This document shows, in pieces, positions 1 to 64,000 of a stretch of DNA of 64,000 nucleotides (position 1 is the first letter of the stretch; the number at the start of each line of letters is the position of its first letter). The DNA lies in the NCBI GenBank assembly GCA_963674735.2, contig CAXXQS010000002.1, positions 192,001 through 256,000 of the forward strand, written 5' to 3'. A model generated the notes under the pieces. It was not told the origin of the DNA, searched no databases, and worked only from the letters and a program-made list of their open reading frames with translations. Source of the DNA: Myxococcota bacterium. GTDB taxonomy: Bacteria > Myxococcota_A > SURF-8. Made by a program: the position numbers and the translations under genes.

Positions 1-870
1 ATCGCCACCCTCCGGGAGGCCGCCGCCCCCGAGGACAGCTATCTGTTCGAGCTGTTCCCATTGTTCTTGTGTCCCGGCACGCAGGCCTATGCGGACGATC
101 AACCGGAAGCCGTCTGCGCGTTCAAGCACAACCCCCATCCCGACGTCCTGTTCCCGGCCATCCCCGCCACCCCCATCGCCGACGACCGGGACGAAGACGG
201 CTGGCCCGACGACAGCGACAACTGCCCGGACATCAACAACGCCGACCAGCTCGATCGCAACGAAAACGGCGTCGGGGACGCCTGCGAAGCCATCCCGTTA
301 TCTTCCGAGGACTGCCCGCGCACGGCCGACGATGGGTGCCAGGTGGCGGGCGAGGAACGCAAACCCCGGCTGGCGTCCATGCCTCCCTTTGAAGAAGCGC
401 CCACCCGACAAATTTTCGAACTTAAAACGCCGGGGTTGTGGACCCGGCTTTCCAATGGTGAAAAAGCCATGTTGTCGGCGGTTACGGTTACCGCCGCTGT
501 CGAAGACGGCTTTTTCGTTCAGGAATCGGATTCCAAACGCTATGCCGGGCTGTTCGTCGCCGTCGACAAGCGGCCTTCTTTGATCGTACCGGGGCGCATC
601 CTGGATCTTAGCGGAACCGTGCGCGTCAAAGGGGAACGCATCTGGTTGGAACTCGACAGCTATAACTTGGCCGACCTGTGCGACCTCACCCGTCCCGATC
701 CGCCCCAAACCGTCAACCTGGGAGCGGCGGAGTTTGCCACGGATTCCAACTGGTTCGCTTATGACGGCATGCGAGTCGTCATCACCGATCCCACATGGGC
801 CGTTCGGCTTGGCGGAAACAAGGGCATACTGGATGGACACGGAAAACAGCGCCGTATCGTGGCGGAGTAA
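1..870 (+). CDS. Partial (5' end outside window) secreted protein with a thrombospondin type-3 Ca-binding repeat and an OB-fold-like domain
   Basis: Frame is open from base 1; DRDEDGWPDDSDNCPDINNADQLDRNENGVGDAC is a TSP3 repeat; 'VTVTAA..GFFVQE...YAGLFV' resembles extracellular OB-fold domains. Confidence 0.7.
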   Translation: MATLREAAAPEDSYLFELFPLFLCPGTQAYADDQPEAVCAFKHNPHPDVLFPAIPATPIADDRDEDGWPDDSDNCPDINNADQLDRNENGVGDACEAIPLSSEDCPRTADDGCQVAGEERKPRLASMPPFEEAPTRQIFELKTPGLWTRLSNGEKAMLSAVTVTAAVEDGFFVQESDSKRYAGLFVAVDKRPSLIVPGRILDLSGTVRVKGERIWLELDSYNLADLCDLTRPDPPQTVNLGAAEFATDSNWFAYDGMRVVITDPTWAVRLGGNKGILDGHGKQRRIVAE

Positions 871-923
871 TTTTCGGCTTTAAATGACGATAGACAATCG
901 ATGAAGGAGCGGGAAGCAGCGTC

Positions 924-1946
924 CTACCACTTGTAGAAGCCGCCGAACAACACCCCGATCTTGTCGTAGGCGGTGAAGAGCTTCATGTAAGACGCCTCAC
1001 CGAACAGGCCCCAGTCTTTACCGACCCAGTGCCGATGGCCGACGGCCACTTCGATGAAGTTCAAGCGCACCGTATCGCGCGTAACCACATAGGTGGCCAC
1101 ATAGCCCTGCTGCCCGCCCGACAGATTGACATAGGTGCTATGCCCGCCATTCCACTCGTAACCCACACTCACCAGATGACTGTGCGCCAGAATCGCGCCG
1201 GGCCAGCCGATATTGAGGAAGGCACGGTAGAGCACATACCACTGCTCGATATACAGCGCCAGGCCCAAGGAGGGCGTCAGGTCGCGGTGTTCGTTGAGAT
1301 AATGGTGATAGGTGATGCCGGCCGTCAAAACCAAGCCGACCGGACGATCGATCAAAACGAAGTTGAAGTCGTGATCGAAGCGGAAAAGCGGCGTGAAGTA
1401 GTTCGGCGGAATACCGAAGGAAATGGCGGAAAGCGTATTCAGCCAGCGCAACCAGTCGACCGAGACGCCTGCCCCAACCCAGCCTCCGACATCCGACTCG
1501 CGTACACCCAGACCCAAACTCACGAAATATTCGAGTTTGCGGATGGGGCGATGGAAGAAGGTGACATAGACGCTTTCCCAGGACCCGTAATCGCCATAAG
1601 GAATCAGGTGCTCGTAAGAAGCGGCCGCCTCGATGCGAAATTCATCCTTCCAGGGCGGAGTCGCCGCCTTTACCGCCGCTTCTTCCAAATCGGTCAATTT
1701 AAAATCTTCCGCCAGCAGGCGCAAACCGGCCGTATCGAGATGGATCGGATCGCTGGCCGATTCACCCTCGAAAACTTCCGTATCCTCAACCGGTGGCGGA
1801 TCGTCCACCGGGGCCGGATTCGCGGCCGCATCGGGCGCAACCAGAGCCGGGCCATCGGCGCCCGAGCCGCTCTGCGCCCAGACGACACCCCCGCCGAGCC
1901 AAAGTGCCGTTACCATCAAAACGGTCATGACGACGCGTCCGCTCAT
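924..1946 (-). CDS. YaiO-like outer-membrane beta-barrel, putative polysaccharide export porin
   Basis: Signal peptide, amphipathic aromatic-rich strands, C-terminal ...GGFYKW; ATGA overlap with the upstream gene; last gene of a GT2 operon. Confidence 0.7.
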   Translation of the reverse strand: MSGRVVMTVLMVTALWLGGGVVWAQSGSGADGPALVAPDAAANPAPVDDPPPVEDTEVFEGESASDPIHLDTAGLRLLAEDFKLTDLEEAAVKAATPPWKDEFRIEAAASYEHLIPYGDYGSWESVYVTFFHRPIRKLEYFVSLGLGVRESDVGGWVGAGVSVDWLRWLNTLSAISFGIPPNYFTPLFRFDHDFNFVLIDRPVGLVLTAGITYHHYLNEHRDLTPSLGLALYIEQWYVLYRAFLNIGWPGAILAHSHLVSVGYEWNGGHSTYVNLSGGQQGYVATYVVTRDTVRLNFIEVAVGHRHWVGKDWGLFGEASYMKLFTAYDKIGVLFGGFYKW

Positions 1947-2920
1947 GGGTTCGCCCCTTCCCCGCGCACCGCATCGCGCACCTGATCGTTCGTAGTCGGA
2001 TCGGAGCGAAGCAAGCCCAATCCCTCAATACGCCGTTTGGCCAGCCGATACGTGATCTGCTGCTCAACCTCGGCCGTTTGCATGTTCGATGCATACTGTT
2101 TTTCGAAACGCGTCCATAAATACGCCACCAAGTCCAAGTTCTGGTCGGCCAAGCCGTAGGCGATGACCATCAGTTGCGCGTAGGCATCCGGATAGAAGGT
2201 ATCCCAGCTCGATCGCTGGCGGAATTCGGGATCGACGGCCCAATCGAACAGACGCGCCTCGGGGTTGTACAACTCGTTCCAGATTCCGTTGCGAATATCC
2301 CGCGCCACCCGCTCGTAATACGCCGCCTCACGGGTCAGGCCGCGCGCCTGCGCCAGGCGTGCAAAGGCGTTGAGACCGCCATAAGACTCGCAGTTGTCCA
2401 TCAGATACTTCACGTGGTAATCCGGTCGCGCCCAGGTCAGGCCGTCGCTTTCCTGCAGATAGGCGATCGTATACGCCACATCGGCCAGTTTGTCCCAGTT
2501 TCGGGCAATCAGATCGCGGTCGCCGCTCAACGCCAGATAGTCGGCCACCACCATCAGGAAAGTCGCCGAATAGCTATCCACCGAATCATAGGTGTTCAAC
2601 GGCGTATGGCTGCCGTCGGCCTCGATACGAAAATCATAGATGGTCCCGGTCATTTCGTTATGATCGGGATAATTCAGATGCGCCAAGGTCCACAGGATAT
2701 ACTCCCGCACACCTTCCACCTCACCGCTGCGACGCATGGCATCCAAGACCCGCAGGTTGGCATTATACGGCAACACCACCGTCGGTTGTCCGACCACGAT
2801 GGACTCGTAAGGTTCCACGATGCGCAGAACCGGATGTTGCCAGCATCCTGTCATCATCATCACTCCGAGTAAAATCCAGATCCCGCGGTTATCGGGAGTT
2901 GAGCACCATGGTGGCTTCAT
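1943..2920 (-). CDS. Putative (alpha/alpha)6 glycosidase-like protein, possibly a lipoprotein
   Basis: Acidic motifs YDSVDSYSATFL and KYLMDNCESYGGL, helical character, hydrophobic stretch ending MMTGC; start codon uncertain. Confidence 0.5.
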   Translation of the reverse strand: MKPPWCSTPDNRGIWILLGVMMMTGCWQHPVLRIVEPYESIVVGQPTVVLPYNANLRVLDAMRRSGEVEGVREYILWTLAHLNYPDHNEMTGTIYDFRIEADGSHTPLNTYDSVDSYSATFLMVVADYLALSGDRDLIARNWDKLADVAYTIAYLQESDGLTWARPDYHVKYLMDNCESYGGLNAFARLAQARGLTREAAYYERVARDIRNGIWNELYNPEARLFDWAVDPEFRQRSSWDTFYPDAYAQLMVIAYGLADQNLDLVAYLWTRFEKQYASNMQTAEVEQQITYRLAKRRIEGLGLLRSDPTTNDQVRDAVRGEGANP

Positions 2921-4730
2921 TCAGACCGCTCTTGAACGTTACGTAATAATAGTCGCCTTCTTCGCGGATCGTCGCCAACGACGATTCGGGTTTCTCAAAC
3001 GATTCTCGCGGGATGGCCGCCGTGATGCCGTCCAGTCCCTGCTCGTTCGCCGCACGCAGTTCGAGCCCGTCCGGGTGAACGTTGAACGAATAATGCGTTT
3101 TCAACATCCGATTCAGGAATTGCGCAAAGACATGCATCGGACGCACCTGCAACCGGTTGTCCTTCTGCAGGGTTTCCGCCGCATCGAGAAAATGTTCCAA
3201 CCCGGCATAGTACATCGGAAAATCGTAAAGATCGTACAGATGCGAGTAAACCAGCCGCACGGTATGGTTTTTGGCGGCGTAATTCGCCGTCCCGACCAGC
3301 CAGTCGGTGAACAACTCGTTGCTCACCCCGTTCTGATACATTTCATGGATGCTGGCCACATTCTTCATCGGCATTACCGGGAAAGCGATGGTGCTCTCAC
3401 TCACCCGTTTGCCATCGAAGAACGTCCGATTCGGGGCCGAGCCGGAATCGCCCGTGTAATAATAGGCCACCACCCCGAGCTTCTCCAACACACGCGTCAA
3501 GATCGGCTGCGGGTGTACCCCATCGGGAGCGGAATATTCGATCACAGGATAGCCGGAACTCTCACTCAAACAACGGCTGTTGCGGGTAATGTATTTTTCC
3601 ATTTCCGCTGCGTGGAATTTGCCTTTGAGGACATTCGCGGCAAACCAGTTATGGCCCCAGCCGCCATGCGAACCGATGTGCCCGTAAGCCGCCGCCATTT
3701 TCACCTGTTCGCGGCCTTTGCCGCAGGCGTCGAAGCCCATGCCGTCCCCTGGATAATCGACAAAGTCGCCCGCCGTAATATGGAACGACGCGGGCATGGA
3801 CGGACGGAAGTAGTTGCGTCGGATGAAATCGGGGATATTGAACCATTCCGAGTTGTCGTCGATGTGCCAGTTGATCACCAGACCGCCGATTCCGTTTGGA
3901 ACACTCATCAGATGCGGCATTTTAGCGACTTTAAACAGATAGGCACGCAGAATGCTGCGCATCATCAGGTCGTCGGAACCGTAGGCTTTCAGCTGGCCCA
4001 AGGGAAGATTGACGTACAGAATCGACCCGCTTTTCATCCTCCGCAGCACCAAGGCGGGAAAATGCTCGTCGTCGCCGATTTCCGCCGTCGCCCATATCTC
4101 GGACGGGCTGACCGTTCCCCAGGTCGCGACGCGCGCCACCGGATACTTGAGTTTCTGGTAGGCGTAGCCGCACATATACAAGCCCGACCACAGTTTCCCA
4201 TCGGGAATCTCGAAAAACTCCGCGGCTTCGCTGTCACGAAAACGCAGGTAAGCGGTATCGTAGGCTTTATCGCGCAGTTCGGAATAACGACTATACGCGA
4301 TACCGGTCAGGCGATCGAGAACCGCTTCTTTCAAGTAGTAACCCGAAAGATCTTTCGTGCCGGGATCGAACACCGCCATCGCGTGTCCGCCATTTTCCAC
4401 ATACTCCCGCACCCAATAAATGATGTCCTCAGGCAGCTTCTGAGCCACGCCATCGGGGAAAATCACCACCGGGTGCAAATCCACCGCCGCACTGGCGCTG
4501 TGAGCCAACAGCGAGGAAGGCGTGACGCGTTCAAACGGAACGCCCTCTTCCTCCAGCACACTCTCATAGGCGGGAAAGACATACGGATATTTTTTAATCT
4601 GGGACGGATGATAGACCATCAAAACCGAAAGTTTGTGCTTCTGCACCGGATTGGGGTCCTGGTGACGCGCATAAACCCAGGCCATGCTCGCCAAAAGTCC
4701 GCAGACAACGATGTAGAACACCCACTTCAC
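2889..4730 (-). CDS. Polysaccharide deacetylase (NodB/CE4-like) family protein
   Basis: NWHIDD, IGSHGGWGHN, YSAPDG and LVYSH motifs; N-terminal TM/signal; GTGA overlap with the upstream stop. Confidence 0.75.
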   Translation of the reverse strand: MKWVFYIVVCGLLASMAWVYARHQDPNPVQKHKLSVLMVYHPSQIKKYPYVFPAYESVLEEEGVPFERVTPSSLLAHSASAAVDLHPVVIFPDGVAQKLPEDIIYWVREYVENGGHAMAVFDPGTKDLSGYYLKEAVLDRLTGIAYSRYSELRDKAYDTAYLRFRDSEAAEFFEIPDGKLWSGLYMCGYAYQKLKYPVARVATWGTVSPSEIWATAEIGDDEHFPALVLRRMKSGSILYVNLPLGQLKAYGSDDLMMRSILRAYLFKVAKMPHLMSVPNGIGGLVINWHIDDNSEWFNIPDFIRRNYFRPSMPASFHITAGDFVDYPGDGMGFDACGKGREQVKMAAAYGHIGSHGGWGHNWFAANVLKGKFHAAEMEKYITRNSRCLSESSGYPVIEYSAPDGVHPQPILTRVLEKLGVVAYYYTGDSGSAPNRTFFDGKRVSESTIAFPVMPMKNVASIHEMYQNGVSNELFTDWLVGTANYAAKNHTVRLVYSHLYDLYDFPMYYAGLEHFLDAAETLQKDNRLQVRPMHVFAQFLNRMLKTHYSFNVHPDGLELRAANEQGLDGITAAIPRESFEKPESSLATIREEGDYYYVTFKSGLNEATMVLNSR

Positions 4731-6262
4731 GCCACCACTCCGTCTCCGTCGGTGGACACCAGTCCGTAGAAGGTGCCTTCCCCGGCGATATTAATGCCTT
4801 TTTTCGCGATCACCGATTTCACCGAGCCCGGCCGTCCGACCTTGATGGCTCGGCTGAAGGCAATCTTACCTTGCGCAAAGACGTTTTCGTTAATGTCGCA
4901 GCCATAGGCCACTTCGATATTCTCTTCGCTGAAAATACCTCCGGTAACGAGAATTTTCGGATGCAGCTGCAATTCAGTCCCGGCTTTCAAGCTGCCATAA
5001 ATGCGGCTCTCTTCCCCGATCTCCAGTTCACCTTTGGCGATCATCGAGCGGGGAGCCTCTTGCGCACCCAGGACAAAATCTTCCGCCACGTAAATGGACA
5101 TCTTCGACAGCACCCGGCCCCGGATTACACAGCCGCGCTTGATGATGATGTCTTTCTCGGCCATGACATCGCCTTCGATGATGACGTTTTCGTTTAACGT
5201 CAGTTTGCCGCGGGTCCGAACATTGCCTTCGATATGGCTGTCTTCGCCGATCACCAGATCGCGTTTGGAATCGATATCTTTTTTACGACGGGTTTTGGAT
5301 GGAACCAGCACGCGCCGGGGCATCCAGAGTTGGCCGTTTTTGCGCTTTTTCTTCTGCTTCTTTTGATACAGGCTTTCCGGGCGCTCGTTCTCGTTCATGA
5401 CCAGGGCGTTATCCGCTCCTTCGCCGATATGTATCTGCTTGCCGTAAAGGCTACGGAAGAAGGTGTTGCGACCGATGAAAATATCTTCATCGCAGGCCGT
5501 GCGCACACCCAACACGCAGTTGTCGCTCACTCGGATGGTTCCCGGGCTTCCGACCCAGCGGGTGACCACCGTCCCCTCGCCCAGATCGACATCCCCGTCA
5601 CACACCAGGGCCCTCAACGAATTGAGCTTTCCGATCTGCGCTCGGCCACTGACATAAATTTCCTTATCGAAGCGGGCGGAAGCTTCCGTACTGAGATCGC
5701 CGGTCACAAACAGGATATGATCCAAGGCTTCACCATTGCCTTGATTTCCCGTACTCTTGATTACCTCGACCCGATCCTGTTTAGATAGGCTCACCATCTG
5801 CATACCCGGGTCTTCGTTGCTCATGGCCCCTTTGATCATGTGGCGGAAAGCTTTGTCGAAGTATCGCGGGTCTTTGGCGTATTCCATATTGATGTTGAGC
5901 GGTTTATCGTCTTTGGGTCTGTAGATCTCCCGCAAGCTTGGAACCACGGGCAAAAACAAGACCAGAACGGCCAGAAACTGAATCAGGAGCAACCAGTTGT
6001 GACGCTCGGCAGAGATGACGATCGAACGGCTGAACTCCATCAGTTCATCGTCTTCGCGGGCCAGAATGGTTTCGGGAACGGTGACCGGTTCGATGGCGGC
6101 TGGCATACGTTCCCAGCCTTCCACCATACGCTCCACCGGCGTCTCCAACGTCGCCATTTCTTCGGCGGGGGTGGGTGTCTGAGCCGACACCGACCACAGC
6201 AGCCCGGCAAGGCTAATCGCCAAAGCTGCAATCAAACAAACTCGCAACCGCCGCTTCAACAT
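4727..6262 (-). CDS. Membrane-anchored protein with a long beta-helix (bactofilin/FapA-like) repeat region
   Basis: Start reassigned to ATG 6262 (TAATG overlap with the GT2 stop); two hydrophobic segments followed by repeated 'L.IGE.S.I.G.V...G.L.L' units. Confidence 0.65.
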   Translation of the reverse strand: MLKRRLRVCLIAALAISLAGLLWSVSAQTPTPAEEMATLETPVERMVEGWERMPAAIEPVTVPETILAREDDELMEFSRSIVISAERHNWLLLIQFLAVLVLFLPVVPSLREIYRPKDDKPLNINMEYAKDPRYFDKAFRHMIKGAMSNEDPGMQMVSLSKQDRVEVIKSTGNQGNGEALDHILFVTGDLSTEASARFDKEIYVSGRAQIGKLNSLRALVCDGDVDLGEGTVVTRWVGSPGTIRVSDNCVLGVRTACDEDIFIGRNTFFRSLYGKQIHIGEGADNALVMNENERPESLYQKKQKKKRKNGQLWMPRRVLVPSKTRRKKDIDSKRDLVIGEDSHIEGNVRTRGKLTLNENVIIEGDVMAEKDIIIKRGCVIRGRVLSKMSIYVAEDFVLGAQEAPRSMIAKGELEIGEESRIYGSLKAGTELQLHPKILVTGGIFSEENIEVAYGCDINENVFAQGKIAFSRAIKVGRPGSVKSVIAKKGINIAGEGTFYGLVSTDGDGVVA

Positions 6263-7533
6263 TAGACCGACGCCTCCCGATCCCGGAAGCGCGGAGTCTT
6301 GGCCCAGGAACTGCCACGTTTGAAAACCAGATCCAAGGTGCCGGCGACGAAGCCGTTCGCCACATACCACAGGTTGAAGAAAAAGTTGAAGATCAAAAAC
6401 GGCACCAGCAGAATGCGCTCCACCGCGCCATCCAGGAAAGCCCCGCTGGCGATTTGGTAAAATGGCGCGAAATTGCCATAAGAGTTGTAGGCCGCCACAT
6501 ACACAAACACCAGGATGGAATCGATGATGTTCATCTCACCCAGGAAGAACAACGCCAGGGAATCGAGAATCCCGAGTAGAAGCACGATGGGAACCATATA
6601 AATGGTTAAAAGCAGCAGACCATCCACCTTCTCCCAGCGGGACAACAGACGCGAACGGAGCAAGGGCAGGAAGTAGCGATACATCACCTGCGTATGCCCA
6701 TGGGCCCAGCGTTGCACCTGGCGGGCGCGCACCGGCCATTCTTCCGGCACCTCTTCATAGCATTCGGCTCGGTTGGCGTAGACCACCTTGTAGCCGTTCA
6801 AAAACAGTTTGTATGTCAGCTCGGTATCTTCGGTCAGGATATTCGGATCGAACCCACCCATGTCGATGGCCAACTGCCGCCGAAAGCCCCCGACCGTTCC
6901 GCCGTATTGGGGTACCAGTTTCATGTTGTGGCGCGCTTGCTGATCGATCTGGTAGCCGCCGGTGCGCTCCAAGTCGAGCAGGCGGGTAAGAAAATTATGA
7001 TTGGCATTCTCCGGAACCACCCGTCCCATCACCGCCCCGACTTCCGGATCTTTGAACGAAACGGCCATGTCGCGCAGGATGCCTCTGGGCGGCAGATAAT
7101 CCGCATCGAAAACCAGCACCACCTCGCCGGTGGCCTTGGCCATCCCGTCGTTGAGCGCGGCGGGCTTGCCGCGTTTTCCTTCTTTGCGATGCAAAGGCAA
7201 AACGCGCGACGGATATTTCTCCGCATACTCGTTGAGAATCTCCTCGGTTTTGTCATCCGAGTGATCGTTGATGGGAATGATTTCGAGCCTGTCCTGTGGG
7301 TATTCGACCTTCAGCAATCGTTCGAGAACGTGGCGCGCCACCTTCTCCTCATTATGCATGGGGATCAGTACAGCCAAGGTGGGCAGATCGTCGTCGAGAA
7401 TATCCTGATAAAAAATGCGCTGCTCGCCACGCACCCGGCTGAGGGTGAAGCGCATGTGCCGAAGGGTGTAGCCGCTCATGATGAGCACCACCAGCACAAT
7501 GTAGATTTTAAGAATCAGTACGACCACTTCCAT
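6262..7533 (-). CDS. Processive family-2 glycosyltransferase (cellulose/PNAG-synthase-like)
   Basis: PMHNE, NDHSDD, GKPAALN, FDAD, TED and QVQRW motifs plus flanking TM helices; no PilZ domain evident. Confidence 0.9.
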   Translation of the reverse strand: MEVVVLILKIYIVLVVLIMSGYTLRHMRFTLSRVRGEQRIFYQDILDDDLPTLAVLIPMHNEEKVARHVLERLLKVEYPQDRLEIIPINDHSDDKTEEILNEYAEKYPSRVLPLHRKEGKRGKPAALNDGMAKATGEVVLVFDADYLPPRGILRDMAVSFKDPEVGAVMGRVVPENANHNFLTRLLDLERTGGYQIDQQARHNMKLVPQYGGTVGGFRRQLAIDMGGFDPNILTEDTELTYKLFLNGYKVVYANRAECYEEVPEEWPVRARQVQRWAHGHTQVMYRYFLPLLRSRLLSRWEKVDGLLLLTIYMVPIVLLLGILDSLALFFLGEMNIIDSILVFVYVAAYNSYGNFAPFYQIASGAFLDGAVERILLVPFLIFNFFFNLWYVANGFVAGTLDLVFKRGSSWAKTPRFRDREASV

Positions 7534-8336
7534 TGGCGTATATCCTTTCTGATCTCAGCCGATATGTTGCGCATAAACAAGGAGTAGGTGACCACGGCAT
7601 AAAGAAAGTCCACCAGTGGACCAAAGGCAAAAAACATCAGCGCCATGAAGAGGAACGAATAGTGGTGCAGCACGTATAGGAAGACGAAATAGCGCACGAT
7701 GCCGAGAACGACGTCCAGCAGAACAATCGAGATAATAACCCCGAATTTCGCGCCCAATCGCGATGGAATAGGCAAAAGAGCGGCCGCCAGCAAAAGCGGA
7801 ATGATAAACCACATGCTGACTTCGGTTTTCATGTAAAGTTCCGAAAAGATACGGATGGAATACGGGAACTGGTTCGGCACGAAAAAGAAGAATGTCGCCG
7901 ACACGAAGTTGACGAAAGCCAGATAGCCGACCCACAGCCCCACCGCTTTGGGTACGATTTTGATGTTGGGAATGATAACCAGGATTAAAAATGAAATGAG
8001 CGCCGTGATGAACGAAAACGTCATCGTCGGATAAGAACCCGGAATCGACATGAAGTAGACGGTATTGGCGAGATAATCGTCGCGGATCAGGTGGATGAAC
8101 TCTTCCGGGATCGACGGCGTGAGCAAATGAATCGCGTTATAGCAGTTCAGATAAGTTAAATAGGGAAAGAGGAAATACATGACGGCCATCAGCGGCACAG
8201 ACAAAATCAGCAATTCGATGAAAGAACCGCGACGTCCGACATCCACAAGTTTCCGGTAGGCCCGATGCGGGTGGATAACCTGTTTGGAAATATCCACTAC
8301 TTCCGGTTTTTTCTTTTTGTTGCCCAAAGACAGCAT
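7515..8336 (-). CDS. Polytopic membrane protein, first gene of the glycosyltransferase operon
   Basis: About 6-7 hydrophobic helices; overlaps the GT2 start by 19 nt; start taken as ATG 8336 (MLSLGNKKKK). Confidence 0.7.
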   Translation of the reverse strand: MLSLGNKKKKPEVVDISKQVIHPHRAYRKLVDVGRRGSFIELLILSVPLMAVMYFLFPYLTYLNCYNAIHLLTPSIPEEFIHLIRDDYLANTVYFMSIPGSYPTMTFSFITALISFLILVIIPNIKIVPKAVGLWVGYLAFVNFVSATFFFFVPNQFPYSIRIFSELYMKTEVSMWFIIPLLLAAALLPIPSRLGAKFGVIISIVLLDVVLGIVRYFVFLYVLHHYSFLFMALMFFAFGPLVDFLYAVVTYSLFMRNISAEIRKDIRQWKWSY

Positions 8337-8583
8337 AACGATCGTCGCAGTCCTTCTTGCCGACGAACCTTCCGGTCCATGGCAATCGAGTCCGATCAAA
8401 GTCGTTCACGATTTGTTACAAACTAACTCGACCAAAAAAGATCTTTCACCCATTTTCCAAATGGTCGACTACCCCGATTTGGATGTACCTTTGCTTTCGT
8501 TGAGTATTATATAAAAAAAAGAAAAAATCAAAGCTTTTTTAAAATACTTAATTTTAATTAACTGAAGTTTTACTTAGTTCATA

Positions 8584-10080
8584 TTAATTAATTCCCACCG
8601 ATTCTGCCGGATTTTCCAAACGCACCGACCGATACACGCCCCAACCCTCGGGCAGAACCGCCTCCCACACGACCTCTTTGGCGGCGTCGTGTGTCACTTC
8701 CACCAAGTAGGAAGGCTGATATTCGCGTCCGAACGTCACCAGTATATCCCCGTTAGACAGTTTATCCACATCCCCCCAGACATCGCAGTAAAGATCGGGA
8801 TCGTGGCGATATTCCCACACGACCTGGCTGGTCATGGTCTGGTCGTCGAACTCGATTTCCACCACCCGCGTGTATGCGCGCTTGTAGGGTTCGATGCGAT
8901 TGCCGTTGTCATACACCAGCACCCGGTTGTCGGCGGAAAACTCCGGGGCATGCTGGCGCGTAAACCATTCCCCGGACGTCAGGTTGAAATCGCCGTTGCG
9001 CCCGATCTGCCATTCCAGGAGTTCGGTGTCCATATCGATCTTGAACAAACTGTGTTGATCGCGTGAGGAAATCAAAAGCGCGTTTTCATTCGGGAAAGGC
9101 ACGATGGCGTTCAGATGCGCCCAGTCGTCGACAATCTCCGGGGGGGTGTACTGGTCACATAAGATCCACGACCAGGTAACGGCCTGCTGCTCCATATCCC
9201 AGATGTGCAGGGAACCGGACCAGTAATAATCGGCGGCGTCCCAGGCCGCCCCCGTGCATCCCTCGCGACCGCTGAGGAACATCAGCTTGCCCGGTTCCAC
9301 CAGCGAGATGTCGTGATGCATGATAAAGCTATCGCTCCAGACCAGTTGCCCCGACCAATCGACGATCCGCGCATCGATCCCCGACCAGGTGCCGCCGACC
9401 AGCACGCCCTGCGGCACGACACGTACATCGTTGTCCGATCCCGGACGTTCGGACTGGATTTTATGGTACCAGCGAAAACGGCCCATCTCGTCGATCATGG
9501 CCACGATCACCGGCTGTTCCTCGGTGGAATCGACCAAATTGAACAGCGTAAAGCCCGGCTGCATGCGGTTGGCTTTTCTGACGTTGATCGTAACCTCGGG
9601 GAAGAAGCTCGGAAGAGGGCTGACGGTGTACGCATGATCCTCGTAATACCAGCGGTCTTCATTATCGGCCGCCCCGATGGTGAAGGTGCAGTCGGCATCG
9701 CCGATGAGGCTCATCACGAAGACGGCATGCGTTTGACTGCGGGTCTCGTTTCGATATTGCAGAAAGACGTCCGAGCCGCAGCGCACATCCAGATATGTCG
9801 GCGAGGCCGGTTCGGAGTTCCACTCGACAAAGGCCGAAAGCATATTGGCGGGATTTTCCACCAGGCTGACGCCGGAAATCGTGACCTCAGCATCGGGGTT
9901 GCTTTCCAACTCGTAATCGCCGTCGCTCCCGGCCGAATCGCCATCGGCGCCATCACCGTCGGGGTTATCCCCATCGACCGAATCGCCGTCATCCGACGAT
10001 TCACAGGCCCCCATCCCCAGACTAATCGCCAGTACGATCAATAAAGCTGCAAGCTTCCACACGCCCACGCCATTGAGCAT
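8584..10080 (-). CDS. Aryl-sulfate sulfotransferase (ASST) family lipoprotein
   Basis: Lipobox MGAC; HHD, WAHLNAI, LLISSR, QHAP and YDNG motifs of the ASST propeller; DGD linker after the Cys. Confidence 0.8.
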   Translation of the reverse strand: MLNGVGVWKLAALLIVLAISLGMGACESSDDGDSVDGDNPDGDGADGDSAGSDGDYELESNPDAEVTISGVSLVENPANMLSAFVEWNSEPASPTYLDVRCGSDVFLQYRNETRSQTHAVFVMSLIGDADCTFTIGAADNEDRWYYEDHAYTVSPLPSFFPEVTINVRKANRMQPGFTLFNLVDSTEEQPVIVAMIDEMGRFRWYHKIQSERPGSDNDVRVVPQGVLVGGTWSGIDARIVDWSGQLVWSDSFIMHHDISLVEPGKLMFLSGREGCTGAAWDAADYYWSGSLHIWDMEQQAVTWSWILCDQYTPPEIVDDWAHLNAIVPFPNENALLISSRDQHSLFKIDMDTELLEWQIGRNGDFNLTSGEWFTRQHAPEFSADNRVLVYDNGNRIEPYKRAYTRVVEIEFDDQTMTSQVVWEYRHDPDLYCDVWGDVDKLSNGDILVTFGREYQPSYLVEVTHDAAKEVVWEAVLPEGWGVYRSVRLENPAESVGIN

Positions 10081-10210
10081 AGTATCACCCGTTCAGAGAT
10101 AGTCGTATCAATTCCCTATCTGAATTATAGCGATATACAGGCAAATATCAACTATTGTCAACGTTTTATTGAAGCTAATTTGTAATACGATCAATTGACT
10201 TGCACCTTTT

Positions 10211-10825
10211 TTAGGCTTCTTCGATGATTTTATTCTCATAATATCGGATGGCCCGTCGGCCGACGGCCCGAGCGGCCAGCCAGTCGGCGGCAAAGCCGAA
10301 GGGTGCTCCGGCTACCGGGACTCCACGCGCCAGCGACGCCACCGCCCGCTCGCCCAGCCGTTGTATGATCCGATCTCCCAAAACGCGCCAAATCACGGCG
10401 GCCGCCTGCAAAGTCAAGGCCTTGGTGGCCGAGATCCCTGCCTGCCGCAACCAGGCCGACGCCTTGTCTCCCGCCAGAATCATGTAGAGATCGGTCTTCA
10501 AGTCGGTTTGATCGGCGGTGTATCCATATAGATAGGCGATGGTATAGGCCATGGTGGCCTGCAAGCGCAATGAGGCGATATAATCCGCCGGAAGCGTGAG
10601 CGGCATCGTGAACCAGCCGCCGATCCCGGCCGCCGCCCCCACCAGTCCGTTTACAAACGCACGTCGTTTGAGCAGTTTCTCGGCTAAGAATCGCGGAGGC
10701 AGATCGGGATAGCGTTGTTTCAGACGATCGACCGACCGAATAAGCCGCGAGTGATTGGCGCTGGCGGCCCAATCCATCATCGCTTCCAAGGTCCGACGTT
10801 TGATCGTCTGCGGGATACGGCTCAT
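10211..10825 (-). CDS. EcsC family protein
   Basis: GAAAGIGGWFTMPLTLPAD..Q..MAYTIAYLYG and GVPVAGA motifs. Confidence 0.75.
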   Translation of the reverse strand: MSRIPQTIKRRTLEAMMDWAASANHSRLIRSVDRLKQRYPDLPPRFLAEKLLKRRAFVNGLVGAAAGIGGWFTMPLTLPADYIASLRLQATMAYTIAYLYGYTADQTDLKTDLYMILAGDKASAWLRQAGISATKALTLQAAAVIWRVLGDRIIQRLGERAVASLARGVPVAGAPFGFAADWLAARAVGRRAIRYYENKIIEEA

Positions 10826-10948
10826 GGCCTATCTTCTCCATTGTAAAACTGCCTGTTTTCTAAGCATAACGCATTTATGCTGATACGGCCAATCGCGAGT
10901 TCCCGCAGCGGCGGACAGACGCCAACCCCATTCCGGTCGAGCTCGAAC

Positions 10949-10981
10949 AAAAAAAAAGGGCCGGACCCGAAGGTCCGGCCC
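10949..10981 (-). terminator. Intrinsic terminator of the 928-aa lipoprotein gene
   Basis: GGGCCGGACC-UUCG-GGUCCGGCCC hairpin followed by U9 on the minus strand. Confidence 0.9.
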
Positions 10982-11003
10982 GGAAAACCTAAGCGACTTC
11001 GAA

Positions 11004-13790
11004 TTACTTCGTCGAAGCAGTCGGGCAATCGCGCGCCCAGTCGCCGACATCCGCCGCCGTAACACAGTAGTAGTTACAACTATACAGGCCGCAGGCCCAA
11101 CCGCAGGTCGGATTATCGCCTTCACAGGTGAAGGTATGCGTCAAGCCCGCCTGGCAATGCTGCAAGGTGCTGTTGTCAACGCAGCAGTTCTGGCCATCGA
11201 TCTGACCGTTGCACATGTCCTGCGGATCCGCTTCGACGGCAAGGGTGAATTCCTTGTTGGGATAAGCCCCCTCAGGCATCTCGCCGTCCACGATGAGATA
11301 GTAGGTGGTCGTTTCATCGGCGGTAAACTGCAAAGCCTCGAATTCGTCGCCATAATAGCCGTCCGCTCCGTCGAGACAGGTGGCCATATCCTTGCTGAGA
11401 TACATACCGATGTCGAGATCGTCCGAGGTGGATTCGATTTTGAACCGCACGGTCTGGTCAACGGCCAGATCGATTTCGAACATCAAGTCCTGGCCTTCGG
11501 TGTACCAATCGGTGCAGTCACTTCCGAAGTTGTAGTTGGCACAGCTCACGTTATGAGTGCCGCTGTAGGGTAGGTCGGCATAAGCGCCGAGGTCCACATT
11601 GTCAGCACAAACGACGCAGGCACCTTCATCGTCACCGGTGCGGCCCGAGGTGGTGAACGTCAGTTGCTGTCCGGCGGTCACGGTAAACGAATACCAGTCC
11701 GCATCGGCGGCGACGATTTCGCCATTGATCGTTCCGGGAACCGAAACCGTATTCGCATCGCCGAATGCATCGTTCGGTTCGGATTCTTCCAACACCACTT
11801 TGGTCACCACGCCGACCGTCAAGGCATACAAGCCGATGGTCTCGGCATCATAGCCTTCCACCTTGAGGAAGTAGGTTCCGGCCGTCGCGAAGGTATGGTC
11901 GATCTGCGAATAATAGATATAATCACTGAGATCGTCGTTGGCATCCAACTCGGTGGAGCCGTCCGTATCGAATAAGGTGATGTAGGTGTCTTCCACTTCA
12001 GGAGTTCCAGGTACGACTTCGCAGTACATGCTGTTCATGCAGTTATAGGAGTATTCGCAGGCTTCACCTTCATCAGCCGTTCCGACCTCTGTGGTGGCAA
12101 CACAGTACTTGTCGCCCAATTCGTCGACACAGGTATAGTTGGCCGGGCAGGTGCCACGCGTAGCCGGTTCACACATGACGTTGCAGGCATCGTTGAAGCA
12201 GAAGGCATCCTCGCCGCCGCACTGTACATCGTCGGTGCAGGCATCGCCGAAAGCCAGTTCCGCCACACACTCGCCCGGAGCCGTGTAGCCCATGGTTTCG
12301 ATCACCAGAACCTGGTTCGCCGTAACGTCGAATTTGACATAGTCCACGTCGCCCGACGAAAGGAAGCCGATGAACTTGGCCGGGACAGTGACGGTCTCGG
12401 CGCTGGCCGCGTCATTGTTCGATTCGGTTTCCATCATTTCGTTGAAGGTGCCGTCGCCGATGGTCAGCGCATACCAACCGCTACTCGAACCGTAAGCCGA
12501 CACCGCCACATAGTAGGTTCCGGCCGTCGTGAAGGTGTAGCTCAGCATGGAATACAGGCCATCGCCTTCATCGTCGCTCGCACCCAGTTCGGTGGTGCCA
12601 TCGGTGTCGAACAGGCTGAAGAGGGTGTCGCCCACTTCGTCGGTTCCGTCCAGATCGCAGTAAAGATTCGCCGCGCATTCGTACTGCTGGGCACAATCGT
12701 CACCGGAGGTCTGGGTTCCGATCTCGGAGTCGGCGATGCAGTATTCACCGTCGTTGGTTTCCGCACAGCTATAATCGGTGGGGCAGGCCGCCGCACCGTC
12801 TTCGCCGCAGGCAATGTTGCAGGCGTCCATGAAGCAGGCGCCATCGGCGCAGTTCCAATCATAGATGCAGTCGTCGCCGAAGGCACGGTCGACATATTCA
12901 TCCTGAACGCAGATCAGGTCGTCTTCCGCAATCTCGACACAGGTGAGGCCGTCGGGGCAAGAGTCGCCGGCCGCACGGGTGTTGATGGTGCATTCATCGG
13001 AGCAGAAAGCCTGCACGCCCTCTTCAAGACCGACGCAGTAGCGCGCGGCGCAATCGAAGCTGTAATCGCAGTCGTCGCCGACATCGCCCGGTCCCACCGG
13101 TACACAAATATAACCGAGGCTCGCCGAGGTGGCATCGAAGCATTCTCCGCAATCACCGCAGACCGCGGCATCGCTCTCACAATCCTTCGAGCAGAATTTC
13201 ACACCGCCGAATGCCAGGCAGGGTCCGCCGGTGTCGCAGTCTTCGTCGACGTTGCACACTTTGTACAGCTCGATGGAGCCATCGCCCGGATCGGTCGTGT
13301 CGGTCGGGATGCACACATTACCAAGACTACCGCCATCGACACATTCCATGCCGGTGGGGCATGAGGCCCGAGCGTCGAGCGTGCAAGCCTGGCTGCAGAA
13401 GGTCGTCCAGTCGTCATTGGCGGCCAGACACAGGTCGCTGGCGCATTCGTCGTTCAAATTACAGGGATAGTTGGCCGGATTGTCGGCGCTGCGGTGATTG
13501 CAGCCCGGGTCATCATCGCCATCGGTGTCACCGTCGGTATCGCCGTCGGTATCACCGTCGGTATCGCCGTCGGTATCGCCATCGGGATCGTCGCCGTCAG
13601 GGTCATCGCCGTCGGGGTCGTCGCCGTCGGGGTCGTCGCCATCGGGATCGTCGCCGTCAGGGTCATCGCCATCGTCGCCGTCAGTGGGGTCGTCTCCATC
13701 GGGATCGTCAAGCAGATCCTCGGCATCGCTGCAACCCCACGCCATCAACGCGAGCATCACGATAACCAGTAAAAGCCAATACTTTTTCAT
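11004..13790 (-). CDS. Large Cys-rich surface lipoprotein with DGD repeats and pre-peptidase C-terminal (PPC)-like domains
   Basis: Lipobox AWGC; many C-x(n)-C modules; two DT.L.LFD.DG...NDD...GTY / EPN...D.DWY.F units; GAGGAGGA RBS. Confidence 0.8.
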   Translation of the reverse strand: MKKYWLLLVIVMLALMAWGCSDAEDLLDDPDGDDPTDGDDGDDPDGDDPDGDDPDGDDPDGDDPDGDDPDGDTDGDTDGDTDGDTDGDTDGDDDPGCNHRSADNPANYPCNLNDECASDLCLAANDDWTTFCSQACTLDARASCPTGMECVDGGSLGNVCIPTDTTDPGDGSIELYKVCNVDEDCDTGGPCLAFGGVKFCSKDCESDAAVCGDCGECFDATSASLGYICVPVGPGDVGDDCDYSFDCAARYCVGLEEGVQAFCSDECTINTRAAGDSCPDGLTCVEIAEDDLICVQDEYVDRAFGDDCIYDWNCADGACFMDACNIACGEDGAAACPTDYSCAETNDGEYCIADSEIGTQTSGDDCAQQYECAANLYCDLDGTDEVGDTLFSLFDTDGTTELGASDDEGDGLYSMLSYTFTTAGTYYVAVSAYGSSSGWYALTIGDGTFNEMMETESNNDAASAETVTVPAKFIGFLSSGDVDYVKFDVTANQVLVIETMGYTAPGECVAELAFGDACTDDVQCGGEDAFCFNDACNVMCEPATRGTCPANYTCVDELGDKYCVATTEVGTADEGEACEYSYNCMNSMYCEVVPGTPEVEDTYITLFDTDGSTELDANDDLSDYIYYSQIDHTFATAGTYFLKVEGYDAETIGLYALTVGVVTKVVLEESEPNDAFGDANTVSVPGTINGEIVAADADWYSFTVTAGQQLTFTTSGRTGDDEGACVVCADNVDLGAYADLPYSGTHNVSCANYNFGSDCTDWYTEGQDLMFEIDLAVDQTVRFKIESTSDDLDIGMYLSKDMATCLDGADGYYGDEFEALQFTADETTTYYLIVDGEMPEGAYPNKEFTLAVEADPQDMCNGQIDGQNCCVDNSTLQHCQAGLTHTFTCEGDNPTCGWACGLYSCNYYCVTAADVGDWARDCPTASTK
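13509..13710 (-). repeat. Coding tandem repeats (DDPDG 15-bp units, TDGD 12-bp units)
   Basis: Directly visible repeats of tcgccgtcgg variants. Confidence 0.9.
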
Positions 13791-13836
13791 GAGCTTCCTC
13801 CTCTAATATGGTTCATGTCTATAAATCTTACCTAAC

Positions 13837-13865
13837 AGAGTAAACGGCCAAGCCGTCCGTTGCAA
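13837..13865 (-). promoter_or_regulatory. Putative sigma70-type promoter of the 928-aa lipoprotein gene
   Basis: TTGCAA-N17-TACTCT on the minus strand. Confidence 0.5.
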
Positions 13866-13979
13866 GCATAATTAATAGTTTCTTTTTATATTTATTCACC
13901 ACGTGAGGTACCGTCCCTCATCCGATCGTTTCACCCATTACCTCGATTTTGGCAGATCCCGTCATATAAAAGATCGCCC

Positions 13980-14555
13980 TCATGGATACACGCCCTCCAA
14001 ACGCCCGGAAGCCAGAGCCGTACTCATGAGTTGTTGCGTCACCCGATCCCCGCGTCGGCCTTCCAGATCCGCCGCCGTCACCGCTTCCGGCATGGCGAAA
14101 AGCTGAACCCGGTAGGTATGCGAGCCGCTGGGCGGACAAGGCGCGCCATAACCGCTGCGTCCGAAGGTATTCTCCAATTCCTCGGCCCCCGCCGGCATGG
14201 CCGTCCCACTGGCTCCCTCAGCCAGCGAAGAGAGGTCGGGGGACAAACCGACCACCAGCCAGTGCACCCAGTATTCGGCCACCGGATCCGGGTCGTCCAT
14301 CAGCAGAACAAGCTCGCGTGTGCCCTCGGGTATGCCCGACCAGTTGAGCGGAATCGAGGGTTTGTCGATGCCGCCGTCCGGCTGGCAGCCGTACTCGGCG
14401 GGAATCGCCTCCCCGTTTTCGAAGGAAGAAGAGACAATCGTCAGATCGTCGGCCGAAGAGGTATCGCCATCTCCAGTCTCAGCGTCTTCCGAGCGGCAGG
14501 CAAACGTCCCTGATAGAAAAAGTATCAACAACGCAACAACCGGTCGTATCCGCAT
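13980..14555 (-). CDS. YbhB/YbcL (PEBP, Raf kinase inhibitor-like) family lipoprotein
   Basis: MDDPD..WVHW, N.FG..GY..PCPPSGSH.Y motifs; lipobox TFAC. Confidence 0.9.
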   Translation of the reverse strand: MRIRPVVALLILFLSGTFACRSEDAETGDGDTSSADDLTIVSSSFENGEAIPAEYGCQPDGGIDKPSIPLNWSGIPEGTRELVLLMDDPDPVAEYWVHWLVVGLSPDLSSLAEGASGTAMPAGAEELENTFGRSGYGAPCPPSGSHTYRVQLFAMPEAVTAADLEGRRGDRVTQQLMSTALASGRLEGVYP

Positions 14556-14877
14556 CAGCGCCTCCCGACCCGATCAACATGATAAAGAGTGACTACGAGA
14601 GTAGCGTGCTTCCTTTCACTTGGCAAGCACCATTTTTGTTCCAACATGTAGATCTCACTGATAACAATTAGTTATAAATTATTCCCTGATCTACCAAAGG
14701 GAGTGCTGAAGCCTAAAACAGTAAAAAAATTAAGGGAATGTCCTCTCCGCCCGATCTATCCTTTATAGGTCCTGCAAGGCCGATTTGCGTTCCGGCTTGC
14801 TTTATGCTTGACCTGCAGACGATTGGTGGTAGGATGCACATCCGATTTTAGGACTGCCGAACTGGGAGTATTAACAC

Positions 14878-16035
14878 ATGGCAGAGGGGAAAACGTGGTT
14901 CGTCAAAGATATCCGGCCGGACGATCAGTTTGTGTCGGTCTTTCTGTGTCAGACCAAGAATAATTTCACCGGGAAAACCGGCCAACCTTACCTGTCCTTG
15001 AGCCTGGTCGACAAAACCGGGGCCGTCGACGGCAAGGTCTGGGATAACGCCGCCGCCCAGAGCGAGCGCTTCAATGAAGGCGATTACGTCAAGGTGAAGG
15101 CCACCGCGACCACCTTCAACAGCCGCCTGCAGCTGCGTGTCGGGGCTATTACGGCGGTTCCGGAAGACACCGTCGATCCGAGCGATTTCTTCCCGACCAG
15201 CCAGTTCGATATCGACGACATGATGGCCGAGTTGCGCGCCATCGTCGACGATCTGGAAAACGCCGACATCAAACGCCTGCTGGTGGCCTTTCTCGACGAT
15301 CCCGAGTTCGCGCAGCGCTTCCGCTTAGCCCCGGCCGCGCGCAGCATCCACCACAACTTCCTCGGCGGTCTGCTCGAACATACCCTGTCGCTGGCCAAGC
15401 TGGGGGTGTTGCTCAGTGGCCACTACCCGCAGGTCGATCGCTCCATGCTGATCGCGGGAGTCATGCTGCACGATATCGGCAAAACCCGGGAATTGAGCTA
15501 CGACCGATCCGCCGGTTATACCGACGAAGGCCGCCTGGTCGGCCACATCACCTTGGGCGTCGAGATGCTCAACGCCAAAATCGCCGAGTTGGGCGATTTT
15601 CCGGCCGAGCTCAAGATGCTTATCACACACATGATCTTGTCTCACCACGGAGTTTTGGAGTACGGTTCGCCGAAGCGTCCCAAAATCGTGGAAGCCATGG
15701 TTCTTTCGATGATGGACGACCTGGATGCACGCGTTTTCAGCTTCCAGACCATCCTCGAACAGGAAACCCAGAACACGCGCTGGTCGAGCTTTCAACGCAT
15801 CTATGACCGTTTCCTGTATCGCTGGCAAGGCGCCGACGATCTGACGGCCACAGAGAAAGCGGAACCGCAGGGACAGGCAGCGGTCGTTCCCGATCACCGT
15901 CCGACCGAAAAGCCGCGTTCAACCGAGGGTTTCTCCAATCAGATCCACTTGTCCAATGAAAACAGCGGCCAGAACCAATCAAAGAAGACCGAAACGGCAA
16001 ACCTGGATTTGCCGTTAGGCAAAGGACGCCGCTGA
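14878..16035 (+). CDS. yhaM: 3'-5' exoribonuclease YhaM family (OB-fold + HD domain)
   Basis: PAARSIHHNFLGGLLEH, LHDIGK, ILSHHG..EYGSP.RP, DDLDA. Confidence 0.85.
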   Translation: MAEGKTWFVKDIRPDDQFVSVFLCQTKNNFTGKTGQPYLSLSLVDKTGAVDGKVWDNAAAQSERFNEGDYVKVKATATTFNSRLQLRVGAITAVPEDTVDPSDFFPTSQFDIDDMMAELRAIVDDLENADIKRLLVAFLDDPEFAQRFRLAPAARSIHHNFLGGLLEHTLSLAKLGVLLSGHYPQVDRSMLIAGVMLHDIGKTRELSYDRSAGYTDEGRLVGHITLGVEMLNAKIAELGDFPAELKMLITHMILSHHGVLEYGSPKRPKIVEAMVLSMMDDLDARVFSFQTILEQETQNTRWSSFQRIYDRFLYRWQGADDLTATEKAEPQGQAAVVPDHRPTEKPRSTEGFSNQIHLSNENSGQNQSKKTETANLDLPLGKGRR

Positions 16036-16126
16036 GCTTCGACGTATGTGAAAAATTTGTGGGGGATTGTGAATCGGGTTCGAATCAATAATGGATCGTT
16101 TTGTTAATCACGTAAGGAGAGATACC

Positions 16127-17146
16127 ATGAAGATCGCTATTAACGGTTTTGGTCGCATCGGCCGCGTCATCTTCCGCCAGGCTCTGAGCCGCAACGACGT
16201 GGAAATCATCGGCATCAACGACCTGACGCCGGTTCCCACCAGCGTGCACCTGCTCAAATACGACTCCGTGCACGGCAAGCTCAACGCCACCGTGGAAGAG
16301 TCTGAAAAGGGCATCAAGGTCAACGGCAAAGAGATCCCCATTTACTCCACCACCAACGTGGACGAAGTGGCGGGTCACTTCAAAGACGCCGATCTGGTGC
16401 TCGAATGCACCGGTAAAATCGTCGGCAAAGAAAACCTGCAGAAGTTCATCACCGCCGGCGTCAAATACGTCATCGTGTCGCGTCCGGCGAAAAGCGCCGA
16501 CGAAGTGGACGGCACCTTCGTGTTGGGCGTCAACCACAAGACGCTGAACACCGAAACGCAGAAGATCGTCTCCAACGCGTCCTGCACCACCAACTGCCTG
16601 GCGCCCGTCGCCGCCACCCTGCACAATAAATTCGGCATCGTGGAAGGCTTGATGACCACCATCCATTCCTACACCAACGATCAGAACACCCTCGATCAGG
16701 GTCACAAAGACCTGCGTCGCGCCCGCGCCGCCGCCCTGTCGATGATCCCCACCACCACCGGCGCCGCCCGTGCGGTGGGACTGGTCATTCCCGATCTCAA
16801 TGGTAAATTGGACGGCTTCGCCATCCGCGTTCCCACCCCGAACGTCTCCATCGTCGATCTGACCGCCACCCTGAAAACGGCCGTCACCGCCGAGCAGATC
16901 AACGCCGAGCTTAAAAAAGCCGCCGAAGGCGACCTGAAGGGCTTCTTGGCTTATACCGAAGAACCGCTGGTCTCCAACGATTTCAACGGCACCGAAGTCA
17001 GCTCCACCGTCGACGCGTCGCTCACCAAGGTGCTGGGCAAAGAAGGAACGCTGGTCAAGGTTATCGCCTGGTACGACAACGAGACCGGCTACTCCACGCG
17101 CATGCTCGACCTGGCGCGTTACATGATGACCGGCAGCTACAAGTAA
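16127..17146 (+). CDS. gap: Type I glyceraldehyde-3-phosphate dehydrogenase
   Basis: INGFGRIGR, SNASCTTNCLAP, WYDNE; AAGGAGAG RBS before ATG 16127. Confidence 0.98.
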   Translation: MKIAINGFGRIGRVIFRQALSRNDVEIIGINDLTPVPTSVHLLKYDSVHGKLNATVEESEKGIKVNGKEIPIYSTTNVDEVAGHFKDADLVLECTGKIVGKENLQKFITAGVKYVIVSRPAKSADEVDGTFVLGVNHKTLNTETQKIVSNASCTTNCLAPVAATLHNKFGIVEGLMTTIHSYTNDQNTLDQGHKDLRRARAAALSMIPTTTGAARAVGLVIPDLNGKLDGFAIRVPTPNVSIVDLTATLKTAVTAEQINAELKKAAEGDLKGFLAYTEEPLVSNDFNGTEVSSTVDASLTKVLGKEGTLVKVIAWYDNETGYSTRMLDLARYMMTGSYK

Positions 17147-17161
17147 GGCAAGGAGGTCGTC

Positions 17162-18343
17162 ATGACCATCAAACATATCGAAGATCTCAACGTTGAGGAA
17201 CAACGCGTCTTCATGCGCGTCGACTTCAACTGCCCGCTCAAAGAGGGCAAGGTCGCCGACGACACCCGTATCCGCGCCGCCCTGCCCTCGATTCAGTATC
17301 TGCTGAGCAAGGGTGCACGGCTGATTCTGGCTTCCCATCTGGGTCGCCCCAAGGGCCAGGTCGTGAAAGAAATGTCTCTCGAACCGGTGGCCGTGCGTCT
17401 GTCCGAGTTGCTCAACCAGGACATCATCATCACCGATGACTGCATCGGCGACGGCGCGAAAAAAGTGGTGACCGATCTGCGCGCCGGTCAGGTGGCGCTT
17501 TTGGAAAACCTGCGTTTCCACAAAGAGGAAACCGACAACGACGAAAACTTCGCCCGCAAGCTGGCCGCGCTGGCGGATGCTTACGTCAACGATGCCTTCG
17601 GCACGGCGCACCGCGCCCACGCCTCGACGGCGGGCATCACCAAATTCGTCCAGGAACGCGCCGCCGGTTACCTGATGTTCAAGGAGTTGGAGAATCTGGG
17701 CAAAGTGCTCAAAGACCCCGAGAAACCGTTCGTCGCCATTTTGGGAGGCGCGAAAGTGTCCGACAAGATGGGCGTGATCGAAAACCTGCTCGACCGGGTC
17801 GATACGCTGCTGATCGGCGGCGGTATGGCCTATACCTTCCTGTTGGCCCAGGGCTTGCCGGTGGGCGATTCGCTGATCGAAAAAGATCGCCTCGAATTCG
17901 CCGTCAAGATCCTGAAGGGCGCGAAGGCGCGCAACGTTCAGCTGCTGCTGCCGGTGGATCACGTGATCGCCGCCGAGGTCAGCCCGGACGCCAAGGCCAA
18001 GACCGTCCGTATGGAAGACGTCCCGGCCGGGATGAAGTGCCTGGATATCGGCCCGCAGACCCGCGCCGCCTTCGAGGCGGAGGTGGCCGAGGCGAAGACC
18101 ATCTTCTGGAACGGGCCCATGGGCGTGTTCGAGATGGAACCTTTCTCTGCCGGAACGCTGGGCCTGGCCAAGGCCGTGGCCGCGTCCGACGCGGTGTCCG
18201 TCATCGGCGGCGGCGACTCGGTGGCGGCCGTCAACAAGGCGGGGGTGGCGGACAAGATTTCGCACATCTCCACCGGCGGCGGCGCATCGATGGAATTCAT
18301 GGAAGGCAAAATCCTGCCCGGCATCGCCGCGCTGGATAGTTAG
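17162..18343 (+). CDS. pgk: Phosphoglycerate kinase
   Basis: [42 protein letters not shown]. Confidence 0.98.
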
Positions 18344-18357
18344 GAAGCGAGGAAACC

Positions 18358-19116
18358 ATGCGAATCCCGATTATGGCCGGGAACTGGAAAATGTACAAAA
18401 CCCCCGACGAAGCAGCCGCTTTGGCCGCCGAGTTGAAGCCGCTGGTGAAAGACGCCCAGGGCGTCGAGATCCTGCTGTGCCCCTCGGCGCTGGCGATTGC
18501 GGCGGTGGGTCAAACCCTAAACGGCAGCAACATCCTGCTGGGGGGGCAGAACTGCTACCCCGTGGCGGAAGGCGCTTACACCGGCGAGAATTCTCCCGCC
18601 ATGCTGAAGGCGGCCGGTTGCAGCCACGTCATCCTCGGGCATTCCGAGCGACGACAGTACTTTAATGAAAGTGACGCCTTCATCAACGAGAAGACGAAGG
18701 CCGCGTTGGAATTCGGGTTGGTGCCCATCGTGTGCGTGGGCGAGAGCCTGGAGCAGCGCGAGAGCGATCAGACCTTCGACGTGGTGGGCGGTCAGGTGGA
18801 AAAAGCGCTGGCCGGTTTCACTCCCGCGCAGGTGGCCGGAATGATTCTGGCCTATGAGCCCATCTGGGCCATCGGCACCGGCAAAACCGCCTCGCCCGAA
18901 CAAGCCCAGGACGTTCACGCCTTCATTCGCGGCAAGCTGGCCGAGCTGTTCGACAAAGCCACCGCCGACGCCGTGCGCATCCAGTACGGCGGTTCGGTGA
19001 AGCCGGGCAACGTGGACGAACTGATGGCCAAACCCGACATCGACGGCGCGCTGGTTGGCGGAGCTTCGCTCAAAGCCGACAGCTTCGCACGCATCGTCAA
19101 CTTCGTCAAAGCCTGA
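18358..19116 (+). CDS. tpiA: Triosephosphate isomerase
   Basis: AGNWKM, GHSERR, AYEPIWAIGTG, YGGSV, LVGGASL. Confidence 0.98.
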   Translation: MRIPIMAGNWKMYKTPDEAAALAAELKPLVKDAQGVEILLCPSALAIAAVGQTLNGSNILLGGQNCYPVAEGAYTGENSPAMLKAAGCSHVILGHSERRQYFNESDAFINEKTKAALEFGLVPIVCVGESLEQRESDQTFDVVGGQVEKALAGFTPAQVAGMILAYEPIWAIGTGKTASPEQAQDVHAFIRGKLAELFDKATADAVRIQYGGSVKPGNVDELMAKPDIDGALVGGASLKADSFARIVNFVKA

Positions 19117-19140
19117 TTCTCAGGTAATTCGCAGACTTGC

Positions 19141-19175
19141 ACCGTCCGTCGCGCATGCGGCGGGCGGTTTTTTTT
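19141..19175 (+). terminator. Intrinsic terminator of gap-pgk-tpiA
   Basis: ACCGUCCGUCGC-GCAU-GCGGCGGGCGGU hairpin followed by a U-run. Confidence 0.8.
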
Positions 19176-19539
19176 GCTCGGGGGGAGGGAATCAGGGCGC
19201 GTTTCCGACGGGCTCAGAGGCCGAGACCACCGAAGTTTGTTCTTTCGTTCGGGGCCAAAGTTGACCTGCGTCTCTGCGTGCTGATGCGCACCGGTTCATT
19301 GACCCAATATCCGCTCATTTCGAGTAGCCGTTTTCAAAACGGCGTATCGAGGAACTCTACTCTACGATCTTGCGTCCAAGCTGGAGTGGATCTCCGCGAC
19401 GCAGCACTGCAACCGTCTCCGTGTTGGAGTGCGTCTCCCGACGGGCTCCAGGCTCTAAAGAAGTACCGTGTTGGTATACCTGAAGATGGGCAACAAGTTG
19501 CCCATCCTATTTCGCACGAAATTCTGCGTGATCGCCCTT

Positions 19540-19730
19540 CTTTTACCCCGTGTTCGCCGACGGGTCCGGGCGGCGGAGATGGCGCGAGGACTGTCCGAGC
19601 CGGACGGCGTCCGGCGAGTTCCGCAGCGCCCGCCGATCGGACGCGGGGACGTTGGAAAACGGCCGAGGCGAACCCCCGGGCGTCCTTTCTTTCGGTTCCC
19701 TTTCTTTGGACGCGCAAAGAAAGGGGACAA
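19540..19730 (+). repeat. Structured intergenic element (MITE-like repeat or RNA motif)
   Basis: GACTGTCCGAGC..GCGAGTTCCGCAGC block followed by a CCCTTTCTTTG/CAAAGAAAGGG hairpin; no credible CDS in this gap. Confidence 0.5.
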
Positions 19731-19964
19731 AAAAGCCAAACATGTGGAGCACGATACAATCCGACTCCATCAGAGGGCTTGTTGGCATTGCTTATCGCGC
19801 ATTCCCAAGTGAGGCTTTCGCCTGCTCATCTTTTTGGGATGTAAATCGGCGCGACGCGCATCTGTTAAAGTGATAAACTGGTTGACGACGTCATCGTCCG
19901 CCACACGTATTTCGGCTGTCGTTTTCGAGGGAACAACCACAAGTCAACCGGCGAGGATGCCTCC

Positions 19965-20777
19965 ATGAGTTACAAAGTACTCGATCTCTTTCAGGATCTG
20001 CCGCAAACCAACTGCAAGGACTGCGGCGCGCCGGGTTGTTTCGCCTTCGCGACGGCGGTCTATCTGAAGCAACGCACACTTGCCGATTGCCCCCATCTGG
20101 AGGCGTCGCGCATAGCCGAACTGGAGCGCCAACTGCTGGAAGGCGGCGAGCAGCTGCCGCGTAAAAATCACGAGCAGGCCATGGTGGCGTTGCTCGAAAC
20201 CTTGAACGAATGCGACTGGCCGCAGGTGGCCGAGCGTAGCGGCGCGGCGTTTGTGGCCGGTTCGCCCGACACCTTGAAACTCGACTTTCTGACTGGGTCT
20301 TTCGCCATCGATGCCGACGGCGTGACGGTCACGGCCGGTCCCGATCCGACGGTGTGGGTGAAGATTTTCCTGCTGATTTACCTCACCCGCAGCCAGGGTC
20401 AGTCGCCGCAAAACCAATGGGTGGCTTTCCGCGAACTTCCAAATACCGTCAGCAAAGTGGGCGCTTTCGACGCCGCGCTGGAGAAGATCGCCGTTCATTT
20501 CAGCGGCTCGCCGACCGCTTTGGCCGAAACCGCGCAAGCCCTCGGCGGCGAGATTTTGTCTCCGCAAACCGCCGATGTGGAAATTCTGTTCCGCCCCCTG
20601 CCGCGCGTTCCGCTCAAGCTTTTGTTCTGGGACGGCGACGAGGATTTCCCGGCGCGTGTTTCGGCGCTTCTCGACAAAGGCGTGCTCGATCACCTCGACC
20701 AGGAGGCGAGCGTCTTTCTCGTCGAAACCTTCGCAGCCATTTTGTGCGGCGACAACCCCGATGATGTTATTCCTTGA
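19965..20777 (+). CDS. DUF3786 domain protein with an N-terminal putative 4Fe-4S (PF04060-like) domain
   Basis: LPQTNCKDCG..GCFAFA...CPHL; C-terminal PLPRVPL.LLFWDGDEDFPA..S.L.D. Confidence 0.85.
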   Translation: MSYKVLDLFQDLPQTNCKDCGAPGCFAFATAVYLKQRTLADCPHLEASRIAELERQLLEGGEQLPRKNHEQAMVALLETLNECDWPQVAERSGAAFVAGSPDTLKLDFLTGSFAIDADGVTVTAGPDPTVWVKIFLLIYLTRSQGQSPQNQWVAFRELPNTVSKVGAFDAALEKIAVHFSGSPTALAETAQALGGEILSPQTADVEILFRPLPRVPLKLLFWDGDEDFPARVSALLDKGVLDHLDQEASVFLVETFAAILCGDNPDDVIP

Positions 20778-21592
20778 TATTACTCGTATTTTGCCGAAAA
20801 CCCGATTTACGGACAAGGTCTGCAAGCGGACCGATATACGCTTGATGCGCTCGATACGCCGTTTGCGCCAGAGCATTTATCCCTTCCTTGAAATCACTGG
20901 GTTTTTCGTCCGCTTGTCCGGGGTAAAATAAGCTTTCCGATCTTCGCGCTAGGATTGCCGTAATACGTCACACCTGCGAGAGCGTCCGGAGGGTGAGGAC
21001 CGCGCAGAAAGAAGCCAGCGTGCTGATCCAACGAACGGAGCACGGATAATAACACATGTAATATCAGATAGATATCGAGGTACGAAACGGAAAAACCGAA
21101 AAGTCGTATTGAATGATCTTTAAGTATTATGGTATTAGTATGCAGCAAAAAATAATATTGCAACTATAGTATATTGAATATATATACTAAGCCAGACTAA
21201 GTGGCCTATTTAACTGCATGAAATAACTGGATAAATTCGATATTCGGACAAATAAGCTCCACCTGACCCCGCAAACCGGACACTCAAACACATAAAATAT
21301 CAGTAATATTCGTTGGCTAGGCAGGTTCCTCACAGGCTGCGCCTTCGGTATTCGGGGTGAAAACCCGCGCGGGAGGGGATGGAAGAAAAGATTCGAAACG
21401 GAGATTTTTGACAAATTAGTAAGTATCGATGATCGCGCACTTAACATATAACAAATAGATATGAGGCAAAAATAATCTTGACAGGAATATTTCCGGGGTG
21501 TAGAAATGCGGGTAGAAATGACATTAATAAGCATGCATATAGCCAAAAATCACCGAAAAGCGGTTTTTCGGTGTTATCCCAAGGAGGTGTCG

Positions 21593-22486
21593 ATGAGACA
21601 AATGAAATCTCTGTGGTTGGGAATTCTTGTGCTTATGTTTTTGCTGGGATCCGCCCATGCGGATGTCAAATGGCATTCCTCGGCTGTGGGAATGCCGTAT
21701 TTTCTAAGCTACGACTATTTGATGATCACGTACCAAGGGAGGCTGGAAAACAACGATAGCGACTGGCAATCCTACATGACGTTCCCCATCGTCTCGGATT
21801 GGTGGGCAGGTTTGCCGACGGACAACATGCCGGCCGTGCACGCGCGTAACGATTCCGCCACGAACTATACCTGCGGCTATTACGCGGTCAACGACACCGG
21901 TACGACCACCTATGTAAATCGCTCGTTGACGCAATCGGCCAATTATGTCCAAAACACCTGGACGAGTGTGCCGACCACGACCAGCGCCCGCCGTTTCGTA
22001 ACGTGCGGTATTGCGGCTGAGGACACCACTCGTTCCGGCGTGGCCGGATTGCGGATTTACGAAGGCGGGACGGACCACTACAACGACAAGAAAAGCTACA
22101 TCGGCAGCATGTGCCGGTCTCCACAACAGGAATCGTACATGTATGTGGAGGATCAGCACATCTACAACCTGGACACCAGTAGCAACGGCGTCTTCTGTCC
22201 CATCATCTCCGATAACGCCGGAGATCTGGATGTGAAACTCTACGTCATCGATGAAAACAGCAGCACCAACTTCTCCTGCCAGGTCCGGGATTTCCATCCC
22301 ACCAGTGGTTCCTATTACTACGCCTATGCTGAAAGCACCAACGCCACTTTAGGGCATCAGGTAGTCGACTTCAATACGATCGCGAATCACTATACCAATG
22401 GTTACCGCGGAATCTACTGTTCCATGCCGGCGGGGAACAATGATCTCTCGGCCATTATGGGTTACTACGTCGACGAACAAGACTGA
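21593..22486 (+). CDS. Secreted protein with two tandem copies of an uncharacterised Cys-patterned domain
   Basis: AAGGAGG RBS; signal peptide ending AHA; internal duplication (FPIVSD vs CPIISD; ...RIYE vs ...YVDE). Confidence 0.75.
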   Translation: MRQMKSLWLGILVLMFLLGSAHADVKWHSSAVGMPYFLSYDYLMITYQGRLENNDSDWQSYMTFPIVSDWWAGLPTDNMPAVHARNDSATNYTCGYYAVNDTGTTTYVNRSLTQSANYVQNTWTSVPTTTSARRFVTCGIAAEDTTRSGVAGLRIYEGGTDHYNDKKSYIGSMCRSPQQESYMYVEDQHIYNLDTSSNGVFCPIISDNAGDLDVKLYVIDENSSTNFSCQVRDFHPTSGSYYYAYAESTNATLGHQVVDFNTIANHYTNGYRGIYCSMPAGNNDLSAIMGYYVDEQD

Positions 22487-22524
22487 CGAATATCGGTTTG
22501 CGAAATCACCGAAAGGAGAGATAC

Positions 22525-23022
22525 ATGCCGACTAAACAGATCGTTTCTGCGGTGCTGGTGGCCGTGCTGGTGGCCGTTGTAAGCGTCGCGCTGGCTGCGG
22601 ATACCAAGATTTATCCCGGCAGCATGTGTGTGTTTGATGGCAGTTACCTGGACGAAGATTACTGGATCGATTCGGATCTGGGACGTGCGAATGGTACATT
22701 CTACAACGAAACGGGATACAGAAAGAACGTTGTGTGTCCGATGGTGGCCGACGAACGCGCCTTCCAATCGGCTTATGTGGTGGTCAACAATCCGGCCAAC
22801 ACCACCCTTAGTTGCACCTTGGTGATTCGCGGTCTGGCGATTCCCGCCAATTACTGGTCGGATTCCGTCTCGACGAACACCAGCGGCATTCAAAGCCTGA
22901 CCTTCGATGTGTCCGACGATCCGACGTTGAATAAAGCGTCCCACTTCATTCAGTGCTCGGTGCCTCCGGGCGGACGAATCATCCGTTACATGGCCTATGA
23001 AGATGAGGGAGATCTGCGATGA
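22525..23022 (+). CDS. Secreted single-domain paralog of the upstream protein
   Basis: AAGGAGAG RBS; signal peptide; K.Y.GSMC...YN...V.CP...D...SC...I.CS.P pattern shared with the upstream gene. Confidence 0.75.
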   Translation: MPTKQIVSAVLVAVLVAVVSVALAADTKIYPGSMCVFDGSYLDEDYWIDSDLGRANGTFYNETGYRKNVVCPMVADERAFQSAYVVVNNPANTTLSCTLVIRGLAIPANYWSDSVSTNTSGIQSLTFDVSDDPTLNKASHFIQCSVPPGGRIIRYMAYEDEGDLR

Positions 23023-23696
23023 GAAAAGCGCTGCTCTGGCTGGGAATCCTCGGCTTGCTATTTGGGATCGGCTGGACAGCGCATCGGTTCGGGGGAGGCT
23101 CTTCGGAGCCTTCCCCTTCCGTTTCGAACGCTGAAAAAGCGCCGACCGATAATGCCTTAGAAAATCTCTACCAAGCACGGCTGGCGGCGCTTCAGTCGGA
23201 AAACCGGCGTTTGCGCACACAACTGGCGGCGTTGCAGACGTCGCCGATGGCCGCCGCTCCGGCGGTTGAAGAGGTTCCGTCCGTCAAGCCGCTGGTTGAG
23301 AAGAAAACGGAGTTGTCGTTCGAGGAAGAATATCGGCAAACCATCGAAATGGAAGCGCGCATCGCCGAACGGTTCAACGACTTGTTGGCGACTGAACCCT
23401 ATGACGAAGAGTGGGCGGCGGAAACGGAGACGCAGGTCAAACAAACGGTAAACGAGATCGCCATGGTGGGTGCGCAACTGATGGACACGGCTTGTCGCAC
23501 GACTTTCTGCCGAGCGGTTCTGGCCTTCGACAGTGAGGAAAACAAAGACACGTTTCTGGCCAAGGCCACACTCAAAGCCCCATTCAATACGGTGGGTTGG
23601 ATACACAGTGAGGGGCTGGAAGATCAGGAGATCGAGCTGTTCTTTTCCCGCAAGGGGAATAACCTCCCGGATGTGGGGGATGTGGACCGCGACTAG
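23019..23696 (+). CDS. Membrane-anchored hypothetical protein (coiled coil; EPYDEEWA...CRTTFC motif)
   Basis: ATGA overlap with the upstream gene; N-terminal TM helix. Confidence 0.75.
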   Translation: MRKALLWLGILGLLFGIGWTAHRFGGGSSEPSPSVSNAEKAPTDNALENLYQARLAALQSENRRLRTQLAALQTSPMAAAPAVEEVPSVKPLVEKKTELSFEEEYRQTIEMEARIAERFNDLLATEPYDEEWAAETETQVKQTVNEIAMVGAQLMDTACRTTFCRAVLAFDSEENKDTFLAKATLKAPFNTVGWIHSEGLEDQEIELFFSRKGNNLPDVGDVDRD

Positions 23697-24065
23697 ATCA
23701 CGACATGGGTAGGCTCTGAAAAAACCATGCAGCAGTGTGGCGTTGCTAAAGGTGTTCGCATCACATTGAGGGGATAAGTCCTTGAATTAAGGGCGTATTG
23801 CCGATCCCTGAATCGTGTTGACGCCTTGAGGTTCCAGCCAATCAAACACGGGTGGAACGGGTGAACGGTCGGTTCCGCTGGATGAAAAAGCCTTCCGCAC
23901 GGTCTCTCGGGTGGCCGCAATTGCCGAAAATCCGTCTCGCAACTCGCTTGGATGGGAGGGGGCGAGCATGCATGCGTCTGTGTGCCGCTTCGCGATCGTT
24001 TCCCTGCTTATTGGAAAACGGGAAATCGGTTTGCGCCCAACGACGCCTCGATCCGCATTTTCATG

Positions 24066-24094
24066 TTGACAGGAGGGGTGCAATCGGCCATATT
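24066..24094 (+). promoter_or_regulatory. Putative sigma70 promoter of the short rho gene
   Basis: TTGACA-N17-CATATT. Confidence 0.6.
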
Positions 24095-24186
24095 TGGCCC
24101 GGGCAATCACCGCCGGACGCGTTTCAGCGAGGGGTCGGTCTTCCACATCATCCCCATAAGCGGAACCCTTTACGAAAAGGACACCT

Positions 24187-25128
24187 ATGGCACGTGTTGA
24201 CACGGGCAGGCGAAAATATCGCAACTACTCATCTCCGGCGGCCGGCAACCGCCAACGCAAATCGAACGACGACTTGGCATTCGAGCGTTTGACCACACTG
24301 CACCCTTATAAACGGCTGCGCCTGGAACACGGCGACGATCTTTCCTGCCGTATCATCGACCTGATCACCCCGATCGGCAAGGGACAACGCGGCCTGATCG
24401 TCTCGCCGCCGCGGGCGGGTAAAACCACCACGTTGCAAAGCATCGCGCGCGGCATCATCGCCAACGATCCGGAAGCCGAGGTTCTGATTCTGCTCGTCAA
24501 CGAGCGCCCCGAGGAAGTCACCGATATCCGCCGCAGCGGCGTCGGCAAGGTCGTCTATTCCTCCTTCGATCGTTCGGACGCACACCACATCGAAGTGGCC
24601 GAAAAGCTTTTAACCGACGCCAAGAAAATGGTGCTGGAAGGCAAGGACGTCGTGATCCTGTTGGATTCCATCACGCGTCTGGCCCGGGCCTACAACAGCG
24701 TGGTGCCGTCATCGGGAAAACTGCTGTCCGGCGGCATGGACGCACGCGGCATGTTCATGCCCAAGAAATTCTTCGGAGCGGGGCGGGCCATTGAAAACGG
24801 CGGCTCCCTCACCATCATCGGCACGGTGCTGATCGAAACCGGTTCCCGCATGGACGACGTGATTTTCGAGGAATTCAAGGGCACCGGCAACATGGAACTG
24901 TACCTAGATCGCCGATTGATGGACAAGCGGGTGTTTCCCTGCATCGACGTCACGCAATCGGGCACGCGAAAAGAAGAGCTGCTGCTCAACGAACAGGAGT
25001 TGGCCGCCTCGCAGATCTTGCGTCGCCGACTTTTCTCCGTGGATGCCATCACCGCCATGGAAACCCTGCTGGGCCGGATGCAGCAAAGCGAAACGAATGC
25101 CGAGTTTATCGCCTCCCTGCTGTCGTAG
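24187..25128 (+). CDS. rho: Transcription termination factor Rho, short form lacking the N-terminal RNA-binding domain
   Basis: PIGKGQRGLIVSPPRAGKT, NERPEEVTD, LLDSITRLARAYN, SGKLLSGG, EEFKGTGNMEL, SGTRKEELL; only about 30 aa precede FERLT. Confidence 0.9.
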   Translation: MARVDTGRRKYRNYSSPAAGNRQRKSNDDLAFERLTTLHPYKRLRLEHGDDLSCRIIDLITPIGKGQRGLIVSPPRAGKTTTLQSIARGIIANDPEAEVLILLVNERPEEVTDIRRSGVGKVVYSSFDRSDAHHIEVAEKLLTDAKKMVLEGKDVVILLDSITRLARAYNSVVPSSGKLLSGGMDARGMFMPKKFFGAGRAIENGGSLTIIGTVLIETGSRMDDVIFEEFKGTGNMELYLDRRLMDKRVFPCIDVTQSGTRKEELLLNEQELAASQILRRRLFSVDAITAMETLLGRMQQSETNAEFIASLLS

Positions 25129-25313
25129 GCGGTTTCGTCAAACGGACCCGTGTCGTCGGCCCGTCATCCGCAACAACACATGTAAACTCCCCTTCGTCGC
25201 TCCCCAGGCCGCTACGTTTGTGGCAGCGGTCTACGCGAGCGAACCGGACTTTTCCTTGTGGAGGATCCCGCTGACACTCCACAGGCAGGCGGCCTTCGGG
25301 CGAATGGAGAAGC

Positions 25314-26903
25314 ATGGAAAAGATCGATAATCTGATTGTCCCTTTGCAGCAGGATGGGGCCTTGCGGCACCTCGTCGCCCAACGGCTGGGCTGGCCGGAC
25401 GAACGCGTCGGCACGCTGCGTTTTTTGCGTCGCAGCATCGATGCCCGGCACAAACACAACATCCGGCTGGTCTATCGTCTGGAGGTGTTCGCCACTGACG
25501 AATTGCCACCGGACGCACCGAACCGCGAGCGCTACGCCCGGGAAATCGCCTCGTATGAACGGGCGCGCGGACGGGTGATCGTCATCGGAGCGGGACCGGC
25601 GGGTTTGTTCGCCGCCCTCGAATTTCGCCGCCGCGGCTGGGAGGTCGACCTGGTGGAGCGTGGCTCGGCGCTGCCGAAACGACACCGGGCCACGGGCGCA
25701 TATTTCCGCCGGGGCGAGCTGAACCCGGACGACAACATCTGTTTCGGCCTGGGCGGAGCGGGGCTGTACTCGGACGGCAAGCTGACCACGCGCATCAAAC
25801 ATGCGGAAGTCGGCGAGGTACTCGAAGCGTTGGTGGCCTTCGGCGCTCCGCAGGAAATTCTGTGGGCCTACAACCCGCATGTGGGTTCCAACCGCATTCG
25901 GCAGGTCATCCGCACGATGGCGCAGGCGCTGGCGGAGTGGGGCGTGCGCTTTCACTTCAACACGCGCGCAACCGATCTGCTGCTCGAAAACGCCCGCGTT
26001 CGCGGCATCCGCGCGTTGCATCTGAATGAATCGGGGCGTGAAGAATCGTTACGGGCGGACGCGGTGATGGTGGCCTGCGGGCACGGCGCGTCGGATACCT
26101 ATCGTTGGCTCAAACGTTGCGGCGCGGCGATGGAAGCCAAACCTTTCGCCGTCGGCCTGCGCGTGCAGCATCCACGCACGTTTATCGATCACTCACAATT
26201 CGGAGATTTCGCCGGGCATCCGGCTCTGGAAAGCGCCAGCTACCGCCTGACCTGCCATCTCAAGGAGCTGGAACGCGGCGTGTATACCTTTTGCATGTGC
26301 CCGGGCGGCTACATTCTGCCCGCCGCCACCGAGGCAGGAACACTGGTCGTCAACGGCATGAGCAACTACGCGCGCGGTTCGAGCTGGTCCAACTCGGCGA
26401 TCGTCGTGACCGTCGATCCCCGCGATTGGGGGACGGACGGCTTCGCCCCGCTTGCCTTCCGGCACGAGATGGAGCGGCGCGCCTACCAACTGGTGCGGGA
26501 CGCGGGCGGAACGCGCGAAGCCCCCGCCCAGACGCTGTGCAGCTATCGCGGCAAAGGTGAAACAACCTGGCCGACACGCAGCAGTTGCCTCTCGGGTGCG
26601 ATCCGGGCGGACATCCGCTCGGTATTTCCCAAACACATCAGCGAGGCGCTGGACGCCGGACTGGAACGTTTCGACCGCCAACTACGCGGGTTTTCCAGCC
26701 ATGCCGAGGCCTTGCTGTTCGCCGTGGAATCGCGCACTTCCGCTCCCTTGCGCGTGCTGCGCGACCCGCAGAGCTTCGAGTCGCCGAGCCTGCCGGGTCT
26801 GCTTCCGGTGGGTGAGGGCGCAGGCTATGCGGGCGGCATCACCAGCGCCGCCGTGGACGGTCTGCGCGCCGCCCGTGCCCAGGCCCTGAAAGCCGAAGGC
26901 TGA
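25314..26903 (+). CDS. Uncharacterised FAD-dependent oxidoreductase (COG2509-like)
   Basis: IGAGPAGLFAA, FGLGGAGLYSDGKL, FCMCPGG, VNGMS, GEGAGYAGGITSAAVDG. Confidence 0.85.
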   Translation: MEKIDNLIVPLQQDGALRHLVAQRLGWPDERVGTLRFLRRSIDARHKHNIRLVYRLEVFATDELPPDAPNRERYAREIASYERARGRVIVIGAGPAGLFAALEFRRRGWEVDLVERGSALPKRHRATGAYFRRGELNPDDNICFGLGGAGLYSDGKLTTRIKHAEVGEVLEALVAFGAPQEILWAYNPHVGSNRIRQVIRTMAQALAEWGVRFHFNTRATDLLLENARVRGIRALHLNESGREESLRADAVMVACGHGASDTYRWLKRCGAAMEAKPFAVGLRVQHPRTFIDHSQFGDFAGHPALESASYRLTCHLKELERGVYTFCMCPGGYILPAATEAGTLVVNGMSNYARGSSWSNSAIVVTVDPRDWGTDGFAPLAFRHEMERRAYQLVRDAGGTREAPAQTLCSYRGKGETTWPTRSSCLSGAIRADIRSVFPKHISEALDAGLERFDRQLRGFSSHAEALLFAVESRTSAPLRVLRDPQSFESPSLPGLLPVGEGAGYAGGITSAAVDGLRAARAQALKAEG

Positions 26904-26997
26904 AGGGGCTAACCCTTACCGAAACAGCCCCAACGGCCAAAGGTCGTCTGGAATCCGTCGGAGACGCCGACACGAGATAACGGGAAATGGTGTGTTT

Positions 26998-28353
26998 TCA
27001 CACAATCGTCTTGCTGGTAAACCCGTTTTCGCTATCGTACAGCATCACCTCGGCGCCCTTGAAGTTTTCCGGATCGTCGGGTTCGGGTGATTTCAAGAAC
27101 GACCCGGTATTCGCATATTCAACCTGGTAATCATTGAAATCGAGCTGAGCATTTTTTTCTGTTTGGTAAGGAACCGGATCGTGCGTATGTCCGTAAATCA
27201 GCCGAGTCGGAAACATAACGTCGGGTGCATTCTTCAGCTTGGGTTTGATCTCACGAATCTCGCCGAGACAGGCATGAAGGTAGTAAATCACATTCGCCTT
27301 GGTTTCTTCATTGAGAAGATACGCCTCATCGCCGCGAGCGGAGCGATAGTCCCTCACCTTATCCAACACTTTTTTCTTCAGCAAGCCGATTCCCGTATCG
27401 GATAGTCCTTCCCACCAGAACGATTCAACCAACGGATCGAGCAATTCACGATCGATTCGCTCCAGATAACCCTTGAAACTTTTGATGCCTTCATCATATG
27501 ACAGACCGGCTTTTTCATATGTCGCGATATCTTTGGCCAATCGTTGGATGTCGCGAATGCCCGCCGTCAGCGGACCGGCCATGCCAAATCCGCTGCAAAG
27601 CAACTGGTTGACGGGAAAATTCATGGCGACGAAATCGGAGATGGCCGGGATGTAGGTCTTCATATCGACCATCGTTCCCCGTTTAAGTTTGATGTCGCTG
27701 ACTGTCGGACCGAGAACATCGATTCCACACGCGCCCAGATAACTCCAGGCTTTATCGAAATAATGGCCGTGAGTCAAAAGTGCGCAGTTTCCCGCGCGGT
27801 CGATGATGTACAGGTTGGGATAGGCGACGTTGAAAGGGATCTTTCCGTCGGTCAGGCCGTCGAGAAACAGTCCGCCGTAATCAGCGCCGTCCGGTTTTTG
27901 ACGAGCCGTTACCCCCACCAAGTCGAGCCGGCCCTCGCCGTGCCGATCGTCGATGACACCCGGAACTGTCCAGCGAAAGGAGCGGGGAAGCTTGGGCTTA
28001 CCATCATCTCCGCGCAGTCGCCGGATTACATTCACTTCGTGCTCCACCGTATGCCAGATGCCGAAATCGTGGTTCCCGGGCAGGTAGATGATTTGCTTTA
28101 CGCGGTTTTCTTCAGGAACAGCCACCATGGCCTTGAAAAATACCGAAGCCGCTTCGTAGGCCTCTTTATACGACACGATGGAAAAATCGAGAATATCCCC
28201 CATCAAGACAAGGTAATCGCAACCGGCCACTTTCTTCAGCAACTCGTCACAGCGTGCCGACGTTTTCCATGTCTCGCCATGCCGATCCAAAAGCGCGCAC
28301 TTCGGATCGCCGAAATGCGTATCGGAAATGGCCGCCAGTTTCAATCCGCTCAT
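26998..28353 (-). CDS. Calcineurin-like metallophosphoesterase
   Basis: SDTHFG, MGDILD, PGNHD, THGH, YGHTH, NTGS. Confidence 0.85.
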   Translation of the reverse strand: MSGLKLAAISDTHFGDPKCALLDRHGETWKTSARCDELLKKVAGCDYLVLMGDILDFSIVSYKEAYEAASVFFKAMVAVPEENRVKQIIYLPGNHDFGIWHTVEHEVNVIRRLRGDDGKPKLPRSFRWTVPGVIDDRHGEGRLDLVGVTARQKPDGADYGGLFLDGLTDGKIPFNVAYPNLYIIDRAGNCALLTHGHYFDKAWSYLGACGIDVLGPTVSDIKLKRGTMVDMKTYIPAISDFVAMNFPVNQLLCSGFGMAGPLTAGIRDIQRLAKDIATYEKAGLSYDEGIKSFKGYLERIDRELLDPLVESFWWEGLSDTGIGLLKKKVLDKVRDYRSARGDEAYLLNEETKANVIYYLHACLGEIREIKPKLKNAPDVMFPTRLIYGHTHDPVPYQTEKNAQLDFNDYQVEYANTGSFLKSPEPDDPENFKGAEVMLYDSENGFTSKTIV

Positions 28354-28531
28354 GACCCACCTCCTGCCTATTTATCTGTGCGTTTGTGACTATAACATCA
28401 TAAGCCACAAGCTCGGCAAGTCAAGCATTAAGATGAATACACATATAGGATAGCGGGCGACTGTGCCGCAGGCGGAGGCTTACGCCCAAATTTCCGGGAT
28501 GAGGGCGCGCGTCAATGCCCTTCGGTGCAGC

Positions 28532-29323
28532 TTAGTCACCGGCTTCGCCCACCAGTTCGATCATCAATTCCAGGCCTTCGATCAGGCGCGGACCGGGGAA
28601 ATTGAACAGGCTTTCAGGGAGGATATGGACGTTTTTGCGTTTGATGGCGGTGACATCCTGCCAGTCTTTGCGCCCCAGAATATCATCGGGGTCGATCTCG
28701 CTCGGGTCGTCGCCCGCCCCCAGCCAGCAGATGAAAATCACTTCCGGGTCGCGCTCGACGATCACCTCTTCGTCGGCGATGAAGGTCGGGTTGGGGATGT
28801 TGGAAAACACGTTGACCGCCCCGGCCTTCTTCAGGATATCGCTGATCCAGTTTTCGGCCCCGGGGGTGACGAAGGGATTGGGGAACAATTCGAAATAGGC
28901 GCGCAGGGGCGCATCGCCGGGATGCACGCGGGCGCACAGGCGCTTGATGCGCTGATTCAGACCGTCCACCAGCTCGCGCGCTTTGTCTTCACACTCGCAG
29001 GCGACGCCGATGGTGAAGATATCCGAGAGCAGGTCGTCGAAACGCTCGGTTTGCAGTTCCAGAAGCGGCAATTCCTCTTCGCGCATCAGGTCGCGCACGG
29101 CATCGGCGCCGGGGACGGTGTTGGTGAAGATCACCAGATCCGGTTTGAGATCACGCAGGGTGTACACATTGATGTTGTCCACCGGTCCCAGATCCTGGGC
29201 GTGATGACAGAAACCCAGTTGGACACTGAGGGTATCGGCCCCCACCACGCAATCGGCCAAACCCAGATGGGCCAGAATTTCGGTGGTGGACGGCGTACAG
29301 GAGACGATGCGGGCGATGCTCAT
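28532..29323 (-). CDS. BtuF-like cobalamin/Fe-siderophore-type binding protein without a signal peptide
   Basis: RIVS..PSTTEIL..LG, LKPDLV, AGAVNVF, DPEVI, PGPRL.EG. Confidence 0.8.
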   Translation of the reverse strand: MSIARIVSCTPSTTEILAHLGLADCVVGADTLSVQLGFCHHAQDLGPVDNINVYTLRDLKPDLVIFTNTVPGADAVRDLMREEELPLLELQTERFDDLLSDIFTIGVACECEDKARELVDGLNQRIKRLCARVHPGDAPLRAYFELFPNPFVTPGAENWISDILKKAGAVNVFSNIPNPTFIADEEVIVERDPEVIFICWLGAGDDPSEIDPDDILGRKDWQDVTAIKRKNVHILPESLFNFPGPRLIEGLELMIELVGEAGD

Positions 29324-29410
29324 GGGTTGATCCTTCCGGCGAATCCGCCGTCATTTGCCGCGACCATAACAGAGGCCGGGAACGGCTGTCAACGATTCCG
29401 CGCAGGCGGA

Positions 29411-30169
29411 TCAGAAGGACACCCGGCCCTGCATAACAAACACACCGATATCCAGGGCCACCGCACTGACGGCGTGCAGGATCCAGCCGTATAACATGCT
29501 GCGTGTCCGTAACGCCAAGGCTCCCAAAATCAACCCGGCGGCCACCGATGCCAGGGTTTCCGGAAGTGGTTTGCCGATGTGCAACAAGGCGAAAGGCACC
29601 ATCTGGATCAGGATGGCCCAGTTTTTCAGCGTCGGATAAAGGGCGAAGAGCAGAAAACCCCGGTACACGAATTCCCAGGCGAAGAAATAGGCGATATACG
29701 CGGCTTCGTACACCAGAAAGAGCGTGAGGCTGTTGAGGGCGGCTTTGTTGAGCGGATAATGCGCGCGAAAGGCTTCCGTCTGCAAGATGACGACGATCAC
29801 CGGCAGCATGACACCGACGAACAAGGCGAGTATTTTCAGTCCCTTGCGCCAATCCCCCAGCCCCAGCCCGAAGTCGCGAAAGCGGCGGCGGAAGACGAGC
29901 AGCATTCCCAGCGGCAGCACGGCGTAAAAGAAAAACGACGACCCGAACCAGTAGAGGTGTCGGCTCAAGCCGTGCCAATCACCGGCCTCCCGGCCGATCC
30001 AGTTGAGATGGTGTTTGTAGTAACCCGGCTGGCCGTATTGCTCGGCGAAAATGATCAGAACCGTTACCAGCAGCAAGGCGAATACGGGAAAGAAGGTGAG
30101 TCCGCTCGTGTAGTCGCGCCACCAATCCACTATCCCCCGCCAGATCATCCGCATCGCACACCCCTTCAC
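29411..30169 (-). CDS. CPBP (CAAX protease type II) family intramembrane metalloprotease
   Basis: WEFVYRG, FALLH, LH motifs; multiple TM helices. Confidence 0.8.
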   Translation of the reverse strand: MKGCAMRMIWRGIVDWWRDYTSGLTFFPVFALLLVTVLIIFAEQYGQPGYYKHHLNWIGREAGDWHGLSRHLYWFGSSFFFYAVLPLGMLLVFRRRFRDFGLGLGDWRKGLKILALFVGVMLPVIVVILQTEAFRAHYPLNKAALNSLTLFLVYEAAYIAYFFAWEFVYRGFLLFALYPTLKNWAILIQMVPFALLHIGKPLPETLASVAAGLILGALALRTRSMLYGWILHAVSAVALDIGVFVMQGRVSF

Positions 30170-30281
30170 GATGGATACTCATTTATTCCGTTACGTAGGC
30201 TATCATAACCGCTTTTCACGGCAACGCAACCGTAGGGCGTTTCAATTCTGATTGAGTCTCGAATTATCTTCGATTGGTGAT

Positions 30282-30357
30282 GGGTGGCACGGGCTAAACC
30301 GTCAGGTTTGCCCGTGAAAACAGCATGGGCAAGCCAAAGGCTTGGCCCATGGCACCC
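30282..30357. repeat. REP-like inverted doublet of two hairpins
   Basis: GGGTGG-CACGGGCTAAACC-GTCA-GGTTTGCCCGTG followed by an inverted cognate CATGGGCAAGCC-AAA-GGCTTGGCCCATG-GCACCC. Confidence 0.6.
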
Positions 30358-30499
30358 CGTAAGCCGAATTATAGTGGGTGGAAAATGGTGAAAAGCTTAG
30401 AATTGAAACGCCGTGAACGCAACCGGCAATCGCTTGCAGCCGTTGCGCTTTTCTGCTACGAACAATCCCAGCCTCGTTTGTCGAGGAGCGGGAGATTGC

Positions 30500-31045
30500 A
30501 TGGGATGGATCGAACTCATTTTGCTGGCCCTGGCTTTGGCCGCCGATGCCTTTTCGGTGGGCGTGGTGGTGGGACTGAGCCACCAGACGCCGCGTCAGCG
30601 TTTCCGCCTCTCTTGGCACTTCGGACTCTTCCAGGCCCTGTTGCCGCTTGCGGGCGCACTCCTCGGACACCTGCTGGCCGATGTAATCGGACACTGGGAC
30701 CGCGTCATCGCCTGCATCATCCTGGTTCTGATCGGGTCCAAGATGATCCGCGATGCCTGGTGCGGACACGACGACGACGAAACCTGCCACGATCCCACCC
30801 GCGGGCTGAGCCTCATCGGCCTGTCGTTGGCGGTTAGCATCGACGCCTTCGGGGCGGGCATCACCCTGATTACCAGCCGCATTCCGCTCTGGGAAGCGGT
30901 GCTGCTCATCGGCTTTACCGCCGGAATCGCGACGCTGGTCGCCATGCAGGCAGCGGCGCGTCTCTCGCGCATCCTGGGGGGCAAAGCGGAACTGCTCGGG
31001 GGCTGCGTCCTGATCGGCATCGGCCTTAACCTGCTACTCGGCTAA
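30500..31045 (+). CDS. mntP: Manganese efflux pump MntP
   Basis: LALAADAFSVG, FGLFQALLP..G, LAVSIDAFGAG, AELLGG.VLI.IG; start taken at ATG 30500 after GGGAG. Confidence 0.9.
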   Translation: MGWIELILLALALAADAFSVGVVVGLSHQTPRQRFRLSWHFGLFQALLPLAGALLGHLLADVIGHWDRVIACIILVLIGSKMIRDAWCGHDDDETCHDPTRGLSLIGLSLAVSIDAFGAGITLITSRIPLWEAVLLIGFTAGIATLVAMQAAARLSRILGGKAELLGGCVLIGIGLNLLLG

Positions 31046-31135
31046 AGAACCGTTAATTTGCGAAAAGCGATTGCATTCCGGCCAAATATTCTGTATTTTC
31101 AGAAAACTTTGAAACATCTGTCCGGCAGGAGTTCC

Positions 31136-32101
31136 ATGCAGCATCGTACCCGCGCCTATTCGTTCCGTATGCTCTCAACCGCCTGCGCTCGTCTGGCGAT
31201 TTTCGTCTGGCTGACGGTGTTGCTGCTCGCGCTGGCCGCCTGCGGTGGCGACGATAGCAGCACCGATCCCTGGGACAACGGGGACGCCGACACTCCGCTC
31301 GACGGCGATTCGGATACGGACGGCGATCGCGAGATGGAGGCCTCCGACGGCGGCCAGGACTACAGCCCCGAAACGCTCAGCGGCCTGTGGGCCACCAAAT
31401 ACGCCTCCGCCTATACCGTCGTGCTGCCGGTCTTCAACCAGAAAGTGCAGATGATCCTCACCGCCGTCACGCGCAACCAGGCCGAGGTTGTCGACCGCGA
31501 CATGAGCTTCACGGAGGAGGTCTGCGACTTTTCGATCTCGATCGTGGAGGATATCGACTTCCACGTCACCTTCCCCCAGGACTCCGTGGACGCCATTCCC
31601 ACCGAACAGCGCCGGGGCGTCTTCGATGAACTCGCCGCCGGCAGCGCGTTTACCGTGGATCAGACCCTGGACATCTACGGCCTCGCCGCCGACAGCTTGG
31701 ATGACCCCATTCACGATCCCCTGCCCACCGAGGACGACGATCCGGCGGTGGTGGACTTCGAAAGCGACGGCAACCCGGGTGTCACCGCCCGCATCAGCGG
31801 CATCGTCCAGGGCGAGGTGTACGTGCTGTTCCGCCTGCTGCGCGACACGCTGGGCCAGGTGGTGAGCGACCGCCTGATCGAAGGCCAGGTGGACGGCACC
31901 GTGGAAATGGTCACCATCGGCTCCAACAGCCCCGTACTGTTTTTGCAGCTCGACCTCAAACCCCACCCGTTACCGGAACTCAACCGCTTCGAGTTCATCC
32001 GCCTCAACGAGGATCTCGACTGCCCCACCCTCGTGGAACGCCAGCGTGAGTTGTTCAGCTACGACCCCATGGATGTCGCCGTTCCCCTCGAAGACGACTA
32101 G
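31136..32101 (+). CDS. Hypothetical lipoprotein with a DGD linker
   Basis: Lipobox LAAC; DGDSDTDGD; D.E.DGNPGVT Ca-loop-like motif; CAGGAG RBS. Confidence 0.75.
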   Translation: MQHRTRAYSFRMLSTACARLAIFVWLTVLLLALAACGGDDSSTDPWDNGDADTPLDGDSDTDGDREMEASDGGQDYSPETLSGLWATKYASAYTVVLPVFNQKVQMILTAVTRNQAEVVDRDMSFTEEVCDFSISIVEDIDFHVTFPQDSVDAIPTEQRRGVFDELAAGSAFTVDQTLDIYGLAADSLDDPIHDPLPTEDDDPAVVDFESDGNPGVTARISGIVQGEVYVLFRLLRDTLGQVVSDRLIEGQVDGTVEMVTIGSNSPVLFLQLDLKPHPLPELNRFEFIRLNEDLDCPTLVERQRELFSYDPMDVAVPLEDD

Positions 32102-32201
32102 AGCCGGAGCGACGTCAAGGCCTTTCGTATCGCTGATGGCGGCGTGGGATGAATCCTTGCGGCTGACGCGCGGCGGGGAGCCGTGACAGACGCGATGATT
32201 C

Positions 32202-32273
32202 ATGGGTGGCATAGTCTCACGGTTGAAAACCGGGAGGCCTCCCGAACGTTCCGTTCGTGAGACTATGGCACAC
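32202..32273. repeat. Second REP-like inverted repeat with the same termini as 30282..30357
   Basis: ATGGGTGG-CATAGTCTCACG ... CGTGAGACTATG-GCACAC (perfect 12-bp arms). Confidence 0.55.
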
Positions 32274-32413
32274 GTTCTTTATCGGGAGGCCTTCATGCCG
32301 GAAATGGTTTACGAAATGGCGGACGCATCGGGAGGTTTGACGCGCGGCTTCGTCGTGACCGAACGCACGGGGCAGCCGAGTAATGGCGAAACCCGATTCG
32401 CAATATAAAGCAT

Positions 32414-32449
32414 AAACGAAAACCGGCCGAAGCGTGTGCCCCGGCCGGT
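32414..32449 (-). terminator. Probable ahcY terminator
   Basis: ACCGGCCG/CGGCCGGT stem followed by UUUCGUUU. Confidence 0.6.
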
Positions 32450-32474
32450 GTGCGTGTCGGATTCGGATCGCGGA

Positions 32475-33737
32475 TCAGGTTCCGGCGGAATAATCGTTCA
32501 GGTAGGCGACCTGCTCGGGGGTGAGCTTGTCGATCTTGAAGCCCATGGTGGCGAGCTTCAGACTGGCTACCCGATCGTCCTGCTCTTGCGGGATATCGTG
32601 CACGTCGTGGCCCAGTTTCGGACCGTTTTTGGCCAGATACACCATGCTCAGGAACTGGTTGGCGAAACTCATGTCCATCACTTCGGAGGGATGCCCCTCG
32701 GCGGCGGCCAGGTTCACCAGACGGCCCTGGGCCAACACGTAAATGCGACGTCCGTTGGGCATCAGGTATTCTTCGTTATTGGGACGAATTTCGCGTTTGG
32801 ACTTCGCCACCTGGCCGAGTTCCTTCAGATTGATCTCGCAATCGTAGTGGCCGGTGTTGCTCACCACCGCGCCATCTTTCATGCGCTCGAAATGACGCTT
32901 GACGATGACGTCCTTCATGCCGGTGGCGGTGATGAAGATGTCGCCCTCGCGCGCGGCCTGGTCCATTTTCATGACGCGGAAGCCTTCGAGCGTCGCCTTG
33001 AGCGCCTGCACGGCGTCCACTTCGGTGACGATGATGTTGGCCCCGAGGCCCTTGGCGCGCATGGCGCAACCGCGTCCGCAATGACCGTAGCCCGCCACCA
33101 CGAAGGTTTTTCCGGCCAACAGGATATTGGTGGCGCGGATGATGCCGTCGATGGACGACTGCCCGGTGCCGTACACGTTATCGAATTCCCACTTGGTGGC
33201 GGCGTCGTTCACGGCGACCACCGGGTAAAGCAGCTTGCCCGCCGCACCCATGGCCCGCAGACGATGTACGCCGGTGGTGGTTTCTTCCGTTCCACCCAAC
33301 ACGCCCGCCGCCAGCTTGGGATATTTGTTGTGGATGGTGAAAATCAGATCCGCGCCGTCATCGAGAGTAAGCGTGGGTTTGAAATCAAGCGTCCGGTCGA
33401 TGCACCAGTAGAAGTCCTTCACGCTCTGGCCATGCCAGGCATAGACCGCAAAGCCGTCTTTGGCCAGTGCCGCCGCCACGTCATCCTGGGTGCTCAGCGG
33501 GTTGCAGCCGCTCCAGGCGATACGCGCCCCGGCGGCCTTGAGCGTGCGCACCAGAACCGCCGTGTCCTTGGTGACGTGCAGACAACCCGCAATACGCATC
33601 CCCTTCAAGGGTTTGGTCTTGGCATATTTTTCCCGCAACGCCATCATCACCGGCATGCGGGATTCGGCCCATTCGATCTTTTTACGTCCCTGGGGGGCCA
33701 GTTTAAGGTCTGCTACTTTATGGCTTACCTTCGCCAT
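32475..33737 (-). CDS. ahcY: Adenosylhomocysteinase
   Basis: GCLH, CNPLSTQD, DDGADL, EETTTG, K..FDN.YG, GYGHCGRG, NTGH, GRLVNL...GHP. Confidence 0.98.
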   Translation of the reverse strand: MAKVSHKVADLKLAPQGRKKIEWAESRMPVMMALREKYAKTKPLKGMRIAGCLHVTKDTAVLVRTLKAAGARIAWSGCNPLSTQDDVAAALAKDGFAVYAWHGQSVKDFYWCIDRTLDFKPTLTLDDGADLIFTIHNKYPKLAAGVLGGTEETTTGVHRLRAMGAAGKLLYPVVAVNDAATKWEFDNVYGTGQSSIDGIIRATNILLAGKTFVVAGYGHCGRGCAMRAKGLGANIIVTEVDAVQALKATLEGFRVMKMDQAAREGDIFITATGMKDVIVKRHFERMKDGAVVSNTGHYDCEINLKELGQVAKSKREIRPNNEEYLMPNGRRIYVLAQGRLVNLAAAEGHPSEVMDMSFANQFLSMVYLAKNGPKLGHDVHDIPQEQDDRVASLKLATMGFKIDKLTPEQVAYLNDYSAGT

Positions 33738-33852
33738 TGTTCCTCCTCCAATCGCTCTACGCTGGTGGTCCTAAGAAGTGATGGCCGGATCCGCTGGGCC
33801 GGACCGCTCCCAATCGAGGCACAGATACCCGTCCGGGGCCGAAAAATTAAAA

Positions 33853-34028
33853 AAAGGCCCGCCATAGCCGTGTGGTCGCAGTAACTTTAGCCCGTTCGAA
33901 CTAGGTGGGTCCAACTGTGACGTTTCAGGCTGCCCTTGCGGGTCTGCTCACGACGCCAGGAAGCCGGTCCCGGGCTTTATGCTATCGAGCGTTAGTTCAA
34001 TCTGCCCATCACGAACCAAGCAGGCTTT
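33853..34028 (-). ncRNA. ssrS: Probable 6S RNA
   Basis: About 176 nt; ends pair (AAAGCCUGC / GCGGGCCUUU); contains blocks I recognise from 6S RNAs (GUUCGUGAU, UUGAAC, GCCUGAA, CCCACC, CACGGC); has its own promoter and a 3' U-run. Confidence 0.7.
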
Positions 34029-34033
34029 CTCCA

Positions 34034-34062
34034 ATAGTAGCGGCTCCACCTCCCGGCGTCAA
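34034..34062 (-). promoter_or_regulatory. Sigma70 promoter of the putative 6S RNA
   Basis: TTGACG-N17-TACTAT. Confidence 0.75.
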
Positions 34063-34113
34063 GGGTTTTGGCATCGCCCGAATCGGGGGATTGCCGCTTT
34101 TCGTTTTTTCACG

Positions 34114-34138
34114 AAAAGGGCCCGCTGGAAAGCGGGCC
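34114..34138 (-). terminator. Probable terminator of the GPG-repeat gene
   Basis: GGCCCGCU-UUCC-AGCGGGCC then CUUUU. Confidence 0.6.
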
Positions 34139-34174
34139 GTGAGCAGAAAAAGTGAGGATGTTGAGGAGGGTGAG

Positions 34175-35275
34175 TTACTGGAGAGCCTCGTAAAATGCAT
34201 CCGACATCAGTAAGTGACGAATCAGCATCGCATGTCCCTGGTGTTGCTTACCCGCACGGCGACCGAAACCCTTCGCGCCATCCGGATCCCCCGCACCCAT
34301 ACCTTGTCCCAGCCCCATACCTTGTCCCGGCCCCATACCTTGCCCCGGACCCATGCCACGCCCCGGTCCCATACCCGGTCCCGGACCCATACCTTGCCCC
34401 GGACCCATGCCACGCCCCGGTCCCATACCCGGTCCCGGACCCATACCTTGCCCCGGACCCATGCCACGCCCCGGCTTCATACCGCGACCCGGACCTTTTT
34501 CGCAGCGAGCCTGCATGCGGTCGAGCAACACCGCCGGAATATTGGCCGCCAATTCACTGCGTTTTGCGAGGTACTCCTTTTCAGGCATCGCGCGAATGTT
34601 TTTTATCATCTCGACGAATTGCTCACGCTGCCGGTTTCCCATCTGCGCTTTACGACCGCGACCCTTTTTCCCTTTCTGGCCTCGTCCCCGCTCGATGAAA
34701 CGGTCGATGGCGAAATCGGGAGCGCCGCGCAACTGGTCGATCAGGTCCAAGGCATCTCCCGAACAACCCAGTTGCTGGAAAAGCTTGGAGCTGCCCCCGA
34801 TAACCGTCGCCATCGGGTCAAAGGCGCGCAACCGATCGACCTGCGCTCCGGTAAAGCTTTTCAACAGCCGATCGAAGGTGTCGTCGATGGACTTCTTATA
34901 GCCATGCATATTGCCGATATGAACGCCGAAAGCCTCTTGATCGGTCTCACTGGCCTCGGCCGGTTCGCGTCCGGCCTTGATGTCGCTCAGCACGGCATTC
35001 AACCGGGATTTTTCGGTTTCCTGCCACTTTTTCATTTCGGTCTCGATTTGGACTTCGATTTTGCGGATGTCGTCGATCAAAGCACGCATTTCTTTTTTCT
35101 GATCGGCACTGAGATCCAGCTCCCGAACCAACAAAGTCGCGGCCACCTCCTGCCGCAAATCCATCAATTCATCGTTTTTCAGGTTTCGCCACGGCTGCGC
35201 ATAGGCAGAGACCTCCAGCATGAGTGCGAACGCCAAAAACAAGCCCATTATCGATAAAGTAAATCTCTTCAACAT
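34175..35275 (-). CDS. Exported helical protein (Spy/CpxP-like start) with GPGxGM repeats
   Basis: Signal peptide ending AYA; LDLSADQK motif; AGGAGG RBS. Confidence 0.7.
   Translation of the reverse strand: MLKRFTLSIMGLFLAFALMLEVSAYAQPWRNLKNDELMDLRQEVAATLLVRELDLSADQKKEMRALIDDIRKIEVQIETEMKKWQETEKSRLNAVLSDIKAGREPAEASETDQEAFGVHIGNMHGYKKSIDDTFDRLLKSFTGAQVDRLRAFDPMATVIGGSSKLFQQLGCSGDALDLIDQLRGAPDFAIDRFIERGRGQKGKKGRGRKAQMGNRQREQFVEMIKNIRAMPEKEYLAKRSELAANIPAVLLDRMQARCEKGPGRGMKPGRGMGPGQGMGPGPGMGPGRGMGPGQGMGPGPGMGPGRGMGPGQGMGPGQGMGLGQGMGAGDPDGAKGFGRRAGKQHQGHAMLIRHLLMSDAFYEALQ
34298..34495 (-). repeat. Eleven 18-bp coding repeats (GPG[R/Q/P]GM) with a 54-bp higher-order period
   Basis: Directly visible. 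Confidence 0.9.
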
Positions 35276-35377
35276 GTTAAGCCTCCTAACGAAGGGGTTT
35301 CGATTTCGTTTCCTTCTGCCTCAAAGACGCCCAAAGCGAAAGAATGTTACAAAAATCAAAATGTGTTCGCTTTTTTC

Positions 35378-35405
35378 TTGACTTCCCCTACGCTTTCCGT
35401 AAAAT
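35378..35405 (+). promoter_or_regulatory. Promoter of the tRNA pair
   Basis: TTGACT-N16-TAAAAT. Confidence 0.7.
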
Positions 35406-35426
35406 CACGACTCGCTATTCGGCTCC

Positions 35427-35502
35427 AGGCGGGTAGCTCAGCGGTTAGAGCACCGGCCTTACAAGCCGGGGGTCCGCGGTTCAAATCCGCGTCCGCCTAC
35501 CA
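35427..35502 (+). tRNA. tRNA-Val(TAC)
   Basis: Full cloverleaf: AGGCGGG/TCCGCCT acceptor, CCGGC-CTTACAA-GCCGG anticodon arm, TTCAAAT T-loop, CCA end. Confidence 0.97.
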
Positions 35503-35543
35503 AGCCTTTTCGAGTCGAGCGGTCAGTGGTTCTTTTCAAATAC

Positions 35544-35620
35544 GGGGTGGTAGTTAAGTTGGTTATAACGCCGGCCTGTCAAGCCGGAGGCCGGGGGTTC
35601 GAGTCCCCTCCACCCCGCCA
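35544..35620 (+). tRNA. tRNA-Asp(GTC)
   Basis: GGGGTGG/CCACCCC acceptor, CCGGC-CTGTCAA-GCCGG anticodon arm, TTCGAGT T-loop, CCA end. Confidence 0.97.
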
Positions 35621-35632
35621 CTTTTTCAGCGC

Positions 35633-35660
35633 AATCCCCCGGGAATTCCCGGGGGATTTT
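35633..35660 (+). terminator. Perfect 26-bp palindrome after the tRNAs (probable terminator)
   Basis: AATCCCCCGGGAATTCCCGGGGGATT followed by TT. Confidence 0.7.
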
Positions 35661-35738
35661 AAGTATTTATGGTCTTGGGGGGTTTGGGTCATCTATCCAT
35701 TTCCGTTTTTGTGCCGCTATTGTGCCGTAAACCTGCAT

Positions 35739-35906
35739 TTACTTCACCGCCCGCAGCCTTGAAACGACCTCATCCAGGCGTTCCACGGCTCGTCTCGTCA
35801 ATTCGTCGGATGTGTGCGCATAGCGCTCCGTCATCGTGATAGAGGCATGCCCAAGCAGTTCCTGAATGGTCCTCAGATGGACACCCTCTATAGAGGTCAA
35901 GCTGGC
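35739..35906 (-). pseudogene. C-terminal remnant of a tyrosine recombinase/integrase
   Basis: GVHLRTIQELLGHASITMTERYAH (catalytic H and Y box); no HxLR motif upstream in frame; points toward the tRNA-Asp 3' end. Confidence 0.85.
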
Positions 35907-36156
35907 CTCGCAACTCTCAACGAGCCAGCCATTCCGCACTCCCGACAGATGATTATTTATTCTGTATTTACAGAGCGTTGAATCCCCTCCTCCATGCGGC
36001 CACTCACAAAATCGAGCCGTTGCGGTAACGCGCCGGTTCGAACACGCCTCTTTGAAAAAGGAGGGGCCGCGCATAGTAAGACATAAAGTAACAAAGGAAT
36101 TTACCGATAATCTTAGTTGTAGTGCAGTTAATTCCGAATCTTGAATTGGATGCAAC

Positions 36157-39100
36157 ATGATCGACTCAAAGCGCCATAAAGATACGTCCTACAAAGCCGT
36201 GTGGAATTGGTTCCGATATTTCATCAAATACTTCATCCCCGGCATGATCTTGGTTTCCCTTTTCCTCTACCTGGCGTTTTTCGTTCTTTTTCCACTTATC
36301 GAATCGACCAGCATCCAAAAAAAGCGCGAGATGATTCAAAATCAGGTTTCAATCGTTTATTCGATCGTGAATCATTACCACACGCGTTCCCAACAGGGGA
36401 AATTAAGCGAAGAAGAAGCGAAAAAAACGGCGATGGAGACGGTTCGAGTTCTTCGTTATGGGGCTGACAAGCGTGACTATTTTTGGATCAACGACATGAA
36501 CGGCGTCATGTTGATGCATCCCTACCGACCAAACCTCGAAAACCGGAACCTCCTTGAAATGCAGGACAAGGGCGGTAAAAAGCTATTCCGTGAATTCGTA
36601 AATGTGGCAAAAATGAAGGGAGATGGCTTCGTTGATTATTATTGGCAACACAACGACGATGCCAGCTTCATAACGAAAAAAATCTCTTATATCAGCCGAT
36701 TTGAGCCCTGGGACTGGGTTATCGGGACCGGGGTTTACATCGAGGATGTCAAAGCCGAATTGTCTATTTTAACATCCAAAATATTGAGCTACCTGTATTT
36801 CAGCATCTTTATGACGATAGCGATTTCACTATTCACAAGCATCCAAACGCTGCGATTACAGAAAAGGCGCGACGAGTATCAAGAACAAATTATCGAAATG
36901 GAACAATGGTACCGCGCCATTCTCCTCCACATCGATGAAGGAATCGTAGTCTGCAATCTTTCCGAACAGATTCTATTTATGAACGCCAAAGCAAAATCCC
37001 TCCTCGGTGTCAACGAGCAAGACACAGGCGACAAGAAATTGAACGATCTCTTCTCGATAACGACTAACGAGGGCGATAAGACGGTGGTTTTGCCGGTCGG
37101 CGAAATGAAAACGGTCGAACGAAAATACATCGTAGCTCGTCGAAAAACGAGCCGTGGCGATTTGAGTTACCTCGCGTTCAACCTGGCTCGATTGGACGCC
37201 GACCTTTTCGGTACGGAAATGGTCATCATTGCCATAAGCAACGTCACAAATCAAACGAGTGTAATGCTTGAAACGGAGGAATATGCAAAGCAATTGGATT
37301 CCATCATCGAATCCAGAACGGAACAGCTGGTTAAAGCCAACAACGACCTGAAGCTTGCCCAGCTTGCCATCAATTCCGCCGCAGACGGCATTTCATTCAT
37401 CGATGCCACAGGAAGCGTCATTTCCGCCAACGACGCCGAAGAAACCATTTTAGGGATCCCAACCGAAACGATCGTGGGTTCGATACATCCCGCGATTCAA
37501 CAGGCCCTCTCCACAGAGGAAAGTATCGCGTCCAGCCTATCCAATAGCAGCGTATGGCGAGGATCGATCACATACAAACAAAAAGACAAGGAAGACAAGC
37601 CGCTGGAACTGACCCTGACCCCGATTCCGAAACGAATCGGGGATCGGCAGACCTTCATGCTCATCGAAAAAGACGTTACCGAAAAGCGCCGGCAGGAGGA
37701 ATCGCTTTACAGACTAAAGGCCGCCTTCGAACAATCGCTGGACGGAGTAGCCATATTGGATATGGAAATGAAAATACTGTTCGCCAATCAAGCGTGGGCC
37801 GTCCTCCATAACCAACAATCCGACTCCCTCATCGGTCAAGATTACCGGAGCTTTCATACCGACGAAGAAAATGAATCGGAGATGTGCGTCTTTTTTGATG
37901 AATTGCACAAAAAGGGAAATGCAACCGGGGAAATCACCCTCCGGGGCCAGGATGGTCACGATATACCGACAAGCAGCACCGCCACCATTATCTATAACTC
38001 AGAAATGAAACCCAGCGCCATACTGGTTATCACAAAAGACGTGCGAGAACAAAAAGAATACGAAGCGGCCCTTAAACAATCCGAATTGAAATTTCGAAGC
38101 TTATTCGACTACTCCAGCGACGCTATTTTTATCCTTGAAGATGGGCAGATCGTTGATTGTAACAATAAATCCTTGGAAATGTTTCGAGTCGATTCCCATG
38201 AAAGTATGCTCGAATATTCCGTAGAAGATCTATCCTTCCCCTATCAGATTGGAGAAGAACCGGCATCCATTAAAAAGACTGAACATATCGAAGCGGCCAT
38301 TCGGAATGGAAACGAAAGCTTTGAGTGGTCTCACCGTCGGACAAACGGAGAAGTTTTTCAAGCCGATGTCCATTTGAGCCCTATTCGGATCGGCGATCGA
38401 GTTTTTGTCCAGGGAGTCATTCGTGATTTGACGGAAAAACACCGGATGGAAATGGAGCTGCGGCAGGCTCAGAAGCTCGAATCCATCGGTCAGCTTGCAG
38501 CCGGAATCGCGCACGAGATCAACACGCCGATTCAATTCATCGGCGATAGCATCTTTTACCTCGAAGATGCATGTAAGGATGTAACAAACCTGGTCGCGAG
38601 ATATAAAGGCCTTCTGGGAAATGTTGACGACGCAGAAGAAAGAAAAGCCATACGGGAGCTTGAAGAAGAAATCGATGAAGACTGCGATCTGGAATTTCAT
38701 ACCGAAGAAACGCCGAATGCGTTTGAGCGTATCAAACGCGGGACCGACCGTGTCACGGCCATCGTTCGAGCTATGAAAGAGTTCGCGCACCCCGATTCTT
38801 CCGAAATGGAATTTTCCGACCTCAATCGTCTCATCGAAACGACAGTGACGGTCGCTACAAACGAGTTTAAATACGTGGCGGAATTGAAACTCGAACTCAA
38901 CGAGGTCCCGCAGGTCTACTGTCATCGCGGAGAAATCAACCAGGTGTTGATCAACCTCATTGTCAATGCAGCGCATAGTATCAAAGACAAGAGTGAAACA
39001 TCCGATGGGATGGGGCTCATCAGGATCCGCACGGAAGAGATCGACGGTTTCGTGCAAGTCTTAATTTCAGACACGGGAATGGGAATCCCGGAAGGAATCC

Positions 39101-39279
39101 AGGAACGTATTTTCGATCCGTTTTTCACCACCAAGAAAGTGGGCGTGGGAAGCGGTCAGGGGTTGGCGATCAGTCGAAACCTCATCGTTGAAAAGCACAA
39201 AGGGAAGCTTTTTTTCACAACCAAGAAGAACGAAGGAACCACATTCCACATTCATCTCCCGTTGGAGAAATCACCATGA
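36157..39279 (+). CDS. Sensor histidine kinase (single Cache + multiple PAS + HisKA/HATPase)
   Basis: DYFWIND...MLMHP..P.L...F.PWDWVIGTGVY Cache domain; QKLESIGQLAAGIAHEINTP H-box; NLIVNA, DTGMGI, FDPFFTTK, GSGQGL. Confidence 0.95.
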   Translation: MIDSKRHKDTSYKAVWNWFRYFIKYFIPGMILVSLFLYLAFFVLFPLIESTSIQKKREMIQNQVSIVYSIVNHYHTRSQQGKLSEEEAKKTAMETVRVLRYGADKRDYFWINDMNGVMLMHPYRPNLENRNLLEMQDKGGKKLFREFVNVAKMKGDGFVDYYWQHNDDASFITKKISYISRFEPWDWVIGTGVYIEDVKAELSILTSKILSYLYFSIFMTIAISLFTSIQTLRLQKRRDEYQEQIIEMEQWYRAILLHIDEGIVVCNLSEQILFMNAKAKSLLGVNEQDTGDKKLNDLFSITTNEGDKTVVLPVGEMKTVERKYIVARRKTSRGDLSYLAFNLARLDADLFGTEMVIIAISNVTNQTSVMLETEEYAKQLDSIIESRTEQLVKANNDLKLAQLAINSAADGISFIDATGSVISANDAEETILGIPTETIVGSIHPAIQQALSTEESIASSLSNSSVWRGSITYKQKDKEDKPLELTLTPIPKRIGDRQTFMLIEKDVTEKRRQEESLYRLKAAFEQSLDGVAILDMEMKILFANQAWAVLHNQQSDSLIGQDYRSFHTDEENESEMCVFFDELHKKGNATGEITLRGQDGHDIPTSSTATIIYNSEMKPSAILVITKDVREQKEYEAALKQSELKFRSLFDYSSDAIFILEDGQIVDCNNKSLEMFRVDSHESMLEYSVEDLSFPYQIGEEPASIKKTEHIEAAIRNGNESFEWSHRRTNGEVFQADVHLSPIRIGDRVFVQGVIRDLTEKHRMEMELRQAQKLESIGQLAAGIAHEINTPIQFIGDSIFYLEDACKDVTNLVARYKGLLGNVDDAEERKAIRELEEEIDEDCDLEFHTEETPNAFERIKRGTDRVTAIVRAMKEFAHPDSSEMEFSDLNRLIETTVTVATNEFKYVAELKLELNEVPQVYCHRGEINQVLINLIVNAAHSIKDKSETSDGMGLIRIRTEEIDGFVQVLISDTGMGIPEGIQERIFDPFFTTKKVGVGSGQGLAISRNLIVEKHKGKLFFTTKKNEGTTFHIHLPLEKSP

Positions 39280-40490
39280 CGGAAAAGCCGCAGATCCTTT
39301 TTGTTGATGACGAAAAGGGAATTCTGGATAGTATCAAAGTCGTTTTACGCAAATACCGGAAAATTTGGGAAGTTTTACTGGCTTCCAGCATGGAGGAAGC
39401 GCTGGAAATCGTTGAATCGAATAACATCGATATTCTCATTTCCGATTTCCGTATGCCGGGAAAATCCGGACTCGATCTTCTTGAACTGATACGGAAAGAT
39501 CATCCGAATATTATTCGTATCATTCTTACGGGACAAATAGAGACGGAACAAACCATCAGGTCCATCTCCACCGCGCAGCAATTTATCAGCAAGCCAATCC
39601 GCTCCGACGAGCTCACCTCGATCCTCGAACGTAATGTCGCGTTACTTAAGTACGTTGACAATCCTTATCTGAAAAAATCGATCGGGTTTATCGGAAATCT
39701 ACCATCCAAGACAAGCACCTACAACAAATTAACATATCTGCTTGGAAAACCGACGGCCACGATAACGGATATGGCTTCCGTCGTTGAACACGATCTGGCC
39801 ATAACGGCCAAAATCCTGCAAATTATCAACTCCTCCTTTTTCGGTTTGGTCAAAGAAGTCACCAATATCAAAACGGCCGTTACACTTCTTGGAGAAAATG
39901 TTCTTCGCAGTATCGTTCTCAGCGAAGAAGTGAAGAAAGTCCTCGGTACGGAGAAATTTCCAGACGGCTGGTCGATGAATGCGCTGCATGAGCACAGTAT
40001 AAGATCGGCGATTATGGCTTCTAAAATTGCCCGAACCCCTGCTGAAAAAGAACAGGCTTTCATTTCAGGTTTCTTGCACGATTTCGGCATTCTTATCATC
40101 GCCTGCAAGTTCCCGGACTTGTTCAAAGAGCATGACCAATTATCGAAAAAGCGCTCCTGTCCGATAAGCGATGTTGAATACGAAAAATTCGGAATATCGC
40201 ATGCCGAGATCGGCGCTTACATGTTGGGACTTTGGGGACTGCCCTTTGATATTATCGAAGCCATTGCTCACCACCACACCATCATGAACTACCCGATGGA
40301 AGAGCTAGGCCTGGTCGATTTGGTCTTTTTGGCGGATATCGCATCCAAAGTTTCTGCCGATGATCCCGGTTGGGAAAACGTTTTTGATGAGCGGTACGAA
40401 GAACGATTGAAAAAGCTATCGAATAAGGACGAAGCAATTATCGCAATTGATAAGCTTAAAAGCATCATCAGCCATGGAGTTTCCGAATGA
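39276..40490 (+). CDS. Response regulator with an HDOD output domain
   Basis: FVDDE/SDFRMP receiver; DLAITAKILQIINSSFFG, LHDFG, HAEIGAYMLGLWGLP, HH. Confidence 0.9.
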   Translation: MTEKPQILFVDDEKGILDSIKVVLRKYRKIWEVLLASSMEEALEIVESNNIDILISDFRMPGKSGLDLLELIRKDHPNIIRIILTGQIETEQTIRSISTAQQFISKPIRSDELTSILERNVALLKYVDNPYLKKSIGFIGNLPSKTSTYNKLTYLLGKPTATITDMASVVEHDLAITAKILQIINSSFFGLVKEVTNIKTAVTLLGENVLRSIVLSEEVKKVLGTEKFPDGWSMNALHEHSIRSAIMASKIARTPAEKEQAFISGFLHDFGILIIACKFPDLFKEHDQLSKKRSCPISDVEYEKFGISHAEIGAYMLGLWGLPFDIIEAIAHHHTIMNYPMEELGLVDLVFLADIASKVSADDPGWENVFDERYEERLKKLSNKDEAIIAIDKLKSIISHGVSE

Positions 40491-41632
40491 AAACAACCAA
40501 GCTGGAGGTTTTGTGTGTCGATGATGAAATCGAGGTTCTCAATGGACTGAGAATGATCCTGCGTCGAAACTACAACGTTACCGTGACCGAAAGTGCGCAC
40601 CAGGCCCTGGAGTACTTGAAAACCGAAAAATACAGCATCATCCTATCGGATATGCGCATGCCGGAAATGAACGGGGCGGACTTCTTGGCCAAGGCGAAAC
40701 GAATTTCGCCGAATAGCGTCCGCATGCTGCTCACCGGCTATAGTGACCTGAACGCCGCGATCGATGCGATCAACAAAGGTCAGGTTTATCGATTTTTGAC
40801 AAAGCCCTGTCCGCCGGATCAACTGTTGAATATTTTCGATGATGCCGCCCATCAATACTCATTGATCACCGCCGAAAAGGAATTGCTGCATAAGACCTTA
40901 AAAGGCAGCGTGACGGTTCTGGCTGAAATTCTTTCGATTGTCGACCCGGAAACAGCGGACGCCGTATCCGGGCTGCGTTCGGTCCTGGTCAGCATCGCCA
41001 AGGAACTGGAGTATGCCAAGCAATGGGATCTGGAAATAGCCTATCTCATTTCCAGTATCGGTATCGTAACGATTCCATCGGAGTTGCGCCAGAAAGCGAA
41101 ATCGAATGAAGCGCTGACTGAGGATGAAGCCGATCTTATAGGTCGTGTTCCGGAGATCGGAGCCAAGCTGATTTCTCACATTCCCCGCATGGAAACGGTA
41201 GCCGAGATTGTGCGGTATCAAGCGAAAAATTTCGATGGATCGGGCTTCCCGCGCGACTCCGTAAGAGGAGACAAGATTCCTCTCGGGTCGAGAATCCTGC
41301 GTATTCTTAAAGACTACGATTTGGCGGAGAACATTCAAAAAACGGATGAGTGGTACAAACGGCTTAAAACAGATGAGACTACATACGATCCGGATGTAGT
41401 GAAGGTCTTTATTAAATATGCCAATCTTCTACCCACAAGTTTTGAACTCGTTGAGATCGATCCAAGACGCCTGCGCACTGGGGATCGCTTGATAGATCCC
41501 GTTACAACCGACAAAGGAAGGCTTCTTCTCGCTGCCGGAATGCGAATCAATCAACCCATACTGGAAAAATTGCACCATTACGCGTCGATCGTCGAACTAC
41601 AGGGACAAGTCAGGGTTGAACGCCCCAAATAG
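40487..41632 (+). CDS. Response regulator with a degenerate HD-GYP-like domain
   Basis: Receiver (SDMRMP, TKP); SSIG replaces HDIG and YQAKNFDGSGFP replaces HHE.WDG.GYP. Confidence 0.85.
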   Translation: MKTTKLEVLCVDDEIEVLNGLRMILRRNYNVTVTESAHQALEYLKTEKYSIILSDMRMPEMNGADFLAKAKRISPNSVRMLLTGYSDLNAAIDAINKGQVYRFLTKPCPPDQLLNIFDDAAHQYSLITAEKELLHKTLKGSVTVLAEILSIVDPETADAVSGLRSVLVSIAKELEYAKQWDLEIAYLISSIGIVTIPSELRQKAKSNEALTEDEADLIGRVPEIGAKLISHIPRMETVAEIVRYQAKNFDGSGFPRDSVRGDKIPLGSRILRILKDYDLAENIQKTDEWYKRLKTDETTYDPDVVKVFIKYANLLPTSFELVEIDPRRLRTGDRLIDPVTTDKGRLLLAAGMRINQPILEKLHHYASIVELQGQVRVERPK

Positions 41633-41672
41633 AGAATGGCGAGCGTACTAAACCGAGATTTAGGAAACATGA

Positions 41673-42767
41673 ATGACCATCACAGCTAACATCGTTTTTG
41701 TCGATGACGATAACGAAATTCTTGATTCCATCAAAGTCATGCTCCGCAAGCAAACAAACTTCTGGAATATCGAGTATTTCAATGATCCCCTGGCCGCACT
41801 TGAGCGCATCAGGCACGGAGACGTCGATATCGTGGTCTCAGACATGTCGATGCCGGGAAAATCGGGATTGGATTTATTGCACGAAATCAAGAAGGATGAG
41901 GCGTCAAAATATAGCGCGGTCATCATCCTTACCGGACTCAATGATCGGAGCCTGAAGCGGGAAGCGCTGGCTGCCGGGGCGGCAGACCTGCTCAATAAGC
42001 CCATCGTCTTGGAAGATTTGCTGGCTCGGCTTGTCAATACCTTGAAAATGAAGCGCTACGAAGACGATCTTCGCGACAGCAACCTCACGCTTGATAATAT
42101 GGTAAGGGTGCGGACACTGCAACTGGAACAGTCCCGAATCGCCACGGTCATACACCTTGCCAAGGCAGGGGAATATCGAGATGAGGAAACCGGAAAACAT
42201 ATCATTCGAGTCGGCAGTTATGCGCGTTGTATTTGCGAACGCCTTGGAATGGAAAAGACGGACTGTGATGTGGTGGCGGTGGCGGCCCCCTTGCATGACA
42301 TTGGAAAAATCGGTATTCCCGACCGTATCCTTCTTAACCCGGGCAAGCTCGATGCCGAGGAATGGAAGATCATGCGTACCCATACTCAAATCGGATACAA
42401 CATATTGAACACCAATTTGATCAACATGGAACGGCTCATTCCCGATATGAAATGGAAAGACGGCGACATGTTCGATTATTATCCCGTCATTAATGCCGCT
42501 TCGGAAATCGCATTGAATCATCACGAGCGCTTGGATGGCAAGGGCTACCCCAATGGTTTAAGGGGCACGGCTATTCCCCGTAAAGCCGTCATCGTCGCCA
42601 TCAGCGACATGTACGATGCCTTAAGAAGTGAAAGACCCTACAAAAAGGGATTTTCCCATCAAAAAGCCATGGAAATCATTGCGGAAGACACGGGACATTT
42701 CGACCCGGAAGTTTGTGAGGCTTTTTTCGATCTTTCAGACGAAATCAGTTTCTTGTTTGACCTGTAA
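41673..42767 (+). CDS. Response regulator with an HD-GYP c-di-GMP phosphodiesterase domain (RpfG-like)
   Basis: EYRDEETGKHI.RV, LHDIGKIGIPD, HHERLDGKGYP, DMYDAL.S.RPYK. Confidence 0.92.
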   Translation: MTITANIVFVDDDNEILDSIKVMLRKQTNFWNIEYFNDPLAALERIRHGDVDIVVSDMSMPGKSGLDLLHEIKKDEASKYSAVIILTGLNDRSLKREALAAGAADLLNKPIVLEDLLARLVNTLKMKRYEDDLRDSNLTLDNMVRVRTLQLEQSRIATVIHLAKAGEYRDEETGKHIIRVGSYARCICERLGMEKTDCDVVAVAAPLHDIGKIGIPDRILLNPGKLDAEEWKIMRTHTQIGYNILNTNLINMERLIPDMKWKDGDMFDYYPVINAASEIALNHHERLDGKGYPNGLRGTAIPRKAVIVAISDMYDALRSERPYKKGFSHQKAMEIIAEDTGHFDPEVCEAFFDLSDEISFLFDL

Positions 42768-42886
42768 GCCTGCCTCAAATGCCAATAGCAACATCCATGC
42801 ACGTTGCCCACCCGGCTGCTTGATGTCGGATCAGACGACACACGAACACCGACCAAAACCCGGTAGATAGGCGGATCGAACCCATG

Positions 42887-42909
42887 AAAAAAACCGGCCA
42901 TCAGGCCGG
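42887..42909 (-). terminator. Terminator of the small lipoprotein gene
   Basis: CCGGCC-UGAU-GGCCGG followed by U7. Confidence 0.75.
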
Positions 42910-42933
42910 GTTCGTGTGTGGAGAAGGCCGCGA

Positions 42934-43380
42934 TCACATAACACCAGCCGCGCAGTTGGCATACTCGGTGCTGCACTGGGTAGCCGCCGCCGCATCATAG
43001 TTGTCGGCATCCGGACAGGCTTCATCCCAGCAATCCAAAAAGTCCAGCACACAGTCACGCGCATTATCGCACATGTCGCCCCCGGCACCGCCGATTTCGT
43101 CACAGGCCACCGTCATCTGGTCATAGGCGGTTTTGATTTGGCAAGCTCCCTCGTCGCAGATGTTGCCTTCGACTCCGTCGCAGTCGTAGTCGGAAAAGAG
43201 ATCATCGCCGTCATCACCATCCGCATCATCACCATCGGCATCATCGCCATCGGCATCATCGCCGTCGCTGCTGTCATCCCCGTCGCTCTCATCGTCGTCA
43301 TCCCCCATGCACGCTGACAACGCCAACATCAGCGCCAAGGCCATCAGCAGCACCAACATCCATTTCCACGATTTTTTCAT
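42934..43380 (-). CDS. Small Cys-rich acidic lipoprotein with DGDDA repeats
   Basis: GGAGGA RBS; lipobox LSAC; ten further Cys residues. Confidence 0.8.
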   Translation of the reverse strand: MKKSWKWMLVLLMALALMLALSACMGDDDDESDGDDSSDGDDADGDDADGDDADGDDGDDLFSDYDCDGVEGNICDEGACQIKTAYDQMTVACDEIGGAGGDMCDNARDCVLDFLDCWDEACPDADNYDAAAATQCSTEYANCAAGVM

Positions 43381-43756
43381 GTCATCCTCCGCTTTTCGGG
43401 TTCCAACAGCCGATCCACCGGCACATTTCACCCCCTGAAACGTCACGGTTACATCTGCGACCGGCTTCTATCGCCCTGTAGTTTGTCTTGATGCAAATAG
43501 ATTAGCATAAATTATAGAACTATTCCATGTTTTAAAGTGCGATATAAATAAAAGCAGGTCGAATGATCGCCCTCGCCCGCCGGGAGCCGTCGGTCCGTCT
43601 TCGGCGCAGATGCAACACAGACGATTGCCGAGAACCCTTCAAGATGGGTGGTATGGGCTAAGCGAAGAGAACGGAGCTTGCCTTTGCCACCCCAAAACCA
43701 AACGGGTTGCCATATCCTGTGCTGCACCCATTCCGAATCCCGTATATGCTAAGTCC

Positions 43757-43785
43757 TTGAGAAACAAGCCGAAACCTGCTAGGCT
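43757..43785 (+). promoter_or_regulatory. Putative sigma70-type promoter of the nitrogenase-like operon
   Basis: TTGAGA-N17-TAGGCT with an extended -10 TG. Confidence 0.45.
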
Positions 43786-43826
43786 GAGAGCCGTTTAGAC
43801 AGCCCAATACGGCAAAAAGGGACGGT

Positions 43827-44642
43827 ATGAACCACATCGCGATTTACGGCAAGGGCGGCAGCGGAAAATCGATGATCGCCAGCAATCTTTCGGTCCAGTT
43901 CGCTCGACTGGGACTGGCCACTACGCAAATCGGTTGCGACCCCAAACACGACTCCACCTTATGCCTGACCGGTGGACGCGCCATCCCTACCGTTATTTCA
44001 CTCATGGAGAAAAGTCGCGACCTGCTACCGCCCATCGAGCAGGTGGTGGTCGAAGGCGTGCACGGCATCCGCTGCATCGAGGCGGGCGGTCCGGAACCGG
44101 GGGTCGGCTGCGCCGGGCGCGGCATTGTTTCGGTTTTCCAGATTCTCAAGCGCCATCACTACCTCGACGACTTCGAGGCGGTGGTCTTGGACGTTCTGGG
44201 CGACGTGGTCTGCGGCGGCTTCGCCGCTCCGCTGATGCACGGTTTCGCCAGCCGGGTGCTGATCGTGGTGAGCGACAACCTGATGTCGCTTTACGCCGCC
44301 AACAACATAGCCAAGGCCGTGCGACGCTTCACGCGCAACGGTGCACGCCTGGTGGGTCTGGTGGGCAACAACCTGCACGACCCCGACGCCGAAGCCATGC
44401 TCACACGCTTCGCCGAGCGGCTGTCCACCCGGCTTTTAACCATCGTCCCCCACGATCCGTTGATCTTCGACGCCGAGCGTCGACGGCTGACCGTCTCGGA
44501 TCACGCTCCCGATTCCGCCAGCGCATCTCGTTTCCGCGAGTTGGCCCAGGAAATACGCAATCAAGATACCGTCGAACATGCAACTCCAACCCCCATGGAC
44601 GACGAAGAGCGCGAAAGCTTCTTCCGTGAACAGGGACGGTAA
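43827..44642 (+). CDS. Nitrogenase iron-protein-like ATPase (NifH/BchL/CfbC superfamily)
   Basis: YGKGGSGKS, GCDPKHDST, EAGGPEPGVGCAGRG, DVLGDVVCGGFAAP, MSLYAANNI. Confidence 0.95.
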   Translation: MNHIAIYGKGGSGKSMIASNLSVQFARLGLATTQIGCDPKHDSTLCLTGGRAIPTVISLMEKSRDLLPPIEQVVVEGVHGIRCIEAGGPEPGVGCAGRGIVSVFQILKRHHYLDDFEAVVLDVLGDVVCGGFAAPLMHGFASRVLIVVSDNLMSLYAANNIAKAVRRFTRNGARLVGLVGNNLHDPDAEAMLTRFAERLSTRLLTIVPHDPLIFDAERRRLTVSDHAPDSASASRFRELAQEIRNQDTVEHATPTPMDDEERESFFREQGR

Positions 44643-44649
44643 GGCGGCC

Positions 44650-46758
44650 ATGGCTTCCCCGCAACGACGCGATCCCATTCCCTTGCTCGAACGCTTCGCG
44701 CTATTGGCGCAGGAACTGGAGGCGCGCGCGGTCTTTCCACAGGCCGACGGGGCACTTTTCATCTTGGTTCGTGAAACCGAACCCAAGGCCTGGTTGCGTT
44801 GGGAACCCGATGCCGACCACAACGATCCCCGCTTGGACGAATTGCCGGGACGCCTGCACAGCGCCCAACTGACACCGGCGGCGGTCGCCAAACTGGCGGC
44901 GCGCCTCGTGCACGCCGCAAAAAAAGACGCTTTCCGCTTTCTGCGCGTTGCCCATGAAGCCGAGATCCCCATCGAACTCAACCGCTGGTTTGTCGCGCGT
45001 CACCTCACCCATTATCTGGAGGAAGGCATAAGCCGGTGGGGCCCCTATCGGCTGGAACCGGTGAAAGAGGTGGGCGACGCTATCGAATTGGTCTTTTCCT
45101 CGATCGACGGAGAAACACCCCCGTTACACTTCTCCATCAGTGCATCAGAATCCGACCCCGTCGAGAAAACCGGCGCTTCAGCGGCTGCAAGTCCGCTCAC
45201 GTTACGGTGTTTGGCCGAGGATTCCGACGACGCCTCTTTTTCGCGTTCCCCCGAGCGCTACCTGCGTTACGCCCTGGCACGCAGCTTCGTTCCGGGCCAG
45301 GCCCTGCATCGTCCGACAGACGATTCCGGCCCCGAAAACGAAACCGAGAAACCGGCCTCGCCTTACAACCAGGGTTTTTTAGCCCCCGACCACCGGGATT
45401 ACATTCCGATGACCTGCTTTTTCGCCCTGAAAAAAGATCCCGGAGTGATGGATATCCTATCGAGCTTAAGCGACGACGGCTTACACCTGCGCACGCTTCA
45501 CGTGGGCAGCACGGCCTGTCTGCTGGCTCCGACCGTGGACATCCGCGACGACCGGCGCTTTGTTTCCGCCCGCTTCATGGGAAGCAGCTTCAAACCCGAC
45601 CCGGTGATGGATGCGGTCGAAATGGGCGAAATCGATGTCATCGTGGGCGACGACGCGAGCTTGAGACGCAGCCTGGAGACGCTCATCGATCTTCCCGACA
45701 TCCACGCGGTGGTCTTGATTGTGCAGTGCCTGGCCGATTTCGTCGGTTTGGATCTCGACAACATCGTGGCTGAAGCAACGGCCGCAGGTGCTCCACCCAT
45801 CATCCGTTACACCGACACCCCCGCCATCCAGCGCGAGCCATACGACCGCTTCTGGCACGAAATCTTGCAGTTGGCCGACCCCAACCTCGCACCCGACCCG
45901 AAACAAGTCAACCTGGTCGGGTTCGCCCCGCGTGGGTCCAGGGCGGATAGGGAATTGACCGCCGATCTGGCCGCATTGAACCTTACGGTCAACGCCCGCT
46001 TCATCCCCTCGCTGAAAGCCGCCGAGATACGACGCTTCGGATCGGCCGCACTCAACGTTCTGTTCAACGAGCGCATCACTCGCGATGAAATCGGCGCTCC
46101 CCTCGACGCCTACGCCGCCGCAAGCGGTCGGGACATCCTCGCACCGGTTCCCCCCATCGGTCCCGACGCGACCCAGACTTTTTACCGCGCCATTCTCACC
46201 GCCTGCGATCTGCCCGACGACGGCCGGGTCGCCGCGCTCTGGGAGCCGTTCAAAGCCGACTGGGAAAAAGGCCGCGCGAGCGCCGCACAGCACGAAATCG
46301 CCATCATCGTGGACGCGCATACCTCCCGCTACTTGCGCGAACCGGACGAACTGTACGGCATTCCACTCCCGGTACGCTTGGCGGAAATGGGCTTTGCTTT
46401 GCGTCTGGTGCTGGCCGAATGGGAGGATGCAGGCAGCTATCGCGACGCCGAGTTCGCGCTCGAATCCCTGCGGGACACCCTCCTGCAAGCAGGCGCGGAT
46501 GTGATACTCGACCGGGTGGCCGGGCCCGATGAACTGGCGGCACGCATGCGCGACTGGCCCGCCAGCCTGATCTTCAGCGATTTCCCCGGCGATCGCCGCA
46601 TCGTGGCCGCCGGTAAAACGCCTTTCTCCATCCGCGCCTTCGAGTTCGGTTTTGCCGGTGCTCTGCGCAGCCAACGCCACCTGCTGCGTCTGGCGCATAG
46701 CGGCTACGCTCGGGCTTTTGGTCCGCTTGCGCTTTCCCGAAACGAGGAGACGCCATGA
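44650..46758 (+). CDS. Divergent nitrogenase component-1-type oxidoreductase subunit with a long N-terminal extension
   Basis: MGEIDVIVG, QCLADFVGLDLD, VNLVGF, PIG..AT..F and FGFAG motifs echo NifD/E, BchN and CfbD; starts 8 nt after the NifH-like stop. Confidence 0.7.
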   Translation: MASPQRRDPIPLLERFALLAQELEARAVFPQADGALFILVRETEPKAWLRWEPDADHNDPRLDELPGRLHSAQLTPAAVAKLAARLVHAAKKDAFRFLRVAHEAEIPIELNRWFVARHLTHYLEEGISRWGPYRLEPVKEVGDAIELVFSSIDGETPPLHFSISASESDPVEKTGASAAASPLTLRCLAEDSDDASFSRSPERYLRYALARSFVPGQALHRPTDDSGPENETEKPASPYNQGFLAPDHRDYIPMTCFFALKKDPGVMDILSSLSDDGLHLRTLHVGSTACLLAPTVDIRDDRRFVSARFMGSSFKPDPVMDAVEMGEIDVIVGDDASLRRSLETLIDLPDIHAVVLIVQCLADFVGLDLDNIVAEATAAGAPPIIRYTDTPAIQREPYDRFWHEILQLADPNLAPDPKQVNLVGFAPRGSRADRELTADLAALNLTVNARFIPSLKAAEIRRFGSAALNVLFNERITRDEIGAPLDAYAAASGRDILAPVPPIGPDATQTFYRAILTACDLPDDGRVAALWEPFKADWEKGRASAAQHEIAIIVDAHTSRYLREPDELYGIPLPVRLAEMGFALRLVLAEWEDAGSYRDAEFALESLRDTLLQAGADVILDRVAGPDELAARMRDWPASLIFSDFPGDRRIVAAGKTPFSIRAFEFGFAGALRSQRHLLRLAHSGYARAFGPLALSRNEETP

Positions 46759-48053
46759 AGCTGACTCCCAGCTATCTCGACGGCGCGTATCTCGCCCTCA
46801 ACGCGCAACCGGGCCTGCGGGCATTTGTCGATGCGCCGCGCTGCGAGGTCAACCGCGCCGACAAGATCACCACCTTACATGATCGCATGAGCGACTTACT
46901 GGGTATGGGGCCCTACGACCTCAGCCGCCGCCTGTTCACCGGAACCTGGCGCTTCGGCTTGGACATCCAGGGACCCGACGAAGCCATTGCCCGCACCCTC
47001 AAGCATTTGGCCGGCGCCGACCCGCACAGTCCGATTCTGCTCTTTCGCGGACACCTGTCGCTGTTAATCAACACCGACCTCGACGGAGTCGCGCTTGAAA
47101 GCCTGGATACCGAAAAGACTCCGCCCCTGATTTCCGTGGCACACCATTCGCTCGACGACGACTGGCTCACCGGCTACCGGGCCGTCCACGACGCCGTTTT
47201 GGACTGGATGCTTCGCAACGCCTCACCCACCCCGCCAGCCGGACCGCCCCGTCCCTTGATCGGCGGTTTCGGGCTCTTGCGTCGGGAAGGGGACGAACAC
47301 GGCAACGTGGACGAGGTTCTGCGTCTGTGGCGGGCGCTCGGGCTGGAGACAGACCCGATATGGCCTTTTTCCGGCGGACCGCTCGATTCAGCCGGATTGA
47401 CCTCCGACTCGCCCCGTTTCATCTTCCCCTACAGCGGCGATTATCAAGCTCATCGTACAGCAAACGACGACGGGACCGACACGCATCTGCCCTTCCCCAT
47501 CGGCTTGTCGGCCACGGCTGCTTTGCTGCGCGGGCTAGGCAAACGTTTCGGACGCGAAACCGAAGCCGAGTCGCTGATTGCGCGGGAAACCGAAACCCTG
47601 CGGCAAGCCATCGAAACCACGGCCGTCGAGCGGCTGGCCGGACGCGGGGTCGCCGTCTTGGCCGATCCCACGCGCGCCATCGGACTTTGTGCGGCCATGC
47701 GGGATCTGGGGCTGACGGTCCCGCTCGTGTTGAGCCTGGGTGCCATCGAAGCGGACGAAGCCGAGAATGCTTTCGGCGATGCGACGGTTCTGATCAATCC
47801 CAGTTTTTCGGACGCCGTCGCGCAACTCAAAACCGCCGCCGCAACCGGGGAACTGGACTGGGTGGTGGGAGCCAGCTGGCTCCGCGATCCGGCCCGCGAG
47901 GCGGGTCTGGCCTATGTGGAATGCGGCTACCCCGCTTACACCGAACATTTTATCGGTCCCATGCCATACATGGGATACGCGGGACTTTTACGCCTGGCCG
48001 AACGTCTGGCCAACAGCCAGAGCGGCCTCCTCGATCCAAACGGGAACGCTTGA
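46755..48053 (+). CDS. Second divergent nitrogenase component-1-type subunit
   Basis: VDAPRC, LINTDLDG, DWLTGY, PIGLSAT...LR.LG..FG, GYP...H.....PYMGY.G; ATGA overlap. Confidence 0.75.
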   Translation: MKLTPSYLDGAYLALNAQPGLRAFVDAPRCEVNRADKITTLHDRMSDLLGMGPYDLSRRLFTGTWRFGLDIQGPDEAIARTLKHLAGADPHSPILLFRGHLSLLINTDLDGVALESLDTEKTPPLISVAHHSLDDDWLTGYRAVHDAVLDWMLRNASPTPPAGPPRPLIGGFGLLRREGDEHGNVDEVLRLWRALGLETDPIWPFSGGPLDSAGLTSDSPRFIFPYSGDYQAHRTANDDGTDTHLPFPIGLSATAALLRGLGKRFGRETEAESLIARETETLRQAIETTAVERLAGRGVAVLADPTRAIGLCAAMRDLGLTVPLVLSLGAIEADEAENAFGDATVLINPSFSDAVAQLKTAAATGELDWVVGASWLRDPAREAGLAYVECGYPAYTEHFIGPMPYMGYAGLLRLAERLANSQSGLLDPNGNA

Positions 48054-48066
48054 TGGAGAAGGTATC

Positions 48067-48801
48067 GTGACGGAAACCCCGCTTCCGGTCGAGGAAGTCA
48101 GCGATTACGAACGTGAAGCCCATGACTTCGCCCATCGTCACCTGGCCTTGCCCTGGCGCGCTCTGGTGGCACGGCTATCGCGTCTGGAAGCCGGTGAATC
48201 GCTCCGGGAGGACGAAGCACGCTTCGAGGTGATCGGGTGGCCCCGCCCGCTTTCGGCACATCGCTTCCACCGGGCCATGCGCTCCGGTTCCTGCCGTCGC
48301 TTGTTCGGTCCCAATCCCACGCGCCTGCTGGTGGTGCTCAACCACAAACGCACACGTGTTTTGCATGTCCTGGCCGACCGCAACGAAAACGGCGTTTTCG
48401 TCGAGCACGTCAGTCTGCGTTCGCGAAAAGAAGAACCTTGGGCAGGTGAACTGCTGCGCTTCATCCGCGAGGGACGTCCCGAGCTGGCCCAGCGTCTGGC
48501 GACCGACTGGTTGCCCGAACAGCCCGAAACCCGCGACTGGAAACTCGGCCTGCTGATCGTCACCAACTGGGATTGCTTTATGCTGCTGAAAAAGGCCTGG
48601 GACAAGGCCGGGGACGGCAAGATAACGGCTCTCCCTTTTTGGCTGATGGAAGCCCTGGTCAAAATGGAGCAGAGCGGGGCTTTACAGATCGAGCCGCCGG
48701 TGCCGGTGGAGCGCTTGCGACGCCGCCTGACGCCGCTTTTGCGCCTGCTGCTTCCCTCCATTCGTCTCAGTGGCTACGCCGCCCGCCTGTGGCCGCTTTA
48801 A
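48067..48801 (+). CDS. Hypothetical protein, probably the fourth gene of the nitrogenase-like operon
   Basis: GGAGAAGG RBS and GTG start 13 nt after the upstream stop; no recognisable motif. Confidence 0.55.
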   Translation: MTETPLPVEEVSDYEREAHDFAHRHLALPWRALVARLSRLEAGESLREDEARFEVIGWPRPLSAHRFHRAMRSGSCRRLFGPNPTRLLVVLNHKRTRVLHVLADRNENGVFVEHVSLRSRKEEPWAGELLRFIREGRPELAQRLATDWLPEQPETRDWKLGLLIVTNWDCFMLLKKAWDKAGDGKITALPFWLMEALVKMEQSGALQIEPPVPVERLRRRLTPLLRLLLPSIRLSGYAARLWPL

Positions 48802-48856
48802 GCTTCACCGAAACCGATACCCTGCTTCTCTTGGAATAAGCACGAAATTTTCCCAT

Positions 48857-48882
48857 AAAAAACCCCGCCGAAAACGACGGGG
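48857..48882 (-). terminator. Terminator of the DUF1015 gene
   Basis: CCCCGUCG-UUUU-CGGCGGGG followed by U6. Confidence 0.7.
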
Positions 48883-48938
48883 CGTGTCAGAAACCAGATC
48901 ACCGACACGAAGTCGGTGGGTCGAGCTTGTCAAATCGC

Positions 48939-50174
48939 TCACTTCAAGAAGTGCACCACCAAACCCGAGCGCAGCTTGGGCTCGAACCAGGTGGACTTGG
49001 GCGGCATGATCTGCCCCGCATCGGCGATGGCCATGAGTTGCTCCATGGTGGTGGGATGCAGGGCGAAGGCCACTTCCCAGCCCTCGGACACACGTTTTTC
49101 AAGTTCCTTCAAGCCACGGATACCGCCCACGAAATCGATGCGTTTATCGGTGCGCGGATCGGCGATGCCCAAAAGCGGGTCGAGTAGATTGTGCTGCAGG
49201 ATGGAAACGTCGAGGCACCCCACCGGGTCGTTTTCATCGAAGCTGCCGGGTTTGGCCGTCAAGCGGTACCAGCGACCATCGAGGTATAGGCCGAAGTCGT
49301 GCACGCGCCCGGGCTTTGGCGCATCGGTTTCGCTCAGTTCGAAACGCTCCGCTACGGCTTTCAAAAACGCGTCTTTCGACAAACCATTGAGGTCTTTCAC
49401 CACGCGGTTGTAATCGAGGATCTTGAGCTGGTTGTGGGGGAACAAAACGGTCAGGAAGTAATTGTACTCTTCCTCGCCGGTGTGCTGCGGATTGGCGGCG
49501 CGGCGCAGGGCGCGTACACGACTCCCCGATTTCGCACGGTGATGGCCATCGGCCACATAGGTGGGATCGATGGCGGCAAAAGCGGCGATCAACTCGTCGA
49601 TCAACGCATCATCGTCGATCACCCACAGGGTGTGACGAATACCGTCCTCCGCCGTGAAATCATAAGTGGGCTCTCCCGCACTGGCACGCGCCATCAGCGT
49701 ATCAACCGCGGCACTCGCTTTGTAAGCCAAGAACACCGGACCGGCGTTGCAGTCGGTCACATCCACGTGCCTGGCACGATCGTCTTCCTTTTCCTTGCGT
49801 GTCTTTTCATGCTTTTTGATATGGTCGTCGTCGTAATCGTCCACCGCGGCGGCCACCACCAGACCGATCTGGGCATGTTCGCCCATCACCTGTTTGTACG
49901 CGTAAAGACAAGGCTTTTCATCGGGCACTAGCAAGCCGTCCTGAACGAAACGCGTGATATTGGCCGTGGCCTGGGCATACACGCGTTCGTCATACAGATC
50001 AATCGCCGGGTCGAGATCGATTTCCGGCTTGTTGACATGCAAAAAGGTGTTCGGCTTGCCTGCCGCCATACGGCGCGCTTCATCGGAATTGATGACATCG
50101 TAGGGAGGCGAAGCCACTTCGGCCGCCAGGTGCTGGGGGGGACGATAACCGGTAAACGCTTTGATTTTCGCCAT
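48939..50174 (-). CDS. DUF1015 family protein
   Basis: SPPYDV, IKKHEKTR, YVADGHHR, ILDYNRV, MPPKSTWFEPKLRSGL; start ATG 50174 after GGAGG. Confidence 0.92.
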   Translation of the reverse strand: MAKIKAFTGYRPPQHLAAEVASPPYDVINSDEARRMAAGKPNTFLHVNKPEIDLDPAIDLYDERVYAQATANITRFVQDGLLVPDEKPCLYAYKQVMGEHAQIGLVVAAAVDDYDDDHIKKHEKTRKEKEDDRARHVDVTDCNAGPVFLAYKASAAVDTLMARASAGEPTYDFTAEDGIRHTLWVIDDDALIDELIAAFAAIDPTYVADGHHRAKSGSRVRALRRAANPQHTGEEEYNYFLTVLFPHNQLKILDYNRVVKDLNGLSKDAFLKAVAERFELSETDAPKPGRVHDFGLYLDGRWYRLTAKPGSFDENDPVGCLDVSILQHNLLDPLLGIADPRTDKRIDFVGGIRGLKELEKRVSEGWEVAFALHPTTMEQLMAIADAGQIMPPKSTWFEPKLRSGLVVHFLK

Positions 50175-50355
50175 TGGATTCCTCCGGGTGAAAGGTTGCC
50201 CGTCGTGCTGCGCGCAGAATAACGAAAGCCGCTCGGCAAGGCAAGCAAAAGGCGAACGAACCGCCAATACCACCTTCTCACCTCACTCCTTCCGACCACG
50301 CAGAGTGTCAAAAACCCTTGACCGCGCCTGACGCGCTGCGATATAGTGAGAAACG

Positions 50356-50383
50356 TTTTCAGAATTTTCAGAATGAGCTGAAA
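50356..50383 (+). promoter_or_regulatory. Putative autoregulatory operator
   Basis: Tandem TTTTCAGAA x2 overlapping the inverted repeat TTTCAG-N6-CTGAAA, immediately before the start codon and just after TTGACC-N18-TATAGT. Confidence 0.55.
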
Positions 50384-50384
50384 C

Positions 50385-50900
50385 ATGACTCCCCCTCTCG
50401 ATCAGTTGGAAACTCGCTTCGCGGAAGCCATGGCTCGCTTTGCCAAAGAAGTGGGGATTGTCGGCGCGACGGAAGGCCGCTTGCTGGCGCGTTTGATTCT
50501 GGGGGATGAACCGCTTACCCAGGACGACCTGATGGCGCAGGTGGGGGCCTCACGCGGAAACGTCTCGACCGCGCTGAAAATCCTGGCCGAAGGAGGCTTC
50601 ATTCGCACCACCACCATGCGTGGCTCGCGCCGAGCCTATTACGAAGCCCAACCCAACCTCTGGCGCGTAACCATCGGCTTCGTGCTGATGCGCATCGGTC
50701 ACCAGATCGAAGTGGTGCACCAGGAATTCCTCACGCTTTTAGAAGACGGCCGCGATGTCAAACGCAATGGCGGCTCGGCCGAGGAACGCCGAAATGCCGC
50801 CCACTTGCTACGCCAAGTGGAACGCCTCACCACCTATACCGACGGTGCACGCAAGCTTCTGCAAACCGTGCGCAAACTGGTCGGACGCGACGCCGTCTAG
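50385..50900 (+). CDS. GbsR/MarR family transcriptional regulator
   Basis: PLTQDDLM...GASRGNVSTALK.L winged HTH, GSRR.YY. Confidence 0.85.
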   Translation: MTPPLDQLETRFAEAMARFAKEVGIVGATEGRLLARLILGDEPLTQDDLMAQVGASRGNVSTALKILAEGGFIRTTTMRGSRRAYYEAQPNLWRVTIGFVLMRIGHQIEVVHQEFLTLLEDGRDVKRNGGSAEERRNAAHLLRQVERLTTYTDGARKLLQTVRKLVGRDAV

Positions 50901-50956
50901 GCTGCCAGCCGAACTCTCCAACGAATCTTATTTACAGGTAAGAAATGCGACCCACT

Positions 50957-52168
50957 CTATGGCGATACGGGTGATGGGCTTTTTTCGGACGGCTCCGCGT
51001 TCACGGCAGCCGATTCAGATGGCTCCACCGGCTTTTTCGGGGTCGCGTCCACACGCGGGGCCACCTCTCCCTTGGGAGCCGGTTTGGCGGTCACGTCGGG
51101 TTTCGCCGGGACGGTCGTTTTCGCTTCGGGCTTAGTTTTAAGCTTCGATTTGGGTTTCCGCAGCTTCGGCGCGGGAGGCTGTTCGGCGGGAACATCATCC
51201 ATGGTCGCTCCCGATTCGGACGGGGGAAACTCGAAGCGCTGTGATTCGGGATGCGCCTTGCGCCCGCCTTTGCTCTCGGGAAAAGGGTCGACCTTTCCAT
51301 TGAAGGCGGCCTCGGCCGACTTCTGCGCCCAGCTTGGAAGGTTTTTCTTGTCCTTCTCGTTTTTCATCCGGCCATGCACTTCGCTCAAACGCAAACGAAC
51401 CACTTCCGGATTGGGGTAGGTGGACAACGCCGACTCATAAACCTGCGCCGCCTCTTCGTTGCGTCCCATTTTGAGTAGGCAGTTGCCGACTTCGAAAGCA
51501 GCCAACCGCGCGTAGTAGCTACCGGGAAAGCGTTCCGAAACCGCTCGGTAATCGACCATGGCTTCCGCCCAGCGCTCCTGATAAACCAGCGCATCGGCGA
51601 CGCGAAAACGAATTTCAGCCGACTGGGGCGCATCGGGAAACTGCTCCAGAAAGGCGCGGCCCTGCACCGCCGCCTGTTCGAACTCATGCATCGCCAGATA
51701 GATATCCATCACCAAACGCCGGACCTCGCCGATGCGCGCATCGCGGGGAGACCGTTCTATCAGTTCTTCATAGATCGCCGCCGCCCGGTTCGGGTTGTTC
51801 AACTTGTCCCGATAAATGGCCGCCGTGCGCAGGCGGGCCGTCAAGGTCGCGGGGGCGGGATCGAGCAGTAACGCCATTTCATCATAAAGCGCCGCCGCCC
51901 GTTTGAAACGTCCCAGGTGGGTTTCGAGAATCTCTCCCGCCATGAGATAGGCATCGGCCAAAAGATTCTTTGCAGCGGGGGTTTGTTCTTCCTGTGCCTC
52001 GCTGATCGCTTTCAGAAATTCGGTCTCGGCCCGCTCATAATCCTTTTCGGCGTAATAGGTCAGTCCTTTTTTATAGAATTTCTCCGAGTTGGGAGAAACA
52101 AACAGATAGTAAGCCCCGGCAGCCAGGGCCACTAAAAGCAGGATCGGCATCCAACGCGACGTATCCAT
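50957..52168 (-). CDS. Membrane-anchored tetratricopeptide repeat protein
   Basis: N-terminal TM; TPR helices with 'Y..V..RFP' patterns; Pro/Lys-rich tail. Confidence 0.8.
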   Translation of the reverse strand: MDTSRWMPILLLVALAAGAYYLFVSPNSEKFYKKGLTYYAEKDYERAETEFLKAISEAQEEQTPAAKNLLADAYLMAGEILETHLGRFKRAAALYDEMALLLDPAPATLTARLRTAAIYRDKLNNPNRAAAIYEELIERSPRDARIGEVRRLVMDIYLAMHEFEQAAVQGRAFLEQFPDAPQSAEIRFRVADALVYQERWAEAMVDYRAVSERFPGSYYARLAAFEVGNCLLKMGRNEEAAQVYESALSTYPNPEVVRLRLSEVHGRMKNEKDKKNLPSWAQKSAEAAFNGKVDPFPESKGGRKAHPESQRFEFPPSESGATMDDVPAEQPPAPKLRKPKSKLKTKPEAKTTVPAKPDVTAKPAPKGEVAPRVDATPKKPVEPSESAAVNAEPSEKSPSPVSP

Positions 52169-52189
52169 GGACAGACCTTCGGCAGGCGC

Positions 52190-54739
52190 TTAGGCCTCAC
52201 CGTCCTCATCATCAGACTCGTCGGCCCCGACGGGCTTGGCCACCGAATCCAGGGAAAGCTGTTCGGGCAGGACATCGTCCAGGTCGTCGCCGTCTCCAAG
52301 GCCCTCTTCCCGATCATCGCGCTCGGCCATCTTGGCCACCACCGCCACATGATCGTCCTTGCCCAAGTTGATCAGACGCACACCCTGGGTGTTGCGGCCA
52401 ATCACGTTGAGACCGCGCATCTTCATCCGCAGAATGATGCCTTTGTTGGTGATCAACATCACGTCGTCGTCATCGGTGACCTGGTAGACGCCCACCACAT
52501 CGCCGTTGCGCTCGGTGTTCTTGATGGTAATGATACCCAAACCACCGCGTTTCTGCACCCGGTAATCCTCGGTGCGCGTGCGTTTACCGAAACCGTTTTC
52601 AGTAACGGACAGAATTGTGGCGCCCTCCGACAGCACATCCATCGCCACCACGCAGTCGTCTTTGGCCAGGCTGACGCCGCGAATTCCGCGCGACACGCGC
52701 CCGATGGGCCGCACGTCGGTTTCGGGGAAACGGATGGACTTGCCTTTCAGGGTGGAAAGCAGAATATGTTTGGTTCCGTCGGTCAGCCGCACGGAGATGA
52801 TCTCGTCCCCCTCATCCAGCTTGATGGCCTTGGTGCCGTTGCTGCGCGGGTTGGAGTAGGCATTCAACTCGGTCTTTTTCACCACGCCTCTTTTGGTGGT
52901 GAACACGACGTACCAGCCGTCTTTGTATTCGCGAATCGGCAAAATGGCGGCCGGACGTTCTCCCTGAGCCATGCGCACCAGATTGACGATGGCTTTGCCG
53001 CGTGCGGCGCGCCCGCCCTGGGGGATTTCATGCACCTTCAGCCAGTACACCACCCCATGATCGGAGAAAATCAACACCGTATCGTGGGTCGAAGCCACAA
53101 ACAGATCGGTCACGATATCTTCCTGCTTGGGCTTGACGCCGGTTTTGCCCTTCCCGCCCCGGCGCTGGTTGCGATAGAGGCTGATGGCGTTGCGCTTGAT
53201 ATAGCCGGAATGGGTACAGGTGACGACCATATCTTCTTCAACGATCAGATCCTCGATACTGAGTTCCACCGTATCGGCCAAAATCTCGGTACGCCGCGGA
53301 TCGGCGAATTTCTCGCGCGCCTGCTTGAGCTCGTCCACGATCACCTGCATGAGCAGTTTCTCGCTGGCCAGAATCGCCTTGAAACCCTCGATCAGCGCCA
53401 GGGTGTCTTTCAACTCCTGGACGATTTTGTCGCGTTCGAGACCGGTGAGGCGTTGCAGACGCATATCCAGAATGGCCTGAGCTTGGCGTTCGGAAAGCTT
53501 GAATTTTTTAATCAAGGCGGCTTTGGCTTCGGCCGGATTTTTGCTGGCGCGAATCGTTGCCACCACTTCGTCGATATTATCGAGCGCGATCTTCAAACCT
53601 TCGAGGATATGGGCGCGTTCCTCAGCTTTGTTCAACTCGAACTGCGTACGGCGCGTCACTACGTCCCGACGATGGTCGATGAAATGTTGCAGCATCTTGA
53701 CCAGGGTCAGCACGACCGGCTGGCCGTTGACCAGCGCCAGCAGGATGATTCCGAAGCTGGTTTGCATCTGGGTCATTTTGTAGAGGTTATTGAGCACCAC
53801 GCCCGCCACGGTATCGCGCTTGAGTTCCATCACGATGCGCATGCCGTCACGATCGCTTTCGTCGCGCAGATCCGAAATGCCTTCCAGCTTCTTGTCTTTG
53901 ACCAGCCGGGCAATCGATTCGATCAACTTGGATTTGTTGACCATGTAGGGAATCTCGGAGACGATGATCGATTCGCGATCATTGCGCCGGTTGCGTTCGA
54001 TGAGTGCCCGCGCCCGCAGTTTGATGACGCCACGCCCGGTTTCATAGGCTTTGAGAATGCCCTCGCGCCCATAGATAAACCCGAAGGTGGGGAAATCGGG
54101 GCCAGGAATCAATTCCATCATTTCGGGCAGGGTAAGCTTCGGATTTTCAATCAACGCAATGGCGCCGTCGATCACTTCACCCAGATTATGCGGCGGAATA
54201 TTGGTGCTCATCCCCACGGCGATGCCCGCCGCGCCGTTGATCAACAGATGCGGCACCCGTGCGGGAAAGACCAGCGGTTCACTCTCGGAACCGTCGTAGT
54301 TGGGGGCGAAATCGACCGTGTCTTTTTCGAGATCGGTGATCAGTTCTCCGGCGATTTTATCGAGACGCACTTCCGTATAACGCATGGCGGCTGCCGGATC
54401 GCCATCCACCGAACCGAAGTTGCCCTGGCCATCCACCAACGGGTAACGCAGCGAAAAGGGCTGGGCCATACGCACGATGGTGTCGTACACGGCCGAATCG
54501 CCGTGCGGGTGGTATTTACCGATTACGTTACCGACCACGCGGGCCGATTTTTTGTAGGGCTGGTTCCAATAGTTCTTCATTTCGTGCATGGCATACAAAA
54601 CGCGCCGATGCACCGGCTTGAGGCCGTCGCGAACATCCGGCAAAGCGCGCGCGATGATGACCGACATGGCGTATTCCATGTAACTGGTCTTCATCTCGTC
54701 TTCGATATTGACCGGAATCTCTTTGGGTTGAAACAACAT
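52190..54739 (-). CDS. gyrA: DNA gyrase subunit A
   Basis: [30 protein letters not shown], GyrA-box QRRGGKG. Confidence 0.98.
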
Positions 54740-54845
54740 ATTTCGTCACTCCCTCTCGAAGCGTTTGAGACCCAACTATATGTTTTTCATAACGTATTTC
54801 ATATAGGTCGCGCGGGACTCCCGCGGGGTTGGTCCGTTTCGCTTC

Positions 54846-54874
54846 AATATAGAAAATGCGGGGGCAAAAGTCAA
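54846..54874 (-). promoter_or_regulatory. Putative gyrA promoter
   Basis: TTGACT-N17-TATATT. Confidence 0.65.
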
Positions 54875-55107
54875 GGGATTTCAGCGAAGGAACGTCACCC
54901 TATCTTGTTGTTATTATTTATTATTTTATGATCCATACACAAACATGAGATGGGAATGAAGACCCAGGGAAATGAAGCGGGAAAAACCCCTGCACCCGTA
55001 GTCGGAAGCCGGGGTTTTCAAATACCGACGGCCGGTCCGTTGAAGACCGGCCGTCGCAGAAAGTCCGGGAAAAGGTAGGAACGCAGGGGGTTCTCCGGAC
55101 TTGATCC

Positions 55108-58100
55108 CTATTCGGTAACGTTAAAGGCCACCGGCGCCGTGGTACTCTCCGATTCAGGCTCGTAATAGGGAGCCGCAGAGGCCGAGCCGGAACTGCCCTC
55201 CATGGGGAAACGAGCTCGCAACTGGTAGGTGAGAGACAAGGTCTCCCCGGCGGCGATGCGCTCCACATAGAGAATGAGCTGCCGTCCGGCCACTTCATAG
55301 CGTTGCAGCGCCGTATTTTGCACCTGCTCCACCAGATCGTCGGGCACCAGATCAAAGCCCGGCGGCAAGCCGATATCCACCAGCACCATCAGGACATTGG
55401 CGTCCGAGACGTTGCCGATGGCGGCCGTGGCGGTCACGATATCATCCACGGCCAGAGTGGTTTTATCGTAGCTGATGTCGATGGTGAGCGGACCGCCCGA
55501 ACCGTAAGGGTTCTCCTCGCCCGGCACCCAGTAACTCGATACGACCGAGTACATCAAGTTGCCTTCGCCACTGACCACCAGCTCAACCGCATTATCGCCT
55601 TCCACCAGGAATTCACTCAGATCGACATACTGCATCACCTCGGAGTTGTTGGCATCGACCGTCACCGTACCGCCCAGACTGCCGTTGGCATTGACGATGA
55701 TGGTGGCGTTTGATTCCTCAACCTGCGATCCCAGCGAAGCAATCATGAAACGTAGAGCCTGAATAGTACCGGCTGTTGTAGACCAATTGCCGAAACTGTC
55801 TTTTTTCGACAGCAGCCAGTCCATGATACCCGGCACCAGGTTGGTGTTCTGACCGGCACGGATGAAAGCCTGCCCCACGAGGCCGGTCGTTTCCATTTCG
55901 GCCGAACCACCCGAGCCATACATCTCGGTTTGCTCTTCCTGAGTCCAATAGATTTTGCCGTCCTCGTCCTCGACACGGGCTTCGTACAGGTCATCGAGGA
56001 CCGAGTCGAGTGCGGAATTGTCGGGATCGGCGGCCGTCAGCATCATGGCAAGAAGCGCCAGAGTGTAATTGTCGCCCGCCGCCTCGGAGCGGTTCTGTAC
56101 CGCCCAGTTGACACCCGCCGACACCGCGCCCCCGCTGAACCCGCTTTCGGCCAGGGCGTAGGTGATGTAAGCGGTGGTGCGCAGTTTGGACGATGTAAAG
56201 TTGTTGGTCGCGCCTTCGTGGATGCCGCCCGCGTCGAAGTCGTAGGAACCATCGCCGTTTTGCAGCGCCGCCAACCAATTTTGGGTACGTGTGATGATGG
56301 CCTCGTCCACGTCGTGGACCTTGCTCATGTCGCTGAATTCCAGCAACCCATAAGCGGTGAGGATGCGGTGGGCCGGAGTTTCACCGAACCACTCGAAACC
56401 GCCGCCGTCCACTTCATACGATACCAGCCGCTGATAGCCCTGACTGACATAGTCGCGCGCTTTCAACTCGATTTCGGGCGTGCTCTGGCCGGTCAGCGCC
56501 ATGTAATCGAGCACCAGCACGTTGGGGTAGGTGGCGGAGCTGGTCTGTTCGAAACAGCCCGAGGGCATCTGCAAGAGGCTATCAAGGCCTTCGATCATCT
56601 GGGAGAACAGGCCGGGGTAGATCTTCACCCACATACGCGAGGCATCGTCCACGGCCAGTTCAGGAATATTGACGGTGATGCTTTTCGATCCGTCGAGTCG
56701 TCCCGATTCGGCGTTACGCACTTCCAAACCATCGGGAATGACTTCAACCCGACGGCGAATGGCGTCACTCATCTCGCTGCCAATGGCGGTGACGGTAAAG
56801 TCGTGCCAACCCACCTTGACCACCTTGACCGGGAAATAGATACCGGTAACGGAACTGGGACCGACGGTGATGGAGCGGGTCTGACCTTCGAGGAATTCGA
56901 TCCAGTCGCCTGCCGCCGCCTCTAAATTGATGGTCTGAGGAGATTGCAGATAGTTGTAGATCGCGATGGGCACGGCCACAATGTCGTTTTGCGTCAGAGT
57001 GGCGGGAAAGTCGATGTCGACGAAAAAGTCCTGGTAAACGATCACATTGCCCACGTTCGAGCCGATCTGGCCCGCCAGTGAACTGGCCAAGGCGGTCATA
57101 CGCCAACTGGTGATCGAGTCGGCCATGGTGAAGTTGATTTCGGCTTCCCCGCTCGCATCGGTGATGACGGCCGGGTTGACGTAAAGCGTTTCAGGGAAGT
57201 AGGAACGCACGCGCGGACCGTCCTCTTCTTCACCGTCATCGCTGGAGGGCTGAGCGTCGCCGTCGGGCGCATCACCATCGGCCATGTCACCATCGCCGAT
57301 GCCTTCGCCCGGGGCGTTGGGTTCGCCGTCGAGGGCATCATCGTCAAAACCGCCCTCGCCATCCCATTCGTCGCGTCCGTCACCTTTAGCGTAAAAGTCC
57401 TTGCTGACTTCCAAGTCGTCGGCAGAACCTTTCCGTTCATCCATCCCGTTGGAACGCAGGGTCAGCCGATATTCGCCGTATTCCATCGTATAAGCGTGGC
57501 CCCAGGGATCATAGAGTGGATTGGAACCACTATTGCGCTGCTCGATCCAGGCCTTGATGCCCTGTTCGCCGGTGATGAAGCCCGAATCATACAGCCAGTT
57601 CAGATGGTCGATAACCGCCTGCAGATCCTCTGAAACGCGCGTGGTGGCCGTGGCCTGCGCAGTGGAATCCACGTTGGCGAAGGTATCCACATTGACTCCG
57701 TAAGCGGCATCGGTACCGGCGGAAGCCAAGAAGGCACCGGCATACGCCTCACGTTCTTCCGCCTCATCGGAATTTTCGGGTTCCGGTTCGAGAATGTCGG
57801 CGGCATCGAAGCCGTGAATCTCGTAGCGTGGCGCAAGCAATTCCTCTTCCAACTCGAAATAGATTTTCTCCATGCCCGGTTTCATGTCCTGCAGGGCGAA
57901 GACGGCCTCGTCCACCACCTGCACGCCCAATACCGACTGCACGCCGTTTTGTTCGTTGTCTTTCACACGCAGGCTGATGGTGGCGTCTTCGGCGGGGAGA
58001 TAGGTGCTTTTGTCGGGAATGATCTCGACCGTCAGCGAGTTGGCCAGTTCAACGAAGATCAACTTGCGGTCGCGAATGATCTCACCGGCCGCGCCGAGAT

Positions 58101-60027
58101 AATAGGCCATCAATTCGACAGATCCCGACAGGGTGGCATCGAGATCGATGGCGTAACTACCTTTGCCCTCGACCAACGAAACCGTGTGCATCAGCATGGT
58201 CTGGCCATCCTTGATGACATCCAGGTAAATGCGGTCGGGCAGGTCGACGGCATCCCAACCGTCATTGGTGGCGAACAAGCCGATTTCCACCGTTTCGCCC
58301 ACTTTGTAGAGCGCCTTGTCGGTGCGTAACATCACGTATTCACGTTGGGTTTCGCTGGCGAAACTGAAAGTTTTCGAGGCCGTGTCGCCGCTGCCGGTCT
58401 GAGCGGCTACGGCGATATCGAGGCTTTCACTCTGGGGAGTAAACTCGAAGATAGCCAAGCCCCAAAGCCCGGTATCGATGTTGCTCTCATTGCCGTCGAT
58501 GGTAAGGGCGCAGGCCGCATCCAACGGACGCCCGAAGGGGTCGGTGGTCATGAGGTAGAAACGGTTTTCGATACCGGGAACCAGAGAACCGGTTTCCGGC
58601 ACCACCGCCAGCAGGATCGGATTTTCGACCACCAAGGCCGACGTGCTTTTAATCTGCTGATGACCGGCCGTGTCGGTTACAGCGATTTCCAGAAAAACGT
58701 AGGCTTTGTTCTCATCGAGAGCGGCCGCGACGAAATAGCTGGGCAATTCGAGATCGAAGTCGAACTCGCCTTCCTCGTTGAGCGTGCCGTTCAAGGTGGC
58801 GAAGGTTTCCATTTCCACATCGAACTTGCTGGCCGTGATGGTCACCGCACCGCCATCCACCGGCTTGCCGAAGAAGTAATCGGAGTTCACCGATCCGTGC
58901 AGGGTCTGCCCCGGTCGATAGAAGGAGCGGTCGGTGCTCAACTCCACATTGAATTTCGGCAAGGCGTAACGTTCGACAGTCACGCTCTTTTCAGCGGCAA
59001 ATTCGCCCACTTGGGCTTGCAAGGTGTAAACGCCCTCATTCAGAATGGTGGCCAGCTTGAATTCGGTCGCCGCCACGCCGTAATCGGAACTTTCGAGTTC
59101 CTGTTTGAAAACCTTGTTGCCTTTGGGGTCGATCACGAAGAAAGTAACCGGCATCCCGGCCTGCGGCTTGAGGTCGGGACGTTTGAGCGCCAGTGCGCGC
59201 AGATGGATGGTCTGGCCGGGTTGATACAGCGGTTTGTCGGTGGTCAAGAGCACTTTGGCCTCACGGGCAATCGACAGCGGGGTCAGAGCCTGTTCCTGCT
59301 GTTTCCCATCGGGCATGTCGATCAACACCTTGAGTTGCGCGTTGCCGAATCCCTGTGAAGGCAAATCGATACGCACATCAGTCATACCGAAGGCGTCGGT
59401 GACACCCGAGCCGACCGGCGATTCGTCGTCGTCCTGCACCAACACGAAATTGGCACTCGCCCCCTCCACCGGCTGACCGGAATTGGGCTCGTGTACGATG
59501 AGTTTGTAGAAAGACGTGCCCCCCTCGTACAGATTCTCCGAACCCATCAACTGGGCTTGCACGTAGCGATAGGTGGTATGCAAAGAACGTGTCCCCCAGA
59601 TTTTGCCATCCGTCCAATCGAGACGGAACTTCATCAGGAAACCGCCTTTGTCGCTGTCGGCAAAGCCTTCGGGCAAGTCGCTCAGCACCACTTCGGAATC
59701 TTGCAGAGCGTCCTTGAGCGTAAGCGCCACGGTGCTTTCGCTGAGGCTCTCACCCGCCAGGTCGGTAAGCGTGACCGTCAGATCGACCTTCACTTCGGCG
59801 GCGGTCTTCTGATGAATCGGAATCACGATCGACAAACCTTCATCGATCAGTTGAGACGACATCTCCGCCTCTTTGACGAACAGATTGCCCGATTCCAGGT
59901 TTTCGTTGGGATTGATCTGATAGGGATCAAACAGCGTTTTCTCGCCGCTGTCCCCACAGCCGGAGAGGACAAACGCCGCCCCAAGCAAAACAGTCAGCAG
60001 CCAACGGAAGGCTTGATTCGGTTTCAT
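55108..60027 (-). CDS. Alpha-2-macroglobulin family lipoprotein
   Basis: Lipobox LSGC; TDKPLYQPGQ MG domains; RSYFPETL, DSITSW, thioester motif GCFEQ. Confidence 0.93.
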   Translation of the reverse strand: MKPNQAFRWLLTVLLGAAFVLSGCGDSGEKTLFDPYQINPNENLESGNLFVKEAEMSSQLIDEGLSIVIPIHQKTAAEVKVDLTVTLTDLAGESLSESTVALTLKDALQDSEVVLSDLPEGFADSDKGGFLMKFRLDWTDGKIWGTRSLHTTYRYVQAQLMGSENLYEGGTSFYKLIVHEPNSGQPVEGASANFVLVQDDDESPVGSGVTDAFGMTDVRIDLPSQGFGNAQLKVLIDMPDGKQQEQALTPLSIAREAKVLLTTDKPLYQPGQTIHLRALALKRPDLKPQAGMPVTFFVIDPKGNKVFKQELESSDYGVAATEFKLATILNEGVYTLQAQVGEFAAEKSVTVERYALPKFNVELSTDRSFYRPGQTLHGSVNSDYFFGKPVDGGAVTITASKFDVEMETFATLNGTLNEEGEFDFDLELPSYFVAAALDENKAYVFLEIAVTDTAGHQQIKSTSALVVENPILLAVVPETGSLVPGIENRFYLMTTDPFGRPLDAACALTIDGNESNIDTGLWGLAIFEFTPQSESLDIAVAAQTGSGDTASKTFSFASETQREYVMLRTDKALYKVGETVEIGLFATNDGWDAVDLPDRIYLDVIKDGQTMLMHTVSLVEGKGSYAIDLDATLSGSVELMAYYLGAAGEIIRDRKLIFVELANSLTVEIIPDKSTYLPAEDATISLRVKDNEQNGVQSVLGVQVVDEAVFALQDMKPGMEKIYFELEEELLAPRYEIHGFDAADILEPEPENSDEAEEREAYAGAFLASAGTDAAYGVNVDTFANVDSTAQATATTRVSEDLQAVIDHLNWLYDSGFITGEQGIKAWIEQRNSGSNPLYDPWGHAYTMEYGEYRLTLRSNGMDERKGSADDLEVSKDFYAKGDGRDEWDGEGGFDDDALDGEPNAPGEGIGDGDMADGDAPDGDAQPSSDDGEEEDGPRVRSYFPETLYVNPAVITDASGEAEINFTMADSITSWRMTALASSLAGQIGSNVGNVIVYQDFFVDIDFPATLTQNDIVAVPIAIYNYLQSPQTINLEAAAGDWIEFLEGQTRSITVGPSSVTGIYFPVKVVKVGWHDFTVTAIGSEMSDAIRRRVEVIPDGLEVRNAESGRLDGSKSITVNIPELAVDDASRMWVKIYPGLFSQMIEGLDSLLQMPSGCFEQTSSATYPNVLVLDYMALTGQSTPEIELKARDYVSQGYQRLVSYEVDGGGFEWFGETPAHRILTAYGLLEFSDMSKVHDVDEAIITRTQNWLAALQNGDGSYDFDAGGIHEGATNNFTSSKLRTTAYITYALAESGFSGGAVSAGVNWAVQNRSEAAGDNYTLALLAMMLTAADPDNSALDSVLDDLYEARVEDEDGKIYWTQEEQTEMYGSGGSAEMETTGLVGQAFIRAGQNTNLVPGIMDWLLSKKDSFGNWSTTAGTIQALRFMIASLGSQVEESNATIIVNANGSLGGTVTVDANNSEVMQYVDLSEFLVEGDNAVELVVSGEGNLMYSVVSSYWVPGEENPYGSGGPLTIDISYDKTTLAVDDIVTATAAIGNVSDANVLMVLVDIGLPPGFDLVPDDLVEQVQNTALQRYEVAGRQLILYVERIAAGETLSLTYQLRARFPMEGSSGSASAAPYYEPESESTTAPVAFNVTE

Positions 60028-60239
60028 GGCTTTCGCTCCTCATATTTAAAAAAGGTGATCGATTTCCTGTTATTACGGACCATTCAATCATGGTTATCCA
60101 TAGTAAGTGCTGCAAGTTCTACACCAACAGCAAAATGGCGGTCACCCCTCTCCTAGTCATGGAACCGACAGCCGTAAGTAACCGAATAGACGATTTTTTC
60201 AGGAACAGGTGGAGGCTTGGCCACAGCCCATGTCCACTC

Positions 60240-60279
60240 AAAAAACGAAAGCGGCTGTCAAGTTAGCTTGACAGCCGCT
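60240..60279 (-). terminator. Terminator of the DGDHP-repeat lipoprotein gene
   Basis: Perfect 13-bp stem AGCGGCTGTCAAG/CTTGACAGCCGCT followed by UUCGUUUUUU. Confidence 0.75.
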
Positions 60280-60308
60280 GGCAGAATAAGCCGACACAAA
60301 ATCACGGG

Positions 60309-61622
60309 TTATTGGGAAGGCTGGATCGTCCCCAGTCCGTCACCGGATACAATAAGTGAGATATCGGTGGATGACCGGACATCGAGGCGACAAACCATCC
60401 AGTGATGTTCAATCGGAAACGGCTCCGGTTCGGCGCTTTTGTCGTAGCGGAAGGTTCCACGCAGTTCTCCGAACAACCACACTTTAACCGTCAGCGCAAC
60501 CGAATCGGAACTGCTGTAATTCTCAACCGTTATCAGATATTCACCAAGCTGCGGGTCGTTCAGGTTGATGTTCTCCGGTCCCGTTCCGTTCACATCATCG
60601 ACATCCAATTTCGGATCGTCTGCACGATTACCGCTCCTTCCCCAATCAGGCGCATTGGAAGGTCCGGGACAACCGCGCGCCGGGCATTCGGGATTGATGC
60701 CCATCTCGGTATTGCAGTTTTGCCAGCAACAGTCGTCAACGTTGTTCACGGCACCGCAACTGCGCGTATGCAACCCGCCGGGGCGGATCAGATGCAGATC
60801 GTGGTCGTTCTCCGGTTCCGACCAGGTCAACTCGACGTGAATGGCACGGTCGGGGACGGCCACCACCACGGATCGACCTACATACACACCGGTGCAGGCC
60901 GGAATATTGTTTTTCAATATCAGGCGAATGATGTATGTACCCGCCAGCTCCGCCACAAAGTGCGGACGCGCTTCACGGCTGAATATCCCCTCAATGGGAT
61001 AATCGTTTTCATCGTAAAGGACAACTCCCTCCGCCCCGGCGGGTTTTGCCTCCCATACCCATTTGTAAACGAAAAAAGCATCATTGGGATCGTAGGAGTA
61101 GGAAGCATCCAACCGCACCTCATCGAGAGGCAAGACAATGCGGTCGGGACCTAATACCGGTACCGCGCAATCATCGTAAGGAATATCGCCGTCGGGATGA
61201 TCACCATCGGGATGGTCGCCGTCGGGATGGTCGCCGTCGGGCCAATCGCCGTCGGGCCAATCGCCGTCGGGCCAATCGCCGTCGGGATGGTCGCCGTCGG
61301 GATGGTCGCCGTCGGGATGGTCGCCGTCGGGCCAATCGCCGTCGGGATGATCACCATCGGGATGATCGCCGTCGGGATGGTCGCCATCGGGATGGTCGCC
61401 ATCGGGATGATCGCCATCGGGATGATCGCCGTCGGGCCAATCGCCGTCGGGATGGTCGCCGTCGATCATATCGCCGTCATTACCAGAGCTTTCATGGTCG
61501 GCATCACCATCCATGTCTCCTTCGTCCGGCTCCTCGAATACGATGGCAGGAGAACTCCAGCAACCCACAAACACGATCAACCCAGCCAGCAGCCATCCTC
61601 TCCAAATTCCCCGGTTTGTCAT
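60309..61622 (-). CDS. Lipoprotein with DGD(H/W)P repeats, a PKD/REJ-like Ig domain and a YfaP/DUF2135-like domain
   Basis: Lipobox FVGC; LDAS.SYDP; LTW...D.DLHL...LDVDD..G.GPENI; start ATG 61622 after GGAGG. Confidence 0.8.
   Translation of the reverse strand: MTNRGIWRGWLLAGLIVFVGCWSSPAIVFEEPDEGDMDGDADHESSGNDGDMIDGDHPDGDWPDGDHPDGDHPDGDHPDGDHPDGDHPDGDHPDGDWPDGDHPDGDHPDGDHPDGDWPDGDWPDGDWPDGDHPDGDHPDGDHPDGDIPYDDCAVPVLGPDRIVLPLDEVRLDASYSYDPNDAFFVYKWVWEAKPAGAEGVVLYDENDYPIEGIFSREARPHFVAELAGTYIIRLILKNNIPACTGVYVGRSVVVAVPDRAIHVELTWSEPENDHDLHLIRPGGLHTRSCGAVNNVDDCCWQNCNTEMGINPECPARGCPGPSNAPDWGRSGNRADDPKLDVDDVNGTGPENINLNDPQLGEYLITVENYSSSDSVALTVKVWLFGELRGTFRYDKSAEPEPFPIEHHWMVCRLDVRSSTDISLIVSGDGLGTIQPSQ
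61180..61463 (-). repeat. Nineteen 15-bp coding repeats (DGDHP/DGDWP/DGDIP)
   Basis: Directly visible tcgccgtcgggatgg variants. Confidence 0.95.
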
Positions 61623-61914
61623 GGCAAACACCTCCATGCCATAGGTTGCCGACCCAACGACATTCCTCGCTGGAAAAAGGCCTATTTGGATGATCTTCGA
61701 TGGTCCGTGACTCGAATAAGTACTCTACCCGACCCGGTTGAATTAAGCAAGCAAGGGAAAAACAGGTTCGAAAAACACCGATCAAACGCAGACCCGACAG
61801 ATTAGCCACATACTCCTTTTTATCGAATCCATTCAAGTGGTATACTTCGACACTATAATCCTCACCCTGGACAACGAAAATGTGGATGTTCTTAAACCGG
61901 CAAGCTCAACAACC

Positions 61915-64000
61915 ATGAACCATCGCTCTGCCCCACAACCAGCCGAGCCTGTCCCACCCATTGAAACGCCATCCGCGTTCCAAATAAAGAGGCTTTCGCT
62001 ATTTGCACTGGCGACGACCACCCTTGCCGTCTTCCTGTGGTTTGTTTTTATGGTGGAACACGCAGCCCCATTTACCCCCGGTCTGGCTTTGAACGATGGC
62101 TGGAAAGTGCTGGATGTGGAATCCGACGGCTACGAAATGCGTTTGACGTTGAAATCGGCGGAGGCTTCCGAGGGAATGAAAGGACTGAGTCTCGCCATCA
62201 CACCGGGTGCCAATCACTATCTGATCCACGCCCTCACGAGAACTTCCTTGCCACAAGACCTTGCCGAAACCATTCGACAACATATTCATCATTGGGAAAC
62301 CAAGCGCGGCCAAGTCCTGCTGGCCGTCGAGGGAAGCGAAGCCCAAGAAGCCTTTTTCTTATTTATTATACCGGTATTGCTAATATTTTTGTTTATCGGA
62401 ACAAGCCTACTCGTCTGGATACGCGGCTTTCCCCATTACCGATCGAGCGGACTGATCGTCGTCTTTTCAGCTCTTCTCTTCACCTTGTTTTTCAGATTCC
62501 ACCCCGACGCGAGTCTCGTCCCGATCGAATGGATCACCCTGATGAGCCATGGTTGGAGCAAAACCACCATCCAGATCCTATCCGGTCTGGGCATTCACGC
62601 CGGTCCCGCCTTCAAACCGCTTTTACTGGGGTTCAGTTTCGATCAGTCTACCGTATTACAACAGATCGTCAAAACCAACCTCTGGCTCTGGGGCTTGAAC
62701 GGATTGTGGTTTTATATTCTTGCACTCCATTGGTTGCGCAAGCCCTGGCTTGCAACGGCCCTGGCCCTGCTTTACTCGATCAATGTGTTGAGTTTAAACG
62801 CCATGCTATCCGAAACGCCCGCTATGCTGTTGGCCTTTCTGTTCTGGACCGGCATAACGGCGCTATACTGGATTCGACAGAGTAACACCCACCCACGTTT
62901 AGCCCTCTTCGGCGTACTTATCCTGGTGCTCGCCACCTGGCTGACTCTCGCCATTCGGGGTGAAGTGGCGCTTTTCGGATTGGTCGCCATCGCGCTTGTG
63001 ATCCTGCATCCTCTGGCCACCTTGCCACCTTTCAAACGAGGGAATAACGGTCGGACGAACACAGGTCAATCGGAAAAGCCTTTTTGGGCCGACGCCACGA
63101 TGTGGGCCCTGCTGCTGACATTGCTAGCGGTTTACACTTTTCTTTACCACCTGCATATCCACTCTCATCGCATCACCCCTCTGCTTTTTGCCCCGGATTT
63201 ATTCGCCGGACTGAAGAGCCACTTGCATATCGTTTATCAATGGGCGCTGGATAGCCTCAATCCCACCCATGTCAGTTTTCTTCTTCTTCCCGGTCTGTTG
63301 GGACTTTACTTTCCACTCGCTCTCGTACTCGTTGCCGGATTGGGTATTTTTCACTCTCTCAAACGCCCCTCGCTTTACGCGGCACTTCCCATAGGACTCG
63401 CGCTCGCCATCAATATCTACGTGCTGGCGGCACTGGGCGATCTGCGCTATCATTTTCGTTTCCTCTCGATGCTTCTGGCTCCTCTTTTTTTGCTGGTCGT
63501 CCTCGGTTTCCACACGCTCATCACCCATTTTCGTTTTGCCGCGCTGCGTCCAGGCAAGCAACGCTTGATGCTCATCATCATTTTGCTCACTTGTGTCGTT
63601 TCTCCATCCGACCTTCTCCCCGGCAGCTCGAGCGGCGATCCACTGGAAGCAACAGGTGCACGCTACCTGAAACTGCTCGATCGAAACGAGCAGAAGGAAG
63701 CTCGCTTTATCTTGGAAGCAATGGCAACGCATCCCGATTGCTTCTTCGTCGCCAAAACAATGCGTCACAAATACAGCCACGATATGCGCCATACATTCGA
63801 TTATACGATATGGGGAAATCACCTGGGTCGGATCGTCCACCGCAACCACCTGCCCGGTAAAGCGGCATTGGGCGGCAGTTGTCTGTTATTCGTCAAAGCC
63901 CTGGACTGCTTTCGTCCCGACGCTGCTAACTGCAAGGCCGAAACGACGAGTCTGGAACCGCTTTCTGAACGACTCGTCACCTCCCGCGCCTACAGCCCGC
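61915..64000 (+). CDS. Partial large polytopic membrane protein, possibly a GT-C-type glycosyltransferase (absent from the ORF track)
   Basis: Frame read by eye is stop-free from ATG 61915 to the window end; more than 10 hydrophobic helices; AMLSETP and IRGE loop motifs. Confidence 0.7.
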   Translation, partial: MNHRSAPQPAEPVPPIETPSAFQIKRLSLFALATTTLAVFLWFVFMVEHAAPFTPGLALNDGWKVLDVESDGYEMRLTLKSAEASEGMKGLSLAITPGANHYLIHALTRTSLPQDLAETIRQHIHHWETKRGQVLLAVEGSEAQEAFFLFIIPVLLIFLFIGTSLLVWIRGFPHYRSSGLIVVFSALLFTLFFRFHPDASLVPIEWITLMSHGWSKTTIQILSGLGIHAGPAFKPLLLGFSFDQSTVLQQIVKTNLWLWGLNGLWFYILALHWLRKPWLATALALLYSINVLSLNAMLSETPAMLLAFLFWTGITALYWIRQSNTHPRLALFGVLILVLATWLTLAIRGEVALFGLVAIALVILHPLATLPPFKRGNNGRTNTGQSEKPFWADATMWALLLTLLAVYTFLYHLHIHSHRITPLLFAPDLFAGLKSHLHIVYQWALDSLNPTHVSFLLLPGLLGLYFPLALVLVAGLGIFHSLKRPSLYAALPIGLALAINIYVLAALGDLRYHFRFLSMLLAPLFLLVVLGFHTLITHFRFAALRPGKQRLMLIIILLTCVVSPSDLLPGSSSGDPLEATGARYLKLLDRNEQKEARFILEAMATHPDCFFVAKTMRHKYSHDMRHTFDYTIWGNHLGRIVHRNHLPGKAALGGSCLLFVKALDCFRPDAANCKAETTSLEPLSERLVTSRAYSP

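What the first reader, a model, noticed from the sequence alone, without database searches (positions are those of the whole stretch)
43757..48801. Orphan nitrogenase-like enzyme system that fits none of Nif, DPOR/COR or Cfb
Seen: a NifH-type ATPase with both 4Fe-4S Cys, coupled to two highly divergent component-1 subunits and a fourth unknown gene. The large subunit has three suitably ordered Cys (MTCFF, STACLL, VQCLAD). The small one has a single N-terminal Cys (DAPRC) and lacks the TC..IG.D Cys. I see no FeMo-cofactor ligand motifs, no nifB/E/N, bch or cfb neighbours, and a sigma70-like rather than sigma54 promoter. Established: this superfamily performs ATP-driven low-potential reductions (N2, tetrapyrroles, methylthio-alkanes). 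I recall divergent paralogs being reported from uncultured lineages such as Elusimicrobia without a known substrate. Inference: a DPOR-like single-cluster reductase acting on an unknown substrate.
Basis: partly seen in the sequence, partly recalled or inferred. Interest (0 to 1): 0.85.

Follow-up and report, generated by a model that had tools for sequence, protein, structure and literature searches.

The report
Group VI nitrogenase-like reductase operon
This operon encodes an ATP-driven iron-sulfur reductase from a nitrogenase-like family that was already reported (first from Elusimicrobia), is widespread, and still has no known substrate, so it is a real but not an orphan system.

Summary
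The four genes are real and tightly packed: H1 43827-44642, D1 44650-46758, K1 46755-48053, X1 48067-48801. H1 is an intact NifH-type ATPase. D1 and K1 are very divergent component-1 proteins.

The system lies outside Nif, DPOR/COR, Cfb and Mar-like reference clades. It is not an orphan.
- The same genome holds two more D/K sets.
- 46 of 401 sampled genomes of its phylum carry the D family.
- 566 cluster representatives match the D profile at E<=1e-30.
- The same D/K family sits in an Elusimicrobia locus where 8 of 10 tested neighbours are radical SAM proteins. That fits the published "Group VI" nitrogenase-like group.

Only two D cysteines and one K cysteine are conserved in the family; "MTCFF" is not. 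D1 carries a ~235-aa N-terminal domain with no recognisable fold. Ten of the 150 best D relatives are NifH-D fusions. X1 is a near-orphan and not part of the conserved set.

Most likely this is an ATP-dependent reductase with simple [4Fe-4S] clusters. The substrate is unknown. It is a new member of a known but uncharacterised kind.

The parts
43487..43566 (+). AT-rich block (GC 0.28-0.30), 260-340 nt upstream of H1. It is a possible promoter region, but no consensus promoter was found.
   Evidence: Composition by script. The sigma70 scan found 0 sites. No sigma54-like match. No Rfam family in the leader. The leader fold z-score is 0.38.
43827..44642 (+). H1: NifH-type Fe-protein/ATPase, 271 aa, with P-loop, switch regions and both [4Fe-4S] cysteines (C95, C129).
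   Evidence: PF00142 at E 3.6e-81. Below all NCBIfam equivalog cut-offs. Invariant columns in alignment A4. Best solved relatives are NifH chains, E 2e-63.
44650..45354 (+). D1 N-terminal extension, about residues 1-235: two alpha+beta subdomains with no recognisable fold or Pfam family. It is shared by 65 of the 150 best family relatives.
   Evidence: No Pfam hit before residue ~308. AlphaFold2 model with pLDDT 76.4 and pTM 0.76, ordered over residues ~10-228. Foldseek found nothing at E<=0.001. VIA-align best Z is 5.3. hhalign against NifH gives probability 0.1%.
45355..46758 (+). D1 core: component-1 (NifD/BchN-like) domain. The family-conserved cysteines are C290 (NifD-C88 position, shifted by one residue) and C360 (NifD-C154 position).
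   Evidence: PF00148 at E 3.8e-20. PDB profile hits at E 3e-24 or weaker. Cys columns. Alignment to references. Tree.
46755..48053 (+). K1: component-1 (NifK/BchB/BchZ-like) subunit, 432 aa. Its start overlaps the D1 stop by 4 nt. The single conserved cysteine is C30 (DAPRC), at the NifK-C70 / BchB-D36 / BchZ-Cys position.
   Evidence: PF00148 at E 7.5e-34. C30 is invariant in 8 of 8 rows of alignment A2. Alignment to references. Tree.
48067..48801 (+). X1: 244-aa protein of unknown function. It looks coding by codon-position GC, and it is not conserved with the H-D-K set.
   Evidence: GC pattern and the GGAGAAGG motif before the GTG start. No Pfam or NCBIfam family. Only itself found in the 5.8-billion-protein search. 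One 32%-identical homologue in G003, at a place away from that genome's H-D-K genes. No cluster with any neighbour in the other loci. The model is unusable, pLDDT 45.9.
48862..48883 (-). GC-rich hairpin between X1 and the convergent DUF1015 gene. It is scored as a terminator on the minus strand and marks the end of the operon region.
   Evidence: Terminator scan. DUF1015 gene at 48939-50273 on the minus strand.

Best explanation
H1-D1-K1 is a three-component, ATP-dependent low-potential reductase of the nitrogenase-like superfamily. It belongs to the divergent group first reported from groundwater Elusimicrobia ('Group VI' NflHDK).

INFERRED MECHANISM, from homology
- An H1 dimer holds a bridging [4Fe-4S] cluster on C95 and C129.
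- On ATP hydrolysis it passes single electrons to a D1-K1 complex.
- D1-K1 carries a simple inter-subunit [4Fe-4S] cluster on D1-C290, D1-C360 and K1-C30. The fourth ligand is either non-cysteine or the non-conserved C256.
- No P-cluster or FeMo-co-type cluster is expected.
- The cluster reduces an organic substrate that is still unknown.

OTHER POINTS
- The D subunit carries a family-specific N-terminal domain of about 235 aa. I guess it is a substrate-binding or partner-binding module.
- X1 is probably a lineage-specific add-on, not a core component.
- The paralogous D3-K3 pair elsewhere in the genome has no H gene beside it. It probably uses H1.

WHAT IS SHOWN AND WHAT IS NOT
- Shown: gene content, motifs, family membership and distribution.
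- Inferred: cluster type, electron path and complex formation.
- Unknown: the substrate.
For: INTACT PARTS
- H1 has an intact P-loop, switch motifs and both cluster cysteines.
- D1 and K1 are PF00148 proteins.
- The genes overlap or abut: the D1 stop overlaps the K1 start, H1 to D1 has an 8-nt gap, and K1 to X1 has a 14-nt gap.

FAMILY MEMBERSHIP
- D and K each form one clan (both 100/98) together with the Elusimicrobia and other Myxococcota copies, apart from all references.
- For the H proteins, a tree holding all 40 family rows together is not rejected, p-AU 0.60.
- The D profile scores 211-335 bits on the Elusimicrobia locus. Profile scores on the other 77 of 80 scanned loci are at most 112 bits.
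- 8 of 10 tested neighbours at that Elusimicrobia locus are radical SAM proteins. This matches the description of Group VI loci (bioRxiv 10.1101/765248, passages read; Chem Rev PMC13474568, section 7 read).
- Those papers also report Myxococcales homologues.

SIMPLE CLUSTERS
- No NifB: 22.6 bits against a cut-off of 343.65.
- No NifEN or NifDK in the genome.
- Only two conserved Cys columns in D, 146 of 150 and 149 of 150.
- One conserved Cys in K, 8 of 8.
- These sit at the NifD-C88, NifD-C154 and NifK-C70/BchB-D36 positions.

H-D FUNCTIONAL LINK
- 10 of the 150 best D relatives carry an N-terminal NifH domain.
- One complete H-D fusion frame is present in the Elusimicrobia locus.

D1-K1 COMPLEX
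- Complex prediction on D1 236-702, K1 and a 4Fe-4S cluster gave 'weak support': score 0.59, best of 3 controls 0.00.
- The mark was reached by 58 of 80 solved complexes and 2 of 110 mismatched pairs.
- At 0.60 or under, only 7 of those 80 solved complexes and both mismatches that passed reached it.
- The runs agree in at least 41% of contacts, and the partner pLDDT is at least 79.
- NifDK and BchNB complexes are solved, so this pass may only reflect likeness to them.
Against: - No biochemical or expression datum exists for any member of this group.
- The substrate is unknown and the local gene context gives no hint. The neighbours of the H-D-K trio are not conserved in the 13 loci of the window's own order.
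- The radical SAM genes that mark the published Group VI loci are missing here. 0 of those 13 own-order loci have one, against 15 of 42 loci overall.
- D1's first conserved Cys is displaced by one residue.
- The usual third D cysteine (NifD-C62 / BchN-C26 position) is absent from most of the family. The cluster's fourth ligand, and even its presence, are therefore unproven.
- The complex prediction passed only weakly and gave no contacts.
- I could not confirm that the Elusimicrobia genome I used is one of the 22 genomes of the original paper. It is not named in the main text and supplements are closed.
- In the free H tree the family forms a basal grade, not a supported clade.
Confidence: 0.7

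Rival explanations
1. It reduces a tetrapyrrole to make a new cofactor, as the original Group VI paper proposed. It would work like DPOR, COR or CfbCD, with a single [4Fe-4S] cluster next to a bound macrocycle.
For: - All characterised single-cluster members (DPOR, COR, CfbCD) act on tetrapyrroles. This is established knowledge, reviewed in PMC13474568.
- K1-C30 sits where BchZ has Cys and BchB has Asp36.
- D keeps the two cysteines that the CfbD candidate also has in my alignment.
- Radical SAM genes with B12-binding domains flank family loci in other Myxococcota.
- The authors proposed this reading.
Against: - No tetrapyrrole gene is conserved beside the trio in any of the 42 loci clustered.
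- Genomes carry 2 to 5 very divergent copies. That suits varied substrates better than one cofactor.
- The recurring neighbours elsewhere are radical SAM, SPASM and carbamoyltransferase genes. From general knowledge, not tested here, these look more like natural-product tailoring.
- The grouping of the K family with BchN/BchY in the tree is weak (86/88) and involves long branches.
Confidence: 0.15
2. It is a tailoring reductase of a secondary-metabolite, lipid or peptide pathway. A site-differentiated 3-Cys [4Fe-4S] cluster would bind the substrate directly, and the D N-terminal domain would hold the substrate or a carrier.
For: - Only three conserved Cys ligands.
- 15 of 42 family loci have radical SAM neighbours, including B12-binding and SPASM types. 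4 loci have a carbamoyltransferase.
- There are many divergent paralogues per genome.
- N-terminal architectures are variable and include H fusions.
- The weak best Foldseek rows for the N-terminal domain are two-domain proteins from polyketide biosynthetic loci: 6v04 at E 0.01 and TM 0.20, and 4xrt.
Against: - The fold matches are below any meaningful level: Foldseek probability 0.33, VIA Z 5.1-5.3.
- No biosynthetic genes flank the window's own locus or the 12 others of its order.
- A fourth ligand may simply be a non-Cys residue, as in DPOR.
- No chemistry has been tested.
Confidence: 0.1
3. It is an anaerobic sulfur-acquisition enzyme that cleaves C-S bonds, like methylthio-alkane reductase (Mar) or isethionate reductase (Isr).
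For: - Mar and Isr are the most recently assigned nitrogenase-like functions.
- Isr is predicted to use only [4Fe-4S] clusters and is reported in Myxococcota (PMC11423573, passages read; PMC13474568).
- The best solved match of the D profile is the 519-aa chain 9d9u_A/9fmg_A titled 'Nitrogenase', E 3e-24. I take it from recall, not from the call, to be MarD.
Against: - D and K clans are separate from the three Mar-like/Nfl sets of a Rhodopseudomonas genome.
- No MarB/IsrB-type radical SAM gene and no sulfonate or sulfur transport gene lies beside the trio here.
- The P-cluster-type six-Cys set that Mar has is absent.
- No verified IsrD reference was in my tree, so Isr is excluded only by context and by the published placement of Isr close to Mar and Nfa.
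Confidence: 0.04
4. It is a degenerate or regulatory relic with no catalysis, kept beside signalling genes.
For: - Sequences are extremely divergent: 13-20% identity to reference D/K subunits.
- D1's Cys is displaced by one residue.
- Sensor kinase and response-regulator genes flank 3 or 4 of the loci, including the window.
Against: - All frames are open and have coding-type codon-position GC.
- The ATPase and cluster motifs of H are invariant in 20 of 20 sequences.
- The D and K cysteines are kept in 146-149 of 150 and 8 of 8 relatives.
- The family is maintained in 46 of 401 genomes of the phylum, often in several copies.
- The kinase adjacency is not conserved.
Confidence: 0.01

Closest known systems
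Group VI nitrogenase-like NflHDK (Meheust et al. 2020, bioRxiv 10.1101/765248; reviewed in Chem Rev 2026, PMC13474568, section 7)
   Same: - The NifH homologue has both Cys and all nucleotide motifs.
- D and K are very divergent and lack most P-cluster and all FeMo-co ligands.
- No NifB or NifEN.
- Several copies per genome.
- Reported from Elusimicrobia and from Myxococcales.
- It is the same D/K sequence family as an Elusimicrobia locus rich in radical SAM genes.
   Different: - No radical SAM gene lies near this locus or near the 12 others of its order.
- The ~235-aa N-terminal domain on D, the NifH-D fusions and the fixed 2+1 cysteine pattern are not mentioned in the passages I could read.
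DPOR (BchL/BchNB) and COR (BchX/BchYZ), Group V
   Same: - Three-component architecture.
- Expected single inter-subunit [4Fe-4S] cluster.
- K1-C30 aligns with BchB-Asp36 and the BchZ Cys.
- D C290 and C360 align with the second and third BchN cysteines.
   Different: - Far below the equivalog cut-offs.
- Separate clans in the tree.
- The first BchN cysteine position is empty in most of the family.
- No bch genes were found among the PF00148 matches in the genome.
- D has an added N-terminal domain.
[quoted passage not shown]
   Same: - H1's best NCBIfam score is on the CfbC model, 284.6 bits.
- D keeps the two cysteine positions that the CfbD candidate also has in my alignment.
   Different: - The score is below the 402-bit cut-off.
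- A K subunit is present, whereas Cfb has none (PMC11423573).
- The organism is bacterial, not a methanogen.
- H1 is outside the CfbC clade.
Mo/V/Fe nitrogenase NifHDK
   Same: - Homologous H, D and K, in the same gene order.
- NifH chains are the best solved relatives of H1, E 2e-63.
   Different: - 3 of the 6 P-cluster cysteine positions are kept.
- There is no conserved Cys/His pair for FeMo-co.
- No NifB, NifE or NifN.

Membership tests
Group VI nitrogenase-like (NflHDK) | The NifH homologue branches outside Groups I-V. | tested here: met
   In a 128-row tree rooted on BchL/ChlL/BchX, H1 sits in a 10-row clade (99) outside the clade that holds the NifH, CfbC and Mar-like references. Holding all 40 family H rows together is not rejected, p-AU 0.60. 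Part of that set was named after seeing the first tree. No published Group VI sequence set was available to me.
Group VI nitrogenase-like (NflHDK) | Same D and K family as the Elusimicrobia loci. | tested here: met
   Profile scores are 211-335 bits (D) and 275-286 bits (K) on the Elusimicrobia RBG_16_66_12 locus. They are at most 112 bits on the other 77 of 80 loci scanned. D and K each form one clan with support 100/98.
Group VI nitrogenase-like (NflHDK) | H keeps the nucleotide motifs and Cys97/Cys132. D and K lack FeMo-co ligands and part of the P-cluster cysteines. No NifB. | tested here: met
Group VI nitrogenase-like (NflHDK) | Radical SAM genes beside the nfl genes. The published range is 0 to 13 copies. 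| tested here: not met
   None within about 8-10 kb of the window locus. 0 of 13 loci of the own order have one. 15 of 42 loci overall have one. The paper allows loci without them, so this is typical of the group but not strictly defining.
Nitrogenase (Groups I-III) | Six P-cluster cysteines, the NifD Cys275/His442 pair, and NifB/NifEN. | tested here: not met
   Three of six cysteine positions are kept. The only other Cys-rich D column is at position 682, where D1 has Ala. No NifB. No NifEN.
DPOR / COR (Group V) | Scores above the BchL/N/B or BchX/Y/Z equivalog cut-offs. For DPOR, three N-subunit cysteines plus an Asp in the B subunit. | tested here: not met
   BchL 195.9 against 345, BchX 190 against 331, BchN 14 against 420, BchB 29.8 against 490, BchZ 14 against 529. 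The ligand pattern differs.
CfbCD (Group IV-B) | CfbC model cut-off reached. D acts without a K partner. | tested here: not met
   284.6 against 402 bits. A K gene is present and translationally coupled to D.
MAR / ISR (Groups IV-C, IV-F) | Clusters with MarD/IsrD. A MarB/IsrB radical SAM partner lies in the operon. | tested here: inconclusive
   It is separate from three Mar-like/Nfl sets of one Rhodopseudomonas genome, and there is no radical SAM gene in the operon. No experimentally verified MarD or IsrD sequence was in my tree.

The most novel reading that the evidence does not exclude
The nitrogenase superfamily would gain a new catalytic design. The inter-subunit [4Fe-4S] cluster has only three cysteine ligands: D-C290, D-C360 and K-C30. 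That would leave one iron free to bind the substrate directly. A dedicated N-terminal domain on D, replaced in some relatives by a fused NifH, would deliver the substrate or dock the reductase. On this reading, Group VI enzymes are ATP-driven tailoring reductases of radical-SAM-rich natural-product or cofactor pathways, with several substrate-specific copies per genome.
Probability: 0.15. Interest if true: 0.8.

Novelty: new member of a known kind. Interest (0 to 1): 0.55.

Why it matters
Group VI is the one major branch of the nitrogenase-like superfamily with no assigned reaction.

This work shows four things about it.
- It is common in Myxococcota: 46 of 401 sampled genomes.
- It has a fixed 2+1 cysteine signature.
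- It has an unrecognised N-terminal domain on D.
- It includes natural NifH-D fusions.

This genome is assembled in 3 contigs. It holds three copies without the confusing radical SAM neighbours. If the organism or a near relative is cultivable, it offers a compact three-gene target. Expression, spectroscopy and knock-out metabolomics on that target could assign the missing function.

Tried and rejected
1. N-terminal extension as a degenerate NifH domain. The extension is NifH-sized and relatives carry NifH fusions. hhalign of 65 extensions against the H alignment gave probability 0.1%, so this is rejected.

2. Fold of the N-terminal domain. Foldseek against the PDB found 0 matches at E<=0.001; the best was 6v04 at E 0.01 and TM 0.20. 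VIA-align against 48,161 chains gave a best Z of 5.3. That is below the level the tool itself calls common for models without a match. No fold is assigned. This does not show that the fold is new.

3. X1. No family. Only itself in the 5.8-billion-protein search. The Atlas best score is 0.78, below the lead level. The AlphaFold2 model from a 2-row alignment has pLDDT 45.9 and is unusable, so it was not searched.

4. Regulation. No riboswitch or other Rfam family in the leader. The leader fold z-score is 0.38. The sigma70 scan found 0 sites. No sigma54-like match.

5. Conserved neighbours in the own order. None found. The kinase/response-regulator adjacency in 3-4 loci is not conserved.

6. D1 in the word-indexed protein search. 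Only itself was found. This reflects the method, since the full HMMER search found 2569 relatives. The Atlas search with D1 gave only generic PF00148 clusters at 0.85-0.87.

7. Expression. The look-up of sequencing runs listed 3 runs from one study, and no RNA holder was listed. Read laying was not used. This says nothing about expression.

8. AU test on the full 128-row H tree. It did not finish within the time limit. I replaced it with a 67-row test.

10. Supplements of the Group VI paper (sequence set, figures S4-S6) are closed. They could confirm or contradict the membership and the claims that these features are undescribed.

11. Literature. Three searches found no paper describing the N-terminal extension or H-D fusions of this group. 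A term search of the 2026 Chem Rev main text for 'fusion', 'fused', 'N-terminal extension' and 'Myxococc' gave 0 hits.

Full report
WHAT IS THERE

The window region 43827-48801 holds four co-directional, closely packed ORFs.

H1 (43827-44642, 271 aa)
- It matches Pfam Fer4_NifH at E 3.6e-81.
- It has the P-loop GKGGSGKS, the switch motifs and both cluster cysteines, C95 and C129. These are invariant in 20 of 20 aligned relatives.

D1
- The ORF runs from 44578, but the start that fits the family alignment is ATG 44650, giving 702 aa. A database gene call (P0001) has the same length.
- Pfam Oxidored_nitro covers only the C-terminal ~430 residues, at E 3.8e-20.

K1 (46755-48053, 432 aa)
- It matches the same Pfam family at E 7.5e-34.
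- Its ATG overlaps the D1 stop.

X1
- It starts at GTG 48067 behind a GGAGAAGG motif and is 244 aa long. It has coding-type codon-position GC, while the antisense ORF does not.
- The database call P0122 has the same length.

Region boundaries
- A hairpin at 48862-48883 separates the operon from a convergent DUF1015 gene.
- Upstream lie a Cache/PAS histidine kinase and three response-regulator genes with HD-type domains.

NOT AN ORPHAN

The same genome (3 contigs, 5.26 Mb) has six PF00148 matches. They form three D/K pairs of one family, and there are two NifH-type genes.
- H2-D2-K2 lies on contig 1.
- D3-K3 lies on contig 2 with no H gene beside it.
- Identities: D1/D3 31%, K1/K3 40.5%, H1/H2 42.5%, D1/D2 24%.

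Across related genomes:
- D1 relatives occur in 11 of 41 related genomes, including 5 of 5 of the same family.
- A profile of 12 D proteins (A1) finds matches at E<=1e-40 in 46 of 401 sampled genomes of the phylum.
- Against 1.84 billion cluster representatives the same profile finds 2569 proteins at E<=1e-3, 1412 at E<=1e-10 and 566 at E<=1e-30. The best 150 all score above 300 bits.
- The phylum is probably Myxococcota. A genome flagged 'same phylum' coincides with a named Myxococcota record. One close H1 relative is named as from a deltaproteobacterial MAG.

WHICH KNOWN GROUP

H1 is below every NCBIfam equivalog cut-off: CfbC 284.6 against 402, nifH 277.7 against 394, BchL 195.9 against 345, BchX 190 against 331. 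D1 and K1 score at most 14 and 31 bits.

I scanned 80 named NifH-bearing loci from 185,579 species genomes with my D and K profiles.
- Only three loci score above 200 bits: a Myxococcales MAG, an unclassified bacterium and Elusimicrobia bacterium RBG_16_66_12.
- All the others, including Nif, Cfb and Mar-like loci, score at most 112 bits.

The Elusimicrobia contig carries three H genes with D and K genes. Of 10 neighbours tested there, 8 are radical SAM proteins.

This is the picture given for 'Group VI' nitrogenase paralogues:
- H has both Cys.
- D and K are about 23-25% identical to NifD and NifK and lack part of the P-cluster cysteines.
- There is no cofactor-assembly machinery.
- There are several copies per genome and many radical SAM neighbours.
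- Homologues occur in 14 Myxococcales and 2 Gracilibacteria genomes.
Sources: bioRxiv 10.1101/765248, passages read; Chem Rev 2026 PMC13474568, sections 2.4 and 7 read.

Trees agree.
- With most references verified by NCBIfam, the 19 family D rows form one clan and the 14 family K rows form another, both with support 100/98. Neither is nested in NifD/K/E/N, BchN/B/Y/Z, CfbD or Mar-like clades.
- In the H tree the family forms a basal grade between Group V and the rest.
- A tree that holds all 40 family H rows together is slightly better than the free one and is not rejected, p-AU 0.60.
- D1 is 13-18% identical to reference D subunits and 22-23% to the Elusimicrobia D proteins. K1 is 17-20% identical to reference K subunits and 26% to the Elusimicrobia K.

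I therefore file the operon under Group VI. There is one caveat: I could not check that my Elusimicrobia genome is among the paper's 22 genomes, because supplements are closed.

LIGANDS

Among the 150 best D relatives only two columns are cysteine-rich in the cluster region. One is at D1 position 289 (146 of 150; D1's own Cys is at 290, one residue later). The other is at 360 (149 of 150). A third Cys-rich column at 682 holds Cys in 86 of 150, and D1 has Ala there.

Aligned with references:
- D positions 289/290 and 360 are the NifD-C88 / BchN second-Cys position and the NifD-C154 / BchN third-Cys position.
- The NifD-C62 / BchN first-Cys position is empty in most of the family. It is present in one divergent subclade.
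- In K, C30 is invariant in 8 of 8 rows. It aligns with NifK-C70, BchB-Asp36 and the BchZ Cys. The NifK-C95 and C153 positions hold no Cys.

The family signature is thus 2+1 cysteines. Together with the absence of NifB and NifEN, this argues for a simple [4Fe-4S] cluster with a non-Cys or open fourth site. This is inference. No coordinates were available to me.

A complex prediction of the D1 core with K1 and a cluster gave only 'weak support':
- The score was 0.59 and the best control 0.00.
- The mark was reached by 58 of 80 solved complexes and 2 of 110 mismatched pairs.
- At 0.60 or under, only 7 of the 80 solved complexes and both mismatches that passed reached it.
- Contact agreement between runs was at least 41% and partner pLDDT at least 79.
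- The pass may merely echo the solved NifDK and BchNB complexes.

NEW ANATOMICAL POINTS

(a) D1 residues 1 to about 235 form a separate domain.
- It is shared by 65 of the 150 best relatives.
- It models with pLDDT 76.4 and pTM 0.76 as two alpha+beta subdomains.
- It has no convincing structural neighbour: Foldseek best E 0.01, VIA best Z 5.3.
- It is not a decayed NifH.

(b) Other relatives have a different ~150-aa N-terminus or none.
- 10 of the 150 carry a complete NifH domain fused in front of D.
- One of them has NifH, the extension and the core together.
- An H-D fusion frame is also present in the Elusimicrobia locus.

(c) Context splits the family.
- 15 of 42 loci examined have radical SAM neighbours, including B12-binding and SPASM types.
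- 4 loci have a carbamoyltransferase.
- 0 of the 13 loci of the window's own order have a radical SAM neighbour.

(d) X1 is not part of the conserved set.

FUNCTION

The best-supported reading is an ATP-dependent Fe-protein / catalytic-component reductase with simple clusters acting on an unknown organic substrate. I give it a confidence of 0.7.
- The published tetrapyrrole idea remains possible, but nothing in the contexts I saw favours it.
- A natural-product or cofactor tailoring role with a substrate-binding 3-Cys cluster is the boldest reading that is not excluded.
- Sulfur-acquisition and relic readings are unlikely.

VERDICT

'Outside Nif, DPOR/COR and Cfb' is right. 'Orphan' is wrong.

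It is a new member of a known but functionally unassigned group. The interest is moderate: the group's reaction is an open question, and this compact, multi-copy Myxococcota version gives a clean target for testing it.

Noticed in passing
G000 contig 1, 1576938-1581329 (minus strand), and contig 2, 756998-760380 (plus strand); loci L040 and L041: There are two further paralogous sets of the same family in the same genome: H2-D2-K2, and D3-K3 without an H gene. D3 and K3 are the sister paralogues of D1 and K1 (100/97 and 100/100 in the tree).
   Followed up: partly
Proteins P0181, P0220, P0254, P0165, P0252, P0265, P0222, P0214, P0271, P0233; locus L180, minus-strand frame of 769 aa: These are natural fusions of a complete NifH-type domain to the N-terminus of the D-like subunit, 775 to 1039 aa long. 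One (P0165) has NifH, the N-terminal extension and the core together. I found no mention of such fusions in the texts I could read.
   Followed up: partly
Loci L228, L230, L234, L235, L236, L028 (Myxococcota relatives): Family loci outside the window's order are flanked by B12-binding radical SAM genes, SPASM radical SAM genes and, in 4 loci, a NodU/CmcH-type carbamoyltransferase. This looks like biosynthetic gene clusters.
   Followed up: partly
window 36157-42767: A sCache/PAS histidine kinase (1040 aa) is followed by three response-regulator genes with HDOD or HD-type domains. GC here is 0.46-0.48. The adjacent nfl operon is at 0.62-0.64 and the contig at 0.575, so there are two composition jumps within 10 kb.
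   Followed up: no
window 42934-43446 (minus strand): A 170-aa ORF with coding-like codon-position GC lies divergent from H1. It has no Pfam family.
   Followed up: no
window 33852-34029 (minus strand) and 35427-35617 (plus strand): A 6S RNA gene (64.4 bits) and two tRNA genes.
   Followed up: no
window 55108-60027 (minus strand): A very long ORF (1639 aa) downstream of gyrA. It was not examined.
   Followed up: no
L182 and L185 (genome G045, contigs 89 and 352): A divergent basal subclade of the family keeps the first D cysteine (CTL.G motif, as in BchN and CfbD) and a canonical-looking H.G.GC motif in K. It may represent the ancestral four-Cys state of the group.
   Followed up: no
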